Shown here: positions 1 to 64,000 of the stretch, piece after piece
Position numbering within the stretch: position 1 is the first letter of the stretch
Layout of the letters: every line of letters begins with the position of its first letter
Assembly (NCBI GenBank): GCA_965224245.1
Contig: OZ245046.1
Span: forward strand, 416,001 to 480,000
Direction of reading: 5' to 3'
DNA: 64,000 bases
Origin: Candidatus Eiseniibacteriota bacterium
Lineage (GTDB): Bacteria; Eisenbacteria; RBG-16-71-46; CAZAMP01
Position numbers and translations under genes: made by a program
The notes under the pieces: model-generated
What the model saw: only the letters and a program-made list of their open reading frames with translations
The model's database searches: none
What the model was told of the DNA's origin: nothing

Positions 1-2
1 GC

Positions 3-443
3 GACGGTCTCCAGCTGTTCGACGTCCGCGATCCGCTCGCGCCGACACCGATCGGTCGCGCTCGAACGTACCTGGCGGGGGACCTGCACACCGATGGCGA
101 CTACGTGTTCGTGGCGTGCGAGGATCCGGGCCTCATCGCGTATCCCACGGCCTGCGGCCCGGCGGTCGGCGTCGAGGGGGTCGTCATGCAGATCCCTCCT
201 CTCGCGTCACCCAATCCTTTCCGGGCACTCACCACGTTTCCGCTGGCAGAGGCGGGGGGGATGCTCGAGATCTTCGACGTGGCGGGCGGCCGTGTCGTGC
301 GGCTGCGCGCGCCCGTACGGGGAGATCGGGTCACGTGGGACGGTCGCGACTCTGCCGGACGCAACGTGCCGCCGGGAGTCTACTTTGCGCGGGAGCCCCG
401 AGCCGCCGGTGGACGCACGGTGCGGATCGTCCGGCAGCCGTGA
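3..443 (+). CDS. C-terminal part (5'-truncated by window edge) of a secreted LVIVD-repeat protein with FlgD-Ig/T9SS-like C-terminal domain
   Basis: Frame is open from base 3 (DGLQLFDVRDPLAP...YVFVACEDPGL, LVIVD-like) and ends SPNPF...IFDVAGGRV...WDGRDSAGRNVPPGVYF. Confidence 0.8.
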   Translation, partial: DGLQLFDVRDPLAPTPIGRARTYLAGDLHTDGDYVFVACEDPGLIAYPTACGPAVGVEGVVMQIPPLASPNPFRALTTFPLAEAGGMLEIFDVAGGRVVRLRAPVRGDRVTWDGRDSAGRNVPPGVYFAREPRAAGGRTVRIVRQP

Positions 444-507
444 GTTCCGGCGCCTGCGGTGCCGACCTGCACTCGGGCGGCCGGTCGCGCGGACGCGCGC
501 CGTGCCC

Positions 508-2769
508 TCATCGGAGCACCACGAGTCGACGAACCGAGCGGACTCCATCCACGAGGACGTCCAGGTAGTACACGCCGGCGGCATGGCCCGTGCTTGTCCA
601 CGTGATCACGTGGCGCCCGCGCGGCAACGGTCCGTCGTGGATCACCTCCACGCGCCGACCGGCAACGTCATGGACACGCGCACGGACATCCCGGGATCGC
701 TCGAGGCCGATCGCCACGCGCACCCGATCCGACATGGGGCTGGGAGATGCCGGTCCGATGGTGAAGAGGCGCGGTGGATCGAACGCGGGAGGATCCGGAT
801 CGGTCGGTGTGGCGTCGTCCTCGCACTGGAGGGGTCGCACCTCCACGCGAGTCGGGCTGTTGCCGAGGACGAACAGGAGCTCGTCGGTCAGGCTCACGGC
901 GGCGGTCACGTAGATCTCGAAGTTGCCGGTGACGGTGGGCGCGATCGGATCGGTGACGTCGAGTACGTGGCAGCGGGCGTAGGCGGTGGTCGGGTTTTTC
1001 TCGGTCACGTAGGCTGTGTGGTCCAGGACGCGGACGCCAATGGCCTCGTCGGGTGTCGGCCACGATGCGACCGGATCGGGCTCGGTCGGGTTCGAGACGT
1101 CGAAGACCAGGAGCCCGCCCAGGACGTCGGCGACGAGGAGATGCACCCCGGAGAGCGCCACGCCGCTGGCCGAGAACGGAACCTCGACGACGTTCAGGAT
1201 CTCGGCGTTCGATGGGGTCTCGACGTCGACGACCAGAACCCCCATCCGGGCGGCCGCCACGTAGGCGATGGATCCCGAGAACGCGAGGTCGGTCACCGGC
1301 TCATCGAGCGCGAGCACCCGGGTCAGGTGCGGATCGGCAGGGGACGTGACGTCGAAGATGTGCAGCTCCCGCGCGCGAGGCGTGTCACGCTCGGCCCCCA
1401 CGTAGAGGTGTGACCCTCGCACGGCGATCACGTCGTATCGTAGCGACGACGATCGCCCGCCGACGACGTGCGGGTCCCCGGGCGAGGCGACGTTCACGAT
1501 CTGGAGTGAGAGGGAGTCCCCGAAGGCCGGGGTCCCGCTCACGAAGGCATGGTCACCCGACACGCGGATGTGTCTCGGTCTCAGATCCAGCGGGGAGTCA
1601 CCGATCGTGACCGGGCTCTCGACGTCGGAAACGTCGACCACCTGGAAGCGGTCGTCGTCGTCTCCGACGAAGGCGAGACGATCACGGACGTCCAGCGCCT
1701 TGGTTCGAAAGGCAAACGTGCCCAGGACCGGCGCCGTGTCGGGTCGGGCGATGGCGATCACGTGTAGTCTCGGCACGTAGACCGGCTCGTACCCCTCGTC
1801 GATCACGTACGCGAACCCGTTCGACACCGCCACCCCCGAGGCCTGATCCGGCACCCAGGTTCCGCCGACGAGCGTCGGCGTCGTCGGGTCGCTGACGTCG
1901 ACCGTCTCGAAGCCGCTCTGAAAGCCGTTGGCGAGGAAGGCGACGTCGCCCTGGACCGCGACGCTCCTGCCCGAGCCCGACTCGAGGTGGCCCAGAAGCG
2001 TCGGCGTCGTCGGGTCGCCGACGTCGATGATGTCGAGGCCGTTCCCCACGACGTAGGCGAGAGATCCCGAGACGACCAGGTCCGCCACAGGCCCCAGGTC
2101 GGTGAGCTCTCCGACGACGATCGGATCGGTCGGCGTGCTCACGTCGACGACGTGGAGGGTCGAGGAGCCGAGGAGATACGCGTACGTCCCCTCGAGTGCG
2201 ACCCGGAACGTCGGGAGGCTGACGGTTTGCACGATGAACGGCGACTCGGGATCCGAGACGTCGACCACCCGGAGTCCCCAGCCACTGTCGGCCACGTACG
2301 CGAACCCGGACGAGACGGCGACGTCGACCGCGTCCCCCGGCGTCGCGACCGACCCCAGGGGTCGGGGATCGCCGGGGTCGGAGAGATCGACGATCTCGAG
2401 GCTGGAGACGTCGGCGACGAACCCGGTGGCGCCATCCAGCGCGAGGCCCGCCGCCCAGCTCGGTGTGTCCAGAGCCGCGAGGATCATGGGGTCGAGCGGG
2501 TCGGAGACGTCCACGACCAGGAGCCCCTCCGGGCCTCCGGCGACGTAGACGGTCTCATCAGCCGCGACCACGTCGAACGGCGCGCCGAGCTCCAGGCTGC
2601 TCACCCAGTGCAGGTAGCTCGCGTAGTCGATGCACTCCGCGACCGCCGATGGCGCGAGCGACCAGAGGATCGACGTGCCCACGATCCACGACCGCGTGAG
2701 CCCGGTGGCCGCGTACGTGCGCGCGAAGGGGATCTCGGGTCGGTACGTGGGGACGAGCGCGCGCATCAC
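508..2769 (-). CDS. Secreted LVIVD-repeat beta-propeller protein with T9SS/FlgD-like C-terminal domain
   Basis: Many L-x-V-V-D-V-S-D-P repeats; hydrophobic signal ending AVA-EC; C-terminus HDVAGRRV...AAGVYYL...RRLVVLR; exact start uncertain. Confidence 0.85.
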   Translation of the reverse strand: MMRALVPTYRPEIPFARTYAATGLTRSWIVGTSILWSLAPSAVAECIDYASYLHWVSSLELGAPFDVVAADETVYVAGGPEGLLVVDVSDPLDPMILAALDTPSWAAGLALDGATGFVADVSSLEIVDLSDPGDPRPLGSVATPGDAVDVAVSSGFAYVADSGWGLRVVDVSDPESPFIVQTVSLPTFRVALEGTYAYLLGSSTLHVVDVSTPTDPIVVGELTDLGPVADLVVSGSLAYVVGNGLDIIDVGDPTTPTLLGHLESGSGRSVAVQGDVAFLANGFQSGFETVDVSDPTTPTLVGGTWVPDQASGVAVSNGFAYVIDEGYEPVYVPRLHVIAIARPDTAPVLGTFAFRTKALDVRDRLAFVGDDDDRFQVVDVSDVESPVTIGDSPLDLRPRHIRVSGDHAFVSGTPAFGDSLSLQIVNVASPGDPHVVGGRSSSLRYDVIAVRGSHLYVGAERDTPRARELHIFDVTSPADPHLTRVLALDEPVTDLAFSGSIAYVAAARMGVLVVDVETPSNAEILNVVEVPFSASGVALSGVHLLVADVLGGLLVFDVSNPTEPDPVASWPTPDEAIGVRVLDHTAYVTEKNPTTAYARCHVLDVTDPIAPTVTGNFEIYVTAAVSLTDELLFVLGNSPTRVEVRPLQCEDDATPTDPDPPAFDPPRLFTIGPASPSPMSDRVRVAIGLERSRDVRARVHDVAGRRVEVIHDGPLPRGRHVITWTSTGHAAGVYYLDVLVDGVRSVRRLVVLR

Positions 2770-2848
2770 GGGCTTCAGCCGACGAAGGCGGCCCGGCGGC
2801 CGTTCTTCGCGCCGATGCCACGCACGGCCTCAGGCTCGTGGTGCATGG

Positions 2849-3616
2849 CTAGTCATACAGGCTCCTCAGCCCGCCCCATGTGGTGCGCTCGGTGGGCACC
2901 TCGCGACAGTCGCCGACGTCGATCGTTCCGAAGTACCAGTCGAAGCAGCAGTCGGCACAGCCGTCGAAGCCACAGACCACGACGCCGTCGGTACCCCCGG
3001 GCGACGTGTCTCCCACGCCATACTCGTAGGAGGGGCACAGGCTGAAGATGGCCGCCTGACAGTCGGCGACATCGCAACGCCCGATGCGGGGATCGCACGC
3101 CACCGAGAGCGTCCCGTCGCTTCCAGCATCGACGACGAGGAAGCCGATGCGCGTGAGCCCGTCGGGATTCTCGGTCACCATGCGACATCCGCCGGACCAC
3201 TGCGTCGCGTAGCCGCTGCCGGAGGCGGGCCAGTCGGGCTCGGGAATCTCGGTCCCTCCAGTGCATCCGGTCCACGTGCCGACGGATACCGTAGCCGGAT
3301 AATCGAGCCCGAACTGGATCCCGCCGATACCGCCGGGCGCCCCCGGACCAGATCCGTCGGGCACGCCGTCCACGAGCAGCCACGCATAGTTCGGCTGTCC
3401 GCCCGCGTCCACGAACGACGGCTGGATCGCGTCGCACGAGAGTGCGGCGTCGGCCACCGAGGCCTCGTTGCACCCGGAGTAGCTGGGAAGGGTGAAATGG
3501 ACGTTGATGCTGTACGGAAAGAGATCCCGAGTGCCGCCTCCGGCCACGACGTCGGTCGACGCCAACGACGCGATCGAGGCCAGGGCGACGACCCCGCCGA
3601 ACGAGAGCGTCCTCAT
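2849..3616 (-). CDS. Cys-rich secreted hypothetical protein with C-terminal TWGGLRSLY motif
   Basis: ATG 3616 preceded by GAAGGAG; signal peptide MRTLSFGGVVALASIASLA; ends PTERTTWGGLRSLYD. Confidence 0.75.
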   Translation of the reverse strand: MRTLSFGGVVALASIASLASTDVVAGGGTRDLFPYSINVHFTLPSYSGCNEASVADAALSCDAIQPSFVDAGGQPNYAWLLVDGVPDGSGPGAPGGIGGIQFGLDYPATVSVGTWTGCTGGTEIPEPDWPASGSGYATQWSGGCRMVTENPDGLTRIGFLVVDAGSDGTLSVACDPRIGRCDVADCQAAIFSLCPSYEYGVGDTSPGGTDGVVVCGFDGCADCCFDWYFGTIDVGDCREVPTERTTWGGLRSLYD

Positions 3617-3790
3617 CGCGTATCTCCTTCGCGCTGGAGGGAGTGATGTCCCACTCACCAATGATACCGTTCGAATGACCGTGAGGTGAAGGACTGAGCG
3701 AACGTTCACCCGCCGGGCCGGGTGCGAACGAGTGGCGATCCGGGCCGGGATACGACGGTCGCGACGGCGCGTCTCGATCGCACCTCTCGT

Positions 3791-4129
3791 CTATTCGGGG
3801 ACGGCCGACCCCTCCCCGGCACCGCGTCGCAGAACGTCGACGAGGTCGAATCGTTCGATCCGAGGCGGCTCGGTGACCGCGTAGGCGGCGGGTATCGACC
3901 GGCGCAGGTCCGACTCGAGAAAGGCGGTGAGTGCCTCCTCGGAGTCCCACAGGTAGATGCCCGCCCACTCGTCGGCGTCGGCGTCGTACGCGTAGTACTT
4001 CTGAACGAGACCCGTCAGCGCGCGGAACTGCGGCATCCGCTCCCTGGCGCGCGTCACGACCTCCTCGGGCGGGAGACTCGACTTGATGCCCTTGACGATC
4101 ATCATGATGGTGGGCTGCACGTCCGACAT
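3791..4129 (-). CDS. YdhR-family (dimeric alpha/beta barrel) putative monooxygenase
   Basis: ATG 4129 with GAGGAGG RBS; GLVQKYY...WAGIYLWDSEE motif. Confidence 0.75.
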   Translation of the reverse strand: MSDVQPTIMMIVKGIKSSLPPEEVVTRARERMPQFRALTGLVQKYYAYDADADEWAGIYLWDSEEALTAFLESDLRRSIPAAYAVTEPPRIERFDLVDVLRRGAGEGSAVPE

Positions 4130-4312
4130 GTGTCCTCCTCGCGTCACGCGGCCGCTCGCCCCGACGCTTTCGTCGTGGCGATCCATCTCAGCCGATGCGA
4201 CGTGCCGCGGCCCGCGCCACCGCCGGTGTCGGGCCGTCGCCGGACCCGGATCCTGGCAGCCTCGATCACGATCGGCAACGGTCGTGGCGTCGATCCTCTC
4301 CAGGATCGTGTG

Positions 4313-4321
4313 TGATAGACT
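4313..4321 (+). promoter_or_regulatory. Candidate extended -10 element (TGaTAGACT) for the 4370 gene
   Basis: TGnTAnnnT in an AT-rich patch ~50 nt upstream of the start. Confidence 0.35.
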
Positions 4322-4369
4322 TTTTGGGTTCCGGGAATCAGCCGTCGCGCCACGCCGAGGGAGGAGTCC

Positions 4370-7186
4370 GTGCGTCCGCACCGTGCACTCGTCACGTCCG
4401 GTCGGTTCGTTCTCGCCCTCGCCGGACTCGTGGGCTCTTCCGAGGCATACGCCCCGAACTACGAGTCCCCGCACGTCCACCCGATCGACGCCACGTCGAC
4501 GCGGGTGCTCGTGATCAACACGCCCGACGCGCGCCTGTCCATCTTCGACGTGGTCGGCGACGACCTCGTGCTCGCCGACGAGGTGCGCGTCGGCATGGAG
4601 CCGATCACCGTCCGCGCACTCGACGACCAGACGGCGTGGGTCGTGAACCACCTCTCCGACGACGTCACCGTGGTCGACCTCGCCACGGGCTCGGTCGTGG
4701 CCACGATCGCGACCGGTGACGAGCCCGCCGACGTCGCGTTCGTGCCCGATCCCACGAGCGCGGGCGAGACGTGGGCCGTGATCTCGGTCAGCCAGGAGGA
4801 TCGCGTCCTCGTGGTAGAGGCCGACGCGCCGTTCACGGAGGTCGCGTCGCTCGACATCCGGGGCTCCGATCCGCGCGCCCTCGTCGTGGACGGGACGCGC
4901 GTCTGGGTGGCGGTGTTCGAGAGCGGCAACAAGACCACGATCATCCAGCGCGCGCTGAAGGAGTCGGGACCCTGGTCCCACCTCGATCCGCCGCTGCCTC
5001 CGATCGTCCCTCCGCTGAATCCCGATCTGCCCGACAGCCTCCTGCCGGACAACAGCGTGATCGTCCGGAAGAGCGGCGGCGACTGGCTCGACGAGCAGGG
5101 CGGCAACTGGAACTCCGTCGTCACCTGGGACACCTCCGATGCCGACCTGGTCGCGATCGACTGCTCGGTCTCCCCGCCGGCGATCGGCGCCACCGTCTCC
5201 GGGGTCGGGACGCTGCTCTACGACGTCGTGCGCGATCCCGACACGGGCGATCTCTGGGTCATGAACACCGAGGCGCACAACGAGATCTACTTCGAGTCGA
5301 AGCTGACGGGCAACGCGGTGCGAAACCACATCACCCGCGTGAACCCCACGACGCTGGCCACGACCGTGTACTCGCTGAACACGCACGTCGACGTCGGGGC
5401 CCCGGGCTCGCCGACCCCGCCGAGCGCGCCGGCGCTACGGCTCGACTCGATCGCGCTCCCGAACGACGCCGTCGTCTCGGATGCGGCCGGCGCGGACGAG
5501 CTGTACGTGACCGGCATGGGAGGCACCAGGGTCGCCGTGGTCGATCCCGGCACCGGCACGGTCAGCCGCCGCCTTCCGGTCTCCCGTGGCGCGAGCGGGA
5601 TAGCGCGGGTACCGGGAAGCACGCGCCTCGTCGTGGTCAATCGGTTCGATCACGCGCTGGAGCTCGTCGATCCGATGACCGGACTCGTGGGGTCGGCGGC
5701 CATCGGACGCTCGGCCTTCGATCCCACGGCACCGCAGGTGAAGGTGGGACGCGAGCACCTGTACTCCGCGGAGCACTCGGCCCACGGCACCTTCTCGTGC
5801 GCGTCGTGTCACGCGCACGGCAACTTCGATCAGCTCGCCTGGGATCTGGGCGACCCCACCGGCGAGCTGGTTCAGCTCGACCCCGAGGACAACGGTGGCG
5901 AGGAGATCGCCCCGTTCCATCCGCTGAAGGGCCCCATGATGACGCAGACGCTGCGCGGGCTGGCCGACCTCGGGCTTCTGCACTGGCGGGGGGATCGACT
6001 CGATTTCACGGCGTTCAATCCCGCCTTCGCGAGCCTCCTCGGCGGGACCGAGCTCTCGTCGACCGAGATGCTCGCGTTCGAGGAGTTCGGGCTCTCGATC
6101 GAGTATCCGCCCAACCCACTGATCGGCCTGGACGACTCGCCGCCGTCGGTGGTCATGGACGGCTCGCCGTCGGTGGGACGGGTGCTCTTCGACACCGAGA
6201 ACGACGGCTTCTGCGTGGACTGCCATGCACACCCGCGAGGGACCACCGGGTTCGCGGCGCCGATCGACACCGTGGACGGTCTCGGCAATCAGCCGATGAA
6301 GATCGCCCAGCTTCGAAACCTGTACGAGAAGATCGGGTTCGAGAGTCTCACCGCGCAGGACAACAAGCTCGGCTTCGGCTACTTCCACGACGGATCCGAT
6401 CACGACCTGGCCGACTTCCTCCTGTTCTTCCTCGGGTTCTACACCGCGCCGCAGCTCGTCGACATCCAGGCATTCCTGCTCACGTTTCCCACGGGCACGC
6501 ACGGCGGCACCGGCCACCACTTCGCGGTCGACGAGACGAACCGCTTCGACTCCGACATCCTCGATCGGTACACGACGCTGGAGGCCGAGGCCGACGCGGC
6601 CCGACTCGATCTCATCGCGACCACTCGCACCGCCGAGGGGCCGCGGGGCTTCTACCGAAGCACGGGCAGCTATCAGAGCGACCGCATCGGGGAGGAGTGG
6701 ACGTTCACCGATCTCTCCGATCTCGCGGGCACCGGCACCACCGTCTCGTTCATGGCGGTTCCGGTGGGGCAGGGCATCCGGATGGCGATCGACCGCGACG
6801 AGGACGGCTACTACGATCGCACCGAGCTGGACTTCGGCTCCGATCCCGCCGACCCGTCCAGCGTGCCGACGCTCGACGTGGACGAGCCCTTCTCGTCACT
6901 GTTGCCGGGGCTCAGCCGGATCACCCGCGCGTTTCCGGTTCCGTTCCACACGAGGGTGTCGGTGAACGCATACGTCGGGGAGAGCGGCTGGACCGACGTC
7001 TCGGTCTTCGACGTCGGAGGCCGGCGCGTCAGGCGGCTCGTCGGTGGCCATCGCGAGGCGGGGCGTCTGGATGTCCAGTGGGACGGTCGCGACGACGCGG
7101 GGCGGGAGGTCGCGGCCGGCACGTACATCCTCGGGCTCCGGACCGCCAGCGCCGTCCACGCGCGGAAGATCATCCGCGTGAACTGA
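4370..7186 (+). CDS. Secreted YncE/YVTN beta-propeller fused to a diheme c-type (cytochrome c peroxidase/MauG-like) domain, a Ca-binding repeat and a FlgD-Ig C-terminal domain
   Basis: GGAGGAG RBS; signal peptide; propeller repeats (GMEP, GDEPADV); CASCH and CVDCH; HWRGDR; DRDEDGYYDRTELDFGSDPADPSS; WDGRDDAGREVAAGTY. Confidence 0.85.
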   Translation: MRPHRALVTSGRFVLALAGLVGSSEAYAPNYESPHVHPIDATSTRVLVINTPDARLSIFDVVGDDLVLADEVRVGMEPITVRALDDQTAWVVNHLSDDVTVVDLATGSVVATIATGDEPADVAFVPDPTSAGETWAVISVSQEDRVLVVEADAPFTEVASLDIRGSDPRALVVDGTRVWVAVFESGNKTTIIQRALKESGPWSHLDPPLPPIVPPLNPDLPDSLLPDNSVIVRKSGGDWLDEQGGNWNSVVTWDTSDADLVAIDCSVSPPAIGATVSGVGTLLYDVVRDPDTGDLWVMNTEAHNEIYFESKLTGNAVRNHITRVNPTTLATTVYSLNTHVDVGAPGSPTPPSAPALRLDSIALPNDAVVSDAAGADELYVTGMGGTRVAVVDPGTGTVSRRLPVSRGASGIARVPGSTRLVVVNRFDHALELVDPMTGLVGSAAIGRSAFDPTAPQVKVGREHLYSAEHSAHGTFSCASCHAHGNFDQLAWDLGDPTGELVQLDPEDNGGEEIAPFHPLKGPMMTQTLRGLADLGLLHWRGDRLDFTAFNPAFASLLGGTELSSTEMLAFEEFGLSIEYPPNPLIGLDDSPPSVVMDGSPSVGRVLFDTENDGFCVDCHAHPRGTTGFAAPIDTVDGLGNQPMKIAQLRNLYEKIGFESLTAQDNKLGFGYFHDGSDHDLADFLLFFLGFYTAPQLVDIQAFLLTFPTGTHGGTGHHFAVDETNRFDSDILDRYTTLEAEADAARLDLIATTRTAEGPRGFYRSTGSYQSDRIGEEWTFTDLSDLAGTGTTVSFMAVPVGQGIRMAIDRDEDGYYDRTELDFGSDPADPSSVPTLDVDEPFSSLLPGLSRITRAFPVPFHTRVSVNAYVGESGWTDVSVFDVGGRRVRRLVGGHREAGRLDVQWDGRDDAGREVAAGTYILGLRTASAVHARKIIRVN

Positions 7187-7613
7187 TCGGCTCCACACAG
7201 TCCACGCGAGCCGTCGCCGACAGGCGGCAGATCATCACCGTGCCCACGCCCGCCGCGATCACCAGCACCGGTGCGATCACGGGCGCCGTGTGGAGAATGC
7301 GGATCAGCGACGCCGCCACTCCGATCCACATCGCGGCCAGTGTGACGACCTTCGCGCGCGTCGGCATGCGTCGCTCGTGCGCCATCCGGATGTACGCCCC
7401 GAGATGCCGGTTCTCCACGAGCCTGGCGTGCAGGCGCGGGGAGCTGCGCGCGAACAGGTAGGCAGCCAGAAGCAGGAACACCGTCGTGGGAAGACCGGGA
7501 ACGAAGATCCCGATCACGCCCAGCGCGACGCAGACGAGGCCCACGCCGGCCAGAACCAGAGACTGCGCCCGACGAACGGACGTGGCGGCGATGCTGGACT
7601 TCGCGGTGAGCAT
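7170..7613 (-). CDS. YbaN/DUF454 family inner-membrane protein
   Basis: GIFVPGLPTTVFLLLAAYLFARSSPRLH signature. Confidence 0.85.
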   Translation of the reverse strand: MLTAKSSIAATSVRRAQSLVLAGVGLVCVALGVIGIFVPGLPTTVFLLLAAYLFARSSPRLHARLVENRHLGAYIRMAHERRMPTRAKVVTLAAMWIGVAASLIRILHTAPVIAPVLVIAAGVGTVMICRLSATARVDCVEPISSRG

Positions 7614-7636
7614 GGCGTCGGCTCCCTGGTGACGGA

Positions 7637-7674
7637 GAAGAAAGGACCGTGGCGCCCGGAAGAGGGCGCCACGG
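7637..7674 (-). terminator. Hairpin/putative intrinsic terminator downstream of mddA
   Basis: CCGTGGCGCCC/GGGCGCCACGG 11-bp stem followed on the minus strand by TCCTTTCTTC. Confidence 0.5.
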
Positions 7675-7685
7675 GGAGGCGCTGG

Positions 7686-8453
7686 CTACGCGGCCCGGCT
7701 CGCCGCGGCGGCGGCGGTCCGGCGCGAGGACTTCAGGCCCGGGATCAGCATCGGAACGCGACGGCGATACTGCCGGTAGCTGTCACCATGCTCGTCGATC
7801 AGGTTCCGCTCCTCGAGCTGGATGGCCACGAGGATGTAGGCGGTGGTCATGATCGCAAACAGGAGGTGTGCCGCCGTCATGGTCGGCGTGGCCCAGAAGA
7901 TCATCAGCCAGCCCACGTACAGCGGATGGCGCACGATGCGATAGAGCCACGGCGTCTTGAACGTGGGATGCGTATACTCACGCCCGCGAAGGTGCAGCCA
8001 CACCTGACGGAGTCCGAACAGATCGAAGTGATCGATCAGGAACGTCGACAGGAGAAGCAGCGCCCAGCCGAAGCCGTACAATGAGTACATGACGGCCTTG
8101 CCGGCCGAGCTCGTGATGGTCCAGATCGATCCGCCCATCGGCTCCCAGAGGGCGAACAGCGCGATGAGGGCCAGGCTCGAGAACAGCGTGTAGGTGGAAC
8201 GTTCCAGGTGAACCGGGACGATCCGCGTCCACGCCCGCTTGAACGTCGGGCGCGCCATCACGCTGTGCTGGACCGCGAACAGGGACAACAGTCCCAGGTT
8301 GATCAGGAGCGCTCGACCCACGTCGGCCGTCGGCGCGTGATCGAGACCCGTCGGTACCGCGAAGTTCCCGACGAAACCGATCGCGTAGAGGAACGTGGCG
8401 AGGAAGACCCCGTAACTGACCACACCGTAGAGGAACGAAAGTGCGCGGCTCAT
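7686..8453 (-). CDS. mddA: Methanethiol S-methyltransferase (MddA; ICMT family)
   Basis: ATG 8453 with GGAG; motifs QHSVMARPTFK, ERSTY, HFDLFGLRQ, LYRIVRHPLYVG, WATPTMT-AHLLFA, LEERNL match the recalled MddA consensus along its full length. Confidence 0.85.
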   Translation of the reverse strand: MSRALSFLYGVVSYGVFLATFLYAIGFVGNFAVPTGLDHAPTADVGRALLINLGLLSLFAVQHSVMARPTFKRAWTRIVPVHLERSTYTLFSSLALIALFALWEPMGGSIWTITSSAGKAVMYSLYGFGWALLLLSTFLIDHFDLFGLRQVWLHLRGREYTHPTFKTPWLYRIVRHPLYVGWLMIFWATPTMTAAHLLFAIMTTAYILVAIQLEERNLIDEHGDSYRQYRRRVPMLIPGLKSSRRTAAAAASRAA

Positions 8454-8804
8454 CGGATTCACTCCAGTATTCGGGTTTGGTTTCTCTGACGGACACCCAA
8501 CCGTTCGAATCCCGGACCCGAAACCTGCAACGGCTCGGGGCGTGCCCCCCCAGCCGACTCCGACGTGTATCACAAGATATTGCACTGTAATGAAATACGG
8601 CGGACGCCGGAGGCCCCGGAGAACGGACCCGGGCCCCGCCGGGGCGCCCCGGTGGCGATCGGGCGCGGTCGGGTTAGACTCCGTTCCTCGAGCGAACGAC
8701 CCCCTCGCCGCCGGTGTCGACGGCATTCCTGCGGCGCGCCCCCCGGCGGGAAGAGAGACCCGAGCGTCGGGACGGACACACCTACGACGGAGGACTCGCG
8801 AGAC

Positions 8805-9203
8805 ATGGGTAGAGGCCGATACGGAGAGCGACGCGACGGCGTCCAGAAGATCTGGTACGTCGAGCGTCTGTGGACGCTCGCCGAGCCGCTGCCGGTCGAG
8901 GAGGTCGCGATCGCCGACATCCGGGGACCGGACGAGGTGACCTGGTTCCATCCGGACGGTCCGCATCCGACGTGTCGCGCGATCGCCGAGCACTGCCGCC
9001 GCATCAACGAGGTGGACACGAGCTATCCGATCCTGCTCACCGAGGACCGCTGCGTGTTCGACGGCATGCATCGAATCGCGCGGTGCCTGATGGAAGGGCG
9101 CGCCACCATCCGGGCCAAGCGGTTCCCGACCAATCCGGAGCCCGACGAGGTTCACCGGATCGCGCCGCCGGGAGGTGACGACACCGCCCCGGATGCGCGG
9201 TGA
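8805..9203 (+). CDS. Small ParB/Srx-fold domain protein
   Basis: ATG 8805 after GGAGG; YPILL...VFDGMHRIAR (DGxHR motif). Confidence 0.65.
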   Translation: MGRGRYGERRDGVQKIWYVERLWTLAEPLPVEEVAIADIRGPDEVTWFHPDGPHPTCRAIAEHCRRINEVDTSYPILLTEDRCVFDGMHRIARCLMEGRATIRAKRFPTNPEPDEVHRIAPPGGDDTAPDAR

Positions 9204-9306
9204 AGATCCACCACGCCGGTCCGGGTCGTTTCCTGCAACCGGGCGGCGTTCCGAGCGTATGCGAACGACATCCCCTCCCGCCCGGCGTCACGACCCGGAG
9301 ATCTCC

Positions 9307-10545
9307 ATGCGAATCGGTCTGATCCTGATGCTGTCCCTGCTCGTCGTCTCCAGCGGCCGCGCGATCGTCGTGCGTCACGATCGCGCCGACGCCGACTTCC
9401 TGACGTCGTCGGCGGAGTTTCCGATGGTGGCGCGGGTCGGCGCCGCGATGGGCACCCTGATCGCGCCTCGCTGGGTGCTGACCGCCGCGCACGTGGCCGA
9501 CGGCGTCTCGACCGGTGTCGGTGACGTCCGCTTCGGGGACCACGCGGTCGCCGTCGCCGACGTCTACGTTCATCCCGACTACGCGCGCGGCGAGGACCAT
9601 CGCGACCTGGCGCTGATCGAGCTGGTCGAGCCGATCGACGGCATCGTTCCCGTGTCCGTCCATCGCGAACCCGACGAGCTCGGGCGCCGGATGACGCTGG
9701 TGGGTACCGGTATCGCCGGCACCGGTCTCACGGGGCCCGCGGGAGAGGGCGGAACCTGGCGACGCGCTCGGAACGTCGTCGATGGAGTGCAACCGGGCTG
9801 GCTCTCGCTCCGGTTCGACGCACCGCCGGACGGCGACGACCTGGAAGGGATCAGCGGGCCGGGAGACAGCGGAGGACCGGCACTCGTTCGCGTCGGCGAG
9901 GCGTGGCACGTGGCCGGCGTGAGCGCCTACAACGACGGCGGCGAGCTGTGCCGGTACGGGACCGTCGATCACTACTCGCGAGTCGCGGACGAGGTCGACT
10001 GGATCGAGGCGGTCATGCGGGGTGACGTCGCCCCGGGACGAGCGCCGGGCGTGCTCCGGTACGGCAAGACCGCGGACGGTCAGACGACCGTCACCCGCGA
10101 GGAGATCACGAGCACGTCGGTTTCATCCCGAGAGGACGTCGAGACCTGGGACGTGGTCGCCGCGCTGTCCGCGAGCCTCCAGGACGAGGATACCGGTGCC
10201 TACGAGGCGCTGTTCGCGGACGCATACCTCGCGCGACGGCGCAGCACCGGGGATCCGCTCGCCGCGGTGCATGCCTTCATGCGGGACGTGATCGGCGTTC
10301 ACGGCGCCATCACCGGGTTCCATGCGCTCTCCGGCGAGGCGTTCGAGATCCCCGAGTCCGCGCATCCGCTTCGTGCGGTCACGTTTCATCTCGCCGATGG
10401 CACATCGGGCTACGTCGGCCTTGCGATCGACGATGACGGCAAGATCGACCACCTGTCCCTGTTCGTTCAGCCGGGGATCTGTCGGAAGCCGCACCCGTGT
10501 CCACTGTCGAGATCGCTGGACGAGAGACGACCCGGGGGACGGTGA
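9307..10545 (+). CDS. Secreted trypsin-like (S1) serine protease with C-terminal extension
   Basis: ATG 9307; signal peptide then IVVRHD; WVLTAAH, DLALIEL and GDSGGP catalytic-triad motifs. Confidence 0.9.
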   Translation: MRIGLILMLSLLVVSSGRAIVVRHDRADADFLTSSAEFPMVARVGAAMGTLIAPRWVLTAAHVADGVSTGVGDVRFGDHAVAVADVYVHPDYARGEDHRDLALIELVEPIDGIVPVSVHREPDELGRRMTLVGTGIAGTGLTGPAGEGGTWRRARNVVDGVQPGWLSLRFDAPPDGDDLEGISGPGDSGGPALVRVGEAWHVAGVSAYNDGGELCRYGTVDHYSRVADEVDWIEAVMRGDVAPGRAPGVLRYGKTADGQTTVTREEITSTSVSSREDVETWDVVAALSASLQDEDTGAYEALFADAYLARRRSTGDPLAAVHAFMRDVIGVHGAITGFHALSGEAFEIPESAHPLRAVTFHLADGTSGYVGLAIDDDGKIDHLSLFVQPGICRKPHPCPLSRSLDERRPGGR

Positions 10546-10566
10546 CGCTCGGGGAGACGCAGGCGC

Positions 10567-11223
10567 CTACTCGCCGGAGGCCTCCTCGCCGGAGGCCCCC
10601 TGGCCGGTGATGTCCGCGCCGGTGGTGTCCGCTCCGGCCGCCTCGCCAGGCGCGGCGCCCGCCCGCAGGAGCGTGCCGATCTCTTCGACCCGCGCGATCA
10701 TGTCCGGCGTCTCGGGATCGATCTCGGCCATGCGGGTCTGGACCTTCTCCTGGAAGCCCGCGAGCTCCGCGGCGATCGCCTCGTCGCTCAACGCATCGGC
10801 TTGAAGCTGCTGCAGACCGGTCTGGAGGGCATTGCCCTCGGCTGTGATCGTACGGGCGGCCTCTTCGTCACCCGTCTGACGCGCGTTCATCAGATCCTGC
10901 CCGAGCGACTGCAGCCGGCTCTGCTTCTCGCGGAGCTCGGGATCGGCGGCCAGCATGTGTCCCTCGACGCGGTCCTGTAGAGACGTGTACGCGGCACGGA
11001 GCGAATCGTCGGTCATCGCCCGTTCCTGAACCTGCGCCAGGCGCTGCTGGATCTGCTGATACTCGGCCATGAGCGCGCCCGGGCCGCTTCCCGCGTCGGG
11101 CTCACCCGGGGTGGCATACGGCCGGGAGTCGGCGTCGGCGGACGGCAAATCGGAATCGGAGCCCGAACAGCTCGTGAGGATGAGTGCCAGGAGGGACGTC
11201 GAGATCACGAGCGACGAACGCAT
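10567..11223 (-). CDS. Helical/coiled-coil lipoprotein of unknown function
   Basis: ATG 11223; lipobox LTSC; Gln/Glu-rich helical body. Confidence 0.7.
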   Translation of the reverse strand: MRSSLVISTSLLALILTSCSGSDSDLPSADADSRPYATPGEPDAGSGPGALMAEYQQIQQRLAQVQERAMTDDSLRAAYTSLQDRVEGHMLAADPELREKQSRLQSLGQDLMNARQTGDEEAARTITAEGNALQTGLQQLQADALSDEAIAAELAGFQEKVQTRMAEIDPETPDMIARVEEIGTLLRAGAAPGEAAGADTTGADITGQGASGEEASGE

Positions 11224-11430
11224 GGGGATGACTCCCGTCGGTTCCGGAATGCGGACGCGACGTGAGTGCTCGCCCGGAGGATCGCCCGCGAAGACTCCGA
11301 GTGCCGGGGGAGTGTAGCGGATGCGGCTCGAGAACCCGAGGACCATCCGGGACGGTTGGCGGGCGCCGCGTCACGACCGTCCGCCGTTCGATTCCTCGCG
11401 TGGCGAGCCGCATTCACCGGCGCGACGTCG

Positions 11431-12486
11431 CTATCGGATCACGGTGACGGATCGAACGATGGCCGGCGCGCGCTCACTCGAGAGGCGCACCCGGTAGACG
11501 CCGGACGCGAGCCGTGCCGGCGGCCGCCACGCAACGCGACCGGTCACCGCCGGCGCGATCCCGTCGACGAGGTGGGCGACCTCCCGCCCCCGCGCATCGT
11601 AGATGCGAAGATCGACGGCGCCTCCGCGCGGAGCCTCCCAGCCGATCCATACGCTCTCGCGAACGGGATTCGACGAGAGCTGGAGGATCGGTGTCGACGG
11701 CGGTGCCGGTGCGTTCGTCGGGGCTCCCAGGATCTCGTCGCTGGATGCCGCGAAGTCGTCGAACACGACGTGGGTCGAATCTCGCGTGCCGTTGTTCTGA
11801 AGTGATAGCCAGACCCGTGCCTCGGCGCCCATCGTGAAGCTCTGCGTGTGAATCAGCGCGCCGTCGAAGTAGCCCGAGAGCGTCGAGCCCGTGCGCTCGA
11901 TGCGAAAGTGACCTTCGGTGGCGGTCACCGCACGCGTGCCCGCCCAGCCGGTTGGGGGAACGACGAAGACGTGGACGTTGTGTCCGAAGTGCGACTCGTC
12001 GCTCCGGACCAGGCTGAAGGCCACGCCGTCCAGCGCCACGTTCAGCTGCACCTGGTTTCCCGGCATGCCGTCGATGCGATCGACCAGCGCCTCGGTGAAG
12101 AGAACCTCCACCGAGAAGTCCCCCAGGAGAGGCGGGCGAAACGACACCTGCTGGATCTGCAACGCGTAGTCGCCGCCGACCGGCTTCGAGATCTCGACGG
12201 CTCCATCGGTGTCGTCGACCACGTAGAGCGGTTGATCGGTCGAGAGCTCCCAGAACGCGGGGTCGAGCCCGCTCGCGAAGTCGTCGTCGTAGGTGTCCGC
12301 CGGCACGGGCTCCGGCCATGCCGTGGCCGCCAGCGCCAGCGCTAGCGCCACGATCACGAATCGCGTCGCCGGGTGACCCGAGCGGGGAGACGCAGGGGAC
12401 GGAATGCGGCGGGGCGCTCCCGCCTGGATGAACGTGGCGTCGCGCCGAGCGCGCGGTCCGTCGAGATCGGGGCTCCTCGTCGGCAT
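11431..12486 (-). CDS. Secreted beta-sandwich (ConA/LamG-like) protein with T9SS/FlgD-like C-terminal domain
   Basis: Hydrophobic signal FVIVALALALAATA; DDDF...DFSVEV...FRIERTG...VVFDDF; C-terminus NPVR...IYDARGREV...ASGVYRVRL; start uncertain. Confidence 0.7.
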   Translation of the reverse strand: MPTRSPDLDGPRARRDATFIQAGAPRRIPSPASPRSGHPATRFVIVALALALAATAWPEPVPADTYDDDFASGLDPAFWELSTDQPLYVVDDTDGAVEISKPVGGDYALQIQQVSFRPPLLGDFSVEVLFTEALVDRIDGMPGNQVQLNVALDGVAFSLVRSDESHFGHNVHVFVVPPTGWAGTRAVTATEGHFRIERTGSTLSGYFDGALIHTQSFTMGAEARVWLSLQNNGTRDSTHVVFDDFAASSDEILGAPTNAPAPPSTPILQLSSNPVRESVWIGWEAPRGGAVDLRIYDARGREVAHLVDGIAPAVTGRVAWRPPARLASGVYRVRLSSERAPAIVRSVTVIR

Positions 12487-12865
12487 CGGAATCCTCGCTT
12501 TCCGGGTCGATCCACGGATGCGGGCGGGCCGCGTTGCCCGCCGGCGTCCGTACCAACGCCGGAAATCGGAGAACCGAACATGCGCGGGCCGAAGTCGCAT
12601 ATCCGGTTCCGGCCCAACGCTTTGGGGCGGCCCTCGTGGCCCCGGTCACTCCACGCACACCGGATGGCGGTCACCCGATCGGTCGGAGTGCCGGATCACC
12701 GCCGGACGTGGGGCGATCCGGCTGCCGGCCGTGGCCGGGCGGCCGGATTGGGGAGCGAGGAGCCCCAGATGGGCAGCCCGATCCCGCCGCGCGCCACGAG
12801 GCAGGGCCGCACGGCCGGCACGTCACTTGCGAGGACACAGGTGACTGCTTAAAGGAGTGTATCGC

Positions 12866-14107
12866 ATGTACCGAATGTCGCAGCTCGCCGCGGTCGCCAC
12901 GATCGCCACGATCTCTCTGCCCGTAGCCGTCTCACAGGCGGCGGCTCCCCGCACGCCGGACGCCGACGATCCCGCGCCGCTCGGCATCCGTCTCGGCCCC
13001 GAGGTCGTCACGACCGGGATGTCTCTGCGAAACGGGCGCCCGCTCGTGGAGGTGATGCTGAACGGCGACGGACCCTTCACGCTGCTTCTCGACACGGGGG
13101 CGGGCGTGACGCTGCTCGGTCGCCAGGCGAGTGAGCGACTCCGACTGGAGTCCGTCGGTCGGACCGAGATCGGAGATCCCTCCGATGCCGAGCAGATCGA
13201 CGTGGACGAGGTGCTGCTGAGCCGTGTGGACGTCGGCGACGCCGCCTTCCTGACGGTTCCCGCGGTGGTTCTCGACGATCCGGCGTTCTCCGAGCACCTC
13301 GGCGTGGACGGCGTTCTCGGCATCACGATGTTCCGCGACTGTCTCCTGACGCTGGACTATCCGGCCGAGGAGGTGCGCATCGAGCACGGGAGCCTGCCCG
13401 CCGACGGCGACGACATCGTGCCGATCCGGTGGGGCGAGTCGATCTTCGAGGTCGTGGCGGGGATCGGGGGCGACGCGCACGCGACCCATCTCGACAGCGG
13501 ATCGCCGGCGGGGTTCACGCTCCCCGCGGCGGTGGTCGAGACGCTGCCGCTGCGGTCCGAGCCGGTCGTCGTGGGGCTGGCCCGAACCATCAACGGCGAG
13601 TTCGAGATCCGAGAGGCCCAGCTCGACGGGTCGATCACGATCGGTGACCACGTCTTCGAAGACCCGACGGTCGTGGTCCAGGATCGCTTTCCGTTCGTCA
13701 ACGTGGGGCTCCAGGTGCTGCGCGACTTCGCGATCACGGTCGACCAGCGGGAGAACCGACTCCGGATGACGCGTGGTCGCACATCCCCTCCCACCTCTCC
13801 GGCGGTGGCCAGGGCCGAGCATGCGACCCCCCGGCGACGCGTGGCATCGGCGTCCGGTGGGGAGCCGCCCCGGCTCGGGCTGATGGCGGTGCCGGCCGAC
13901 GGCGGGCTGCGCGTGATGGGCACCGTCCCGGGGCTTCCGGCCGAGACGGCCGGGCTTCTCGCGGGCGATACCGTGACCGCCGTCAACGGGAAGGCCGTCG
14001 AGGCGTATCCGAAGGACGAGCTCGGAGCGGCGCTCCGGTCGCTGCCGCTCACGCTGACCCTCGAGCGCGACGGTGAGGTGTTGAGCGTGGTCGTCGAGCC
14101 GCGCTAG
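12866..14107 (+). CDS. Secreted double retropepsin-like aspartyl protease with PDZ domain
   Basis: AAAGGAG RBS; LLDTGA and HLDSGS motifs; DGVLG; C-terminal PAETAGLLAGD-AVNG PDZ. Confidence 0.85.
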   Translation: MYRMSQLAAVATIATISLPVAVSQAAAPRTPDADDPAPLGIRLGPEVVTTGMSLRNGRPLVEVMLNGDGPFTLLLDTGAGVTLLGRQASERLRLESVGRTEIGDPSDAEQIDVDEVLLSRVDVGDAAFLTVPAVVLDDPAFSEHLGVDGVLGITMFRDCLLTLDYPAEEVRIEHGSLPADGDDIVPIRWGESIFEVVAGIGGDAHATHLDSGSPAGFTLPAAVVETLPLRSEPVVVGLARTINGEFEIREAQLDGSITIGDHVFEDPTVVVQDRFPFVNVGLQVLRDFAITVDQRENRLRMTRGRTSPPTSPAVARAEHATPRRRVASASGGEPPRLGLMAVPADGGLRVMGTVPGLPAETAGLLAGDTVTAVNGKAVEAYPKDELGAALRSLPLTLTLERDGEVLSVVVEPR

Positions 14108-14369
14108 CGATACCGGTCGTTCTCCACCGAAACCGATGATCCCGGCGTCGTCGGCTCGTATCTGGGGCGATCGCCCCGTCCCGAGCCGCGTACCGGTCCG
14201 CGCGTCGCGGTGCAAACCGCGAAAGCCGATGGGTACGCCGGCACCCCACATGCGATAGGATACCGCGCACGAGATATCGCTCCGCCGGCCCGCATCCGAT
14301 GCGACGCTCGACGCTCGCCGGCCGGAGCAGGATGCCCATTCCGGATCGGACGCTCTCGAGGGACAGACG

Positions 14370-15962
14370 ATGGACGCTCCCGGCCGGGGTGAAGAACGTC
14401 GTGTGGGTCTGTATCTGGCGGCCGTGGCGGTGACCCTGCTCGCCGGCTACGTGCTCACGCTGGCGCGGGTGCACACCTGGGATGCGATCGCCTACACCGC
14501 GAGCGTGAACGGTTCGGCGCTGGGTGGGCACGACTATCAGTCGACCGAGCGGTTCCATCCCCAGCACCTGCTGTTCGTGCCGTTCGCCCAGGGGGTTCGC
14601 GCGCTCCTGGGCCTGATCGGTGTCGAGAGCCACGACCCGTTCCTGCCCATCCAGCTCATGAACGCGCTCTTCGGCGCTGCCGGCGCGTGGCTGCTGGGGC
14701 GCATCGCGTGGCGGCGATCGGGTCACGTCCCGACGGCGCTGGCCATCGCCACGCTCTACGGGATGTCGAACGCGGTGTGGATGTATTCCACGGACGTCGA
14801 CGTCATGCTGCCCACGCTGTTCTTCGCGATCCTCGCCACCTGGCTCTCGTTGGGTCGCTCGCGGGGCCGGTGGATTCTCGTGGCGGTCACGGCGGCCGCC
14901 GCGGTGACGATGCATCAGGTCGCGATCCTGTTCTGTGCGTCGATCCCGCTGATCGAGCTCGCACCCGGGGGCGGCCGCGACGCCGTGTCGCGCGCGGTGC
15001 GGCTGGCGATCGGGATCGCGCTCCTGGTGGTCGGTGCGTACGTCGCGGTGACGGCGATCGCGCTCGGACTTCCGCTGCGTGACGCCGCCGCGTGGAGCGT
15101 GTCGGCCAGCGCGCCCGCCGAGCTCTTCTCGACACCCCTTCGCTGGACGCTGATCAACGGCGCGCGCACGTTCCTGAACGCATTCGTCGCCGTCAACGGC
15201 CTCCCTCCGATGCGGGCGCTCGTCGACGACGTGCGCGGCCTCTCGCTGCTGGTCGCCGCGGGCGTGGGATCGGCCGGTGTCCTGGTGATGTTCCTGCGCG
15301 TGGCGGTCTCGATCCCGCGACTGGTCACGTCCGGTGCCCCGCTGCCGCGCGTCTGCATGGTGTGGCTCGCATTCCTGGTCGCGTTCATCCTGTGGTTCCA
15401 GTCCGACAAGCTCGATCACTGGATCTACGCGGTGCCGCCGGTGCTCCTGCTCACGACCGAGGCGCGGCTGCAGCCCATCCGGTACGGCCGGTTCCTGAGT
15501 CACCTACGCTGGATCACCTGGACCTTCCTGGTCGCCGTGCTCTGGCTCAACCTCGCTCACGGGGCGCTCCCGCGCCGGAACGAGGCGACCGCCCGCTATG
15601 CCGGGGCCGTGGAGTGGACACGTCGCCTGGCGGAGCCGGGTGACGTGGTCCTCTACGACGGGACCGACTACCGGCCCATCGTGCACCTCGCCGTCCCGTT
15701 CTTCACCGGCGTCGATCTGATCGACTTCGCCAGCACCGACGTCGACGAGGCGCTCCATCGGGTGTACGACGCGCTCGCGAGAGGACATGCCGTGTACATC
15801 ACGATCGAGCACGCGCCGCTGGACCTGATGGTGGCGCTCGAGCTCCAGGGCGTGACGGTGGGGGAGCCGGCGGCCGACCATCCCCTGGCGTTTCGTCTCG
15901 ACCTGGCCGACGATGACGGCGCCAGCGATCACTCCCGTCGGCCGATCCAGGAGAGCCCATGA
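14370..15962 (+). CDS. Polytopic membrane protein, GT-C (ArnT/DUF2723-like) glycosyltransferase
   Basis: TWDAIAY loop after TM1, HPQHLLF, many TM helices, soluble C-terminal domain. Confidence 0.65.
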   Translation: MDAPGRGEERRVGLYLAAVAVTLLAGYVLTLARVHTWDAIAYTASVNGSALGGHDYQSTERFHPQHLLFVPFAQGVRALLGLIGVESHDPFLPIQLMNALFGAAGAWLLGRIAWRRSGHVPTALAIATLYGMSNAVWMYSTDVDVMLPTLFFAILATWLSLGRSRGRWILVAVTAAAAVTMHQVAILFCASIPLIELAPGGGRDAVSRAVRLAIGIALLVVGAYVAVTAIALGLPLRDAAAWSVSASAPAELFSTPLRWTLINGARTFLNAFVAVNGLPPMRALVDDVRGLSLLVAAGVGSAGVLVMFLRVAVSIPRLVTSGAPLPRVCMVWLAFLVAFILWFQSDKLDHWIYAVPPVLLLTTEARLQPIRYGRFLSHLRWITWTFLVAVLWLNLAHGALPRRNEATARYAGAVEWTRRLAEPGDVVLYDGTDYRPIVHLAVPFFTGVDLIDFASTDVDEALHRVYDALARGHAVYITIEHAPLDLMVALELQGVTVGEPAADHPLAFRLDLADDDGASDHSRRPIQESP

Positions 15963-16369
15963 GGTGGCAGAAGCTGATCCCGATCCTGCTGTTCGCCGTG
16001 GTGATCGTCTACCTGATCCGGGCGCTGCCCGGGAGCTTCAGCACCGACCTGTCGCGGATCGGATCCACGCAGGTGACCGTCGTCGCCGTCCACGACCTCA
16101 ACCTGGTCGCCAGCACGCGCATGATGAGCACGCTGGACCGCGCGAAGGACCGCTTCGACGAGCGGGTGCTGATCCTCGTGGCCGACGTCAACACGCGAAA
16201 TGGCCGTGCGTTCGCCGAGAATCACGCCGCGCCTCCGGCCACGCTGCTCGTGTTCGACGCCGCCGGCGAGAAGATCGACACGATCAGAGGGGACGTCGAC
16301 GACGCGGAGGTCGCCGAGCGGGTCGGCCACGCGTTCGCCACGACGACGTCGTCCCCGGTGATCCCGTGA
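15959..16369 (+). CDS. Membrane-anchored thioredoxin-like-fold protein without CXXC
   Basis: ATGA overlap with upstream gene; N-terminal TM; PATLLVFDAAGEKI resembles the thioredoxin C-terminal strand motif. Confidence 0.6.
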   Translation: MRWQKLIPILLFAVVIVYLIRALPGSFSTDLSRIGSTQVTVVAVHDLNLVASTRMMSTLDRAKDRFDERVLILVADVNTRNGRAFAENHAAPPATLLVFDAAGEKIDTIRGDVDDAEVAERVGHAFATTTSSPVIP

Positions 16370-17067
16370 AGACGATCGGCATCCTCGGAGGCTTCGGACC
16401 CGATGCCACGATCGAGCTCGAGCGACGGATCCTCGAGGAGTCCCGGCGGCGCATTCCGCCGGCCCTCAACGGCGGCTATCCGCCCGTGGTCACGTTTCAC
16501 CTGCGGCACCCGCCGGTTCGACACGAGCACGGAGCGCCGCCCGCGGGACCGCTCCGCATCGACGATCGCGTGCTGGAGGCGGCCCGCCGGCTCGGCGCGC
16601 TGGCCGATCTCCTGATCATCGGGGCGAACGCGCCGCACCTCTTCGCCGACGAGATCGCTGCCGCAGCCGGTTGCGAGGTCGTCAGCATGGTGGACGTCGT
16701 GGTCGAGGAGATCCGACGGCGCCCGGTGGCTCCGGTCGGCCTCCTCGGGCTCGGGGTCCCGGAGGCCTACGTGAAACGGCTCGACCGTGAGGGGATCGCG
16801 ACCGTCGTGGCCGATCCCCAGGCCCGGCGGGACCTCGACGAGGGCATCCTGCGGACGCTGGAGGGTCGCACCACGGACACACACCGCGAGGCGGCCCGCG
16901 AGGCGGTGCGGTCGGTGCGCGCACGGGGGGCGCAGGCGACCGTCCTCGGGTGCACCGAGATCCCGATCCTCCTGGCCACCGGGGCCGTCGCGCCGGATCT
17001 GATCGATCCCGGCCCGCTCGTCGTCCGCGCGGCCGTCGCACGCGCGATCGACGAGAGCACCGCTTGA
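16366..17067 (+). CDS. Aspartate/glutamate racemase family protein
   Basis: GTGA overlap; KTIGILGGFGPDAT; LGCTEIP; first active-site motif reads GANAPH. Confidence 0.85.
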   Translation: MKTIGILGGFGPDATIELERRILEESRRRIPPALNGGYPPVVTFHLRHPPVRHEHGAPPAGPLRIDDRVLEAARRLGALADLLIIGANAPHLFADEIAAAAGCEVVSMVDVVVEEIRRRPVAPVGLLGLGVPEAYVKRLDREGIATVVADPQARRDLDEGILRTLEGRTTDTHREAAREAVRSVRARGAQATVLGCTEIPILLATGAVAPDLIDPGPLVVRAAVARAIDESTA

Positions 17068-17166
17068 CCGGATCCGCCGTCTCCTGCACCATCGTCCGCC
17101 CCTGTCCAGCCCCGACGACGTCCGGCGTGCCGATCGGCGCGCCCCCAGCGAGGTGAGTCTCCCGGC

Positions 17167-18858
17167 ATGATCTCGGTATCCGGTCTCGAGAAGAGCTACG
17201 GCGCGAACGTGCTGTTCTCCGGCGTCACGTTCCTCCTCAATCCGGGTGAGCGCTACGGCCTCGTCGGCGCGAACGGATCGGGGAAGACGACGCTGCTCCG
17301 GATCCTGTGCGGCGACGAGGAGCCCACCGCGGGGACCGTCTCGATCCCCAAGCGCCTCGAGCTGGGGCTCTTGCGCCAGGATCAGTTCCTGTACGAGGAC
17401 GAGGAGATTCTCGGGGTCGCGATGCGCGGAAACCCCGAGCTGTGGGAGGCGATCGTCGAGAAGGAGCGGCTCTTCGAGCACGAGGGCGATGCGTTCGACA
17501 CAGAGCGGTTTGCCGTGCTGGAGGAGACCATCCAGCGACACGACGGCTACGCGGCCGAGGCGAGGGCGGCGGAGATCCTGGAGGGCCTGGGGTTCCCGGC
17601 CGAGGTCCACCGGAGACCGATGTCCTCGCTGTCGGGCGGGTTCAAGCTCCGCGTGCTCCTGGCGCAGGCGCTGGCCGGACAGCCCGACGCGCTGCTCCTC
17701 GACGAGCCGACCAACCACCTGGACATCCTGTCGCTGCGCTGGCTGGAGAAGTTCCTGCGCGAGTTCAAGGGACCGCTCGTGGTGATCTCACACGATCACC
17801 GGTTCCTGGACAACGTCGTCACCCACATCCTCGACGTCGACTACCAGACCGTCACCCGGTACACGGGCAGCTACACCGACTTCGAGCGCCTGAAGCTCGA
17901 GGAGCGCGAGCGGCGCGAGAAGGAGATCCAGAAACGCGAGCGCGAGATCGCCCACCACCAGGAGTTCGTCGACCGGTTCCGCGCGAAGGCGAGCAAGGCG
18001 CGCCAGGCTCAGAGCAAGCTGCGGTTCATCGAGAAGCGGTCGGAAGAGCTCGTCGAGCTACCGCAGAGTTCGCGGCGCTACCCGGTGTTCCGGTTCGCGC
18101 AGCGGCGTCCCAGCGGCCGGGACGTGCTCCGGATTCGCGGCATCGAGAAGTCCTACGGCGAGAACCGCGTGCTACACGGCGTCGATCTGGAGGTGCGCCG
18201 CGGCGATCGGCTGGCCATCATGGGACCGAACGGCATTGGCAAGTCCACGCTCCTCAAGATCGTCATGGGCGACCTCGCGCCCGATGCGGGCGAGGTGGAG
18301 TGGGGCTACGAGACGCACCCGAGCTACTTCGCACAGGATCATCACGAGCAGTTCGACCAGCCGAAGCAGACCGCCTACGAGTGGATCTCCGGGTGCTGTG
18401 AGGGGCAGACCACCGGATACGTCCGAAGTGCGCTGGGACGCGCGCTGTTCTCGGGCGAGGACGCCGAGAAGCGTTTGGGCACGCTCTCCGGCGGCGAAGC
18501 GGCGCGGCTCGTGTTCTGCCGGATCTCGATGCAGATGCCCAACGTGCTGGTGCTCGACGAGCCCACGAACCACCTCGACCTCGAGTCGATCACCGCGCTC
18601 GTGGATGCGTTGAAGGACTACGACGGCACGCTGATCCTGGTCTCCCACGATCGGTGGTTCATCTCGCGTCTGGCCACGCGGATCGTCGAGATCTCGGCCG
18701 CCGGCATCCGGGACTACCGGGGGACGTACGAGGAGTACGTGCACGCGTGCGGCGACGATCATCTGGACGTCGACACGGTCGTGCTCGCGGCACGGCGCGA
18801 GAAGCGATCGGCGAGACGCCGCAAGAGCGCCGGCGCGAAGTCCGATTCGACGAGCTGA
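17167..18858 (+). CDS. ABC-F family ATP-binding protein (YbiT-like)
   Basis: Two ABC cassettes (GANGSGKT, LSGG, LLLDEPTNHLD; GPNGIGKST, LSGGE, VLDEPTNHLD), inter-ABC linker KARQAQS, no TM. Confidence 0.95.
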   Translation: MISVSGLEKSYGANVLFSGVTFLLNPGERYGLVGANGSGKTTLLRILCGDEEPTAGTVSIPKRLELGLLRQDQFLYEDEEILGVAMRGNPELWEAIVEKERLFEHEGDAFDTERFAVLEETIQRHDGYAAEARAAEILEGLGFPAEVHRRPMSSLSGGFKLRVLLAQALAGQPDALLLDEPTNHLDILSLRWLEKFLREFKGPLVVISHDHRFLDNVVTHILDVDYQTVTRYTGSYTDFERLKLEERERREKEIQKREREIAHHQEFVDRFRAKASKARQAQSKLRFIEKRSEELVELPQSSRRYPVFRFAQRRPSGRDVLRIRGIEKSYGENRVLHGVDLEVRRGDRLAIMGPNGIGKSTLLKIVMGDLAPDAGEVEWGYETHPSYFAQDHHEQFDQPKQTAYEWISGCCEGQTTGYVRSALGRALFSGEDAEKRLGTLSGGEAARLVFCRISMQMPNVLVLDEPTNHLDLESITALVDALKDYDGTLILVSHDRWFISRLATRIVEISAAGIRDYRGTYEEYVHACGDDHLDVDTVVLAARREKRSARRRKSAGAKSDSTS

Positions 18859-19049
18859 CGCCCGGCGGGGCCGCGCCTCGCCGCACACCACTCGGCCATC
18901 CCGATCCCCTGTCGCGAGTCTCCTCTGGATGTGTGCCGGGAGAGGTCTATGATGGGGCACCGAGCGAGGACGTCGCGGCCGCGATCGACGCTCCGTCGTG
19001 CGGTCACGCGACGTCCAGAGCCAACCTCTCAACGATCGCGGAGGACGCC

Positions 19050-19802
19050 ATGTACGCGACGGGGATCACGCCGCGCGCTCTGAGCGGGCTTGCGCTGGCC
19101 GGGTTGATCTGGGTGGTGGGCTGTTCCGGTGGTGGCGGAGGCGACGCGCCGCGAGACGCGACGCCTGACACCCGGGCGATGGACACCGACGTGTCGGCGC
19201 CGGTCGACACCGATGTGTCCTCGCCGCCGGCGTCTCCGCCCGGTGCGACGTCCGCCGAGCTCTCCGATGCGACGTTCGGGGACACCAGCCCCTCGGAGCC
19301 ACCCCCGGATCCGCGGGCCGGGTCGACGCACGAGCCGTCGGCGAGTGACGACGTGGCGCCCGCAAGCGACGACGTGGCGCCCGCAAGCGACGACGTGGCG
19401 CCGGAGAGCGACGGCTCCGCACCGGCGAGCGAGGACGCCGCAGATCAGGCGGCGTCGGTCTCCGACGGTTCCGCCGTCGACGGCCCGGTGGCGGTGGCCG
19501 ACACCAAGCCGGGGCTCACGCGCATCGGGGCGGTCAAGTGCAAGATCTGTCACAAGGTGCAGTACGCGTCGTGGGCGGAGTCGGAGCACGCCCTGCGCAC
19601 GCCACCTCTCGACTGCGAGTCCTGTCACGGCTCGGGCAGCGAGTACAAGAAGAAGTCGATCATGCAGGATCCGGAGCTCGCGCGTGCCGCAGGCCTCGTG
19701 ATTCCCGACCGGTCGTTCTGCACGGGCGGCCCGTGTCACCAGGACGGGTGGGAGGACGACATGATCGAGCGCGCGCACGCCCACGCGACCGAGGACGATT
19801 GA
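19050..19802 (+). CDS. Lipoprotein c-type cytochrome (c554-like, 2 CXXCH + 1 CX4CH) on a long low-complexity stalk
   Basis: ATG 19050 after GGAGG; lipobox VVGC; CKICH, CESCHGSGS, CTGGPCH. Confidence 0.8.
   Translation: MYATGITPRALSGLALAGLIWVVGCSGGGGGDAPRDATPDTRAMDTDVSAPVDTDVSSPPASPPGATSAELSDATFGDTSPSEPPPDPRAGSTHEPSASDDVAPASDDVAPASDDVAPESDGSAPASEDAADQAASVSDGSAVDGPVAVADTKPGLTRIGAVKCKICHKVQYASWAESEHALRTPPLDCESCHGSGSEYKKKSIMQDPELARAAGLVIPDRSFCTGGPCHQDGWEDDMIERAHAHATEDD
19347..19402 (+). repeat. 21-bp tandem repeat (GACGACGTGGCGCCCGCAAGC x ~2.7) encoding DDVAPAS
   Basis: Read directly in the sequence. Confidence 0.85.
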
Positions 19803-19866
19803 CGTACCCTCGACGCGGCGGCAGCCCCCTTCGCGGAGGCCGCCGCACCGACGAGACGAGCCGGGT

Positions 19867-20514
19867 CTAGAGCCTCCGGCGCCTGACGCCGGCCGCTCCC
19901 AGCGACGTCATCAGCACCCCCAGGACGGCCGCCAGCGCGGGACCCATCGCCGGCGCCCGGACCGAATCGACGCCGGCGGACACGATGGCCGGCGCGGTCG
20001 CGTCGTCTCGCACGAAGCGATGGAACGCCTGGCCCTCCGGATCGCCGCGACTGCCCGAGAGCACGTAGGCCTCGAAGTAGATGGGTCCCGCCGATGACGC
20101 CGGTGCGGTGAACGCGAACGTGTGGGAGGTCTGCGTTCCATACCCCGTCGTGTGCGTGATCGCGGCCCCGTCGCAATCCAGCGACCAGGGTCCCGTGATC
20201 GACGTCGTACCGTCCGGGGTCCAGGTCCCCACGTGAGTGCCCGCCGCATCGACGGCCGTGACGACGACGCCGGTGTGCGCAGCGCCGGACAGGGTCACCT
20301 GGATCGGGTCGTTCGGCCCGTACGTGGACACGTCGGTCTCGAGCAGGAACGGTCCCGGGTTCTGGTTCAGGGTGCGGCTGCCCATCGCGGTGATCGTCGA
20401 GAAGTCGGGCTCGATCTCGCAGGTCCCGGAGCCGGACGCGAACGCCCCGGCGCTCGCCACGCATCCGGCGGTCAGCACCGCGCAGGCGATCAGGCTCGAT
20501 ACGGCTCGTCTCAT
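19867..20514 (-). CDS. Secreted Reeler-domain protein with IPTL-CTERM-like membrane anchor
   Basis: Signal peptide; AITH and FTAPASSAGPIYFEA Reeler-type motifs; C-terminal APAMGP + TM + RRRRL; ATGA overlap with upstream gene. Confidence 0.7.
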   Translation of the reverse strand: MRRAVSSLIACAVLTAGCVASAGAFASGSGTCEIEPDFSTITAMGSRTLNQNPGPFLLETDVSTYGPNDPIQVTLSGAAHTGVVVTAVDAAGTHVGTWTPDGTTSITGPWSLDCDGAAITHTTGYGTQTSHTFAFTAPASSAGPIYFEAYVLSGSRGDPEGQAFHRFVRDDATAPAIVSAGVDSVRAPAMGPALAAVLGVLMTSLGAAGVRRRRL

Positions 20515-21011
20515 GGATGCTCCTTCGTTGCAGTGTGAGTCGTGGAGCTGACGCAGGCGCGACAGCCGGCTTCGTCGCAGCAGATTCCGGTCGGAAAGAA
20601 CCAGCCTCCCGCCACGTGTCCCACGATCGGGTACTTCGCGAGGAAGACGCCATCGAAGAGCTGGTCGAGCGCGCGGATCTGCGCCTCGTCCAGGTCGTCG
20701 CATCGGTCGCTGAGGTCGTCGGGCTCCATCGACATCCTGGCCACGGCGCAGCTGGCATCGCGTCCGGCCAGGAGGTGGTAGTGCCCCCCCGGCACGTAGA
20801 AGTCTCGTCCCTGGCTCACGTCGAAGACGATGCCCCGGAGCGCCACGTAGATCGGGAGGTCGGGGTCGGTTCCGTCGTAGGCCGAGAGCGCCTCCGGGGT
20901 ATACGCCGCCCTGGCCGCCTCGGCGAGTCGCTCGGGCGGGAGGTCGGCCTGGCTCGAGACGGACGTGAAAACGAGCAGCGCGACGATGAATGCGGAGATT
21001 CGGAGCGGCAC
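20511..21011 (-). CDS. Secreted cytochrome b5-like heme/steroid-binding protein (MAPR/neudesin-like)
   Basis: YTPEALSAYDG...PIYVALRGIVFDVSQGRDFY-PGGHY--LAGRDAS...KYPIVG; signal peptide after GTG 21011 (start uncertain). Confidence 0.85.
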   Translation of the reverse strand: MPLRISAFIVALLVFTSVSSQADLPPERLAEAARAAYTPEALSAYDGTDPDLPIYVALRGIVFDVSQGRDFYVPGGHYHLLAGRDASCAVARMSMEPDDLSDRCDDLDEAQIRALDQLFDGVFLAKYPIVGHVAGGWFFPTGICCDEAGCRACVSSTTHTATKEHP

Positions 21012-21096
21012 CGAAGGAGAATACGACGAGACCCCGGCCGAGAGGAAGCACCGAGGCCGTCGGACGGCGCCGCGGAGTGCCACCCGGGCCGCGGGC

Positions 21097-24624
<3,528 letters not shown>

Positions 24625-25062
24625 GCGGGACCCGTTCCTCACCCTCTCGGGGGTCGAGTGCGCCCGCGCACGCCGGATCGTGTCCGCGTCCGGCGCGCAG
24701 GTCTCGTCGATGATACACGGATGCGGTCGGAGAGAAAGCCGCGGGCGCCTTTCCCGGGCGGCGCCCGCGGCGGGAATCTACCGGCTCCGGGTCAACGCCG
24801 CTCGCTCCTCGGCCCGGGCTCTCGCGGCGGCCAGCCGGGCCTCTCGCGCGGCCACGGGCACCCGGAGCGCTCGAGATCGCGCAGATCCACCTCACTCGTC
24901 GTCCCGAGGTCGATGCCGTCGCCGTCGTCACCGATCCGGCGTGCCTGTCACGGGTCGAGCCGCGCCACGTCGTCGACGTCGAAATGCGGCACGGCCGGCG
25001 CTCGCGAGGCTCGGAACACGGCCCGCGACGTCCGACGGTCGCGGGCCGCTGGAGGAGCGACG

Positions 25063-26157
25063 CTATCGAACGTAGGCGATCCCGAACGGGTTGAGCCCGA
25101 CGATGACCTCGTCGACGAGCGCCGGGAGGCGACTGGTGCCGCGCAGCTCGTACACGGTGACCTTGTCCGACGTGCCGCCCGAGTGGGTAACGAACATCTT
25201 GCGGCCGTTCGTGGTCAGCGCGATGTTGTGCGGGATCGGGTACGGGCTGTCGGTGGGCATGCCGGCCACGGTGTCGGCGCGGGTATCGATCGTGAACAGC
25301 GCGTGCGCCCCGGCGCCCGGAAGGTTCGTCGTGTAGAAGAACCGGCCGTCCTGGCTCATTCCGGCACCGTGGGCGCCGGGAACGTCGATGCTCCGCAGGA
25401 GGGCCAGCGTGCCCATGTCCAGGACGAGGACGACGTTGCTGTTCTGGCACGGCACGTACAGCTTCGGACGCCCGGACGAGATGGACAGCGAGAGGTGCGG
25501 ATCCTTGCCCACGTCGGCGCGCGCGGTCTCCTGGAACGTCTCGGTGTCGAACTGGACGACGGCATCGGTGTCGCCCGACAGGCCGATGACGCTGACGTAC
25601 GCCAGGCGTCCCTTCGGTCCCAGGATCACGTCGTGCGGCTTCCCGCCCAGGGCGACGAGGTCGGCCGGCGTGGGGACGGTCGCGATGACCGAGAGCGTGT
25701 GCGGATCCACGACGGTGGTCGTGTTGTCGATGTCGTTGTTCACCCAGAGCTGCCGGCCGGTCGGGTCCGCCCACATGTGAAACACGCCGTTGCCGGTGGG
25801 GGCGGTGCCCTCCACGTCGAACGAGTGCGAGTCGAACGCGACGACGCGGTCGTTGGCGCGGTCGCCCACGAACACGCGACGAGCGGTCGGGACGGAGACG
25901 ACGTACATGGGCTCGGGCGTCGGCTCCGACGCATCGGCCGGCAGCGCGTGCACTGCGATCCGCTCGTTCGTGTATGCATCGATCACGGAGATCGTGCCCG
26001 ATGCCCGGTCGGCGACGACGATTCGGTCCTGTCCGGCCGGACGGTCGACCGACGTGCGGTCAGGCTCCGCGTCGCGAGCGCCTTCGGGCCCAACGGAGCT
26101 GACCGAGCAACCGGCGATCGCCAGTCCGGTGACGAGAATCGTGAGCATGGTTCTCAT
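25063..26157 (-). CDS. YncE-family beta-propeller lipoprotein
   Basis: GGGAGG RBS; lipobox IAGC; His-bearing blade repeats (GVFHM, KPHDV, DPHLS, GAHG, IPHNI). Confidence 0.85.
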   Translation of the reverse strand: MRTMLTILVTGLAIAGCSVSSVGPEGARDAEPDRTSVDRPAGQDRIVVADRASGTISVIDAYTNERIAVHALPADASEPTPEPMYVVSVPTARRVFVGDRANDRVVAFDSHSFDVEGTAPTGNGVFHMWADPTGRQLWVNNDIDNTTTVVDPHTLSVIATVPTPADLVALGGKPHDVILGPKGRLAYVSVIGLSGDTDAVVQFDTETFQETARADVGKDPHLSLSISSGRPKLYVPCQNSNVVLVLDMGTLALLRSIDVPGAHGAGMSQDGRFFYTTNLPGAGAHALFTIDTRADTVAGMPTDSPYPIPHNIALTTNGRKMFVTHSGGTSDKVTVYELRGTSRLPALVDEVIVGLNPFGIAYVR

Positions 26158-26462
26158 GGTCTTCTACCTCCCATCGCGTGGTACATCACGAGCGGCGGGT
26201 CCTCGGCGACCGCCGCGACACGTGCGTCGTTCGGACGTTCCGTATGCAAACTCTCGCACGCCCTCCGGAACGGGGTGCGGCCCACGGAACGCTAGCGTCC
26301 GGCCGGTGCGATGGAATCACGGAAGTCTCACGAAACACTAAAAATGACCGTGTGGCACGACGGGAAGAGGAGAGTCGAGGAGAGCGCGCGACGGCAGGCG
26401 GAGAGGGGCTACCAGCCCGACGAGGTGTTCAGTCGGAGGATCGGACGGCCACGGCGGTGGGC

Positions 26463-27359
26463 TCAGCCCTGGATCGCGGCGTCGTTCTCCACGAGCTCGC
26501 GGACGTAGTCCTCGACCCGCCGGCGCGCGCGCCACCCGATCTCGCTGGCTCGCAGGATGTCCAGCGACGCGCTCATGCGGTTCCCCGATCGCGCCGGCAG
26601 CATCTGGACATCGCCGCCGAACAGCTTGGCGAGATCGAGGATCGAGTAGCTCTCCAGGGCGCCCAGCCCGAACTCGTCGCACTCGCCGTGCATGCCCACG
26701 AGGAGCAACCCCTCGACGATGTCGAGAACGTGGGTGAAGTTGCGTTTCTGCGTACCGGGCGATACGACCGGGAGGGGCTCGCCGCGCCGCCGCTTCTCGG
26801 CGAAGATCGCGACCACGGTACCGAACTCGTTCGAGAGCTCCCGGGGTCCGTACACGTTGTAGAAATACGTGATGGCGAACCGGAGCCCGAACCACTCCCC
26901 GTAGTTCTTGACCAGCTCGGTGTTGGCGGCCTTGGTCCACGCGTACGGGCTCTGGTTGATGCCGAGCCCGCCGTCGCCGAACTTGGTGCTGGAGCCGGCG
27001 TACACGAGCTTGCAGCTGCGCTTGCGACAGAACTCGAGGATCGCGAACGTGCCCGCCACGTTGAAGTCCCAGACCCGCTGGACGTCCTCGAAGCTCTTCT
27101 CGACGCGCGCGTACTCCCCGAGGTGATAGACGAGGCTCGTCTCCTCCGGGACCAGCTCGGCGACGTCCTTGGTGTGCCCGCTGCGATAGTCGACGCCCTC
27201 GACGTGATTGTCGCGCGATCCGGTCGAGTAGTTGTCCAGGGAGATGACCGTGTGACCGTCACCGTGTAGGCGCTCGCACAGGTGCGAGCCGATGAAGCCC
27301 GCGCCCCCGGTGACCAGAATCGGGCCGTCGCCGAACTGTCCCTCGATCATCTCCAGCAT
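26463..27359 (-). CDS. NAD-dependent nucleotide-sugar epimerase/dehydratase
   Basis: VTGGAGFIGSHL; YAWTK (YxxxK); YNVYGP; GTQKRNFTHV. Confidence 0.9.
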   Translation of the reverse strand: MLEMIEGQFGDGPILVTGGAGFIGSHLCERLHGDGHTVISLDNYSTGSRDNHVEGVDYRSGHTKDVAELVPEETSLVYHLGEYARVEKSFEDVQRVWDFNVAGTFAILEFCRKRSCKLVYAGSSTKFGDGGLGINQSPYAWTKAANTELVKNYGEWFGLRFAITYFYNVYGPRELSNEFGTVVAIFAEKRRRGEPLPVVSPGTQKRNFTHVLDIVEGLLLVGMHGECDEFGLGALESYSILDLAKLFGGDVQMLPARSGNRMSASLDILRASEIGWRARRRVEDYVRELVENDAAIQG

Positions 27360-28085
27360 CCTCGCTCGTGGTGTACCGCTCGCGCCCCAAGCCTCGGCCT
27401 CGACTGCAAACGGCGATCATCCGAGATATGTCATGTCTCGGTCAAGCCGGTGGCTTTGCCCAGTCGGCCGACGGTCGGGTCCGGCCGACGGGGCCCGGTC
27501 CGCGGGCGTCGATGCCGTGTTTTTGGACGATCCGAGCCGATCGGCTCCTCAGTCCTCGTTCGGCCGCGAGTCCCTGCCCCGAGATCGACACCGATCCCAA
27601 CCCGATGAGCTCCTCGTCGCCGGCCACGGCGAAGGCCGCATCGTTGGGGAACTCGAGCGAGCTCGCGGATCGCTCATGTCGTTCACGCGAATCCCGCCGC
27701 CGAACACGACCGGGCTGAACGCGAGCACTCGACCGCGCTTGCGGTGTTCAGTGGAAGCGTGGCGGCCGACCGCCGGACCACCGCCATGAGCAGGTATCGA
27801 GTCGGGACATGATCGGATCTCGTCATCCTGGATGAGAAACGTCGGCGGCCGGGGCACCTCGCCGGCGGGATTTCGAAACGGACGCAGCGTCCGAAATCTA
27901 GGAGAGAGCGAGGCAAGGGACCGGGCTGCTGTGGCTCGGCGCTCGGCCCTCGGGAGAGCCCCGCTTCCTGGACAGACGGGTCGTCTGGCGGTATAGTCCA
28001 GGTCATTAAATGGACAAAAAGACCACCGTGGAATGCTGATTCCGAGCTCCCGAGCGTTTACCGTTGCGGCGTCCGGGGGAGGGAC

Positions 28086-29483
28086 ATGAACGCGCGTCGC
28101 CGGATCGACAAGCAGAAGCTCGTCATCGTCGCCAATCGCCTGCCGGTTCGGCGCTCCGGGCACGGGGCGCAGCGGCGCTGGGTGCTGAGCCCCGGAGGGC
28201 TCGTGCGGGCGCTCACGCCGGTCCTGAGGACGCGAGAGGGTGTCTGGGTCGGCTGGTGGGGTAGTGTCGGCCGCGCTCCGGAACCCTTCGACCACGACGG
28301 CATCCACCATCTGCCGGTCGGTCTCAATCGACGGGAGTTCGAGCAGTTCTACGAGGGCTTCTCCAACCGCACCATCTGGCCGCTCTACCACGATGCCGTT
28401 CGCTGGCCGGAGTTCCGGCGCGAGTGGTGGTCCGCGTACGTCGCCGTCAACGAGCGTTTCGCCGCCGCCGTGGAGCGCGTGGCCGCGCGCGGGGCCACGA
28501 TCTGGGTGCACGACTACCATCTCCAGCTCGTGCCCGGCATGCTGCGAGCGGCCCGACCGGATCTCCGGATCGGGTTCTTCCTGCACATTCCGTTTCCGCC
28601 TCAGGAGCTGTTCTCGCAGCTCCCGTGGCGCCAGCAGATTCTCGAGGGACTGATGGGCGCGAACGCCGTCGGGTTCCAGACACGCGTGGGGGCTCAGAAC
28701 TTCATCCAGCTCGCGCGTCACTACACCCCGGCGGCGAGATCCCGCACGGGCCTGACGGTCGATGGGCGCACCGTGGTGGCAGGCGACTTTCCGATCTCGA
28801 TCGACCACCGACAGTTCGAGGCGGTGGCAGCCGATCCCGAGGTCCGGGCCAAGGCGGCCGACACCCGGCGGAGGCTCGGCAACCGGCGCATCGTTCTCGG
28901 CGTCGATCGTCTGGATTACACCAAGGGGATTCACCGGCGGCTCCGTGCGTTCGACGAGCTCCTGACCGAGGGCAACGGCATATCCGCGGCGAACTGCGTG
29001 ATGGTCCAGGTTGCGGTCCCGAGCCGGGAAGAGGTCCTCCACTACGCCCAGGAGAAGCGACGCGTCGAGGAGACCGTCGGGCTCGTCAACGGGAAGCACG
29101 GACAGGTCGGACGCAGTGCGGTCCAGTACCTCCACCGCAGTCTCGACATGAAGGACCTGGTGGCGCTGTACCTGGCCGCGGACGTGATGCTGGTCACGCC
29201 GTTTCGCGACGGCATGAACCTCGTGGCCAAGGAGTTCGTGGCCACACGCCTGGACGACACCGGCGTCCTCATCCTGAGCGAGTTCACCGGCGCCGCGCAC
29301 CAGCTGAAGCGCGCGCTCCTGGTGAACCCACACGATCTCGACGGGATGCGGGGCACGCTACGCCGGGCGCTGACGATGCCGGAGCGGGACGTCAAGCGTC
29401 GCATGCGCGCGCTCCGGGCGGTGGTCCGGCGACAGGACGTCTACGAGTGGGCCAACCAGTTCCTGGACGCGCTCGAGACGTGA
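28086..29483 (+). CDS. otsA: Trehalose-6-phosphate synthase (GT20)
   Basis: VANRLP, SPGGLV, WVHDYHL, FFLHIPFP, GVDRLDYTKG, RDGMNLVAKE, SEFTGAA. Confidence 0.95.
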   Translation: MNARRRIDKQKLVIVANRLPVRRSGHGAQRRWVLSPGGLVRALTPVLRTREGVWVGWWGSVGRAPEPFDHDGIHHLPVGLNRREFEQFYEGFSNRTIWPLYHDAVRWPEFRREWWSAYVAVNERFAAAVERVAARGATIWVHDYHLQLVPGMLRAARPDLRIGFFLHIPFPPQELFSQLPWRQQILEGLMGANAVGFQTRVGAQNFIQLARHYTPAARSRTGLTVDGRTVVAGDFPISIDHRQFEAVAADPEVRAKAADTRRRLGNRRIVLGVDRLDYTKGIHRRLRAFDELLTEGNGISAANCVMVQVAVPSREEVLHYAQEKRRVEETVGLVNGKHGQVGRSAVQYLHRSLDMKDLVALYLAADVMLVTPFRDGMNLVAKEFVATRLDDTGVLILSEFTGAAHQLKRALLVNPHDLDGMRGTLRRALTMPERDVKRRMRALRAVVRRQDVYEWANQFLDALET

Positions 29484-29532
29484 GCGTGACCCTCGACGTC
29501 GGAACCCGACACCCCGGAGGCAACACCATCCG

Positions 29533-32055
29533 ATGAACGACCTGGATCGACGTCTAGAGGCGATCGCGCGCGTGCCGGTTCTGCTCGTGGCCACCGACTA
29601 CGACGGGACGCTCTCGCCGATCGTGCCGAATCCGGCCGAGGCGCGTCCCAACCGCGAGGCGATCGTGGCGCTCCGGAACCTGGCCGCGCTCGAGCAGACG
29701 CACGTGGCGGTGATCTCCGGCCGGGCGCTCGCGGACCTGGCGTCCCTGGCCGGGCTGCCGGACGAGGTACATCTGGTGGGAAGTCATGGCAGCGAGTTCG
29801 ATCCGGACTTCCTGGAGTCACTATCCGATCCGGCGCGGAGCCTTCGCGACGATCTGCGTGACCGGTTGACGGCGATCGCGCGCGCACACTCGGGGTTCCT
29901 CGTGGAGACCAAGCCGGCCAGCGTGGCGTTCCACTACCGGAACGCTCCCGACGACGTGGCCGTGCGTGCGCTCGCCGAGATCGAGGCCGGCCCCGGCCGG
30001 GCCGAGGGCGTTCACACGCGTCACGGCAAGAAGGTCGTCGAGCTGGCGGTCATGGACACCCACAAGGGGCAGGCGCTCGAGGCGCTTCGGTCCCGCGTCG
30101 GCGCCTCGGCCGTCGTGTTCCTGGGCGACGATCGCACCGACGAGGATGCGTTCGCGACGCTCAGGGGACCAGACCTCGGCGTCAAGGTGGGATCCGGCCG
30201 GACGATCGCGACCCACCGCGTGTCGGACACGACCGAGGTGGCGCGCCTGATCGCCCATCTGTCCGAGCGCCGGGCCGCATGGCTGCGCAACGAGACCGCC
30301 GACGGGATCGAGGAGCACGCGATGCTGTCCGATCAACGCACGGCGGCGCTGGTGTCGCCGGCGGGGCGTGTCGTGTGGTTCTGCGCGCCGCGGCTCGATT
30401 CGCCGGCGCTGTTCGCCCAGATCGTGGGCGATCCGAGCTCGGGCTCCTTCGCGATCGCGCCGGCCGGGGACGATCCCCCGCGTCCGACCCAGCGCTACCT
30501 GGACCGGACGATGGTTCTCGTGTCCGAGTGGCCGAGCGTGCGTGTGACCGACTTCCTGGATTGCTCCAGCACCGAGCTCAGCCAACGTACCGGTCGGGTC
30601 GACCTGATCCGCCTCGTCGAGGGCGCGGGACAGGTGTCGGTGACCTTCGCCCCGCGGCTCGACTACGGGAGAACCGCGACCGGCATCGAGGTGCACGAGG
30701 GGGGACTGATCGTCCAGAACGCGTTCGACCCGATCGTGCTGGCATCGCCGGGCGTGAGCTGGCGCGTGGAGACCGAGGGGCGGCATCAGACCGCGCGGGC
30801 CGAGATCGAGCTCCGGGACGAGCCGGTGGTGTTCGAGCTTCGCTATGGGACGCGCAGCCTGAGGGCCGACGTCCAGAAGGCGCTGCAGCGCCGCGACCGC
30901 ACGGCCCGCTTCTGGTCCTCCTGGTCCGCACGGCTCACGCTGCCCCGCACGCATCACGAGCTCGTGGAGCGGAGCGCACTCGTCCTGCGCGCGCTCTGTC
31001 ACGATCCCACCGGCGCGATCGCCGCCGCCGCCACCACGAGCCTGCCCGAGCACATCGGCGGCATCCGGAACTGGGACTATCGCTACTGCTGGCTCCGTGA
31101 CGGCGCCATGGCCGCGTCCTCGCTCGTCCGACTGGGCTCGTTGACCGAGGCGATGCGCTTTCTGGACTGGGTGCTCGGCGTGGTCGATCGCACGCCGTCA
31201 CCCGAGCGTCTGCGTCCGCTCTACACGCTCGTCGGGGGCGATCTCCCCCCCGAGGCCGAGATCGCCGAGCTGGCCGGGTACCGGGGCAGCCGCCCGGTCC
31301 GCGTCAGCAACGCGGCGGCCGGTCAGGTGCAGCTCGACGTGTTCGGTCCGGTGCTCGAGCTCATCCACCTGCTCCTGGAGCGCGACGCACCCCTCTTCGC
31401 CGAGCACTGGCGTCTGGCCGAGGCGCTGGTGGAGGCGGTGGCGAAGCGCTGGCAGGAGCCGGATCACGGCATCTGGGAGTTCCGCACCACGCCCCGGCAC
31501 TACGTGCACTCCAAGGCGATGTGCTGGCTCGCGGTGGACCGCGGCGCACGTCTGGCCGAGCTGTTCGCCGGACGGCGCCGTCCGGACTGGGAGGCGCTCC
31601 GCGATGCGATCGCCTCGGACGTGGAGGCGAACGCGTGGAACGAGGAGCGAGGCGCCTACACCATCGCCTACGGCTCGCGGGATCTGGACGCGTCGGTGCT
31701 GCTCGTGGGGCTCACCGGTCTGGTTCCGCCGGATCATCCGCGCTTCGTGGCGACCGTGCACGCGATCGAGCGGGAGCTCCGGCGCGGTCCGGTCGTGTAC
31801 CGGTACGATCTGGACGACGGGCTTCCGGGTGTCGAGGGCGGCTTCCACATCTGCACGTCGTGGCTCGTCGAGGCGTACCTGGCCATGGGCCGGCGTTCCG
31901 ACGCCGAGGCGCTGATGGACCGGATGTGCGAGCTGGCGGGCCCGACCGGCCTCATGTCCGAGCAGTACGGGTCGCGATCGCGCCGGGCGCTCGGCAATCA
32001 TCCACAGGCGTTCTCGCACATCGGGGTCGTCGAGGCCGCGTTGCGGCTGGGCTGA
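29533..32055 (+). CDS. otsB: Trehalose-6-phosphate phosphatase (HAD) fused to a GH15 glycoside hydrolase
   Basis: N-terminal DYDGTL, SGR, GDDRTDEDAF; C-terminal AATTSLPE--GG-RNWDYRYCWLRD, DHGIWE, LGNHPQAFSH. Confidence 0.9.
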   Translation: MNDLDRRLEAIARVPVLLVATDYDGTLSPIVPNPAEARPNREAIVALRNLAALEQTHVAVISGRALADLASLAGLPDEVHLVGSHGSEFDPDFLESLSDPARSLRDDLRDRLTAIARAHSGFLVETKPASVAFHYRNAPDDVAVRALAEIEAGPGRAEGVHTRHGKKVVELAVMDTHKGQALEALRSRVGASAVVFLGDDRTDEDAFATLRGPDLGVKVGSGRTIATHRVSDTTEVARLIAHLSERRAAWLRNETADGIEEHAMLSDQRTAALVSPAGRVVWFCAPRLDSPALFAQIVGDPSSGSFAIAPAGDDPPRPTQRYLDRTMVLVSEWPSVRVTDFLDCSSTELSQRTGRVDLIRLVEGAGQVSVTFAPRLDYGRTATGIEVHEGGLIVQNAFDPIVLASPGVSWRVETEGRHQTARAEIELRDEPVVFELRYGTRSLRADVQKALQRRDRTARFWSSWSARLTLPRTHHELVERSALVLRALCHDPTGAIAAAATTSLPEHIGGIRNWDYRYCWLRDGAMAASSLVRLGSLTEAMRFLDWVLGVVDRTPSPERLRPLYTLVGGDLPPEAEIAELAGYRGSRPVRVSNAAAGQVQLDVFGPVLELIHLLLERDAPLFAEHWRLAEALVEAVAKRWQEPDHGIWEFRTTPRHYVHSKAMCWLAVDRGARLAELFAGRRRPDWEALRDAIASDVEANAWNEERGAYTIAYGSRDLDASVLLVGLTGLVPPDHPRFVATVHAIERELRRGPVVYRYDLDDGLPGVEGGFHICTSWLVEAYLAMGRRSDAEALMDRMCELAGPTGLMSEQYGSRSRRALGNHPQAFSHIGVVEAALRLG

Positions 32056-32067
32056 GCGGGCGGTCGG

Positions 32068-33339
32068 TCACTTCTGATGGCACTGGATGCACAGGTCCAT
32101 CGCGGGATCCTTCGGCAGGTACTTCTCGAAGTCGGCGCCGTGGAGCTGGTGGCAGCTCAGGCAGGTGACCGGCGATCCGTTGCGCGGGTCGATCACGTCG
32201 GGGCCCACGGGATGAGACGTTCGATGCGCACCTTCGTGGCATCGCGCACACAGGTCCACGTCGAGCGTGCGCAGATACCTCGGATTCGCGGCTCCGTGCG
32301 GCGAGTGACACTCGCTGCACGCGACACCCGGATGCGTCATCATGTCGCTCGCCTTCCCGGAGGTGGTGGCGGTCGTCGCGGCATCACCGGCGCGAGGGGC
32401 GTCGAAGTGACACTTCGTGCAGAGGGTGCTCTGGCTCGCGGCCAGGAGATCGCTCACGGCTGACGTGTGCGGGTTGTGACAGTTCTGGCACGATCGCTCG
32501 AGGTCGAGATGACCGTGGAACGGCTCGTCGAGCGACGCCCGGATGCCCGTATGACACGTTGTGCAGAGCTCGGTGATGTCGGAGGTGACGGCGAAGGTGT
32601 CGTCGTCACGAGCCGGGCCATGGCATCCCGCGCAGTTGCCTGCCGCGAAGGGCTCGTGCTGATTCGGCCGGAGAAGACCGGATTCCGACGAGGCGTGGGG
32701 ATCGTGGCAGGCGGCGCAGTTCGCGCTCGCGAGGTTGCGCCCGTCGTGAGCCACCACGAAGCCGTCGTCGGCGTCGTGACAGTCGAGGCAGACCGCGGAC
32801 ACCCGATCCCGAAGCAGGCTCGGCTCGCCGCTCCCGTGGGGTGCGTGGCATCCGGTGCAATCCCCGTCGTCGACCGGCGGGTGCACGACCGCCGATGCGA
32901 GCCAGGCCCCGACCTGCGTGTGACAGTCGGCGCAGAGCGTGGGAGGGGCCTCGCGCAAGAGCGCCGCCCGGTCGGCCGCGTGGGGCTCGTGGCACGCCGT
33001 GCACTGACCGTGGGACGCCGGGGCGTGCACCGATTTCCGAGACAGCGACTCCGCCACGTCGTCGTGACAGCCCGTGCACAGCTCCGCCTGGTTCCTCGCG
33101 AGAAGCGCCGCGTGCCGCGAGGCGTGTGGGTTGTGACAGCCCGAGCACGTGCCGTCTCCGAACGGCGCGTGGACGTGAACTCCGTTCCGCGCCTGGTCGA
33201 TCGAGGAGTGACACTCGAGGCAGACCGTGGGCTCGTTCACGGGGGCCAGGCCCGACTGGGCCGCGGCGCTCGGCTCTGCGCCGGCGACCACGAGCACGCC
33301 GATCCCGACCAGTCGGATCCATCCGCGACGAAACCTCAT
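32068..33339 (-). CDS. Multiheme c-type cytochrome, 16 CXXCH
   Basis: ATG 33339 (ATGA overlap); signal peptide; 16 CXXCH counted, in paired H-x-P...CxxCHxPH...LL...CxxCH units. Confidence 0.92.
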   Translation of the reverse strand: MRFRRGWIRLVGIGVLVVAGAEPSAAAQSGLAPVNEPTVCLECHSSIDQARNGVHVHAPFGDGTCSGCHNPHASRHAALLARNQAELCTGCHDDVAESLSRKSVHAPASHGQCTACHEPHAADRAALLREAPPTLCADCHTQVGAWLASAVVHPPVDDGDCTGCHAPHGSGEPSLLRDRVSAVCLDCHDADDGFVVAHDGRNLASANCAACHDPHASSESGLLRPNQHEPFAAGNCAGCHGPARDDDTFAVTSDITELCTTCHTGIRASLDEPFHGHLDLERSCQNCHNPHTSAVSDLLAASQSTLCTKCHFDAPRAGDAATTATTSGKASDMMTHPGVACSECHSPHGAANPRYLRTLDVDLCARCHEGAHRTSHPVGPDVIDPRNGSPVTCLSCHQLHGADFEKYLPKDPAMDLCIQCHQK

Positions 33340-35354
33340 CGGGAGCCTCCCTCTGCCCCCGTCGGGCGATGGCACGACTCGCAGGATCCGCTCTCGAACG
33401 GCTCGTGCGTGAGGGTCTGGAACAGGCTCTCCGACGCGGACGCGTGCGGATCGTGGCACGCGCGGCAATCCAGTACCGATCCCGGCTGACCCATGTGAGC
33501 GGCCCGGAACCCGTCGTCGTCGCCGTCGTGACAGTCCAGGCATTGATCGGGAATGGCCTCGACCAGAAGCGAGGGCTCGGGGCTCCGGTGCGGCTGGTGG
33601 CAGGCGAGGCAGTCGCCGTCCTCCGCCGGGGCGTGTCGATGGGCCGCGTCCATGTGAGCCTCGAGATCCCCGTGACAGTTGAAGCACAGGCGCCGGGGCT
33701 CGTCCAGGAGGAGCGATGCGATGCGGCTCGTGTGCGGCTGATGGCAATCGGTGCAGGCGCCGTCGCCGAACGGGGCATGGGTCGTGCCGCCCGTGCCGGA
33801 GTCGGCGGCGTCGAGATCGTCGTGGCAGCCTCCGCACAGCTCGCGCTGGGTGCTGGCCAGAAGCCCGTCGTGTCGGGAGGCGTGAGGTTCGTGACACGAG
33901 TCACATTCGGAGTCTCCGAATGGAACGTGCACCTCGGTGACGGTCTCGTCCTCGACCAGCGACGCATGACACGTCATGCAGATCTCGTTGCGGTCCTCTC
34001 GCAGGAGCGAGGCGCGCTCGCCGGCATGGGGCGAGTGGCACGCCGTGCACCGGCCGATCTTGACCGGGACGTGCGTGACCTTGTCGGCGAGCCAGTCGTC
34101 GGCATCGTCGTGACACACCGCGCAGAGCTCGTAGCCGTTCGTGCGCGTCAGCTTCGGGTGGTCCGATCCGTGCGGCGTATGGCAGTCGAGACAGTCTCCG
34201 GCCTCGAACGGCGGATGCACCAGGGAGGCCTCGGTCTCGTGGCGCTGGTCGTCGTGACAGCCGAGGCACAACTCGCCCACGTCGCCGGCGATCAGCTTTC
34301 GTGACGCCTGGCCGTGCGCGTCGTGGCAGGCCAGGCAGTCCTCGCGGGCCGGGGGATGTCGGGAGGACCTGTCCAGCTCGGCGGGGAGATCGTCGTGACA
34401 GTCCACGCAGAGATCGCGCGCGGGTGCCCGTAGTAGCGCGAGCCGGCTCGAGCCGTGGGGTGAGTGGCAATCGAGGCACATCCCGTCGGCCACCGGATCG
34501 TGGGTGCCCGGGGGCGCAACGTCGGTCTCGTCGTGGCACTCGAGGCAGATGGCATTGGGTTCGCCCTCCGCCAGTGCGAACGGCTCGGCCCCGTCGGGAG
34601 CGCCATGGCACATCTCGCAGTCTCCGCTCGACACCGGATCGTGAATCGATCGCGTGAAGAGCTCGGGAGTCGGCGACGAGTGGGGCGCGTGGCAGATCGC
34701 GCAGTCCCGATCCGCAACGGGATAGCCGGCGTGAGCGTCCACGAACGACGAGGAGGACAGCTCGTGGCAGCTCGCGCAGAGTGCGTCCTGCTCGCTGACG
34801 AGAAGACCCGGGTGCTGGCCGCTGTGAACCTCGTGACACGAGAAGCAGCCGTTCTCCAGCGGGGCATGGCGATGCGCCGCCGAGAACGGCTCGCGCTCGT
34901 GACACCCGAAGCACAGCTGCTCGACGTCGGCGACGAGGAGCCCCTCCTGATCGCTCGCGTGTGGATCGTGGCAGGCGCCACAGTCGCCGTCGGCCACCGG
35001 TGCGTGGACGACCGGTGCGTCGAGGTCGACCGATTCCGCGTGGCAACGCGCGCACAGGGCGGCGCCGTCGTCGAGAAGACGGAGCGCCCCCACGAGCCCG
35101 TGCGGCTTGTGACAGGCCTTGCACTCGTTGTCCGCGACGGGTCGGTGGCGATGCCGGCCCTCGAACTCCTTCGGGTCGTGGCACTTCTGGCAGGAGCCGG
35201 AGGACGAGAAGCGGCGTCCCTTCTCGATCTGGGCCGACGCGCCGAGCGGCGTCGCGAGCAGCACGGCGAGCGCGAGCAGCCCGCCGGTCGTCGCACGTGC
35301 GAGCCACTCGACCGATCGCGTCCGGTGCGTCTGTCGCTTCTCGAGTTCGATCAT
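33336..35354 (-). CDS. Multiheme c-type cytochrome, 26 CXXCH
   Basis: Signal peptide ending ASA-Q; 26 CXXCH counted, same paired-heme repeat. Confidence 0.92.
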   Translation of the reverse strand: MIELEKRQTHRTRSVEWLARATTGGLLALAVLLATPLGASAQIEKGRRFSSSGSCQKCHDPKEFEGRHRHRPVADNECKACHKPHGLVGALRLLDDGAALCARCHAESVDLDAPVVHAPVADGDCGACHDPHASDQEGLLVADVEQLCFGCHEREPFSAAHRHAPLENGCFSCHEVHSGQHPGLLVSEQDALCASCHELSSSSFVDAHAGYPVADRDCAICHAPHSSPTPELFTRSIHDPVSSGDCEMCHGAPDGAEPFALAEGEPNAICLECHDETDVAPPGTHDPVADGMCLDCHSPHGSSRLALLRAPARDLCVDCHDDLPAELDRSSRHPPAREDCLACHDAHGQASRKLIAGDVGELCLGCHDDQRHETEASLVHPPFEAGDCLDCHTPHGSDHPKLTRTNGYELCAVCHDDADDWLADKVTHVPVKIGRCTACHSPHAGERASLLREDRNEICMTCHASLVEDETVTEVHVPFGDSECDSCHEPHASRHDGLLASTQRELCGGCHDDLDAADSGTGGTTHAPFGDGACTDCHQPHTSRIASLLLDEPRRLCFNCHGDLEAHMDAAHRHAPAEDGDCLACHQPHRSPEPSLLVEAIPDQCLDCHDGDDDGFRAAHMGQPGSVLDCRACHDPHASASESLFQTLTHEPFESGSCESCHRPTGAEGGSR

Positions 35355-35370
35355 CTCGTTGCCCGGTCGA

Positions 35371-37068
35371 TCACGATTTGTCGCCGAGATAGGCCGTGAT
35401 CGCCGCCTCGTCGATCACGATCTCCGAGCGCTCACGCAGGAGGTCGAGGTGCCGGTCGAGCGCTTCGTTGAACTTCCGCCGGAACATGACCTGCCGGATC
35501 GGCATCTCGACGTCGTCCAGAGCCTTCACCCGCCCCGGTCGCTTGCCGAGCACCTTGAACACGAGCCATCCGTGATCCACGTCCAGCGCATCGCTGGTCC
35601 CACCGACGGGGAGTCGCGCGATCTCGTCCCGGATCGCGTCGGAGAAGAGGGACTCGGACACCCACCTGGGCTCGGACTGCAGCCCCTCGGTCTCCGAGCT
35701 CACGTACTGGCGCTCGACGTACGAGAAGTCGGCGCCGTCTCGCAGACGCGCCGCGATCTCGCGGGCCTCCTCCTCGAAGTCGGTCGTGATCGTAGCCAGT
35801 TGGACCTCGTCGCCCTCGCGAAAGTCGTCCTGGTGAGACTCGTAATACTCCTGGAACTCCTGCCGGTTGAACACGATCTTCGAGGCCACGGTCTCCTGGA
35901 GGTAGCTCTCGATCAGCGCCTGCTCGAGGTCGCGCTCGTAGAGCTCCACGATCTCGGGCACGTCCATGAAACCCGCCTCCTCGGCGGCCCGCGCGAGGAC
36001 GAGGTCCTCGGTCAGGTCGTCGATCGTGGCCCGGAGGTGTGTCGCGAACGGGATCCGGGAGTCGGCGAGCGCCTGGTGTGCCACCGCCGCCCGGAGCTCG
36101 GTCTCGGTCACGCCCTCACCGTTCTCGAAGCCCAGCGCGACGTCGTCCGATCCGCGTCGGAACTCCCCCAGGAGCACCCGGCCGGAGTCGGCGGCCACGC
36201 GCTCGAGCACGGGGGTCGAGCGCGTCACCGGAAAGCGGGTTCGATGCTCGTCCACGTACGCCGTCCAGCGGGCCTTGCCGCTCTCGGACTCCAGGTACTT
36301 CCGGATGCCCGGTGAGATGCTCTCGTACTCGTCCTCGTCGATGGGGTGCCGTTCGTCCACCCGCACGATGGAGTGGAGCGTGTTGTACGGGAACGGCTCG
36401 GAGATGTCGCCGGTGTCGAGGCCGGCGACCGCGTCCTTGACCACGGTCTCGACGTCGGCCCAGGGCTTCAGCTGGTGCCGGCCGCCGCGATAGCGGAAGC
36501 TGTCCCGCGAGCGCTCGACGGCCAGGCTGTCCCACGAGGCGCCGCGCACGAGCATGTCTCGGAGCTCGCGCGCCTCGGCCTCGGTGTCCACCGAGAGCTG
36601 GCTCAGCTGGATCTTCCAGAAGTACCGCTCGAAGCGCTCGCGGACCGCCGCCTCCGCGACCGGATCGGGAGGCGTCCACGTCGCGCGGACGTAGGCCCGG
36701 ACCGCGTTCCGCTGGCGTCGGTCCTGAACCGGCCCGACCACGCGCTCGTCGAGGTCGAGCTCGGTGGCCAGGGCCTGCTGCACGAGCAGCCGGTCGTTGA
36801 TGGCCTTGGTCAGCAGGCGGCTGAAGTCGAAGTCCCCCTGCCGAGTCATGTCCTCGGTGGCGTGCATCGCCATGATGGCCGAGTCGAGCATGGCGGTCGT
36901 GATCGAATCGCCGTTGACGATGGCGAGCGTGACGGGTTCGGAGGGTGTCACCCCGGGCGCGGCGGCCGGTGCGCCGGACGAGGGCGGGTCGTCGGCCCGA
37001 ACGTTCGAGGCCAGCACGACCAGGATGCCGGCCGCCGCCAGCGCCCCGCGGAGATCAAGGTGTGTCAT
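35371..37068 (-). CDS. SurA/PpiC-type peptidyl-prolyl isomerase chaperone with two parvulin domains
   Basis: LAIVNGDSIT; GASWDSLAVERS-D...GG; ISEPF; second domain GADF...GGTSD. Confidence 0.85.
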   Translation of the reverse strand: MTHLDLRGALAAAGILVVLASNVRADDPPSSGAPAAAPGVTPSEPVTLAIVNGDSITTAMLDSAIMAMHATEDMTRQGDFDFSRLLTKAINDRLLVQQALATELDLDERVVGPVQDRRQRNAVRAYVRATWTPPDPVAEAAVRERFERYFWKIQLSQLSVDTEAEARELRDMLVRGASWDSLAVERSRDSFRYRGGRHQLKPWADVETVVKDAVAGLDTGDISEPFPYNTLHSIVRVDERHPIDEDEYESISPGIRKYLESESGKARWTAYVDEHRTRFPVTRSTPVLERVAADSGRVLLGEFRRGSDDVALGFENGEGVTETELRAAVAHQALADSRIPFATHLRATIDDLTEDLVLARAAEEAGFMDVPEIVELYERDLEQALIESYLQETVASKIVFNRQEFQEYYESHQDDFREGDEVQLATITTDFEEEAREIAARLRDGADFSYVERQYVSSETEGLQSEPRWVSESLFSDAIRDEIARLPVGGTSDALDVDHGWLVFKVLGKRPGRVKALDDVEMPIRQVMFRRKFNEALDRHLDLLRERSEIVIDEAAITAYLGDKS

Positions 37069-38143
37069 GTCGTGCCCTTTCCACGTGCATCACGATGCCG
37101 CGCACGATCTCGGCGGCCGAGGCCGCGGCCAGTCCACCCAGCGAGTGGCACCGCCCGAGCTGAAGGATTTTGTCGGAGTCACCCCCGTCACGTGAATCGT
37201 GGAAGGCCGAAACGACCTTGCCGGTCTCCGCATCGATCAGCCGGGCGCCGACCTCGAGCTCCGGCACCGACAGGGTCGGCTCACCGCGCGCCGGCTCGCA
37301 GCGCTCGACGGTGCCGGTCACGACGTACGCCAGGGCGAGATCGCCGTGGACGCTGGCCAAACCCGGGTAGTCGACGGCGCCACGGGCGGAATGGCGCCCG
37401 CTCAGGAGGATCTCGGACAGATAGCCGGGCTCGAGGACGGTGAGCCCGGCGCTCACGAGCGCCGAGGTGAGGGGCCCGGCGAACAGGCCGGCCCCGGCCG
37501 GATGCTCGGAGGCGTCGTCGAAGGCGATAACGCCCACGAGGGCGTTCGTCTTCGGGCCGTTCCGCAACTGGGTCCGCAGCGCGTCGCGGAGGCCGTCGAC
37601 CGCGCGTGACACGACGCGTTCGGCCACCGCCTCCACGTCGTCGATGCGTCCCGCGCCGAAGGCTCCGGCGAAGTCCTCGCCGGTGGCCGCCGTGCTGGCC
37701 GCCCAGGCCAGGAGACCCGTCTCCGGATCCAGCACCCGCAGCGAGATGGCCACGTCGGGGTTGGCACCGCCTTCGAAGACGTCGACCGACCCCAGGAGCA
37801 GCCGGGAGACGCCGGTCTCGTCCGCCAGCAGGCGGGCGCCGGTCGGTCCGATCCGGCCGAGGCTCCGGATCCGATGGCGCCTGAGGATCGGCCTGAGCGC
37901 CTCGTCCGACAGGAACGCGATGCCGGTGCGGGTCAGCTCGCGCCGGAGGTCGGCCATCACGACCGTGAGCGCGTCGCTCGTACCCGCATGGTTGGCGAAG
38001 GGGACGATGGCGATCTCCGCCGGCACGGAGACGTCCGGGGGCACGCCGCCGTCGGCAGCGGTCGCCCGTCCGAGCGCCGGGGCAAGGATGGCCAGGAGCG
38101 CGGCCAGCGCGCCCGTTCGCATGTAGGCTCGGAGGTGATCCAT
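37055..38143 (-). CDS. Secreted protein with two CsgG/GNA1162-like domains
   Basis: IAIVPFAN...VAISLRVLDPETG; VGVIAFDD...ARLIDAETGKVV. Confidence 0.7.
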   Translation of the reverse strand: MDHLRAYMRTGALAALLAILAPALGRATAADGGVPPDVSVPAEIAIVPFANHAGTSDALTVVMADLRRELTRTGIAFLSDEALRPILRRHRIRSLGRIGPTGARLLADETGVSRLLLGSVDVFEGGANPDVAISLRVLDPETGLLAWAASTAATGEDFAGAFGAGRIDDVEAVAERVVSRAVDGLRDALRTQLRNGPKTNALVGVIAFDDASEHPAGAGLFAGPLTSALVSAGLTVLEPGYLSEILLSGRHSARGAVDYPGLASVHGDLALAYVVTGTVERCEPARGEPTLSVPELEVGARLIDAETGKVVSAFHDSRDGGDSDKILQLGRCHSLGGLAAASAAEIVRGIVMHVERARHDTP

Positions 38144-38150
38144 TTCACGC

Positions 38151-38741
38151 TCAGTTCACGAGTGTTCCGACGCACTTCTCGACGCAGCGGCGCGTGACCT
38201 CGCCGATCGACGGAGTTCCGGTGCCGAACAGTGATGACCAGAAGCCCCGCCCGCCTTCGGTGTGGGTCGTGGACCACACGGTCTGGCCGGTATCGGTCTC
38301 GATCATGCGCAGCGAGATCGTCACATAGTTGGACGAGGCGGATCCGGAGCGAACGGTCGCCGACTCGCCGATCGAGCCGACGAACAGGCCCTGGGCGCGC
38401 AGCTCCTTGCCGACCGCCTTGGCCTGCTCCTCGGTGATCTGCGCCCCGTCGAGGACGCCGTTGGCCGACAGGGCACGGGTCACCTCGCCGGGCTCGACCA
38501 CGTCGAACGCCTCGGTGGCCAGGAGCTCGGACACGAGATAGCGTGTCGCCCGGGCACCTGCCCCCTGATCACCCGTGAGGTTCTCGATCGAGACCACCGC
38601 CACCCGCTCCACGTAGTCGAAGTTGAAGCTCGGGTGCACGAACGTCGTCGCTCCCATGCCCGCACATCCAGCCAGGACTCCGGCCAGGACTCCGGCCAGG
38701 ATCGGCCGCGCGAGTCGAGTGTCCGAGGTCTTCCGTCTCAC
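38151..38741 (-). CDS. CsgG/GNA1162-like lipoprotein
   Basis: Lipobox LAGC; RVAVVSIENLT; FDVVEPGEV; SLRMIETDTGQTVWS. Confidence 0.8.
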   Translation of the reverse strand: MRRKTSDTRLARPILAGVLAGVLAGCAGMGATTFVHPSFNFDYVERVAVVSIENLTGDQGAGARATRYLVSELLATEAFDVVEPGEVTRALSANGVLDGAQITEEQAKAVGKELRAQGLFVGSIGESATVRSGSASSNYVTISLRMIETDTGQTVWSTTHTEGGRGFWSSLFGTGTPSIGEVTRRCVEKCVGTLVN

Positions 38742-38756
38742 GGCGTTCTCCCGACG

Positions 38757-40859
38757 CTAGAAGACAATCCGGAACCCCTGCTGGAACGACACGGTCGACG
38801 TGCCGCCGACGGCGGTCTGGTCCAGGTCGACGATGCCGGCATAGAGGCTCCCGCGTGATCCCATTCCGTACGTCGTCTGGAGGCTGTAGCGCTCCGATCG
38901 CGTGCGGCCGTCCGATGTGTTGATCTGAGCCTGTGCGTTCATGCTCACCCGGGGGCTCAGGCTCCAGGCCACGAGGACGTCCCGGACGACGTCACGGCGC
39001 GTGTCGTCGGTGACGTTCAGTGACGCCCGGGAGAGTATCGTCCGCGTGAGGCGTAGGTCGAGCCCCACGCGCATCGTCGTCCGCGTGCGGACGAGGTCGT
39101 CGGACGCCCGGGTCGTCCGCTGGCGCAGCACGGAGGCATCGAGATTCAGGTCTCGCCGGAGCGCGGCGCTTCCGCCCACGCGAAACGTCCACGAATCGAG
39201 TCGCCGCGAGCCGGCGTAGTCGTGATCACGCGATCGCGCGACGTCAGCCACCATGTCCAGCCCCGTGACCGGTGTCCCCGACAGCTGGAGGCTCGCGGTG
39301 TTGTTCTCCTCCACCTTCGTGTGGTCGATGAGGCCGTGCCGGCTGCGCAGCGACATCTTCGCCCGCGCGGTCGGCAGCGGATCGACCTCGGCGGTGTAGG
39401 TCGCGGCGTGCGTCGACTGAGCCACGCGGTCGGTCCCCAGCCCGCGAAAGTCCTGCTCCCAGCGCAGCGTGTGCCGGACGATCTCGGACGGCTCGTAGAC
39501 TCCCCAGGTCGTGTAGGCGTAGTCGTCCCGGGACGCGCGTCCCACCGATGGCACGTGCCGGTACGCCGTGTCGAGCGAGAGCGTGACCGCATCGGACGCC
39601 GTGTACCGGAGACGCGCATCGGCCTGGTGGGCGTTCAGCACGTGCTCGACCGGGTCGCCGCTCCCCAGCTCCTCGAACGCCGTCACCTCGGTCACGTAGA
39701 CGGTCTCGACGACGTTGAAGCCGCCGCTGACGACCTTCACATACCGCGTCTCGACCGCGGGGAACACGATCTCGTAGCGGTTCTGGGTCGCGTTGAACAG
39801 GGTGCCGGGGAGCCCGTCCACCAGCCGCCACGAGAGGTTGTCGGCCGAGACGAAGACGCGCCAGCTGACGCCGTCACCCGATGCACGATCGGTGTAGACG
39901 TACACCGCGGCGACCCGCTGCGCGAGCCCGAGATCGACGCCGAGGTTCCGGTCGAGAGCGTCACCGCCGACGTCGATCGGGGGAGAGGTCGGCGCGTCGG
40001 TCATGCCGTCGACGAGCCCGGAGACCGTGTCGAGCGATCCGAGCTCCGGGGACGCGTCCAGGGCGTACACCCCGCGGCCGGCCGACAGCGGCACGAGGAT
40101 GACGTCGCCCGAGATCGTCTCGTCGCGGCGCCGCGTGTGCTGGTGCGTGTAGCTCCAGCTGACCCGCATGCGGTCTCTCGCGACCGGGGCCGGACGTGCG
40201 TCCCAGCGCAGGATGGACTCGAGCCGGCTGGTCCGGGCATCGGTCACCACGTTGTCCGAGCGCCGGTGCTCGAGCTGAGCGGTGATCGACTGTCGGCGGG
40301 ACACGTGATCGATGGCGCCGAGCAGCCGTCGTTCGCGCGTGTCTCGCTCGGAGGCCGCGCGATCGAAGGCCCGGCTGGCGTCGTAGCGGAGCGTCAGGAT
40401 GGGGCGCGTCTCGGCTCGGGTGCGCAGGAAGATCGACCAGTCGTCGTTGGTCACGTTCTGTGCCGCGTCGAGGGCGGTGGCCTGGCGTCGTCGCGCGTTG
40501 GCGTTCAACGTGAATCGGGGATGCGTCCAGATGATCTCGCCGCTCGGCTGGGCGTCCTCCCGCCAGAAGGTCGAGGACTCGACGTCGCGCAGGCCGAAGC
40601 GAAAGTAGGTGATGCCGAGTCGGACCTTCAGACGCGGATCGACCTGGCGGTGCCAGGCGAGCCGATGCTGCTGGCGAACGCTGGAGCGGGACTGGCCGTC
40701 GATGTCGGTCTGGACCGCCGAGACGTCGACGCTGCCGCTGAGGTTGCCCGCCGCGACGACGGGTCCCGCCGCGATCGCGAGAACGAATCCGCCGGCGAGG
40801 GCCACTGATCGCGCCGGCCGTGCCGCGCGCGACCGGGCTCGAGACCGTGGGGTACGCAT
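38757..40859 (-). CDS. Outer-membrane beta-barrel protein with an inserted discoidin (F5/8-C)-like domain
   Basis: Alternating amphipathic strands; ends QGFRIVF (aromatic C-terminus); internal LVDG...GVDLG...VSADNLSW...TRYVKV; start uncertain. Confidence 0.7.
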   Translation of the reverse strand: MRTPRSRARSRAARPARSVALAGGFVLAIAAGPVVAAGNLSGSVDVSAVQTDIDGQSRSSVRQQHRLAWHRQVDPRLKVRLGITYFRFGLRDVESSTFWREDAQPSGEIIWTHPRFTLNANARRRQATALDAAQNVTNDDWSIFLRTRAETRPILTLRYDASRAFDRAASERDTRERRLLGAIDHVSRRQSITAQLEHRRSDNVVTDARTSRLESILRWDARPAPVARDRMRVSWSYTHQHTRRRDETISGDVILVPLSAGRGVYALDASPELGSLDTVSGLVDGMTDAPTSPPIDVGGDALDRNLGVDLGLAQRVAAVYVYTDRASGDGVSWRVFVSADNLSWRLVDGLPGTLFNATQNRYEIVFPAVETRYVKVVSGGFNVVETVYVTEVTAFEELGSGDPVEHVLNAHQADARLRYTASDAVTLSLDTAYRHVPSVGRASRDDYAYTTWGVYEPSEIVRHTLRWEQDFRGLGTDRVAQSTHAATYTAEVDPLPTARAKMSLRSRHGLIDHTKVEENNTASLQLSGTPVTGLDMVADVARSRDHDYAGSRRLDSWTFRVGGSAALRRDLNLDASVLRQRTTRASDDLVRTRTTMRVGLDLRLTRTILSRASLNVTDDTRRDVVRDVLVAWSLSPRVSMNAQAQINTSDGRTRSERYSLQTTYGMGSRGSLYAGIVDLDQTAVGGTSTVSFQQGFRIVF

Positions 40860-41061
40860 GGCGTCACGGGACCGCGATCTCGATGGATGCGGCCGCGACC
40901 GGAACGGAGCGGCGTGTCCGGCTCCGCTCCGCGAACCGGTCCGATGGACCTCGGCTGACGATGCCAGACATGGGCTGCCCCCAGGTGTCGCCCGGGTCGA
41001 GAGCCGACCCGGGCGCAACGTGCGTGAAGAAGCCTCAACAAGTCGAGATTGACCCGTCGGA

Positions 41062-42138
41062 TCAGCCCGCGAGGCCGGCGATGCGCGGCGGCGGCGGGGT
41101 GAAGTCGATCAGGGCGTCGCCCTCATCCTTGTTGTGACACTTGTTGCACAGCGAGCGCTGATAGACCGAGTACGGGTTCGGGATCTTGTAGGAGCCCGAC
41201 TCGTGCCCGTCTTCTTCGAGACCGGTCACGTTGAAATCCCAGCGACCCGCGTTGGGCGCCGAGGTTGCATGTGCCCGGTGGCACGTGATGCACGAGACCT
41301 GACTGCCGGCGGACGGCCCTGCGGTCGATCCGACGGCGGCGGTGGCGTCTTCGAACGGGACCGCGGCGAGATACGCCGTGGCCTGAACGCCCCCGAGCTG
41401 GTCGTCGGTGCCGTTGTACAGGTTGTACGTGCTGGCGATGGTCCCACCAACCGGTTCACCCGCGGGGTGAATGAGCTCGGCGCTCTGGTGGTAGTCGCCG
41501 TGGCAGTTCGCGCACCAGCCGCTCATACCGCCCCTGTAGGCCGTATGATTGCTGTTCGACTCGCCGGCCCCGAAGAGGCTGAGCCCATCGGCGTCGGGAG
41601 CCGCCATCGTGAACGTGTACAGCCCGTCCTGGACGGACCCCGGACCGTAGAGCAGCCGGAAGTTCGCGTTGCCGTGAGGATCATGGCAGCTCGAGCATCC
41701 GAGCTCGCTCGACGGGAAGGTCCCGCCGGGCGCCATGCCCAGGACCGGATCGGCCCCGACGCCCTTGGACGGCGCGACCACGCTGTGTCCGGCCGCATGG
41801 CCGAGGATCGGCTCGCTGGCGCCGCCGTGACCGTCGTTGATGTTGTCTTCGAGGAGGAACGTGAAGTTGCCGGCGCCCCGCTCTGTCGCGGGAGCCAGCG
41901 GGTCGTCCACGAAGACCGCACCGAGGCCGTTTGCGTGACAGCCCAGACAGACGTCACTGGGAGTGGCGGCCTTGAGAAGCCAAGCGTGTGGCCCCGCAGG
42001 GTCTACCGGAGCTCCGTCTTCGCTGTTGTGCATCGTGTGGCAGCCGTTGCAGTGAGCCACACCTTCATCGTGGAAGGCGAGCACAGGCGACGCGCACACG
42101 ACGCTCACGCCGAGTGCGACGAGAACAGCCCTGCGCAT
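41062..42138 (-). CDS. omcS: OmcS-family hexaheme cytochrome (nanowire-type)
   Basis: GGAGG RBS; mature N-terminus FHDEGVAHCNGCHTMHN; APGGTFP--LGCSSCHDPHG; GMSGWCANCH; CITCHRAHA; QRSLCNKCH-KD; 6 CXXCH, colinear with recalled Geobacter OmcS. Confidence 0.88.
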   Translation of the reverse strand: MRRAVLVALGVSVVCASPVLAFHDEGVAHCNGCHTMHNSEDGAPVDPAGPHAWLLKAATPSDVCLGCHANGLGAVFVDDPLAPATERGAGNFTFLLEDNINDGHGGASEPILGHAAGHSVVAPSKGVGADPVLGMAPGGTFPSSELGCSSCHDPHGNANFRLLYGPGSVQDGLYTFTMAAPDADGLSLFGAGESNSNHTAYRGGMSGWCANCHGDYHQSAELIHPAGEPVGGTIASTYNLYNGTDDQLGGVQATAYLAAVPFEDATAAVGSTAGPSAGSQVSCITCHRAHATSAPNAGRWDFNVTGLEEDGHESGSYKIPNPYSVYQRSLCNKCHNKDEGDALIDFTPPPPRIAGLAG

Positions 42139-42232
42139 CTTTCCACCTCCGCATTGAGATACTGAAGAACGAACGGGCGATCGCGTTCGCGACCGTCCTG
42201 GGATCACCGAGTCTCGATCATTCGCTACCCTC

Positions 42233-43324
42233 CTACCCGTGCGGCTCGGCTGGACCGAGCGGGGTGATGGTCGTCGTGTGGCTTTCCGGGCCACTGTTCT
42301 CCGGGTGAAGATCGGTCCTGACGAAATCGGGGAGACGGCAGATCTCGACCTTGCTTCGGAACACCTGGCCGACGTAGACGCGGCCCCGACCGTCGGCACC
42401 CAGGAGGCTCGGGTAGTAATACCAGCCGGGGCTGATCCCCCGTCCGCCGAACTCACCGCGAAACCGGCCACCGCGGTCGAAGCAGACGACGGTGAACCGG
42501 TTGCGGTCGAGGACGAGCACGAGATCGCCCCCGGTGACGGTCACATCGACCGGGAAGTTGAGCGAGCCGATCTCGGTACCCTTGGAGCCGACGCTGCGCC
42601 GGAACGTGCCGTCGCGCTCGTAGACGAACACGGTGCCGAGGGACGCCGCCGGCAGCCAGACGAGGTCGTCGTGCACCGAGAGCGAGCCGAGGACGGCCTT
42701 GCGGTCGACGACGTCGCCGGTCGCGTCCCGAACCGGGAAGTCGTCCACGAGACGACCGGATGGCTCGTGCTGCGAGATGCGCGGACCGCTCCGGTCGAGG
42801 ACGAAGAGATGCACACCGTCGTGCGCGATGCTCGCGGGCACGATCGGCTCGGCGCCGGGCTCGAGGACGACCTCGTCGATGAACGTCCCATCGAAGTCGA
42901 ACCGGAACACGCGCGGACCCGACTCCGTGGATCCGAGGACAAAAATGTAGCCCTCCACGTCGACGGCCACGTCGAGCGGAGCGGCGAAGCGGTCGCGACC
43001 GTCGAACTCGTACTTGTAGGTGCCGTCCACGTCGAAGATCGTGATCCGGTTGCGACCCGCATCGGCTACGAACACCTCGTCGTGGGTGCGGTCCACGAAG
43101 AGCGCCGACGGACGGACGAAGAGATTCTCGACGCCCGGCGGGTCCAGGCGGTCGATCAGCTCCGCGGGCCGGGACCGGGTATCTGCAAGGGTCGACCCCG
43201 CCGCCGAGCAGACGAGTCCGCCGGCGAGAAGGACGAGGACGGCACTCCGTTCCGGTCGCCGGTGGGAGGCGATCGGAAGCCGGGCCTCGGCGTTGTGAGT
43301 CGATCCGGTGTTAGGCACGGGCAA
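42233..43324 (-). CDS. NHL-repeat six-bladed beta-propeller protein
   Basis: VFVADAGRNRI, PLDVAVD, LNFPVDV, GGRG--PGWYYYP; hydrophobic signal; start uncertain. Confidence 0.85.
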   Translation of the reverse strand: MPVPNTGSTHNAEARLPIASHRRPERSAVLVLLAGGLVCSAAGSTLADTRSRPAELIDRLDPPGVENLFVRPSALFVDRTHDEVFVADAGRNRITIFDVDGTYKYEFDGRDRFAAPLDVAVDVEGYIFVLGSTESGPRVFRFDFDGTFIDEVVLEPGAEPIVPASIAHDGVHLFVLDRSGPRISQHEPSGRLVDDFPVRDATGDVVDRKAVLGSLSVHDDLVWLPAASLGTVFVYERDGTFRRSVGSKGTEIGSLNFPVDVTVTGGDLVLVLDRNRFTVVCFDRGGRFRGEFGGRGISPGWYYYPSLLGADGRGRVYVGQVFRSKVEICRLPDFVRTDLHPENSGPESHTTTITPLGPAEPHG

Positions 43325-43706
43325 AACCTCGCGAAGACAGCCAGACAGGTTAACGACTGCCGTTCGCTACCGACCATCGTGGTTTCCCCGTATGCGCGTT
43401 CGAAACGGCGCGCTCGGCCCACGGAAGTGAATGGTGTTCGAGGTCCGGTCCAGCGGGCGGAGGGCAGCTGGAGCCGGGGTTGCAGGACAGGCGAACGGTC
43501 CCGCCGGGTCGCCCGAACTTCCGACGGCGTGACGTATCGCGGAACGACACTAAAGTCGCTCGGCCGCGGCGTGCGGGTCGCCGGAGGGGCGAGGATCGAG
43601 GCCGGCGCGGTGGTCTGCCGCCGTCGCCCGGCGCCGGCGTTCCAGGCCGCCTGGATCGCCTGCCCGAGCCGCGGGCCCGATGTCGGACACGAGCGAAATC
43701 GGAGAC

Positions 43707-43740
43707 AAAAAGAGAGGACGCCGGGTCACGGCGTCCTCTC
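43707..43740 (-). terminator. Intrinsic terminator of the 43765-44691 gene
   Basis: Perfect 12-bp stem GAGAGGACGCCG/CGGCGTCCTCTC followed by TTTTT on the minus strand. Confidence 0.85.
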
Positions 43741-43764
43741 GTCGTTTCGGTCGGCTGGCCGGCG

Positions 43765-44691
43765 TCAGCGATACAGCGACTTGATCCGGCTCCAGCTTCG
43801 GTCGAGCGTCGGCGTCGACGAGTCGCAGTCGTACGGTCCGCTGAGACCGTTGTTGAACTCGTCGAAGATCTCGGTCAGCGCACTCGTCACGGCTGGCTCG
43901 AGGAACCCCGTGCCGATCGGGGGCACGACGAGGTCGCCGATCAGCGCGTCCGCTTCCGCGAGCGCGTCGAGGACCGAGGCCGCGTTCGCGCCGTTCTCGA
44001 TGTTCAGCCGCGTCGCGATGAGCTGGTGCGCGAGCGACACGAGACCGTTGCCCTCCACCGGCTGGTGCAAGATGTCGTTGAGCTCGGCCAGGTTGTAGAG
44101 GACGTTGCCGAGCATGATGACGTTGGTCGGCCAGTTCTCGAGGTGGTTCTTCCAGTAGCCCTGCGTGAACACGCACTCGTCGTCCGTGCCCACGGCGAGC
44201 GTCGCCTTGTACAAGGTGGGGCCCTTGGCGCTCGGATCCCACGCGCCGCCGCCGTTGGCGAAGATCGTGAAGACGTAGTCCGTGCCGTAGCCGAGCTCTC
44301 GCCAGTCGTTCGCGATCACGCCGGTCTCGTCGGCGATGTCACCCAGCTGAATGGTGATGGACTCACCGGGGGCCAGCAGGAACGTCTCCGGCTCGCCCGG
44401 AAACGCGTTCAGCGTCGGGCTTCCGTAGTAGTGCACGAGGTGCTGACTGATCGACTCCGGAGTCCACAGCTCGCCGTCGGAGAGGAAATCCGCTTCGGTG
44501 GCCCACAAGACGGTGAACCCATTCGGTGCACCGGTGGCTCCGGCGGTCACGAGAAACTCCGCGCGACCCTTGCCCGGCTCCACGAACCGCAACGTCGGGG
44601 TGTCCACCTCGATGGCGGAAGCCGTGCCGGCGAACAACGTGGCAGTCGAGGCAAGTCCGATGCAGAACGCGGCAGTGCGTCGGCGATGCAT
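43765..44691 (-). CDS. Secreted hypothetical protein with TQGYWKNH motif and C-terminal SWSRIKSLY motif
   Basis: GGAGGA RBS; signal ending ASA-I; CVFTQGYWKNH; LAHQLIATRLN; ends PTLDRSWSRIKSLYR. Confidence 0.8.
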   Translation of the reverse strand: MHRRRTAAFCIGLASTATLFAGTASAIEVDTPTLRFVEPGKGRAEFLVTAGATGAPNGFTVLWATEADFLSDGELWTPESISQHLVHYYGSPTLNAFPGEPETFLLAPGESITIQLGDIADETGVIANDWRELGYGTDYVFTIFANGGGAWDPSAKGPTLYKATLAVGTDDECVFTQGYWKNHLENWPTNVIMLGNVLYNLAELNDILHQPVEGNGLVSLAHQLIATRLNIENGANAASVLDALAEADALIGDLVVPPIGTGFLEPAVTSALTEIFDEFNNGLSGPYDCDSSTPTLDRSWSRIKSLYR

Positions 44692-44716
44692 TACTTTCCT
44701 CCGTTGCTATTTCAAC

Positions 44717-44760
44717 TGATCCAGGAACGCAATCATGATCCAGGAACGCAATTCAGTATA
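44717..44760 (-). promoter_or_regulatory. TATACT -10 box followed by a 17-bp direct repeat (TGATCCAGGAACGCAAT x2 on +)
   Basis: Repeat copies at 44717-44733 and 44736-44752; AGTATA at 44755-44760 on +. Confidence 0.55.
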
Positions 44761-45284
44761 GACCAGATGAGCCGCGCATGTGTGGATTTTCGTGCAAAGG
44801 CGCGACCGGCTCCGGGGCCCCGGCTGGAACGCATTCGTCAATCGAGATGCTTCCCGGCACGCCCGGGCTTGGTCGCGCTCCGGACACGAACTGCCGAGAC
44901 ATTGCGCCCGGCCTCGCGCGTGTAGGTGACGCTGTCGGACGCCGCGGAGACCAGGACGAGGCCGCGTCCGCCAGTTTGCGCGGTTTCTAGGGATTCAGTG
45001 GCTCGAGATACCCCGGCGATGGCGGCGGCCACGTCGAAGGGGGGCCAATCCGAGGCGGCGGTCCCTTGCGGCGAGGCACGAGCTCGTCTGGGACAGACGA
45101 GCGGCCATTGGCCGTGCCGTCCCTCGCGGCGTGTACGTCCTCGCGGTCACGTCCGGGACTGACGGGGTCGGCCGGATGCGAAGGTATCGCGCTCGACTGA
45201 CGTCACGTTGCCTGTTCGGTGCCGGGAGTTCGCTTCTCCGGGTGACGACGATCACCCGGAGACCCTCCCCCGAAAGGAGTTCCG

Positions 45285-45954
45285 ATGCTGACCCGAGCCC
45301 GTACCCTGACGGCCGCGATCCTGCTCGCGGCGGTCGCCTCCACCGCTTTCGCCCAGAACCGGGCCGGCGACGTGCACGTGTCCACGTTCGCCGGTCGCTT
45401 CGCTCCACGGAGAGCTCGACGGCTCACTGACGGCCGAGATCGATCCCGCCGTCGGCTACGGCGGCCAGCTCACCGTGTGGCTCACCCCGAACGTCGGGCT
45501 CGCCGGGTCGGCCTACTACGTCGAGACGACGTTGACCGCCGACCTCTTCGGCGAGACCGGCTCGATCGACACCTCGGTCTGGACCTCCGGCGGCCGGATC
45601 GTGCTCGGGCTCGGCAGTGCGGGGCCCCGGAGCCTCGTGAACCTGACCGCGGGGCTCGTGGCGAACTACACCGACTACGGGGACGTGATCGAGTCGTCGA
45701 CCCGCGCCGCCGGCGTCGTCGGGGCCGATCTGAACGTGCCGCTCGGTGCCAACCTCGGGCTGTGGCTCGGCGTGGACGACTACGTGCACGACGTCTGGTT
45801 CGAGCTCGACGGGGTCCGCACCGAGACGCAGCGGCAGCACGACGTGGTGTTCTTCGGGGGGGCACCTTCTACAGCGGACGGTGGCGCATCGACCGGAGCC
45901 GAGGGTGCGTTGCGGTCGTCGGAAGCGCGAAGCCGCACTGATGCGTGGACGTAG
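45285..45954 (+). pseudogene. Frameshifted small outer-membrane beta-barrel gene
   Basis: AAAGGAG + ATG 45285 with signal peptide (AFA-Q) in one frame; barrel-like strands (AVGYGGQLTVWL, VNLTAGL, GVVGADLNVPL) in the +1 frame from ~45409; G7 run at 45856-45862. Confidence 0.55.
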
Positions 45955-46223
45955 TCGGTGGATCGTGTTGAGCGCCGGGACGACGTTCATCTCACCGCTC
46001 CCGTTCCCACCGATCGACGAGGAGTTCGCCTACCGTCCGGAGATCGCCGGCGTCTCCGTGGGGTCTCCAGTCGATCCGCCCGGACCCTCTCCCGCACCAT
46101 GAGCAAGCGCGCCCGGGAACGGTAGTGGGTCAGACTCACTCCCCCGGGATTTGCCGTGCGGGCGCCGCCCGGCGATACACGCTGGAGACGGTGCCGACAA
46201 TGGGGCAGACTGGTTCCCACGCA

Positions 46224-46309
46224 GGAGGGATGGCCGAGCGGCTTAAGGCGGCGGTCTTGAAAACCGCTGTGCGAAAGCACCGTGGGTTCGAATCCCACTC
46301 CCTCCGCCA
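46224..46309 (+). tRNA. tRNA-Ser(TGA)
   Basis: GGAGGGA/TCCCTCC acceptor, anticodon loop CTTGAAA, long variable arm, GTTCGAATC, encoded CCA. Confidence 0.95.
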
Positions 46310-46391
46310 TTGCCTCCCGTCGGGTGTGGCCCCGTCGCAACCTTCTTGCCCTGCCCCCTCGATTGACGTAGGCTTCTCGCCCGGCAATCGG

Positions 46392-46481
46392 GGAGCGGTG
46401 ACCGAGCGGCTGAAGGTGGCACCCTGCTAAGGTGTTGTGCGGGAAACCGTACCGAGGGTTCGAATCCCTCCCGCTCCGCCA
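46392..46481 (+). tRNA. tRNA-Ser(GCT)
   Basis: GGAGCGG/CCGCTCC acceptor, loop CTGCTAA, variable arm, CCA. Confidence 0.95.
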
Positions 46482-46506
46482 TCACCCGGGCCGAGGGCAT
46501 TGGGAC

Positions 46507-46583
46507 GCGCCCATAGCTCAATTGGATAGAGCGTCTGGCTACGGACCAGAAGGTTGGGGGTTCAAGTCCTCCTGGGCGTACCA
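46507..46583 (+). tRNA. tRNA-Arg(ACG)
   Basis: GCGCCCA/TGGGCGT acceptor, loop CTACGGA, GTTCAAGTC, CCA. Confidence 0.95.
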
Positions 46584-46631
46584 TCTCGAACATCATCGTC
46601 CGCGGCGCCGCGCGGTGCCGCCGGAGTCCGC

Positions 46632-46660
46632 GGCCCCGCCTCCAGGTCGGGGCCTTTTTT
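46632..46660 (+). terminator. Intrinsic terminator after tRNA-Arg
   Basis: GGCCCCG...CGGGGCC stem followed by TTTTTT. Confidence 0.8.
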
Positions 46661-46770
46661 GTGGTCACGTGCATGCCCGGCCGATCCAACGACGGCTGTC
46701 GATCGGTCGGACGTGGCCGAACCCGCGTGCGTCCCGGGACGCCGAGGACGCGCCGACCAATCGAGGCATC

Positions 46771-47439
<669 letters not shown>

Positions 47440-47450
47440 TCGCTCGGTGC

Positions 47451-47538
47451 GGAGAGGTGACCGAGCGGCTTAAGGTGCACGACTGGAAATCGTGTTGGCA
47501 GAAATGCCACGGGGGTTCGAATCCCCCTCTCTCCGCCA
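47451..47538 (+). tRNA. tRNA-Ser(GGA)
   Basis: GGAGAGG/TCTCTCC acceptor, loop CTGGAAA, variable arm, CCA. Confidence 0.95.
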
Positions 47539-47638
47539 TTTTCGCTCCGGCTCGTGATCCCGGCTCGTCACCCGACGATCCGTCCCCGCTCCATGGCGCG
47601 CGCCCCCGAGCCGGCGGTGCGATCGGCACGCCCGGTAC

Positions 47639-49162
47639 ATGACCGCCGCGTCTCCAGAGTCGACCGCCGGCCCGATCGAGCACCGGGCGTTTCTCGCCGG
47701 CATCGGCGTGTGGCTGATCCTGACGATCCTGCTCGCCGTGGGACAGCACCGGGTGCCGGGTCTCCTCGACGGCGACAGCTACTTTCACGTGGGCTACGTC
47801 GAGGTCTGGGGCCAACAGGGGCTGTCGCGTTCGTTCCCGTGGACGACCGTGAGCACGTGGTCCGATGCGTTCGCGGACAAGGACCTCCTGTTCCACGCGT
47901 TCCTGTGGCCGTTCGTGGCTCTCGTCGGGGAGACCGGGGCGAAGATCGCGACGACGCTCCTCGGAAGCGCGGTCCTGGGTCTTCTGGCCACGTTCGCGGC
48001 ACGACATCGACTCGCCGGTGCCACCGTGTGGTCGCTCCTCGTCCTCGGGGTGGGATGGCACGTGCTCCATCGGCTGATGCCGGTGCGCTCGCACGTGATG
48101 GCCATGCTGCTCCTGGTGATCTGGGTCGAGTGCTTGATCTCGAGCCGCTGGCGGTGGCTCGCGGTCGTGTCGTTCCTCCAGGCGTGGAACCACCAGTCCG
48201 CGCCCATCTACCCCGCGCTGGCGATCGCGTTCGCGCTCGGAGCGTGGGGGGGACGCGGGCGTCCCGATGCGCGCCCCGTCCTGGCCACGGCCGGGGGCGT
48301 CGTGCTCGGCTTCCTCGTCAACCCGTACGTGCCGAACGACATCCGGGCGTGGTGGCTCGGTGCGGCGGAGCTGATGCGCACGGTGCTCGGGGTGGGGACG
48401 GCGATGCCGCCGGGCATCTTCGGTCCCGAGCTGGGCGAGGTGGGCTCGCGCATGCTGCTCACGAACCACGTGACCCCGTTCGCCTGGATCGCACTCGTGG
48501 CGGTGGCGCTCGGGTTTCGAGGGGTGGCGCTCTCGGCCAGGGGGCGCGCGGCGACGCTCCTCGGGCTGAGCGCGCTCGTCCTGGGGCTCGTGACGTCGCG
48601 CTTTCTCCACGAGATCGCGATTCCGATCGCGTTCGTGTGGGGTGCCGTGGTCACCGACGAGCTGCTGCGCGCCCGGGGCGGGCTCGGCGCGATCGGGCGA
48701 CGTGCGTCGGGCGCCGCGGTGGTCGTGTCATGGCTCGTCGCGCTGCCGCCGGCGATCGCGGAGCTGCGGGACCTGCCGGACTACCGGTCGCAGGAGCGGT
48801 ACCGGTCCGGTGTCCGGGCGCTGGCGGATGCGCTCCCGGACGGCGCCGTCGTGTTCCACACCGACGCCGGTGCCTTCAATCCGCTGTTCCGGTTCGCGCC
48901 CGAGCAGCGCTACCTGTTCGCGCTGGATCCGATCTTCTTCTACGGAGCCGATCGCGCGCGCTTCGCACAGTGGCTGCGCTTCCGGGCCGGGCAGTCGCCC
49001 GATCCCGTCCGGATGATCGCCGACACGTTCGGCGCCGACGGGATCTTCCTGCGGCGCTCCCGGCCGGTCGACGAGCAGTTCATCGGATACCTGGAGCGAC
49101 ACCCGGCGGTCGAACGCGTGTACGACGACTCCGAGTGCGCCGCGTTTCGCGTCCGCCGCTGA
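47639..49162 (+). CDS. Polytopic membrane protein, probable GT-C glycosyltransferase
   Basis: DGDSYFH loop after TM1, many TMs, LVNPY, soluble C-terminal domain with LDPIF. Confidence 0.65.
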   Translation: MTAASPESTAGPIEHRAFLAGIGVWLILTILLAVGQHRVPGLLDGDSYFHVGYVEVWGQQGLSRSFPWTTVSTWSDAFADKDLLFHAFLWPFVALVGETGAKIATTLLGSAVLGLLATFAARHRLAGATVWSLLVLGVGWHVLHRLMPVRSHVMAMLLLVIWVECLISSRWRWLAVVSFLQAWNHQSAPIYPALAIAFALGAWGGRGRPDARPVLATAGGVVLGFLVNPYVPNDIRAWWLGAAELMRTVLGVGTAMPPGIFGPELGEVGSRMLLTNHVTPFAWIALVAVALGFRGVALSARGRAATLLGLSALVLGLVTSRFLHEIAIPIAFVWGAVVTDELLRARGGLGAIGRRASGAAVVVSWLVALPPAIAELRDLPDYRSQERYRSGVRALADALPDGAVVFHTDAGAFNPLFRFAPEQRYLFALDPIFFYGADRARFAQWLRFRAGQSPDPVRMIADTFGADGIFLRRSRPVDEQFIGYLERHPAVERVYDDSECAAFRVRR

Positions 49163-49290
49163 CGTCGGGCCGCCGGAACCCGCGTCGATGGCCGATTGCG
49201 CCGCCCCCCGCCGACGTGATAGAAATACCGGGCGCCGGTTCCGGGGCGGGGTTTTCCTCCATGCACCGGCGCCGTAAAACATTTGTGTGT

Positions 49291-49366
49291 GGGGATGTAG
49301 CTCAGTTGGGAGAGCGCCTCGTTCGCAACGAGGAGGTCGGCGGTTCGACCCCGCTCATCTCCACCA
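49291..49366 (+). tRNA. tRNA-Ala(CGC)
   Basis: GGGGATG/CATCTCC acceptor with G3:U70, loop TTCGCAA, CCA. Confidence 0.95.
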
Positions 49367-49375
49367 GTTCGCATT

Positions 49376-49471
49376 GGCCAGGTCCTGCGCAATCGCGGCC
49401 CACGAACCCCGTCAGGACCGGAAGGTAGCAGCGGTAAGTGGTTACCCGGTGTGCCGCAGGGTTGCCTGGCC
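49376..49471 (+). ncRNA. ffs: Signal recognition particle 4.5S RNA
   Basis: TCAGGACCGGAAGGTAGCAGC domain IV; terminal GGCCAGG/CCTGGCC stem; upstream of dnaX. Confidence 0.92.
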
Positions 49472-49530
49472 TCTTTCTCTCGAGCCTCGACGTCGACTAG
49501 GCGCTCGCGCCGCCACCGGGGGGAGTCGCC

Positions 49531-51294
49531 GTGTCCGGGATCTACACCGTCCTGGCCCGCAAGTGGCGGCCGCTGACGTTCGACGACGTCGTCGGGCAGG
49601 ACGTCGTCGTCCGGACGCTGCGCAACGCCATCGACCGGGATCGCGTCGCCCACGCGTACCTGTTCGCGGGATCGCGCGGCACGGGCAAGACGACGGTGGC
49701 CCGCATCCTCGCGCGTGCGCTGAACTGTGCCGACGGGCCCACCGCGACGCCGTGCGGCGAGTGTGACACGTGCCGCGACATTCTCTCCGGCACGTCGCTC
49801 GACGTGCTGGAGATCGACGGCGCGTCCACGCGCGGCATCGACGACGTGAGGCGCCTTCGCGAGGACGTGAAGCTCGCGCCGTCGAAGGGTCGCAAGAAGG
49901 TCTACATCGTGGACGAGGTCCACATGCTGACCCATCAGGCCTTCAACGCGCTGTTGAAGACGCTCGAAGAGCCGCCGGCGCACGTCGTGTTCGTGCTCGC
50001 GACCACCGATCCCCAGAAGCTGCCCGATACGATCCTCTCGCGATGCCAGCGCTACAACTTCACGCGCATCTCGGTGCCCGACACCGTGGCCCGCCTCAAG
50101 CACGTCGTCGAGTCCGAGGGGGTCGCGCTCGACGACGCGGCGCTCCTCGTGCTCGCTCGCCGCTCGGGCGGCGCGCTCCGCGACGCGCTCGGGTTCCTGG
50201 ATCAGGTCATGGCCACCGGCGAGGTGGAGAGCGCGGGCAAGACACCCATCGGCGAGTCGGCCGTCGTCGACGCGCTGGGGCTCGTCGGTTCGGACGTCTA
50301 CACCGGGCTGTTACGCGCGTTCGTCGAGCACGATGCGGCGGCCGCCCTGGCCATCGTGTCCGAAGCGCACCGGAGCGGCCACGACGTGGAGTTCTTCGTC
50401 CAGGGCCTCGTCGACGTGCTACGCGACGTGCTCGTCATCAAGTCGACGCCGGCGACCGGAGGTGACTCGGCGCCGTCGCTGGGCGACATCCTCGATCGCT
50501 CGCCCGACGACTGCCGCGAGCTCACCGAGCTGACCGGGCCTCTCGGGCTCGGCGACGTCCTGCGGCTCATCCGCATCGCGCTGGAGACGTCCGATCAGCT
50601 GCGCAGCTCGGACTACCCGTGGGTCCACCTCGAGGTGAGCATCGTCGAGATGGCGAGCCTCGATCGCGTCGCCGACCTCTCCGAGCTGATCGGGGCGATC
50701 GGCTCGGACCCACCCGGCGGCGGCGGCGGCGCGCAGGCACGACCGCCGCGCGAGCGCACGACGACGCGGGACGCACGCGCGCGCGGCGGCACACGGTCGC
50801 CAGGCAAAGGCACCTCGTCCGGCGCATCGGCCGGGATGAGCGCGAGTGCGGACGCCGTCGGTCTGGTGGAGGTTCTGTCCGCGGCCTCCGAGGCCCCTCC
50901 GCCCGCGACCAGCGCGGCACCCACGTCGTTCGAGGACGGGACGCCGCTTCCGCCCGAGCTGTGGCGATCGGTGCTCGACCGCGTGAAGTCCGAGAAGCCG
51001 CTCCTGTGGAGCGTGCTCACACAGGGTGAGCCGGGCCCGGTCCGGGGCGGTGCGCTCACGTTCCAGGTGGATCCCGACAACGGCTTTCACGTCGAGCAGC
51101 TGCGCGAGCCGGCACACCTCGACCTCATTCGGGGCTGCCTCAGCGCCGCGTGCGAGACGGATCTCGGGTTCCGGATCGCGCTGGCCGACGGTGCGGGCAA
51201 GCACGCTCACCTGCCCGAGGAGCGCCGAAAGGTGCTGGCCGATCCGTTCGTACAGAAGGTGCTGGAGTTTCTCGACGGCGAGGTCGTCGACTAG
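49531..51294 (+). CDS. dnaX: DNA polymerase III subunit gamma/tau
   Basis: LARKWRP--FDDVVGQ, GSRGTGKTT, PCGECDTC, IDGAS, DEVHML, SRC. Confidence 0.96.
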   Translation: MSGIYTVLARKWRPLTFDDVVGQDVVVRTLRNAIDRDRVAHAYLFAGSRGTGKTTVARILARALNCADGPTATPCGECDTCRDILSGTSLDVLEIDGASTRGIDDVRRLREDVKLAPSKGRKKVYIVDEVHMLTHQAFNALLKTLEEPPAHVVFVLATTDPQKLPDTILSRCQRYNFTRISVPDTVARLKHVVESEGVALDDAALLVLARRSGGALRDALGFLDQVMATGEVESAGKTPIGESAVVDALGLVGSDVYTGLLRAFVEHDAAAALAIVSEAHRSGHDVEFFVQGLVDVLRDVLVIKSTPATGGDSAPSLGDILDRSPDDCRELTELTGPLGLGDVLRLIRIALETSDQLRSSDYPWVHLEVSIVEMASLDRVADLSELIGAIGSDPPGGGGGAQARPPRERTTTRDARARGGTRSPGKGTSSGASAGMSASADAVGLVEVLSAASEAPPPATSAAPTSFEDGTPLPPELWRSVLDRVKSEKPLLWSVLTQGEPGPVRGGALTFQVDPDNGFHVEQLREPAHLDLIRGCLSAACETDLGFRIALADGAGKHAHLPEERRKVLADPFVQKVLEFLDGEVVD

Positions 51295-51311
51295 ATGGGA
51301 GCGGGATCTCG

Positions 51312-51626
51312 ATGGACATCAATCAGCTGATGAAGCAGGCGCAGAAGATGCAGGCCAAGATGGCCAAGGCCCAGGAGCGCCTGGAGGAGATCGAAGTCTC
51401 CGCGACCGCCGGCGGCGGTGTCGTCGAGGTGCGTGCCAACGCGAAGCAGGAGATCCTCGGCATCTCCATCAAGCCCGAGGCGGTCGATCCCGACGACGTC
51501 GAGATGCTCGAGGACCTGATTCTCGGCGCCCTGAAAGAGGTGCAGAAGCTCGCCCGCGATGAGCAGGAAGCGGAGATGGGCAAGGTGACCGGGGGCATGG
51601 GCATGCCGCCGGGCCTCATGGGCTGA
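51312..51626 (+). CDS. ybaB: YbaB/EbfC nucleoid-associated protein
   Basis: MKQAQKMQ, AGGGVV, VDPDDVEMLEDLI; dnaX-ybaB-recR synteny. Confidence 0.95.
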   Translation: MDINQLMKQAQKMQAKMAKAQERLEEIEVSATAGGGVVEVRANAKQEILGISIKPEAVDPDDVEMLEDLILGALKEVQKLARDEQEAEMGKVTGGMGMPPGLMG

Positions 51627-52234
51627 TGCAGTACAGCTCGAAGATCCTCGAGACCCTCGTCGAGGAGTTCGGTCGGCTCCCCGGCATCGGCCGCAAGTCC
51701 GCGCAGCGAATGGCATTCTACCTCCTGCGCCAGCCGCGGGAGGACGTGCTCGTGCTCGCCGACGCCATCCGGGACGTCAAGGAACGCGTCGTCGAGTGCG
51801 CCGAGTGCGGCAACATCGCCGAGTCCGACGTGTGCCTGATCTGCTCGGATCCTCGCCGCACGCGCGGTCTCATCTGCGTGGTCGAGAACCCGGTGGACGT
51901 GGTCGCGATCGAGCGCACGAGCGTGTTCAACGGGGTCTATCACGTGCTCGGCGGCGGGATCTCACCGCTGGACGGCGTGGGCCCCGACGACATCCGCACC
52001 CGCGAGCTGCTGGCCCGCGTGGACGCCAACGCGGCCACCGAGGTCATCCTGGCCACCAGCGCATCCAGCGTCGGGGAGGCCACCGCGCATTATCTCGAGC
52101 AGCTGCTGCGGGGCAAGTCGGTCCGCGTGACGCGCATTGCCCGCGGTCTGCCCATGGGGGCCGACCTCGAGTTCGCCGATCAGGTGACGGTGCAGAAGGC
52201 GCTCGAAGGAAGACGCGACGTCACTGGAACGTGA
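51626..52234 (+). CDS. recR: Recombination mediator RecR
   Basis: LPGIGRKSAQR, C4 zinc finger, YHVLGG-ISPLDG, GEATA, IARGLPMG. Confidence 0.96.
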   Translation: MQYSSKILETLVEEFGRLPGIGRKSAQRMAFYLLRQPREDVLVLADAIRDVKERVVECAECGNIAESDVCLICSDPRRTRGLICVVENPVDVVAIERTSVFNGVYHVLGGGISPLDGVGPDDIRTRELLARVDANAATEVILATSASSVGEATAHYLEQLLRGKSVRVTRIARGLPMGADLEFADQVTVQKALEGRRDVTGT

Positions 52235-52306
52235 GTGAGATCGGCCGGAGCGGGATCTCGGGTGAAGCCCGGGCCCGTCGGGTCACGGCTCGATCGGTCC
52301 ATCGCG

Positions 52307-53812
52307 TCATCGCGCGAGCTGCAACCTCCTCGCGGCCACGTCCTCTCCGAGCCGCACCTGGAGGAAATAGACCCCCGGCGCCAGGTCGCGCCCACGCGCA
52401 TCGCGCCCCTGCCACTGCACGAAGGTCGGTGCCGAGGGATGCACCGGCACCTCGTCGACCCACACGCGACGTCCGGTCGCGTCGTGGACCGCGACCTGTG
52501 CGGTGCCTTCCCGACGCGTGGCGACGGCGAAGCGCGTCCGCTCTGCGAACGGATTCGGCTGCGGCGTCGTGAGCACGAGTGCCGGGGTCACCCCCGGCAC
52601 CGCATCACCGGGGACGCCCGTCACGTCGGAGACGATCTTGAAGATCTGCCCCAGGTTCGTTCCGGTCCAGTGCCAGTCGATCGCGTAGAGCTCGCCTGAG
52701 GCATCCTCACCGAATCCGACGAGAAACGTGAAGTCGTCGCCCGGCGGCGGTCCGAGCTCGACCGAGCGATTGGTGAGCTCGGTGAGCGTCGATCCGTCGT
52801 ACTTGAACGTCCAGATCTCGCTCGTGCACCAGTCGGAGAAGAAGTAGCACCCGTAGAGCTCGGGGACTTCACTGCCGCGATACACGAAGCCACCGTTGAC
52901 CGAGCACCCCGGGCCGTGGGCGTAGCTGTAGACGGGAGGGGTGAAGGTCGGGTCGTCGCAGTCGGTGGGAGGGATGTAGCAGGCGTCGGCTTCCTTCATG
53001 CTCCACCCGTAGTTCAGTCCGCCGGGACTCGCGGCGGGCTGGAAGTTCACCTCCTCGTAGCGGTCGAGACCGACGTCGGCCAGCCAGAGGTCGTGGGTCT
53101 CGCGATCGAAGCTCATGCCCCAGGGCGATCGGATGCCGATGGTCCAGATCTCCTCCCGATACCCGGGGACCCCGACGAACGGGTTGTCGGGCGGGATGGC
53201 GTATCCGGTCGGCACGTCGACGTCGATGCGCAGGATCTTGCCCAGGAGCCGGCTCGGGTCCTGTCCGGATTCGTGGAAGTCGCTGCCGTACCCGCCGTCG
53301 CCCAGCGAGACGTACAGGTAGCCGTCGTTCGGTCCGAACGCGAGATACCCGCCGTTGTGGTCGTAGCCCGGCTGGTCCACCGTCAGGAGCACGGACTCCG
53401 TGCCGGGGTCGGCGATGTCGGGGTCCGCTGAGACCTCGAATCGCGAGATCCGGGTGCGTAGACCCGGGATCGTGTAGTTCACGAAGAAGTAGCCGTTCGT
53501 GGCGTAGTCCGGGTGAAAGGTCAGGCCCAGGAGACCCTGAAAGAGGCCGTCGGTCTCCAGCTGGGACGACAGGTCCAGGAACGGCGTGGGCAAGAGCTCG
53601 CCATCGCCGACGATCCGGATCCGTCCTTCCATCTCGATGATGAAGAGGCGCGGGTCGCCCGGTGGAGAGGTGAGGACGATCGGCTTCTGGAGGCCATCGA
53701 CGACCTTCTCCAGGTGGGCGGCCCGCGCGTCGTTCCCGGTCACGAGGACCGTGCAGACGGCCAGCATGATGGACCGATTGGAGACCGCGACGAAAGAGCG
53801 GGGCGCGCGCAT
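52307..53812 (-). CDS. PQQ-dependent sugar (glucose/sorbosone) dehydrogenase with FlgD-Ig C-terminal domain
   Basis: GLLGLTFHPDY, HNGG-LAFGP-DGYLY-SLGDGG, GKILRID, LNYGW; PNPF...WQGRDARG--APGVYF. Confidence 0.9.
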   Translation of the reverse strand: MRAPRSFVAVSNRSIMLAVCTVLVTGNDARAAHLEKVVDGLQKPIVLTSPPGDPRLFIIEMEGRIRIVGDGELLPTPFLDLSSQLETDGLFQGLLGLTFHPDYATNGYFFVNYTIPGLRTRISRFEVSADPDIADPGTESVLLTVDQPGYDHNGGYLAFGPNDGYLYVSLGDGGYGSDFHESGQDPSRLLGKILRIDVDVPTGYAIPPDNPFVGVPGYREEIWTIGIRSPWGMSFDRETHDLWLADVGLDRYEEVNFQPAASPGGLNYGWSMKEADACYIPPTDCDDPTFTPPVYSYAHGPGCSVNGGFVYRGSEVPELYGCYFFSDWCTSEIWTFKYDGSTLTELTNRSVELGPPPGDDFTFLVGFGEDASGELYAIDWHWTGTNLGQIFKIVSDVTGVPGDAVPGVTPALVLTTPQPNPFAERTRFAVATRREGTAQVAVHDATGRRVWVDEVPVHPSAPTFVQWQGRDARGRDLAPGVYFLQVRLGEDVAARRLQLAR

Positions 53813-53942
53813 GGAATCCCTCCACGGGCCGACGTCATGAGAGCGGGAACACGACGATATCCACCGATTCTAACAGCTCGGGGCCGATGCCGCACAGCGG
53901 CGACCCGACGCGCGCGTGAACGACCCGTCCGCGCCGCCCGCA

Positions 53943-55274
53943 TCACCGACAGGCGAGCGCCTCCGCCACCGTGGCCGCCAGCTCGCGCGCGATGACCGCG
54001 TTTCCCATCGCGGTCGGATGCACGGCGTCGGCGAAGACCCGCGTGGGATCGCCGTGCGTGGCGAGATCGGTCAGCGCGCGCTCGGCGTCCACGAGGGCGA
54101 CGCCGAGTCGCTCGGCGCTTCGGCGGATCGTGTCGTTGTAGAGTCCGAGCAGCTGCCGCTCGGTGTCGAGGCGCGCCGCGGCCTCGAACTCGATCGCGGC
54201 CGCCGCCGAGTCCCCGGCACTCTCGTGGGCCAGGCCGAGCAGGTAGTGCGGCAACGGCCAGTGCGGCACCTCCTCCTGGATGGCCTGCACGCTCGGCGCG
54301 ATCGTCCGGGCGAGCGACGCGGGCAGCGGCTCGTTGCCGAAGATGTGACGGACCACCGGGCGTGCCGCGTCGCGGGGAAGACGCGCGAGCATCCAGTTCA
54401 GCGAGAACACGCGGCGACCGGTTCCGTCCCGGGCCAGCGGGATCGGCGTCTCCACGAGGGGCACCCGCGGTCGGATGGGGACGGTGACGAGCACCGGCGT
54501 GGCGCCGTCGGCGCGCACGTCCGCAACCAGCGCGGCCAGGTTCGCCTCGAAGCGTGAGAGGGACACGCGCGGGCGCCAGCCGGACCGGTCGTCGCGTTCG
54601 CCATCGCCGTTCGCTCCCGACGACGTCGCGGCGCCGACCAGCGACTCCAGCGCACGGAACGCGTGCGAGTGCCGAAGCCACGCCAGGGCCGTCGTGCTCG
54701 ACCGTGAGCGCTTCTCGGCGTCGGACTCGGCGGACAGGTGGTGATCGTTGTATCCGTACAGGAGCGTCACCACGCGCGGAGAGAGAGGACGTACGTCGCG
54801 TTCGTAGTAGCGCCGACCCTGCTCGGACGAGTAGCCGACGACGCCCGCATTCAGCACCTCGACACCGGCACAGCCCCCATCGACGAGGGCGCGCTCGAGC
54901 AGGGCGGGGTACGTGTCGGCGTAGATCGGCGTGGTGTAGCCGAACGTCACCGAGTTGCCCAGAGAGGCCACGTCGTACCGGGAGGGAGCGTCACCGCTCT
55001 CGCTCTCGCGGAAGCCGGCATCGCTGATCCGGATCGACTCGGCCCGATAGCCGGGCCGGATTCGCCACAGGAGCTCGTCGTCGGGCTCGTGATAGAGATT
55101 GCGCAGATGATCGAACGCCTCGGAGAACTGCGTCTCGCCCGAGCCGGTTCCGAGATCGGGGCGCACGAGCCGGGTCAGGATCTCCGCCGCGCCCGCGACG
55201 AGGAGCACCACCAGCACCCCGAAGCCGACGGCGACGAGCCGACCTCGCACCGCCGAGCGCGCGGGGTCCTTCAT
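53943..55274 (-). CDS. Membrane-anchored SGNH/GDSL hydrolase with TPR-like insert
   Basis: LGNSVTFG, VLNAGVVGYSS, YGYND, FADAVHP; N-terminal TM; start overlaps upstream stop. Confidence 0.85.
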   Translation of the reverse strand: MKDPARSAVRGRLVAVGFGVLVVLLVAGAAEILTRLVRPDLGTGSGETQFSEAFDHLRNLYHEPDDELLWRIRPGYRAESIRISDAGFRESESGDAPSRYDVASLGNSVTFGYTTPIYADTYPALLERALVDGGCAGVEVLNAGVVGYSSEQGRRYYERDVRPLSPRVVTLLYGYNDHHLSAESDAEKRSRSSTTALAWLRHSHAFRALESLVGAATSSGANGDGERDDRSGWRPRVSLSRFEANLAALVADVRADGATPVLVTVPIRPRVPLVETPIPLARDGTGRRVFSLNWMLARLPRDAARPVVRHIFGNEPLPASLARTIAPSVQAIQEEVPHWPLPHYLLGLAHESAGDSAAAAIEFEAAARLDTERQLLGLYNDTIRRSAERLGVALVDAERALTDLATHGDPTRVFADAVHPTAMGNAVIARELAATVAEALACR

Positions 55275-56848
55275 CACGGCCCTCCCTCCGATGCCGGCGC
55301 CGGCATCGGGACCTCGCACCGATAGACGTCGACCGGCGTGCCCAGTACCGCGAGCCGGCCCGACGCGACCGGCGTGGGCGAGCGCGTGACACCCACGGCA
55401 TCGAGCGTTCGTCCCAGGAGCGTCCCGAACGGATCGTCGGTCACGAACACGATCGCCCGCGCGGGGCGGCCGATGTCCTGCACCGCGCCACCCAGCTCGG
55501 CGACGAAGGCGGCCACCAGCGCGTCGGGGTCGCGCAGCCGGGATCGCGGCAGGCTTCCCGGATGATCGCGCATCTCGACCGGAAACGGAACGAAGCGAAG
55601 CCCGGCGCCGCGCTCGCGTGCGTAGTGCTCGAGCGGTGCGAGGGTGAGCCCCGAGGTGATGACCAGGTCCGCGTCGTGGGCGTTTCGCACGAGGCCCTCC
55701 GCCAGCGTACGGTCGCTCGACTTGACGTCGCTCCCGGCGTACCGCGCGAGCTGGATCGCGGACAGCGCGACGACGATCGCGAGGAGCGCGATCGCGAGCG
55801 CTCGGCGGGTCCGGACGACGGCCAGCGAGAGCGCGAGCACGAGCAGGGGCAGCACGATCAGGTCGGCGCGCGCGGCGGCGTAGATGGGTCGGCCGGCCAG
55901 CGACACACCGGCGGCGATCGCCAGCGGGGTGACCGCGAACGCGGCCAGCGCGACGATCGATCGATCGCCCGGTCGCCGTCGAATACCGACGACCGCGGTC
56001 CCCACGATGACCGCCAGCAACGCGATCGCGACGCCCCCGGGCACGATGCCCGGCGGCATCGGCACGTACGCGGGCAGAGGGGATCCGGGCACGAGCGCGT
56101 TCGCGGTGGCCAGCAGAAGGGACGGCTCCCAGCGCGCGGACAGCCACGACGTCGCGCCGAAGCGCAGCTGATCGACGAGCACCGGAACCCACGGGGCGTA
56201 CGCGGTCACCGCGATCGCCTGTACGACCGCGAGCGCGCCGAGCGTGCGCGCGGGACGTCGTTCGACGAGCGCAAAGGCCATCGCCGCCGGCAGCAGGAGC
56301 AGTCCGTAGTTGTGGAGATACAGTCCGATCACCGTGACCAGCGCGTGGGCCGCGCCGGTTGCGAGCGCCGGCCGGACGAGGAACGCGCTCAGCGTCCACG
56401 CCGAGCCGATGCCGACCAGCGGCAGGAGCGCATAGTATCGCGCGTCCTGCGCGTGCAGCACCAGCAGCGGCAGCACCGCGGTCACGATCGCGGCACCGCG
56501 CCGTGCCGCCAGCGCGGCCGGCCAGCGCGACCTCGCGAATGCATACAGGACGAGCGGTGTGGCGATCCCGGCCAGCGCGGATGGAAGGCGCAGGCTCCAC
56601 TCGGACGTACCCCCGAGCGTGATCTGACGACCGAGGAGCCAGTAGTAGAGCGGCGGGCCGGAGTCCAGCCGCAGCCAGGCGACCAGGTCCGCCAGACGAC
56701 GTCGCGCGACGAGTGCGCTGAACGACTCGTCCAGCCATAGACCACGATCACCCAGACCCACGAGGCGGATGCACGCGAGCCCCACCAGGAGAGTGACGAA
56801 CGCGATGCTCCCGACCCGCGACCGGCGGGTCGCCTCGCGGACGGTCAT
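55274..56848 (-). CDS. GT39/ArnT-family (GT-C) membrane glycosyltransferase
   Basis: LWLDES, PPLYY, SLRLPS, AQDARYY, YLHNYG; many TMs. Confidence 0.85.
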   Translation of the reverse strand: MTVREATRRSRVGSIAFVTLLVGLACIRLVGLGDRGLWLDESFSALVARRRLADLVAWLRLDSGPPLYYWLLGRQITLGGTSEWSLRLPSALAGIATPLVLYAFARSRWPAALAARRGAAIVTAVLPLLVLHAQDARYYALLPLVGIGSAWTLSAFLVRPALATGAAHALVTVIGLYLHNYGLLLLPAAMAFALVERRPARTLGALAVVQAIAVTAYAPWVPVLVDQLRFGATSWLSARWEPSLLLATANALVPGSPLPAYVPMPPGIVPGGVAIALLAVIVGTAVVGIRRRPGDRSIVALAAFAVTPLAIAAGVSLAGRPIYAAARADLIVLPLLVLALSLAVVRTRRALAIALLAIVVALSAIQLARYAGSDVKSSDRTLAEGLVRNAHDADLVITSGLTLAPLEHYARERGAGLRFVPFPVEMRDHPGSLPRSRLRDPDALVAAFVAELGGAVQDIGRPARAIVFVTDDPFGTLLGRTLDAVGVTRSPTPVASGRLAVLGTPVDVYRCEVPMPAPASEGGP

Positions 56849-56887
56849 GTCCAGACCGCCGGGGACGGAGACCGCGGCAAATAGTCG

Positions 56888-56916
56888 TTGACACCTCCGG
56901 GCCGTTTCGGTATCGA
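56888..56916 (+). promoter_or_regulatory. Candidate sigma70 promoter TTGACA-17-TATCGA for the mglB...alaS gene run
   Basis: Consensus -35 and 17-nt spacer in the divergent intergenic region. Confidence 0.5.
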
Positions 56917-57158
56917 GGTTTCCGTGCGCCCTTGAGTCCGTTCAACCTCATGCGCGAACGGACCTTGCGGCGCCGATGCGGCGTCTGGTGTCGGGTTGCG
57001 ACGCCGGGAGACCGGGGCCGGTGTCCGTGTGAGCGTTTCTCGTGACGGGCGGGTCCGGTCGGCCGTGCGGGGCAAGGACGTCCCGAGGCCGGAGCGGGCA
57101 TGCCCGTGTTCCCGCGACCTCGCGATCATGTCGACGTCAGCCGAAGGAGGCATGGACA

Positions 57159-57665
57159 ATGACGCCGGAATCGCAGTGGGCGCTGATCGAGGAGGATCTC
57201 GCGCCGTTTCGCGTGCTTCTCCATCGGCTCCTGCGCAAGTCCTCCGCGGCCACCGCCATCCTCACCGATGGCACCGGTCAGTTGATGACGTCGGTGGGGC
57301 AGCGCCCCGAGGTCGATGTCGACACGTTCCTCGTTCTGTGTGCGAGCGAGTACGCCGCCACTCGTGAGATGGCTCTGCTCCTGGGCGAGGAGCGCTTCCA
57401 CTCACTGTATCACGAGAGCGACACGCGCCAGCTCTACATCACCGAGCTGCGTCCCGACGCGCTCCTGGTGCTGATGTTCAATCGCGGGAGCACGCTCGGG
57501 CTCGTGCGCTGGGCGCTGAAGAAGTATCAGCGTGAGCTCCTGCGCGCGCTCGACCTCGCGGTCGCCGCGGCCTCCGAACGCCGCGACATCGCGGCCGAGA
57601 CCGGAGCCGTCGCGCCCAGCGCGTCGGAGGTCGAGGACGCGCTGGACGCGTTCTTCGACGCCTGA
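57159..57665 (+). CDS. mglB: Roadblock/LC7 protein (MglB-like GAP)
   Basis: AAGGAGG RBS; AATREMA-LLGE-RF-SLYHE, STLGLVR; directly upstream of mglA. Confidence 0.85.
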   Translation: MTPESQWALIEEDLAPFRVLLHRLLRKSSAATAILTDGTGQLMTSVGQRPEVDVDTFLVLCASEYAATREMALLLGEERFHSLYHESDTRQLYITELRPDALLVLMFNRGSTLGLVRWALKKYQRELLRALDLAVAAASERRDIAAETGAVAPSASEVEDALDAFFDA

Positions 57666-57673
57666 GGTCCACG

Positions 57674-58324
57674 GTGACATCGGGCACGGGCCCGCGTCGC
57701 CGGACCGACGTCGACGAGCTCCGCATCAAGATCGTCTTCGCCGGACCCGGCCTCAGCGGCAAGACGACCAACCTCATGCAGCTCCACGATCGCGCCCCCG
57801 AGGATCGTCGCGGACGTCTCGTGTCGCTCTCGTCGGGTGACGAGCGCACGCTCTTCTTCGACTTCTTGCCCCTGGATCTCGGCGCCGTCGGCCGCCGTCG
57901 CGTGCGGCTGGCGCTGTACTCGGTGCCCGGACAGAACCGCTTCCGGGTGAATCAGGCGTTGATCCTCCGGGACGCCGGTGGCATCGTCTTCGTCGCCGAT
58001 TCGCACCCGTTCCGGCGCGACGCCAACGTCCGGAGCCTCGAGCTCCTGAAGGCCCACCTCGCCGAGACCGGACGCGTGCTCTCGGCGCGTGCCGAGCTGC
58101 CCGACGAGGTGCCCGTGGTGATGCAGTACAACAAGCGTGATCTTCCCACGCGGATGCCGCTCGACGAGCTCGAGTCCGCGCTGAACCCGGGCCGGGCGCC
58201 GTTCGTGCCGGCGATCGCCGTGCGGGGACGAGGCGTTGCGGACACCCTGAAGGAGATCACGCGGCGTGCGCTCGCCCGATGCCTGCGCGAGGCGGCCGGC
58301 GCGGGACGATCCGTGGATGGATAG
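57674..58324 (+). CDS. mglA: MglA-family small Ras-like GTPase
   Basis: GPGLSGKTTNL, ERTLFFDFLPL, YSVPGQ, VFVADS, QYNKRDL. Confidence 0.9.
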   Translation: MTSGTGPRRRTDVDELRIKIVFAGPGLSGKTTNLMQLHDRAPEDRRGRLVSLSSGDERTLFFDFLPLDLGAVGRRRVRLALYSVPGQNRFRVNQALILRDAGGIVFVADSHPFRRDANVRSLELLKAHLAETGRVLSARAELPDEVPVVMQYNKRDLPTRMPLDELESALNPGRAPFVPAIAVRGRGVADTLKEITRRALARCLREAAGAGRSVDG

Positions 58325-58766
58325 CCTCGTTCGCGTCCTGGCGACGTTCTTCGGCACCGGTCACTTTCCGTTCGCCCCCGCGACGTTCGCATCGCTCGTC
58401 TTCGGTGTCGTGGCGTTCGCGCTTCCCACGCCGTCGGACGGCGCGTGGATCGCGGCCACGCTCCTGGTCACGCTGGTCGGCATCCAGCTCAGCTCTCGCG
58501 CCGAGCGGTTCTACGGCCACGACGGCAGCCCCATCGTCATCGACGAGGTGGCCGGGATGATGGTCACGCTGGCCATGATCCCGAAGGATCCGCTCTGGCT
58601 GTGGCCGGTGGGCTTCCTGGCGTTCCGGGCGTTCGACATCGTCAAGCCGTTCCCGGCCGGGCGCGCCCAGGAGCTGCCGAGGGGCTTCGGCGTGATGCTC
58701 GACGACGTCGTGGCCGGCGTGTACGCGCATCTCGTGGTCCGCATCGCGATGAGGCTCTGGACGTGA
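58317..58766 (+). CDS. pgpA: Phosphatidylglycerophosphatase A
   Basis: ATFFGTG-FPFAP, IVIDEVAG, FRAFDIVKPFP, GVMLDDVVAG. Confidence 0.93.
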   Translation: MDSLVRVLATFFGTGHFPFAPATFASLVFGVVAFALPTPSDGAWIAATLLVTLVGIQLSSRAERFYGHDGSPIVIDEVAGMMVTLAMIPKDPLWLWPVGFLAFRAFDIVKPFPAGRAQELPRGFGVMLDDVVAGVYAHLVVRIAMRLWT

Positions 58767-59995
58767 GCGTCGCGATCATCTCGATCGGCGACGAGCTCCT
58801 CGACGGTCACACGCTCGACACGAACTTCCAGCACCTGGCCGCCGCGCTCTCGGGGGCCGGACATCGTGTGACCGAGCACGTCACGGTCGGGGATTCGTCC
58901 GCCGCGATCAACCGCGCGATGGACGCGGTTGCGACGCCGGGCCGCATCGTGATCCTGACCGGGGGGCTCGGCGGCACGCCGGACGACGTCACGCTCGACG
59001 CCGTGGGTGCCCGGCTGGGACGCCCACCGGAGGTGGATGCCGAGCTCCACGCGCGCTTCGAGTCGATCTTCGCCGAGCGGGGACGGCGGATGAGCGACGC
59101 GGCCGCCCACATCGCCCGGCGGATCCCGGGCACCGAGCGGCTGGAGAACCCGGTCGGACTGGCACCGGGCGTCCTGGCCGACGAGGGCGGCGTCCGGTAC
59201 GTGCTCCTCCCGGGCGTGCCACGAGAGCTCCGCGCGATCGTCGAGACGTCGCTGCTCCCGAGGCTCGGCGCCGGACCCGACGGGCGCGTGCAGACGTTTC
59301 GGGCGGTGAACGTCGGCGAGGGCGAGGTGGCCAGGAGCCTGGCCGACGCGGGCGTGAGCGGGGTCTCGTTCCTCCCGGCGATCCGGCGCGTGGACGTCGC
59401 GGTGAGGCTCCCGGGCGGCCCGCTGTCGCCCGGCGACGAGGAGCGCCTCGCCCGGATCGTGGCCGCGCTCGGCGACCACCTCATCGGCGACGAGCACGCG
59501 ACGCTGGAAGACGTCTGCACTGCACGACTGATCGAGCGCGGGGAGACGCTCGGACTGGCCGAGAGCCTCACCGGGGGACGCATCGCGGCCGCGTTCACCC
59601 GGGTGCCCGGCGTCTCCCGGACGTTCCTCGGCGGACAGGTGGTCTACTCGAACGACGCCAAGGTGCGCTGGCTCGGCGTGTCGCCCGAGACGCTCGCCGT
59701 GCACGGTGCGGTCAGCGCCGAGACCGCCGGGGAGATGGCCGCCGGTGCCGCCCGGTCGGCCGGCGCGAAGTGGGGCCTCTCCACCACCGGGATCGCGGGA
59801 CCCGGCGGCGCCACCGAGGAGAAGCCGGTGGGCCTCGTCTATCTCGGGCTCGCCCGTCCGGACGGATCGGTGCACGTCGTGCGGCGCCGGTACCTCGGTG
59901 ATCGACTCATGATCGTCGACCACACGGTGGCCGACGCCATGGATCTCCTGCGCCGAGCGCTCTTCGACCTCCCGCTCCCGGCAGGCGCGTCGTGA
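58763..59995 (+). CDS. cinA: Competence/damage-inducible protein CinA (MoCF domain + NMN deamidase PncC)
   Basis: [55 protein letters not shown]. Confidence 0.93.
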
Positions 59996-60570
59996 CGCGC
60001 GCGTTCACGGCGATCTTCCCGCCGGCGCCGGTGCGCGAGAAGCTGGCGCGGTTCGTGGCCTCGCTGGAGCGCGAGGGTGGCGACGTCAAATGGGTCAGGC
60101 CGGAGAACCTCCACCTCACGCTCCGCTTCTTCGGAGACCTGGAGGACGATGCGCTCGAGCGTGCCCAGCAGGTGACGCGCGAGATCGTGAGCTCGTTCGC
60201 CCCGTTCCGGGTCCGGCTGGCCGGTACCGGGACGTTCCCGGCGCGGGGACGTCCGAGGGTGTACTGGGTCGGCATCGATCGAGGGGTCGACGACCTGGAT
60301 CTTCTGGCGGGAGCCCTCGATCGCGGCTACCGGAGCGCCGGCCTGGGCAAGGCCGACAAGGCGTTTGCGCCACACCTGACCGTCGGACGCGCACGACCGC
60401 CGAGGGGACGCCGCCAGCCCGTCCCCCAGAAGCTCTGGACGTTCGGTCGTTTGACTTTCGAATCGCTCGAGTTTACAGTGCCGAGCGTGTGCGTGGTAGC
60501 CAGCGAGCTCTCGCCACGCGGCCCCACCTACGAGCCCCTAGCGGAGTTCCCGATGTCCGGGCACGGCTGA
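59992..60570 (+). CDS. thpR: RNA 2',3'-cyclic phosphodiesterase (2H family)
   Basis: HLTL and HLTV motifs; KWVRPEN; cinA-thpR-recA synteny. Confidence 0.9.
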
Positions 60571-60629
60571 TTGTTCCCCGGCTAGGCCGACCGGCAGTGG
60601 TCCACTACCTGGAAGGAGAACCGGAGAAC

Positions 60630-61763
<1,134 letters not shown>

Positions 61764-61798
61764 CTCCGCTCGCGCGCCGAGCTACTCGATCGCACGAA

Positions 61799-61840
61799 CG
61801 GGGGATCGACCGTCCGCGGGGCGTTCGATCCCTCTTTCTC
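61799..61840 (+). terminator. Putative intrinsic terminator after recA
   Basis: GGGATCGA...TCGATCCC stem followed by TCTTTCTC. Confidence 0.5.
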
Positions 61841-62031
61841 TGAACCTCGATTAGCGGCTCGAAGGCGATGGTCTTCCCGAGCCGGGACGGCCACAAGGAG
61901 TCGGCCGCCTCGCCGCGTTGCGGCCGGCGCTCCGGGACGCGCCCGCGAGGAGTCCACTACGCGCGGCGACCCCGATCGGGTAGGCTCGGCGCGATGATCC
62001 GGCCCGAGCCCGCGTCCACAGAGGATCCGAG

Positions 62032-62553
62032 ATGACCGACACTTCCCCCCGAGACGACCCGGGGCCGATCACGCCGGATCCCGATCCCCGCGCCGCCGCC
62101 CGCGACCGGGCGCTCTCGTATCTCGACCGCCGCATGCGAAGCCGCCGGGAGCTTCGCAGGTACCTCGAACGAGCGGGTTACGCCGCCGACGTGGTCGAGG
62201 ATACACTCGCCGCCATGACCGAGCTGGGGGTGCTCGACGACGCCGCGTTCGCCAGGGCCTTCGCCCGCGATCGCGTCCGCCTGGCCCCCCGCGGCTACCG
62301 GCTGATCGCCCGGGAGCTGGCCGAGCGCGGGGTGGCGCGCGAGGTCGTGGATGCGGTATTGACGGAGGTCGAGGCCGAGTTTCCCGAGGTCGAGATCGCC
62401 GAGGCGCTTCTCGTGAGGAAGCGCCGCCACCGGGGCGACGGCGAGCTGACCGAGGCCGAGACGCGCAAGCTCGAACGCTACCTCGCCGGACGGGGTTTTC
62501 GACACGACACGATCAGACGCGTCGTGGGGGGAAGTGATCCGTGGACTCAATGA
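62032..62553 (+). CDS. recX: Regulatory protein RecX
   Basis: RAL-YL--R-RS--EL, LDDAAFA, G---IARELAERGV, YLAGRGF; downstream of recA. Confidence 0.9.
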   Translation: MTDTSPRDDPGPITPDPDPRAAARDRALSYLDRRMRSRRELRRYLERAGYAADVVEDTLAAMTELGVLDDAAFARAFARDRVRLAPRGYRLIARELAERGVAREVVDAVLTEVEAEFPEVEIAEALLVRKRRHRGDGELTEAETRKLERYLAGRGFRHDTIRRVVGGSDPWTQ

Positions 62554-64000
62554 CGATCGTGGACCAGTTCGTTCGCTTCTACACCGATCGCGATCACACG
62601 ATCGTCGATCCGGCGCCGCTCGTCCCCCGCGACGATCCGACGCTGCTGTTCAACTCCGCGGGCATGGTCCAGTTCAAGAAGCTCTACTCCACGGCCGATC
62701 CGCTGCCGTACCGGCGCGCCGTGAGCGTGCAGCCGTGCCTGCGCGCCGGCGGGAAGGACTCCGACATCGAGAACGTGGGACGCACGCCACGGCACCTCTC
62801 GTTCTTCCAGATGCTGGGCAACTTCTCGTTCGGCGACTACTTCAAGCACGATGCGATCGTCTGGGGCTGGGAGCTCCTGACCGAGATCTACGGCATGAAC
62901 CCGGACAAGCTCTGGGTCAGCGTCTACGAGGACGACGACGAGGCCGAGAAGATCTGGCTCGAGACCGTGGGCATCCGGCGCGAGCACGTCGTGCGCCTGG
63001 GCAAGAAGGACAACTTCTGGGGACCCGCCGGCAAGACCGGCGCCTGCGGCCCGTGCAGCGAGATACACTTCGATCGCGGCGAGGGAGGCGGCAACGCCCC
63101 CGGCGACGACGGCGACCGCTTCCTCGAGATCTACAACCTCGTCTTCCCGCAGTTCGACATGCAGGAGGACGGCTCCACGTCACCGCTTCGCAATCGCGGC
63201 ATCGACACCGGCATGGGCCTCGAGCGGGTCGCGATGGTCCTCCAGGACGGCGAGACGCTCTTCGACACCGACCAGTTCCTGCCGGTGATCGCGGCCATCG
63301 AGGAGATCTCCGGTCGGCGCTACGCCGGTGGCGATCCCGAGAGCAAGCGCGCCATGCGCGTGATCGCCGACCACGTGCGCGGGCTCACGTTCACGCTGGG
63401 CGAGGGCATCATCCCGTCGAACGACGGGCGCGGCTACGTGCTGCGCCGCATCCTTCGCCGCGCCCTGCGGTTCGGCTGGGGGCTGGGCATCGAGGAGGGC
63501 TTCCTGCCGGCGTTGTCGAGCCTCGTGGTGGATCAGTATCACGCCCGCTACCCGTACCTCGACACCGCGCGCGAGTCCATCGCGCTGGCGCTTCGGGCCG
63601 AGGAGAGCCAGTTCGCGGCCACGCTCTCCTCGGGCATGGCGCGGTTCGAATCGGTGGCCGACGGCGTGGGCGCATCCGGGGTCATCCCCGGCGACCAGAT
63701 CTTCATGCTCTACGACACGTACGGATTCCCCGTGGACCTGATCGAGGAGATGGCCAGCGACCGCGGGCTCGGGCTCGATCGCGACGGGTTCGATGCCGCG
63801 ATGACCGCTCAGCGAGAACGCTCGCGGGCCGCGTCCCAGTTCGACGAGTCGGTGGCCCACACCGAGTGGGAGTCGATCTCCGAGGGTCCGTCCAGCCGGT
63901 TCGTCGGATACGAGATGCACGAGGCCGAGGTGCGCGTGCGGAAGCTCGCCTCGCGCGAGGGGCGCGTGCTCGTGGTGCTCGACCGGACGCCGTTCTACGC
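62541..64000 (+). CDS. alaS: Alanine--tRNA ligase (3'-truncated by window edge)
   Basis: Own translation gives DPTLLFNSAGMVQFK, QPCLRAGGK, FFQMLGNFSFGDYFK, GACGPCSEI, IDTGMGLER, IADHVR, GYVLRRILRR, LYDTYGFP; start GTG 62541 or ATG 62550. Confidence 0.97.
   Translation, partial: MDSMTIVDQFVRFYTDRDHTIVDPAPLVPRDDPTLLFNSAGMVQFKKLYSTADPLPYRRAVSVQPCLRAGGKDSDIENVGRTPRHLSFFQMLGNFSFGDYFKHDAIVWGWELLTEIYGMNPDKLWVSVYEDDDEAEKIWLETVGIRREHVVRLGKKDNFWGPAGKTGACGPCSEIHFDRGEGGGNAPGDDGDRFLEIYNLVFPQFDMQEDGSTSPLRNRGIDTGMGLERVAMVLQDGETLFDTDQFLPVIAAIEEISGRRYAGGDPESKRAMRVIADHVRGLTFTLGEGIIPSNDGRGYVLRRILRRALRFGWGLGIEEGFLPALSSLVVDQYHARYPYLDTARESIALALRAEESQFAATLSSGMARFESVADGVGASGVIPGDQIFMLYDTYGFPVDLIEEMASDRGLGLDRDGFDAAMTAQRERSRAASQFDESVAHTEWESISEGPSSRFVGYEMHEAEVRVRKLASREGRVLVVLDRTPFY

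Follow-up and report, generated by a model that had tools for sequence, protein, structure and literature searches.

Can a bacterium outside Geobacter build a conductive filament of the OmcS type, and with what machinery? The question is raised by a cluster of multihaem cytochrome and secretion-like genes in the genome of an uncultured Candidatus Eiseniibacteriota bacterium, which we analysed within a window (the whole stretch of DNA under study) of 64,000 nt. The cluster is a real and intact system of a known kind, present here in a compact and so far unstudied variant. What we observed is homology, a shared order of genes, predicted folds, and haem counts and ligands that are conserved; from these we infer an export route, polymerisation of a subunit, and the path and direction of electrons.

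An eight-gene locus

Eight intact, co-oriented ORFs occupy positions 32068-43324 of the minus strand, exactly where an initial annotation had placed them. They encode an NHL propeller (42233-43324; start at TTG 43324 or GTG 43318), a hexahaem OmcS-family protein (41062-42138; 358 aa, 6 CXXCH), an OscE-like barrel (38757-40859; 700 aa), an OscF-like lipoprotein (38151-38741; 196 aa, lipobox LAGC), an OscG-like tandem-domain protein (37055-38143; 362 aa), an OscH-like protein with two parvulin domains (35371-37068; 565 aa), an OscI-like cytochrome (33336-35354; 672 aa, 26 CXXCH) and an OscJ-like cytochrome (32068-33339; 423 aa, 16 CXXCH). A recount of the haem motifs (6+26+16) returned the 48 CXXCH claimed earlier. 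The last six genes had been described as tightly coupled or overlapping, and their coordinates agree, with gaps of 15 nt (E-F), 7 nt (F-G) and 16 nt (H-I) and overlaps of 14 nt (G-H) and 4 nt (I-J, ATGA). The propeller and subunit genes are separated by 94 nt, and the subunit and barrel genes by 202 nt.

The upstream edge of the locus is marked by an intrinsic-terminator-like hairpin (43702-43740, minus strand), which ends an unrelated gene at 43765-44691. Its 12-bp stem (43740-43712), in which 9 pairs are GC, closes a loop of 5 nt and is followed by TTTTTGTCTC; this bears out the strong terminator proposed at this site. The GC content of 0.67-0.73 matches that of the surrounding genome and the ~70% originally given, and, as also noted then, no regulator or ATPase gene adjoins the locus. 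Unlike for the osc cluster, a search for known riboswitches (Rfam) gave no match at the locus; no sigma-70-type promoter was found there, and no inner-membrane quinol dehydrogenase gene lies within it. These absences count against the interpretation developed below.

The hexahaem protein

The OmcS-like nature claimed for the hexahaem gene product extends over the whole protein. A phmmer comparison with PDB 6ef8_A (OmcS) gave an E value of 5.8e-40, with matching stretches spanning residues 22-338, and Pfam assigned Paired_CXXCH_1. Identity to OmcS is 34% in the G. sulfurreducens genome used here (G221), whose OmcS ORF matches residues 1-407 of 6ef8_A with 937.8 bits. Like OmcS (GSU2504; PDB 6EF8, 6NEF), the window protein has six CXXCH motifs in the same order, an N-terminal F-H-x-x-G-V-A-x-C-x-G-C-H-T-M-H-N-S (the predicted mature N-terminus reads FHDEG...) and a C-terminal L-C-N-K-C-H. 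Every family-conserved His of OmcS is kept: the six CXXCH motifs and seven other His, among them His37, which aligns with OmcS His16, are present in 13/13 aligned family members. According to an excerpt of PMC12307469, inter-subunit His-haem coordination occurs in OmcS. In the alignment, the window protein has lost two loops of OmcS, at roughly residues 148-190 and 340-390, and is thereby ~70 residues shorter.

In the family tree, the window protein falls in a short-form clade of proteins of about 350 aa (30 rows, support 99), whose sister clade (31 rows, support 99) contains Geobacter OmcS, OmcT and OscC; phyla are intermingled. Alignment and tree thus identify it as a genuine OmcS-family member and as a co-orthologue of OmcS, OmcT and OscC jointly, not of OmcS alone. 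It is presumed to be the filament subunit. Its equal relationship to OmcS, OmcT and OscC, of which only OmcS is a known wire, counts against the filament reading; in Geobacter, an excerpt of bioRxiv 10.1101/2025.11.06.686851 names OmcS alone, not OmcT or OscC, as known to form one. The single omcS copy reported earlier holds within the locus but not for the genome, where a second paralogue, 53% identical, lies at G000:C1:3739996-3741138.

A strong GC-rich hairpin (40989-41015, minus strand) lies 47 nt past the stop codon of the subunit gene and is probably a partial terminator or mRNA stabiliser. A 3' hairpin follows the subunit gene in 14/14 short-form loci (the window locus and 13/13 related ones), and also follows G. 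sulfurreducens omcS and omcT and the subunit gene of three other long-form loci.

Correspondence with the Geobacter osc cluster

The window proteins match GSU2505, OmcS, GSU2499, 2498, 2497, 2496, 2495 and 2494 with the order kept, so that every window gene has a partner in the osc cluster (GSU2505/GSU2504 to GSU2494); Pfam architectures also match, and the subunit gene has a 3' hairpin in both. For GSU2505, OscE, OscF, OscI and OscJ, the window gene is the best or sole match in the 6.9-Mb host genome, whereas a genome-scale search with the Geobacter G and H proteins did not recover the window OscG-like and OscH-like genes. Sequence comparison supports the six genes past the hexahaem gene as reciprocal or positional counterparts of OscE-OscJ, and the osc order that the initial annotation had given was recovered as colinearity with GSU2499-2494. 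Its description of the locus as complete did not survive, as counterparts of OmcT, OscB (GSU2502), OscC (GSU2501), OscD (GSU2500) and GSU2493 are absent from the window locus. These absences and the two lost OmcS loops count against an osc reading. Further differences are the lack of an adjacent sigma-54 regulator or kinase and the low identity of the machinery proteins to those of Geobacter (just 19-33%).

The propeller, also taken at first for an osc companion, has its partner in GSU2505, which is not an Osc letter gene. It is a six-bladed beta-propeller (Pfam NHL and DUF5128) with an N-terminal hydrophobic signal-like segment; GSU2505 shows identical Pfam matches, the reciprocal match has an E value of 1.8e-15 in a small database, and GSU2505 searched against the whole host genome found the window propeller as its sole match (E 9e-7). 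A propeller homologue is present in 32 of the 60 related loci having at least 1.3 kb upstream. It does not correspond to OscD; the protein has no CXXCH and no BLAST match to OscD.

Pfam and NCBIfam agree with the earlier domain calls (NHL, Paired_CXXCH_1, LpoB/CsgG/GNA1162-like and two Rotamase_2). The OscF-like lipoprotein matches LpoB (30.3 bits), CsgG (22.9 bits) and GNA1162-like families and shares 33% identity with GSU2498 (a reciprocal and sole match, E 6e-30), itself GNA1162-like and LpoB by Pfam. The OscG-like protein, for which a Pfam search gave no match, aligns over its full length with GSU2497 (blastp, 20% identity, E 1.8e-12 in a small database); GSU2497 has a lipobox, whereas the window protein has a signal peptide without one. 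The two-parvulin protein, a putative chaperone of the periplasm, has two PPIC-type prolyl-isomerase domains, seen as Rotamase_2 stretches (E 6e-23) in a layout common to GSU2496, to which it is 19% identical over its full length (blastp, E 8e-11 in a small database). The weakness of these G and H matches (19-20% identity, significant in a small database only) counts against the osc reading.

The OscI-like protein (14 Paired_CXXCH_1 stretches) is 35% identical to GSU2495 over its full length (E 1e-140), and both have 26 CXXCH. The OscJ-like protein (8 stretches) is 36% identical to GSU2494 (E 1e-44), with 16 CXXCH vs 10 in GSU2494; its N-terminus weakly resembles NrfH (NCBIfam E 6e-10, residues 24-74). 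Exactly 26 CXXCH are found in the OscI-like protein of 19 related loci and exactly 16 in the OscJ-like protein of 13, so these haem counts are near-invariant across phyla.

The barrel and the putative ring

Searched against the host genome, GSU2499 (OscE) found the barrel gene as its sole match (E 2.4e-14; blastp E 3.6e-16). The AlphaFold2 model of the barrel (pLDDT 86.6) has about 28 strands and an inserted beta-sandwich domain at residues about 254-398, where Pfam gives a weak match to F5_F8_type_C_2 (302-376). Foldseek ranked MtrB first (6r2q_B, E 3e-9, TMq 0.38) and, below it, TonB-dependent receptors and the PapC/FimD ushers, all with low TM-scores (0.23-0.38). At E cut-offs of 1e-3, 1e-10 and 1e-30, the barrel family comprises 457, 257 and 101 representative clusters, respectively.

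The two proteins initially called CsgG-like look nearer to PelC/GNA1162 rings than to the CsgG channel. The OscG-like model (pLDDT 88.5, pTM 0.84) has two tandem alpha/beta domains, 44-195 and 202-359, and matched GNA1162 (4hrv), PelC (5t10) and PelBC (9h80) best, then CsgG (4uv2, E 6e-6), LpoB and the TolB N-domain. The OscF-like protein does pass the Pfam CsgG threshold (22.9 vs 20.8 bits), over profile positions 34-149 of 210 only, but PelC, GNA1162 and LpoB outscore CsgG, and the locus lacks CsgE/CsgF partners. The pore need not be made by F and G themselves, since the locus also encodes a large barrel of its own. The likeness is to the PelBC exporter (PDB 5T10, 9H80), in which a PelC dodecamer ring lies under the PelB barrel: F and G share a fold with PelC and GNA1162 (Foldseek E values of 2e-8 to 1e-7; target TM-scores of 0.63-0.77), and their genes adjoin that of a large outer-membrane barrel. 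Unlike in PelBC, the proposed cargo is a folded haem protein instead of a polysaccharide, and one of F and G is a tandem duplication. The likeness seen is one of fold, and the ring is putative.

Probable filament export, or a conduit without a filament

We consider it likely, from sequence comparisons and models, that this locus represents a compact system of the osc (omcS-companion) type, building an exported OmcS-type filament. All eight products, which have signal-like N-termini as read by eye, would be exported by Sec; the genome's Ccm system would load haems on the hexahaem protein, and the OscH-like chaperone would fold it. The subunit would cross the outer membrane via the roughly 28-strand barrel, capped on its periplasmic side by a PelC-like ring of the OscF-like and OscG-like proteins, and polymerise head to tail on the cell surface, as for OmcS, with His37 ligating a haem in the neighbouring subunit. 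Electrons could cross the periplasm to the filament base through the 26-haem and 16-haem cytochromes, the propeller may aid assembly or expression, and the hairpin past the subunit gene may leave more mRNA for the subunit than for the machinery. It counts against export that MtrB, the top structural match of the barrel, sheathes a cytochrome and exports none.

The last observation invites a different arrangement, which we regard as rather unlikely: a porin-cytochrome conduit in which a portion of the 26- or 16-haem cytochrome would be enclosed by the barrel, as MtrA is by MtrB. The hexahaem protein would then act as a terminal reductase, either monomeric or a short oligomer, on the cell surface or within the periplasm, and the PelC-like ring and chaperone would do no more than help to assemble the trans-outer-membrane complex. 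As in MtrCAB, genes for a barrel and periplasmic multihaem cytochromes lie together, the two very long cytochromes being translationally coupled to the machinery genes, and MtrB is the barrel's top match. However, its TM-score is low, with TonB-dependent receptors and ushers nearly equal, the strand number and inserted domain set the window barrel apart, and no decahaem MtrA or MtrC homologue was found in the locus at the NCBIfam curated cut-off. The conduit gains from the tree, which does not single out OmcS as the orthologue of the window protein, and from an excerpt of 10.1101/2025.11.06.686851, by which polymerisation is known for only 1 of the 4 OmcS paralogues in G. sulfurreducens. Against it stand the retention of every OmcS-conserved His, including the equivalent of the inter-subunit ligand His16, and the identity of the subunit across 8 full loci (59-69%, vs 26-41% for the barrel, G, H and NHL proteins); this stronger conservation, with the terminator-like 3' hairpin, fits an abundant structural polymer. 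In addition, the excerpted summary of Shen et al. 2025 in PMC13194489 assigns OscH to folding, OscD to morphology and OscE/F/G to secretion, the last being needed for that of OmcS.

Host and distribution

A single-gene RecA tree placed the host among Eisenbacteria-labelled sequences and outside Desulfuromonadia, in keeping with the non-Geobacter lineage suspected at the outset. Haem maturation genes, sought elsewhere in the genome, are present as Ccm system I. Two genes for haem-copper oxidase subunit I also occur in the genome, and the host is therefore no strict anaerobe in the manner of Geobacter. Electron transfer along multihaem chains can in principle run either way, and the same hardware could bring electrons inward, with Fe(II), minerals or partner cells as their source, to feed aerobic or microaerobic respiration. 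We think this improbable: the oxidase genes favour it, as does a Krumholzibacteria MAG with OmcS and the iron oxidase gene Cyc2, for which an excerpt of PMC7914226 leaves the direction open, but there is no directional sign within the locus, and the characterised homologue serves Fe(III) and electrode reduction (excerpts of PMC12307469 and PMC10954620). That the cluster is a silent or decaying horizontal acquisition, functionless in its present host, is suggested by its patchiness in the host's own phylum (10/201 genomes; none in the one other sampled genome of the same family) and by the intermingled phyla of the subunit tree, but is very hard to credit given eight intact frames with coupled or overlapping starts, a GC content equal to that of the surrounding genome, complete haem motifs and ligands, and the Ccm genes.

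The short form is common outside Geobacter. Its genes stand in the same order in genomes labelled Zixibacteria, Ignavibacteria, Krumholzibacteriota, Fibrobacteria and Acidobacteriota; OmcS genes had already been reported in Krumholzibacteria (excerpt of PMC7914226). Downstream sequence of at least 9 kb was available for 41 related loci, of which 13 have E-J (12 colinear, 1 inverted) and 23 have at least F and I. The osc machinery is reportedly called 'widespread and ancient' in the title of Shen et al. 2025 (Cell Chem Biol 32:239).

Organization of the locus

Eight minus-strand genes lie at 32068..43324, a stretch that the initial annotation had read as a complete OmcS-type nanowire and assembly locus in a non-Geobacter lineage; both its gene coordinates and its total of 48 CXXCH motifs were confirmed. 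An NHL propeller gene (42233-43324) is followed by the gene for a hexahaem cytochrome, S (41062-42138; 358 aa, 6 CXXCH), and then by six genes, E to J, spaced by 15, 7, -14, 16, and -4 nt: the barrel gene E (38757-40859; 700 aa), the lipoprotein gene F (38151-38741; 196 aa, lipobox LAGC), G (37055-38143; 362 aa), the two-parvulin gene H (35371-37068; 565 aa), and the cytochrome genes I (33336-35354; 672 aa, 26 CXXCH) and J (32068-33339; 423 aa, 16 CXXCH). Pfam and NCBIfam were consistent with each domain call, that of the propeller included, and GC content is 0.67-0.73 throughout.

The terminator claimed upstream of the locus is real, consisting of a 12-bp stem at 43740-43712 and a T run. This strong terminator ends the gene of a secreted protein of 308 aa that belongs to no known family (43765-44691, minus strand), which we rejected as a member of the locus because it has no Pfam match and the terminator lies between; a homologue was found in none of the 70 related loci listed. 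Beyond it are dnaX, recR, and recA, and downstream of the locus a trehalose synthase/phosphatase-trehalase pair (28086-32055, plus strand) is convergent with it; all of the flanking genes are unrelated to the locus. A sigma-70 promoter scan returned 0 sites (0.6 expected), and an Rfam scan of 31000-46000 with E up to 1 gave no GEMM or other riboswitch, the sole match being a sub-threshold 'g2' at 45233-45267. The sequencing runs listed as containing the locus are four DNA runs of a single study, with no RNA run among them.

The hexahaem protein belongs to the OmcS family

When S was searched against all PDB chains with phmmer, the only significant match was OmcS (6ef8_A, E 5.8e-40). The aligned stretches (22-158, 164-302, and 321-338) span the mature N-terminus (FH..GVA.C.GCHTMHNS) to the C-terminal LCNKCH, and the identity to OmcS by blastp is 34% (176 bits). 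The signal-peptide-like N-terminus ends in PVLA, and in the alignment the FHDEG that follows begins where the 6EF8 chain does. All six CXXCH are invariant in a 13-member family alignment, and OmcS H2, H16, H110, H147, H247, H257, and H335 align with a histidine in 13 of 13 sequences; H16 is the histidine that, in the 2019 structures, ligates a haem of the neighbouring subunit. An inter-subunit His-haem bond in OmcS is described, without a residue number, in PMC12307469. S is ~70 residues shorter than OmcS because it is without two loops, at about OmcS 148-190 and 340-390. Judged by its sequence, the window protein is OmcS at the family level.

To place S within the family, we built a quick IQ-TREE tree, with SH-aLRT support only, of 76 hexahaem proteins: 71 from related loci, S, its paralogue in the same genome, OmcS, OmcT, and OscC. 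OmcJ was left out, as were one candidate aligned over <250 query residues and one of >520 aa. The tree contains three well-supported groups and distant sequences from Chloroflexota, Deinococcota, and Coriobacteriia. Clade A (30 rows, support 99) consists of short proteins (~350 aa) from genomes with the labels Zixibacteria, Ignavibacteria, Krumholzibacteriota, Fibrobacteria, Gemmatimonadota, and Acidobacteriota, and we refer to it as the short form. Clade B (31 rows, support 99), the Geobacter-type long form, holds Desulfuromonadia, Nitrospirota, and 'delta' proteins, including OmcS, OmcT, and OscC; the third group has 8 rows. S falls in a 16-row, osc-linked subclade of clade A in which phylum labels are mixed. 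Because clade A is the sister of the clade with OmcS, OmcT, and OscC, S is a co-orthologue of all three and not of OmcS alone, so that the OmcS-type call stood for the family, with the ligands kept, but not for specific OmcS orthology. The OscC type has been suggested as possibly ancestral (10.1101/2025.11.06.686851).

The claim of a single omcS copy holds for the locus but not for the genome, where a second OmcS-family gene is found at G000:C1:3739996-3741138 (minus strand; locus L084). It encodes 380 aa with 7 CXXCH, is 53% identical, has no osc linkage, and belongs to an 11-row subclade of clade A whose members are mostly not osc-linked. Its downstream genes look haem-biosynthesis-like by eye.

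Comparison with the Geobacter osc locus

The reference genome G221 is that of G. sulfurreducens, since one of its ORFs matches residues 1-407 of 6ef8_A with 937.8 bits. Its minus-strand series starts with a 327-aa NHL protein, OmcS, OmcT, a 1035-aa membrane protein, and a third hexahaem protein, continues with a 498-aa propeller containing one CXXCH, a 729-aa protein, and lipoproteins of 199 and 392 aa, and ends with a 578-aa parvulin protein, a 660-aa cytochrome (26 CXXCH), a 446-aa cytochrome, and a 301-aa NHL protein. PMC13194489 equates GSU2501, GSU2495, and GSU2494 with oscC, oscI, and oscJ; the letters between oscC and oscI were interpolated here.

We compared the window proteins by blastp with the ORFs of this locus, a small database. 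The propeller matched GSU2505 (E 1.8e-15), and S matched OmcS (176 bits) ahead of OmcT (145) and OscC (144). E matched GSU2499 (E 3.6e-16), F matched GSU2498 (33% identity, E 6e-30), and G and H matched GSU2497 (20% identity, E 1.8e-12) and GSU2496 (19% identity, E 8e-11), both over the full length. The match of I to GSU2495 is also full length (35% identity, E 1e-140), with 26 CXXCH in each protein, and J matched GSU2494 (36% identity, E 1e-44).

In the reverse search of the 6.9-Mb genome that contains the window, GSU2505, OscE, and OscF matched window genes only, and window genes were the best match of OscI, OscJ, OmcS, and OmcT. OscG matched only the F gene, weakly, without recovering window G, and OscH gave no match at E 1e-4; with no genome-scale match, the assignments of G and H rest on position, length, and architecture. 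The best genomic match of OscC is the unlinked paralogue, the locus itself having one hexahaem gene, and OscB-like genes lie elsewhere in the genome, outside the locus. The reverse search found no counterpart of OscD or GSU2493 in the window. With Pfam, GSU2505 is NHL/DUF5128, OscF is GNA1162-like/LpoB, and OscH, like window H, has two Rotamase_2 domains, while Geobacter OscE and OscG gave no match.

Taken together, the forward and reverse matches and the agreement in Pfam indicate that the window locus is, on sequence grounds, an osc-type cluster reduced to GSU2505, OmcS, and OscEFGHIJ. The proposed osc synteny was borne out for the propeller, S, and E to J, but OscB, OscC, OscD, OmcT, and GSU2493 are missing from the locus, leaving an 11.3-kb, eight-gene cluster. 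Unlike G. sulfurreducens, it is without OscB and the extra hexahaem paralogues OmcT and OscC. In Geobacter, OscD, with its one CXXCH, lies between the hexahaem genes and OscE, whereas the gap between S and E in the window is 202 nt and holds no OscD. The window propeller cannot be equated with OscD, because it is of the NHL kind and OscD is of the YncE/cytochrome-d1 type. Neither OscD nor OscB nor the additional hexahaem paralogues appear to be required.

A propeller of the YncE/lactonase/cytochrome-d1 type is present 6 kb beyond the locus (25063-26157, minus strand), as a seven-bladed lipoprotein of 364 aa. We rejected it as a displaced OscD because it is without the N-terminal part and the CXXCH of OscD, the similarity between the two being at the level of the repeat only (pairwise E 9e-8 over ~140 aa).

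Predicted folds of the putative export proteins

A model of the barrel from a 23-row alignment (pLDDT 86.6) has 11 long strands, a beta-sandwich insert at ~254-398, and 17 more strands. Most of the near-invariant columns of the barrel fall in the insert, and it is this region, too, that aligns with Geobacter OscE. Given the usual strand parity of outer-membrane barrels, it would lie in an extracellular loop. Foldseek placed MtrB first (6r2q_B, TMq 0.38, 7% identity), followed by TonB-dependent receptors and the PapC and FimD ushers; as the TM-scores are low (0.23-0.38), these matches show only that E is a large outer-membrane barrel.

G was modelled from a 22-row alignment as two tandem alpha/beta domains (pLDDT 88.5, pTM 0.84). 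Its best structural matches are GNA1162, PelC, and the PelBC complex, and then CsgG, LpoB, FlgT, and the TolB N-domain. F has a partial match to Pfam CsgG (22.9 bits, profile positions 34-149 of 210), and G has none. The description of G as a tandem CsgG-like protein is therefore right about the fold family, but the closest structures are PelC and GNA1162, not CsgG. On the models, PelBC, in which a PelC ring sits under the PelB barrel, would be a closer working analogue of F and G than the CsgG channel.

Cytochromes, haem maturation, and a possible path of electrons

Orthologues of I have exactly 26 CXXCH in 19 loci and in GSU2495. For J, the count is exactly 16 in 13 loci, and GSU2494 has only 10 by the same regular expression; other rows of the haem count are truncated ORFs or matches to non-orthologous cytochromes. 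The haem counts of I and J are near-invariant across phyla, and a fixed count suggests a fixed wire length.

The host has the means of haem maturation that the initial annotation had proposed to look for, in the form of Ccm system I (CcmE, CcmF, and CcmC at C1:531233-537162), and ResB of system II was not found in the genome. There are 31 ORFs with at least 4 CXXCH in the genome (228 motifs in all). The genome also has two haem-copper oxidase genes, in view of which electrons could flow in either direction. Two cytochromes of ~510-525 aa encoded outside the locus, at G000:C1:745466-747040 and C1:1422747-1424267 (both plus strand), have an NrfH/NapC-like segment at ~107-216, and one of them adjoins a 14-haem cytochrome. 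As candidate quinol dehydrogenases of the inner membrane, the two could supply the conduit with electrons. There is a small chance, raised by a weak NrfH-like N-terminus in J, that the locus is self-contained.

Against the DmsE/MtrA-family NCBIfam model, I scored 269.5 bits (above the 192.2 cut-off) and J 178.6 (below it), scores that are sums over repeated stretches of a generic repeat. The main rival to a nanowire locus is a porin-cytochrome conduit that functions with no filament. The roles of the Osc proteins, as the work of Shen et al. is summarised in PMC13194489, are folding for OscH, secretion for OscEFG, and morphology for OscD, and GSU2505 is described as 'possibly required for assembly/expression of OmcS' (PMC9070056). 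Homology together with these reported roles best supports the reading that the locus would build, export, and wire an OmcS-family surface cytochrome. By analogy with OmcS, the exported S probably polymerises.

Conservation of the subunit and a hairpin downstream of its gene

Across eight full short-form loci, identity to the window is 59-69% for the subunit, 36-41% for the NHL propeller, 26-32% for the barrel, 41-61% for F, 29-35% for G, 32-41% for H, 41-50% for I, and 30-50% for J. Recent transfer of the whole cluster cannot explain an excess confined to the subunit. Strong purifying selection on the subunit sequence can, and it would fit a haem-packed polymer.

A strong, GC-rich hairpin is located at 40989-41015 (minus strand), 47 nt beyond the end of the subunit gene. 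All 13 of the other short-form loci inspected (L003-L008, L010, L012, L013, L015, and L024-L026) have an equivalent hairpin in this position. Across the 14 loci, the most stable 45-nt segment folds with -20 to -34 kcal/mol, and this energy was reached by 0 of 40 shuffles in 10 of the 14 and by at most 3 of 40 in the other four, the shuffles keeping mononucleotide composition only. Hairpins are also found after both omcS and omcT in G. sulfurreducens (L074) and after the subunit gene in L054, L047, and L045; the spacer between the NHL gene and omcS, taken as a control, was unremarkable (14 of 40 shuffles). As in pilin operons, the hairpin probably ensures that more subunit than machinery is made.

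Distribution, synteny, and host

In a word-indexed search with the subunit, 8000 candidate proteins were scored and 4259 of them passed E 1e-5. The top 120 are 63-77% identical and ~350 aa long, and the 11 of them that are named come from Eisenbacteria (4), Zixibacteria (2), Acidobacteria (2), Gemmatimonadota (1), Delongbacteria (1), and 'bacterium' (1). A scan of species-representative genomes confirmed at least 141 relatives and yielded no fewer than 70 loci, and in the family of a Geomonas genome, 28 of 87 genomes had a match. Among 1.84 billion representatives, the barrel family comprises 457 representative clusters at E 1e-3, 257 at E 1e-10, and 101 at E 1e-30.

We assessed synteny by tblastn of the eight window proteins against the loci listed. 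With at least 9 kb of downstream sequence available in 41 of these, E, F, G, H, I, and J were all present in 13 (12 colinear, with L014 inverted), at least F and I in 23, and none of E to H in 11; distant loci are undercounted here because their G and H proteins are too divergent for tblastn. Of the 60 listed loci in which the upstream sequence extends for 1.3 kb or more, 32 gave an NHL homologue. L006, L011, L013, L015, and L024, as well as Geomonas and Nitrospirae loci, have an OscD orthologue of 480-500 aa between S and E; there is none in the window, L004, L005, L008, L010, L012, and L025. Since some short-form clusters have OscD and others do not, it is optional in them.

The host is clearly outside Desulfuromonadia, as judged by the RecA tree and by the named RecA matches, 8 of the 10 named among the best 120 being 'Candidatus Eisenbacteria'. 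In a 28-row tree, a clade of 22 rows (support 97) unites the window RecA with all eight Eisenbacteria-named RecAs, and the RecAs of genomes labelled Zixibacteria, Ignavibacteria, Krumholzibacteriota, and Gemmatimonadota lie outside it. Pairwise comparison of RecA with genomes carrying five different phylum labels gives 62-67% identity and does not discriminate. Because the RecA tree is a quick tree of a single gene with rows picked from the best matches, we call the host only 'Eisenbacteria-like'.

Within the host's phylum, the distribution of the subunit gene is patchy: of 201 genomes sampled, 10 carry it (the window's own included), and it occurs in 9 of the 82 genera and in 6 of the 121 genomes of high quality. 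The sample includes a single further genome of the host's family, which lacks the gene. Subunit identities within the phylum (up to 70%) are no higher than those across phyla, and this, with the mixed tree, suggests that the subunit gene may have spread horizontally, although MAG labels can be wrong.

One label among the related loci is itself doubtful. The MAG G288, labelled Candidatus Eisenbacteria and carrying L021, L076, and L077, has two RecA copies with an in-frame TGA in each match, and its RecA groups with that of a Krumholzibacteriota genome and not with the other Eisenbacteria-labelled RecAs; either the label or the bin is in question.

A compact form of a known system

The kind of system found here is already known, and the osc system is reportedly called 'widespread and ancient' in the title of Shen et al. 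2025, whose taxon survey may already include short-form clusters. OmcS genes are reported in Krumholzibacteria (PMC7914226). For MAGs of Zixibacteria and Ignavibacteriales, iron-reduction genes are reported that are not stated to be OmcS (PMC8478452). Our search of the literature on OmcS with these phyla found no description of the short-form cluster, and GSU2505 is rarely mentioned in the searchable literature. What is specific here is the compact architecture lacking OscD, the sister-clade subunit, and three regularities, namely conservation, haem counts, and the hairpin.

A broader proposal, which we offer tentatively and consider rather unlikely, is that the short-form clade represents a minimal, self-sufficient nanowire kit spread horizontally through FCB-group phyla and Acidobacteriota, including facultative aerobes like the host. 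As defined here, the kit comprises the ~350-aa subunit, the NHL propeller, OscEFGH, and the 26- and 16-haem cytochromes, without OscB, OscC, and OscD. Under such a proposal, the tight conservation of the subunit would reflect a filament constrained at nearly every residue, the invariant 26-haem protein would be a periplasmic wire of fixed length, and the 16-haem protein with its NrfH-like N-terminus may be a membrane-anchored point of electron entry, in which case the eight genes would make up a complete route from quinol to the surface.

If the short-form subunit does polymerise, extracellular electron transfer through nanowires, far from being a Geobacter speciality, would be common and transferable among uncultured phyla of soil and sediment, with consequences for the way in which metagenome studies attribute iron and carbon cycling to taxa. 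The cluster is the smallest natural osc-type set among those examined, and because it lacks five Geobacter genes, it is a convenient candidate for heterologous nanowire reconstitution, in which one could ask which osc parts are truly required. The three conserved features lead to the hypotheses of a fixed periplasmic wire length, a subunit:machinery stoichiometry set via the hairpin, and PelBC-like export across the outer membrane.

Other genes in the window

Two genes for surface proteins unrelated to the locus were also observed. One, at 4370-7186 (plus strand), encodes 938 aa with a C-terminal FlgD-Ig-like domain, possibly a C-terminal sorting domain, and the other, at 508-2769 (minus strand), encodes a 753-aa protein with LVIVD repeats.

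Follow-up and report, generated by a model that had tools for sequence, protein, structure and literature searches.

The window, a 64,000-nucleotide stretch of DNA from a Candidatus Eiseniibacteriota bacterium, carries on its minus strand a gene for a hexaheme c-type cytochrome of the OmcS family, here called the window hexaheme, in a row of genes for a propeller, a barrel, lipoprotein and secreted components, a PPIase, and two larger cytochromes:

43712..43740, minus strand: terminator-like hairpin, 12 pairs plus T-run, closing the upstream gene for a 308-aa protein
42233..43324, minus strand: NHL/6-bladed β-propeller, first gene of the cluster (NHL 1.9e-7, DUF5128)
41062..42138, minus strand: OmcS-family hexaheme c-type cytochrome precursor, 358 aa plus stop (ORF, SD GGAGGTG, OmcS homology)
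42076..42138, minus strand: putative Sec signal peptide, residues 1-21, with predicted cleavage between ...VLA and FHD (A/FHD junction common to the listed homologues)
42028..42030, minus strand: codon (cac) of His37, which is mature His16 (translation; conserved in 75/80 aligned rows)
41065..41124, minus strand: C-terminal tail EGDALIDFTPPPPRIAGLAG, residues 339-358, absent from OmcS (translation and OmcS alignment)
38757..40859, minus strand: predicted outer-membrane β-barrel of about 28 strands with an inserted discoidin-like domain, 700 aa (F5_F8_type_C_2; AF2 pLDDT 88.1)
38151..38741, minus strand: LpoB/CsgG-like lipoprotein, lipobox LAGC (LpoB 4.9e-7, CsgG 5.5e-5; colinear in related loci)
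37055..38143, minus strand: secreted 362-aa protein, CsgG/FlgO/LpoB-like by language-model features only (no Pfam match; colinear in related loci)
35371..37068, minus strand: SurA-like protein with two PpiC-type PPIase domains, OscH equivalent (Rotamase_2 6.1e-23)
33336..35354, minus strand: 26-heme c-type cytochrome, OscI equivalent (26 CxxCH motifs)
32068..33339, minus strand: 16-heme c-type cytochrome (16 CxxCH motifs; colinear in related loci)

The coordinates 41062 to 42138 given for the hexaheme gene in the initial annotation are correct, and the strand is minus. As judged from the ORF and by inspection of the sequence, the ATG lies six bases 3' of GGAGGTG; a longer frame starting from a GTG at 42471 was rejected, the homologues starting like MRRAILIALG.... 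The translation contains six CxxCH motifs (CNGCH, CLGCH, CSSCH, CANCH, CITCH, and CNKCH). In both the sequence and the structure alignment, residue 1 of the OmcS chain pairs with F22 of the window hexaheme, and the mature N-terminus following ...SPVLA reads FHDEGVAHCNGCHTMH; the start proposed earlier, F1-H-D-E-G-V-A-H-C-N-G-C-H-T-M-H16, is identical to this translation. The C-terminus reads ...CHNKDEGDALIDFTPPPPRIAGLAG, also given as ...CNKCHNKDEGDALIDFTPPPPRIAGLAG, and its Pro-rich tail of 20 residues begins beyond the point where OmcS ends. Both the 358-aa precursor and a Pro-rich tail after the last heme had been claimed, and both are present in the translation.

A phmmer search against all PDB chains returned 6ef8_A (OmcS, 407 residues) with an E value of 5.8e-40 and 141 bits, the next match lying at E 3.2. 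The alignment spans OmcS residues 1-407 in three stretches, and the six CxxCH motifs of the window hexaheme are colinear with those of OmcS. Pfam and NCBIfam gave generic multiheme matches only (e.g., Paired_CXXCH_1), with no OmcS-specific model matched. The AF2 model of the window hexaheme, built on 132 aligned family members and without hemes, displayed a mean pLDDT of 89.6 and a pTM of 0.85. With this model, Foldseek found 6ef8_A as the sole match at E<=0.001 (E 1.7e-18, TMq 0.74), and VIA-align superposed model residues 22-338 on 6ef8_A chain residues 1-407 with a Z score of 30.4 and an rmsd of 2.2 Å over 310 aligned residues; identity to OmcS in the structural alignments ranges from 29% (Foldseek) to 40% (VIA-align). 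Since 310 of the 317 core residues superpose on OmcS, nearly the whole mature core is matched, OmcS having about 90 extra loop residues. By sequence and by predicted fold, the window hexaheme is thus homologous to OmcS, as the initial annotation had proposed. A predicted complex of two copies of residues 22-358 with four hemes, run without controls, gave ipSAE values of 0.00 and 0.00 and a mark of 0.42, which weighs neither for nor against binding.

Ligand conservation was followed in an alignment of the window hexaheme with 79 full-length representatives clustered at 50% identity (80 rows in total). Exactly six non-motif histidines are conserved, all of them present in the window hexaheme: in mature numbering, H2 (78/80 rows), H16 (75/80), and H97, H134, H203, and H269 (80/80 each). 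A seventh non-motif histidine, H196, occurs in 39/80 rows only. By our own count in the phmmer alignment, the six conserved residues align with OmcS H2, H16, H110, H147, H257, and H335, and the OmcS histidine numbering is consistent with this alignment. All six are kept in 118 of the 119 closest database proteins (the best 119 of 4,259), and His16 is kept in all 119. A check of the distal ligands, suggested along with the claim that His16 is retained, found all six conserved histidines and none missing, with His16 aligned to OmcS H16. As far as the alignment can tell, the window hexaheme possesses the six distal histidines that bis-His ligation of its six hemes would call for, including His16 on the N-terminal arm. 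In OmcS, the trans ligand is reportedly His16, paired with His332 on heme 5, and mature His16 of the window hexaheme is presumably the equivalent of this position, which ligates a heme of the neighboring subunit. With six distal histidines for six hemes, an OmcS-like geometry, if true, would leave one heme in need of a ligand in trans. Because His16 is kept across the family, its retention is not a distinguishing mark. For OmcS, a preprint gives 12 axial histidine ligands, of which the neighboring subunit contributes one and the protein's own chain the other 11.

The mature protein is shorter than OmcS in every inter-heme segment. Counted from first Cys to first Cys, the spacings are 34 residues versus 38 in OmcS for hemes 1-2 (4 shorter), 84 versus 93 for hemes 2-3 (9 shorter), 61 versus 99 for hemes 3-4 (38 shorter), 74 versus 89 for hemes 4-5 (15 shorter), and 48 versus 72 for hemes 5-6 (24 shorter), which amounts to 90 residues over all five segments. 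The largest single loss follows DPHG after heme 3, where the alignment jumps from query residue 158 to 164 and from OmcS residue 150 to 194. It sits exactly where the initial annotation had placed a missing loop; this part of the claim stands, but the absent 38-residue loop is not the sole shortening, the four other segments being reduced as well. After the last motif, 23 residues follow in the window hexaheme versus 3 in OmcS. The loss of 90 loop residues, offset by the 20-residue-longer tail, therefore leaves 337 mature residues versus 407 in OmcS.

A homologue search over 5.8 billion clusters, in which 8,000 candidates were scored, yielded among these 4,259 proteins at E<=1e-5. The closest 119 of the 4,259 (query excluded) are 63-77% identical to the window hexaheme and all 325-398 aa long; the sources named among them are Eisenbacteria, Gemmatimonadota, Acidobacteriota, Zixibacteria, and Delongbacteria, i.e., several phyla, mostly uncultured. 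Across 75 six-heme full-length representatives, the heme 3-4 spacing is bimodal, 12 being compact (62-71) and 63 long (85-121). The compact form is very common, and both compactness and retention of His16 are family norms; with all 119 closest proteins in this length range and 118 of them keeping the six histidines, the suggestion that these two traits make the window hexaheme special did not hold up. The tail is far more variable than the core, with a mean identity of the 119 close matches to the window hexaheme of 18% versus 71%. Tail lengths in the compact class range from 3 to 36 residues (median 11), and the tail stretch PPPPRIAGLAG has no matching conserved counterpart among the close matches. 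The window hexaheme has 56 residues per heme, and the compact clade as a whole about 53-56. With about 90 loop residues gone, a wire thinner than that of OmcS is plausible, as judged from the sequence; the greater heme exposure proposed in the initial annotation finds no support.

A FastTree phylogeny of 99 full-length family members, midpoint rooted and with SH-like support only, splits the family into clades of 36 and 63 rows, each with a support of 99. The 36-row clade comprises the window hexaheme together with rows from Krumholzibacteriota, Acidobacteriota, Ignavibacteriota, Fibrobacterota, Zixibacteria, Gemmatimonadota, and Eisenbacteria; the 63-row clade comprises Thermodesulfobacteriota, Nitrospirota, and Myxococcota. 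Every Geobacteraceae row, both Geomonas paralogues among them, belongs to one 50-row subclade with a support of 100. The window hexaheme is separated from every Geobacteraceae row by a branch with 99% support, and its distance from OmcS is likewise considerable (141 bits versus 439 and 406 for the Geomonas paralogues); both findings count against reading it as a filament subunit. Given its position in the tree, it is no strict orthologue of OmcS, and, within the limits of a quick, unrooted tree, it would lie outside the Geobacter-type duplications. The compact clade mixes phyla; one node, for instance, joins a row from Fibrobacteraceae with one from Krumholzibacteriota, each about 0.1 substitutions per site away from it. 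Of 151 genomes sampled within the phylum of the window, 8, counting that of the window itself, held a match at E<=1e-20; one has an orthologue of 67% identity, and the only other genome from the window's family (97% complete) had no match at this threshold. Such patchy occurrence fits horizontal spread or frequent loss.

The genome of the window carries a second OmcS-family gene (C1:3740080-3741093; locus coordinates 11997-13139, minus strand), whose product is 53% identical. Its product has an additional CxxCH motif (CMWCH), the seventh, placed 17 residues beyond the sixth. It keeps all six distal histidines and has no osc genes nearby. A kinase-propeller fusion (locus coordinates 13646-16702) adjoins this seven-heme paralogue, and a heme-biosynthesis operon with HemA-, HemC/D-, HemB-, HemL-, and HemE-type domains follows about 1.8 kb downstream of the paralogue, in the same orientation.

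For comparison of gene neighborhoods, 78 related loci from GTDB genomes were collected, 52 of them with at least 8 kb downstream of the hexaheme. The NHL propeller lies directly upstream of the hexaheme in 31 of the 78. Among the 52, the downstream block is present with at least four of five genes in the same order in 21 and with at least two in 31. When the comparison is confined to the 18 loci with at least 48% identity and at least 8 kb downstream, the full colinear block is found in 12; stand-alone paralogues are among the six exceptions, as are two loci (L015 and L029) where the block is rearranged. Across the 13 syntenic compact loci, no cluster gene is better conserved than the hexaheme, whose median identity to the window is 63%, the other genes reaching 30-51% (lipoprotein 51%, 26-heme cytochrome 47%, 16-heme cytochrome 40%, NHL propeller 38%, PPIase 35%, and barrel and 362-aa protein 30% each). 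In the Geomonas silvestris locus, a propeller precedes two hexahemes (with 439 and 406 bits to OmcS), which are followed in turn by a YNCE propeller, a protein of 762 aa, an LpoB-like lipoprotein, a protein of 388 aa, and a PPIase; from the gene order, we infer that the YNCE-like propeller is OscD.

In the window, the hexaheme is followed by barrel and secretion genes, a PpiC-type PPIase (OscH), and a cytochrome with about 26 hemes (OscI). Taken together with the osc gene names given in the papers on Geobacter, this gene order, which matches that of the Geomonas silvestris locus, identifies an osc-type cluster, and the presence of such an assembly cluster around the hexaheme favors a filament role. 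The upstream edge of the cluster is marked by the hairpin at 43712-43740, since it closes an unrelated gene. The 700-aa barrel is the equivalent of the 762-aa gene in the Geomonas osc locus; in its AF2 model, 11 and 17 long strands flank the discoidin-like insert, and the chain ends in Phe. Foldseek matched the barrel model to TonB receptors, MtrB, and pilus ushers, all with a TM of 0.36 or less, and homology to MtrB or to ushers was not accepted, these being generic large-barrel matches only. In the Protein Atlas, the barrel fell into "hypothetical protein" clusters only. The discoidin- or F5-F8 type C-like domain sits between strands 11 and 12 of the approximately 28, and it holds most of the residues that are invariant in a 25-sequence alignment (W333, S338, D340, W344, and K375). 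At the downstream end, the start of the 16-heme gene overlaps the stop of the 26-heme gene (ATGA, 33336-33339), an arrangement of translational coupling; a frame from 32068 to 33897, considered as a frameshifted continuation of the 26-heme gene, was rejected, the 16-heme gene having its own start and a signal-like N-terminus. The hexaheme is the sole one in this operon. Among sequencing runs, four DNA runs of a single study were listed as carrying the sequence, and no RNA run. Two absences count against the filament-subunit reading: no terminator lies 3' of the hexaheme that would set the subunit apart in expression, and no OscD-like propeller stands between hexaheme and barrel in the window.

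Several other genes of the window were recorded. The gene upstream of the cluster (43765-44691, minus strand) encodes a secreted 308-aa protein with no Pfam match and no counterpart in the 78 related loci, and is closed by a 12-bp GC-rich terminator hairpin. Four tRNA genes lie at 46224-47311 (plus strand), overlapped by a probably spurious 291-aa ORF without a Pfam match (46243-47118, minus strand). The RecA ORF (60090-61763, plus strand) comprises 557 aa with the RecA domain beginning at residue 191, pointing either to a long N-terminal extension or to a start called too far upstream. Finally, an 1,181-aa protein combining a Ser/Thr kinase, a STAND/NB-ARC-like NTPase, and TPR repeats is encoded at 21097-24642 (minus strand), and at 28086-32055 (plus strand) the gene for a GT20 trehalose-6-phosphate synthase precedes one whose product fuses trehalose phosphatase with a trehalase-like N-terminal domain and a GH15 domain.

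Considering homology, ligand conservation, and gene context together, we regard it as reasonably probable that the window gene encodes the filament subunit of an osc-type system, i.e., a Sec-exported compact OmcS-family cytochrome with six bis-His hemes that would polymerize head to tail. The hexaheme would be exported by Sec and matured with six hemes, and its folding would be aided by the periplasmic PPIase. The barrel, the LpoB/CsgG-like lipoprotein, and the second CsgG/LpoB-like protein would serve export or anchoring, the hexaheme being passed to or through the barrel-lipoprotein assembly. Exported subunits would then stack head to tail, with His16 on the N-terminal arm closing the bis-His coordination of one heme of the following subunit, and the 26-heme and 16-heme cytochromes would probably feed electrons into what would be a continuous heme chain for extracellular electron transfer.

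Alternatively, the window hexaheme might be a non-polymerizing carrier, a periplasmic or surface monomer or small oligomer that together with the barrel and the 26- and 16-heme cytochromes would form a porin-cytochrome-like conduit with no long wire. The barrel model does match MtrB of the Mtr porin-cytochrome complex (6r2q_B, E 1.5e-9, TMq 0.33); against a conduit of this kind, the hexaheme is the sole candidate subunit in an operon which papers link to nanowire assembly. According to the literature on Geobacter, wire formation in this genus is known for OmcS itself alone, and no function is known for the paralogues OmcT, OscC, and OmcJ; OscC (GSU2501) also appears as periplasmic in the table of one paper. 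Both points support a carrier and count against a filament subunit. The authors also suggest that the osc block may have been secretory before wires arose. Also counting against a carrier are the near invariance of His16 (119/119 close matches) and of the whole N-terminal arm, and a complement of only six distal histidines, for which an OmcS-like geometry would demand the trans ligand. On balance, we consider it unlikely. That the filament or conduit serves mainly for electron uptake, through oxidation of Fe(II) or of a syntrophic partner, and not for reduction of an external acceptor appears improbable, because the characterized relative OmcS serves metal-oxide reduction according to the literature, even though nothing in the sequence sets the direction and a Krumholzibacteria genome from an iron-fed reactor enrichment is described as holding OmcS-like and Cyc2 iron-oxidase genes together, with the direction left open.

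Should the filament-subunit reading be correct and compact-class proteins polymerize, the physiology of a number of little-known, mostly uncultured phyla would include cytochrome wires, Eisenbacteria, Zixibacteria, Krumholzibacteria, Ignavibacteria, Fibrobacteria, Acidobacteriota, and Gemmatimonadota being among them, and the 317-residue core would represent the minimum protein to hold an OmcS-type heme chain, which would be useful for engineering conductive protein materials. A bolder proposal can be put forward only tentatively: the compact clade may constitute a separate, minimal version of the OmcS wire, divided by a well-supported split from every Geobacter-type paralogue, with its whole mature surface unusually strongly constrained (71% mean identity across several phyla), and would spread horizontally along with its own barrel and PPIase operon. 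In soil and sediment lineages that are uncultured and not known for electroactivity, it would form a slimmer filament in which the lost loops alter surface chemistry or bundling. The window gene itself is credible but unsurprising, and by itself opens no new question. It was reported already that OmcS homologues are widespread (present in diverse bacteria), that the osc machinery exists ("widespread and ancient" in the title of Shen et al. 2025, as cited), and that Krumholzibacteria possess OmcS-like genes; the window gene is one more well-supported example. Among the matches listed for literature on OmcS and these phyla, a set that does not cover Shen et al. 2025, the compact class as such was not described.

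The closest characterized system is OmcS itself (GSU2504, Geobacter sulfurreducens, PDB 6EF8/6NEF), a hexaheme nanowire subunit that has the mature start FH..GVA.C.GCHTMH in common with the window hexaheme and whose neighboring genes are of the same type. The filament has been demonstrated for OmcS; for the window hexaheme and the compact class, it is a prediction. The Geobacter operon has been named osc and linked to the folding, secretion, and morphology of OmcS in two papers, which assign folding to OscH, secretion to OscE/F/G, and morphology to OscD and describe OscI (GSU2495) as a multiheme cytochrome. OscC of Geobacter, as presented in these sources, is an OmcS-like hexaheme directly upstream of the osc block, the same slot as that of the window hexaheme, and in some Geobacter genomes it is the sole hexaheme at the block, as the window hexaheme is in the window; the authors suggest that OscC is perhaps ancestral to OmcS. 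The window hexaheme also directly follows a propeller, as the first of the two hexahemes does in the Geomonas locus. Because it fits both slots, position alone cannot decide between orthology to OscC and to OmcS. A more distant parallel is OmcE (G. sulfurreducens, PDB 7TFS), a tetraheme cytochrome of another fold and family, to which no sequence homology was found and the window hexaheme model has only a weak structural match (Z 4.1). A large outer-membrane barrel and a propeller lipoprotein are encoded near OmcE, following the same operon logic as the window cluster. With a chain of 202 residues, OmcE has about 50 residues per heme, compared with 56 in the window hexaheme, yet it is described as well insulated, so that fewer residues per heme need not expose the hemes.
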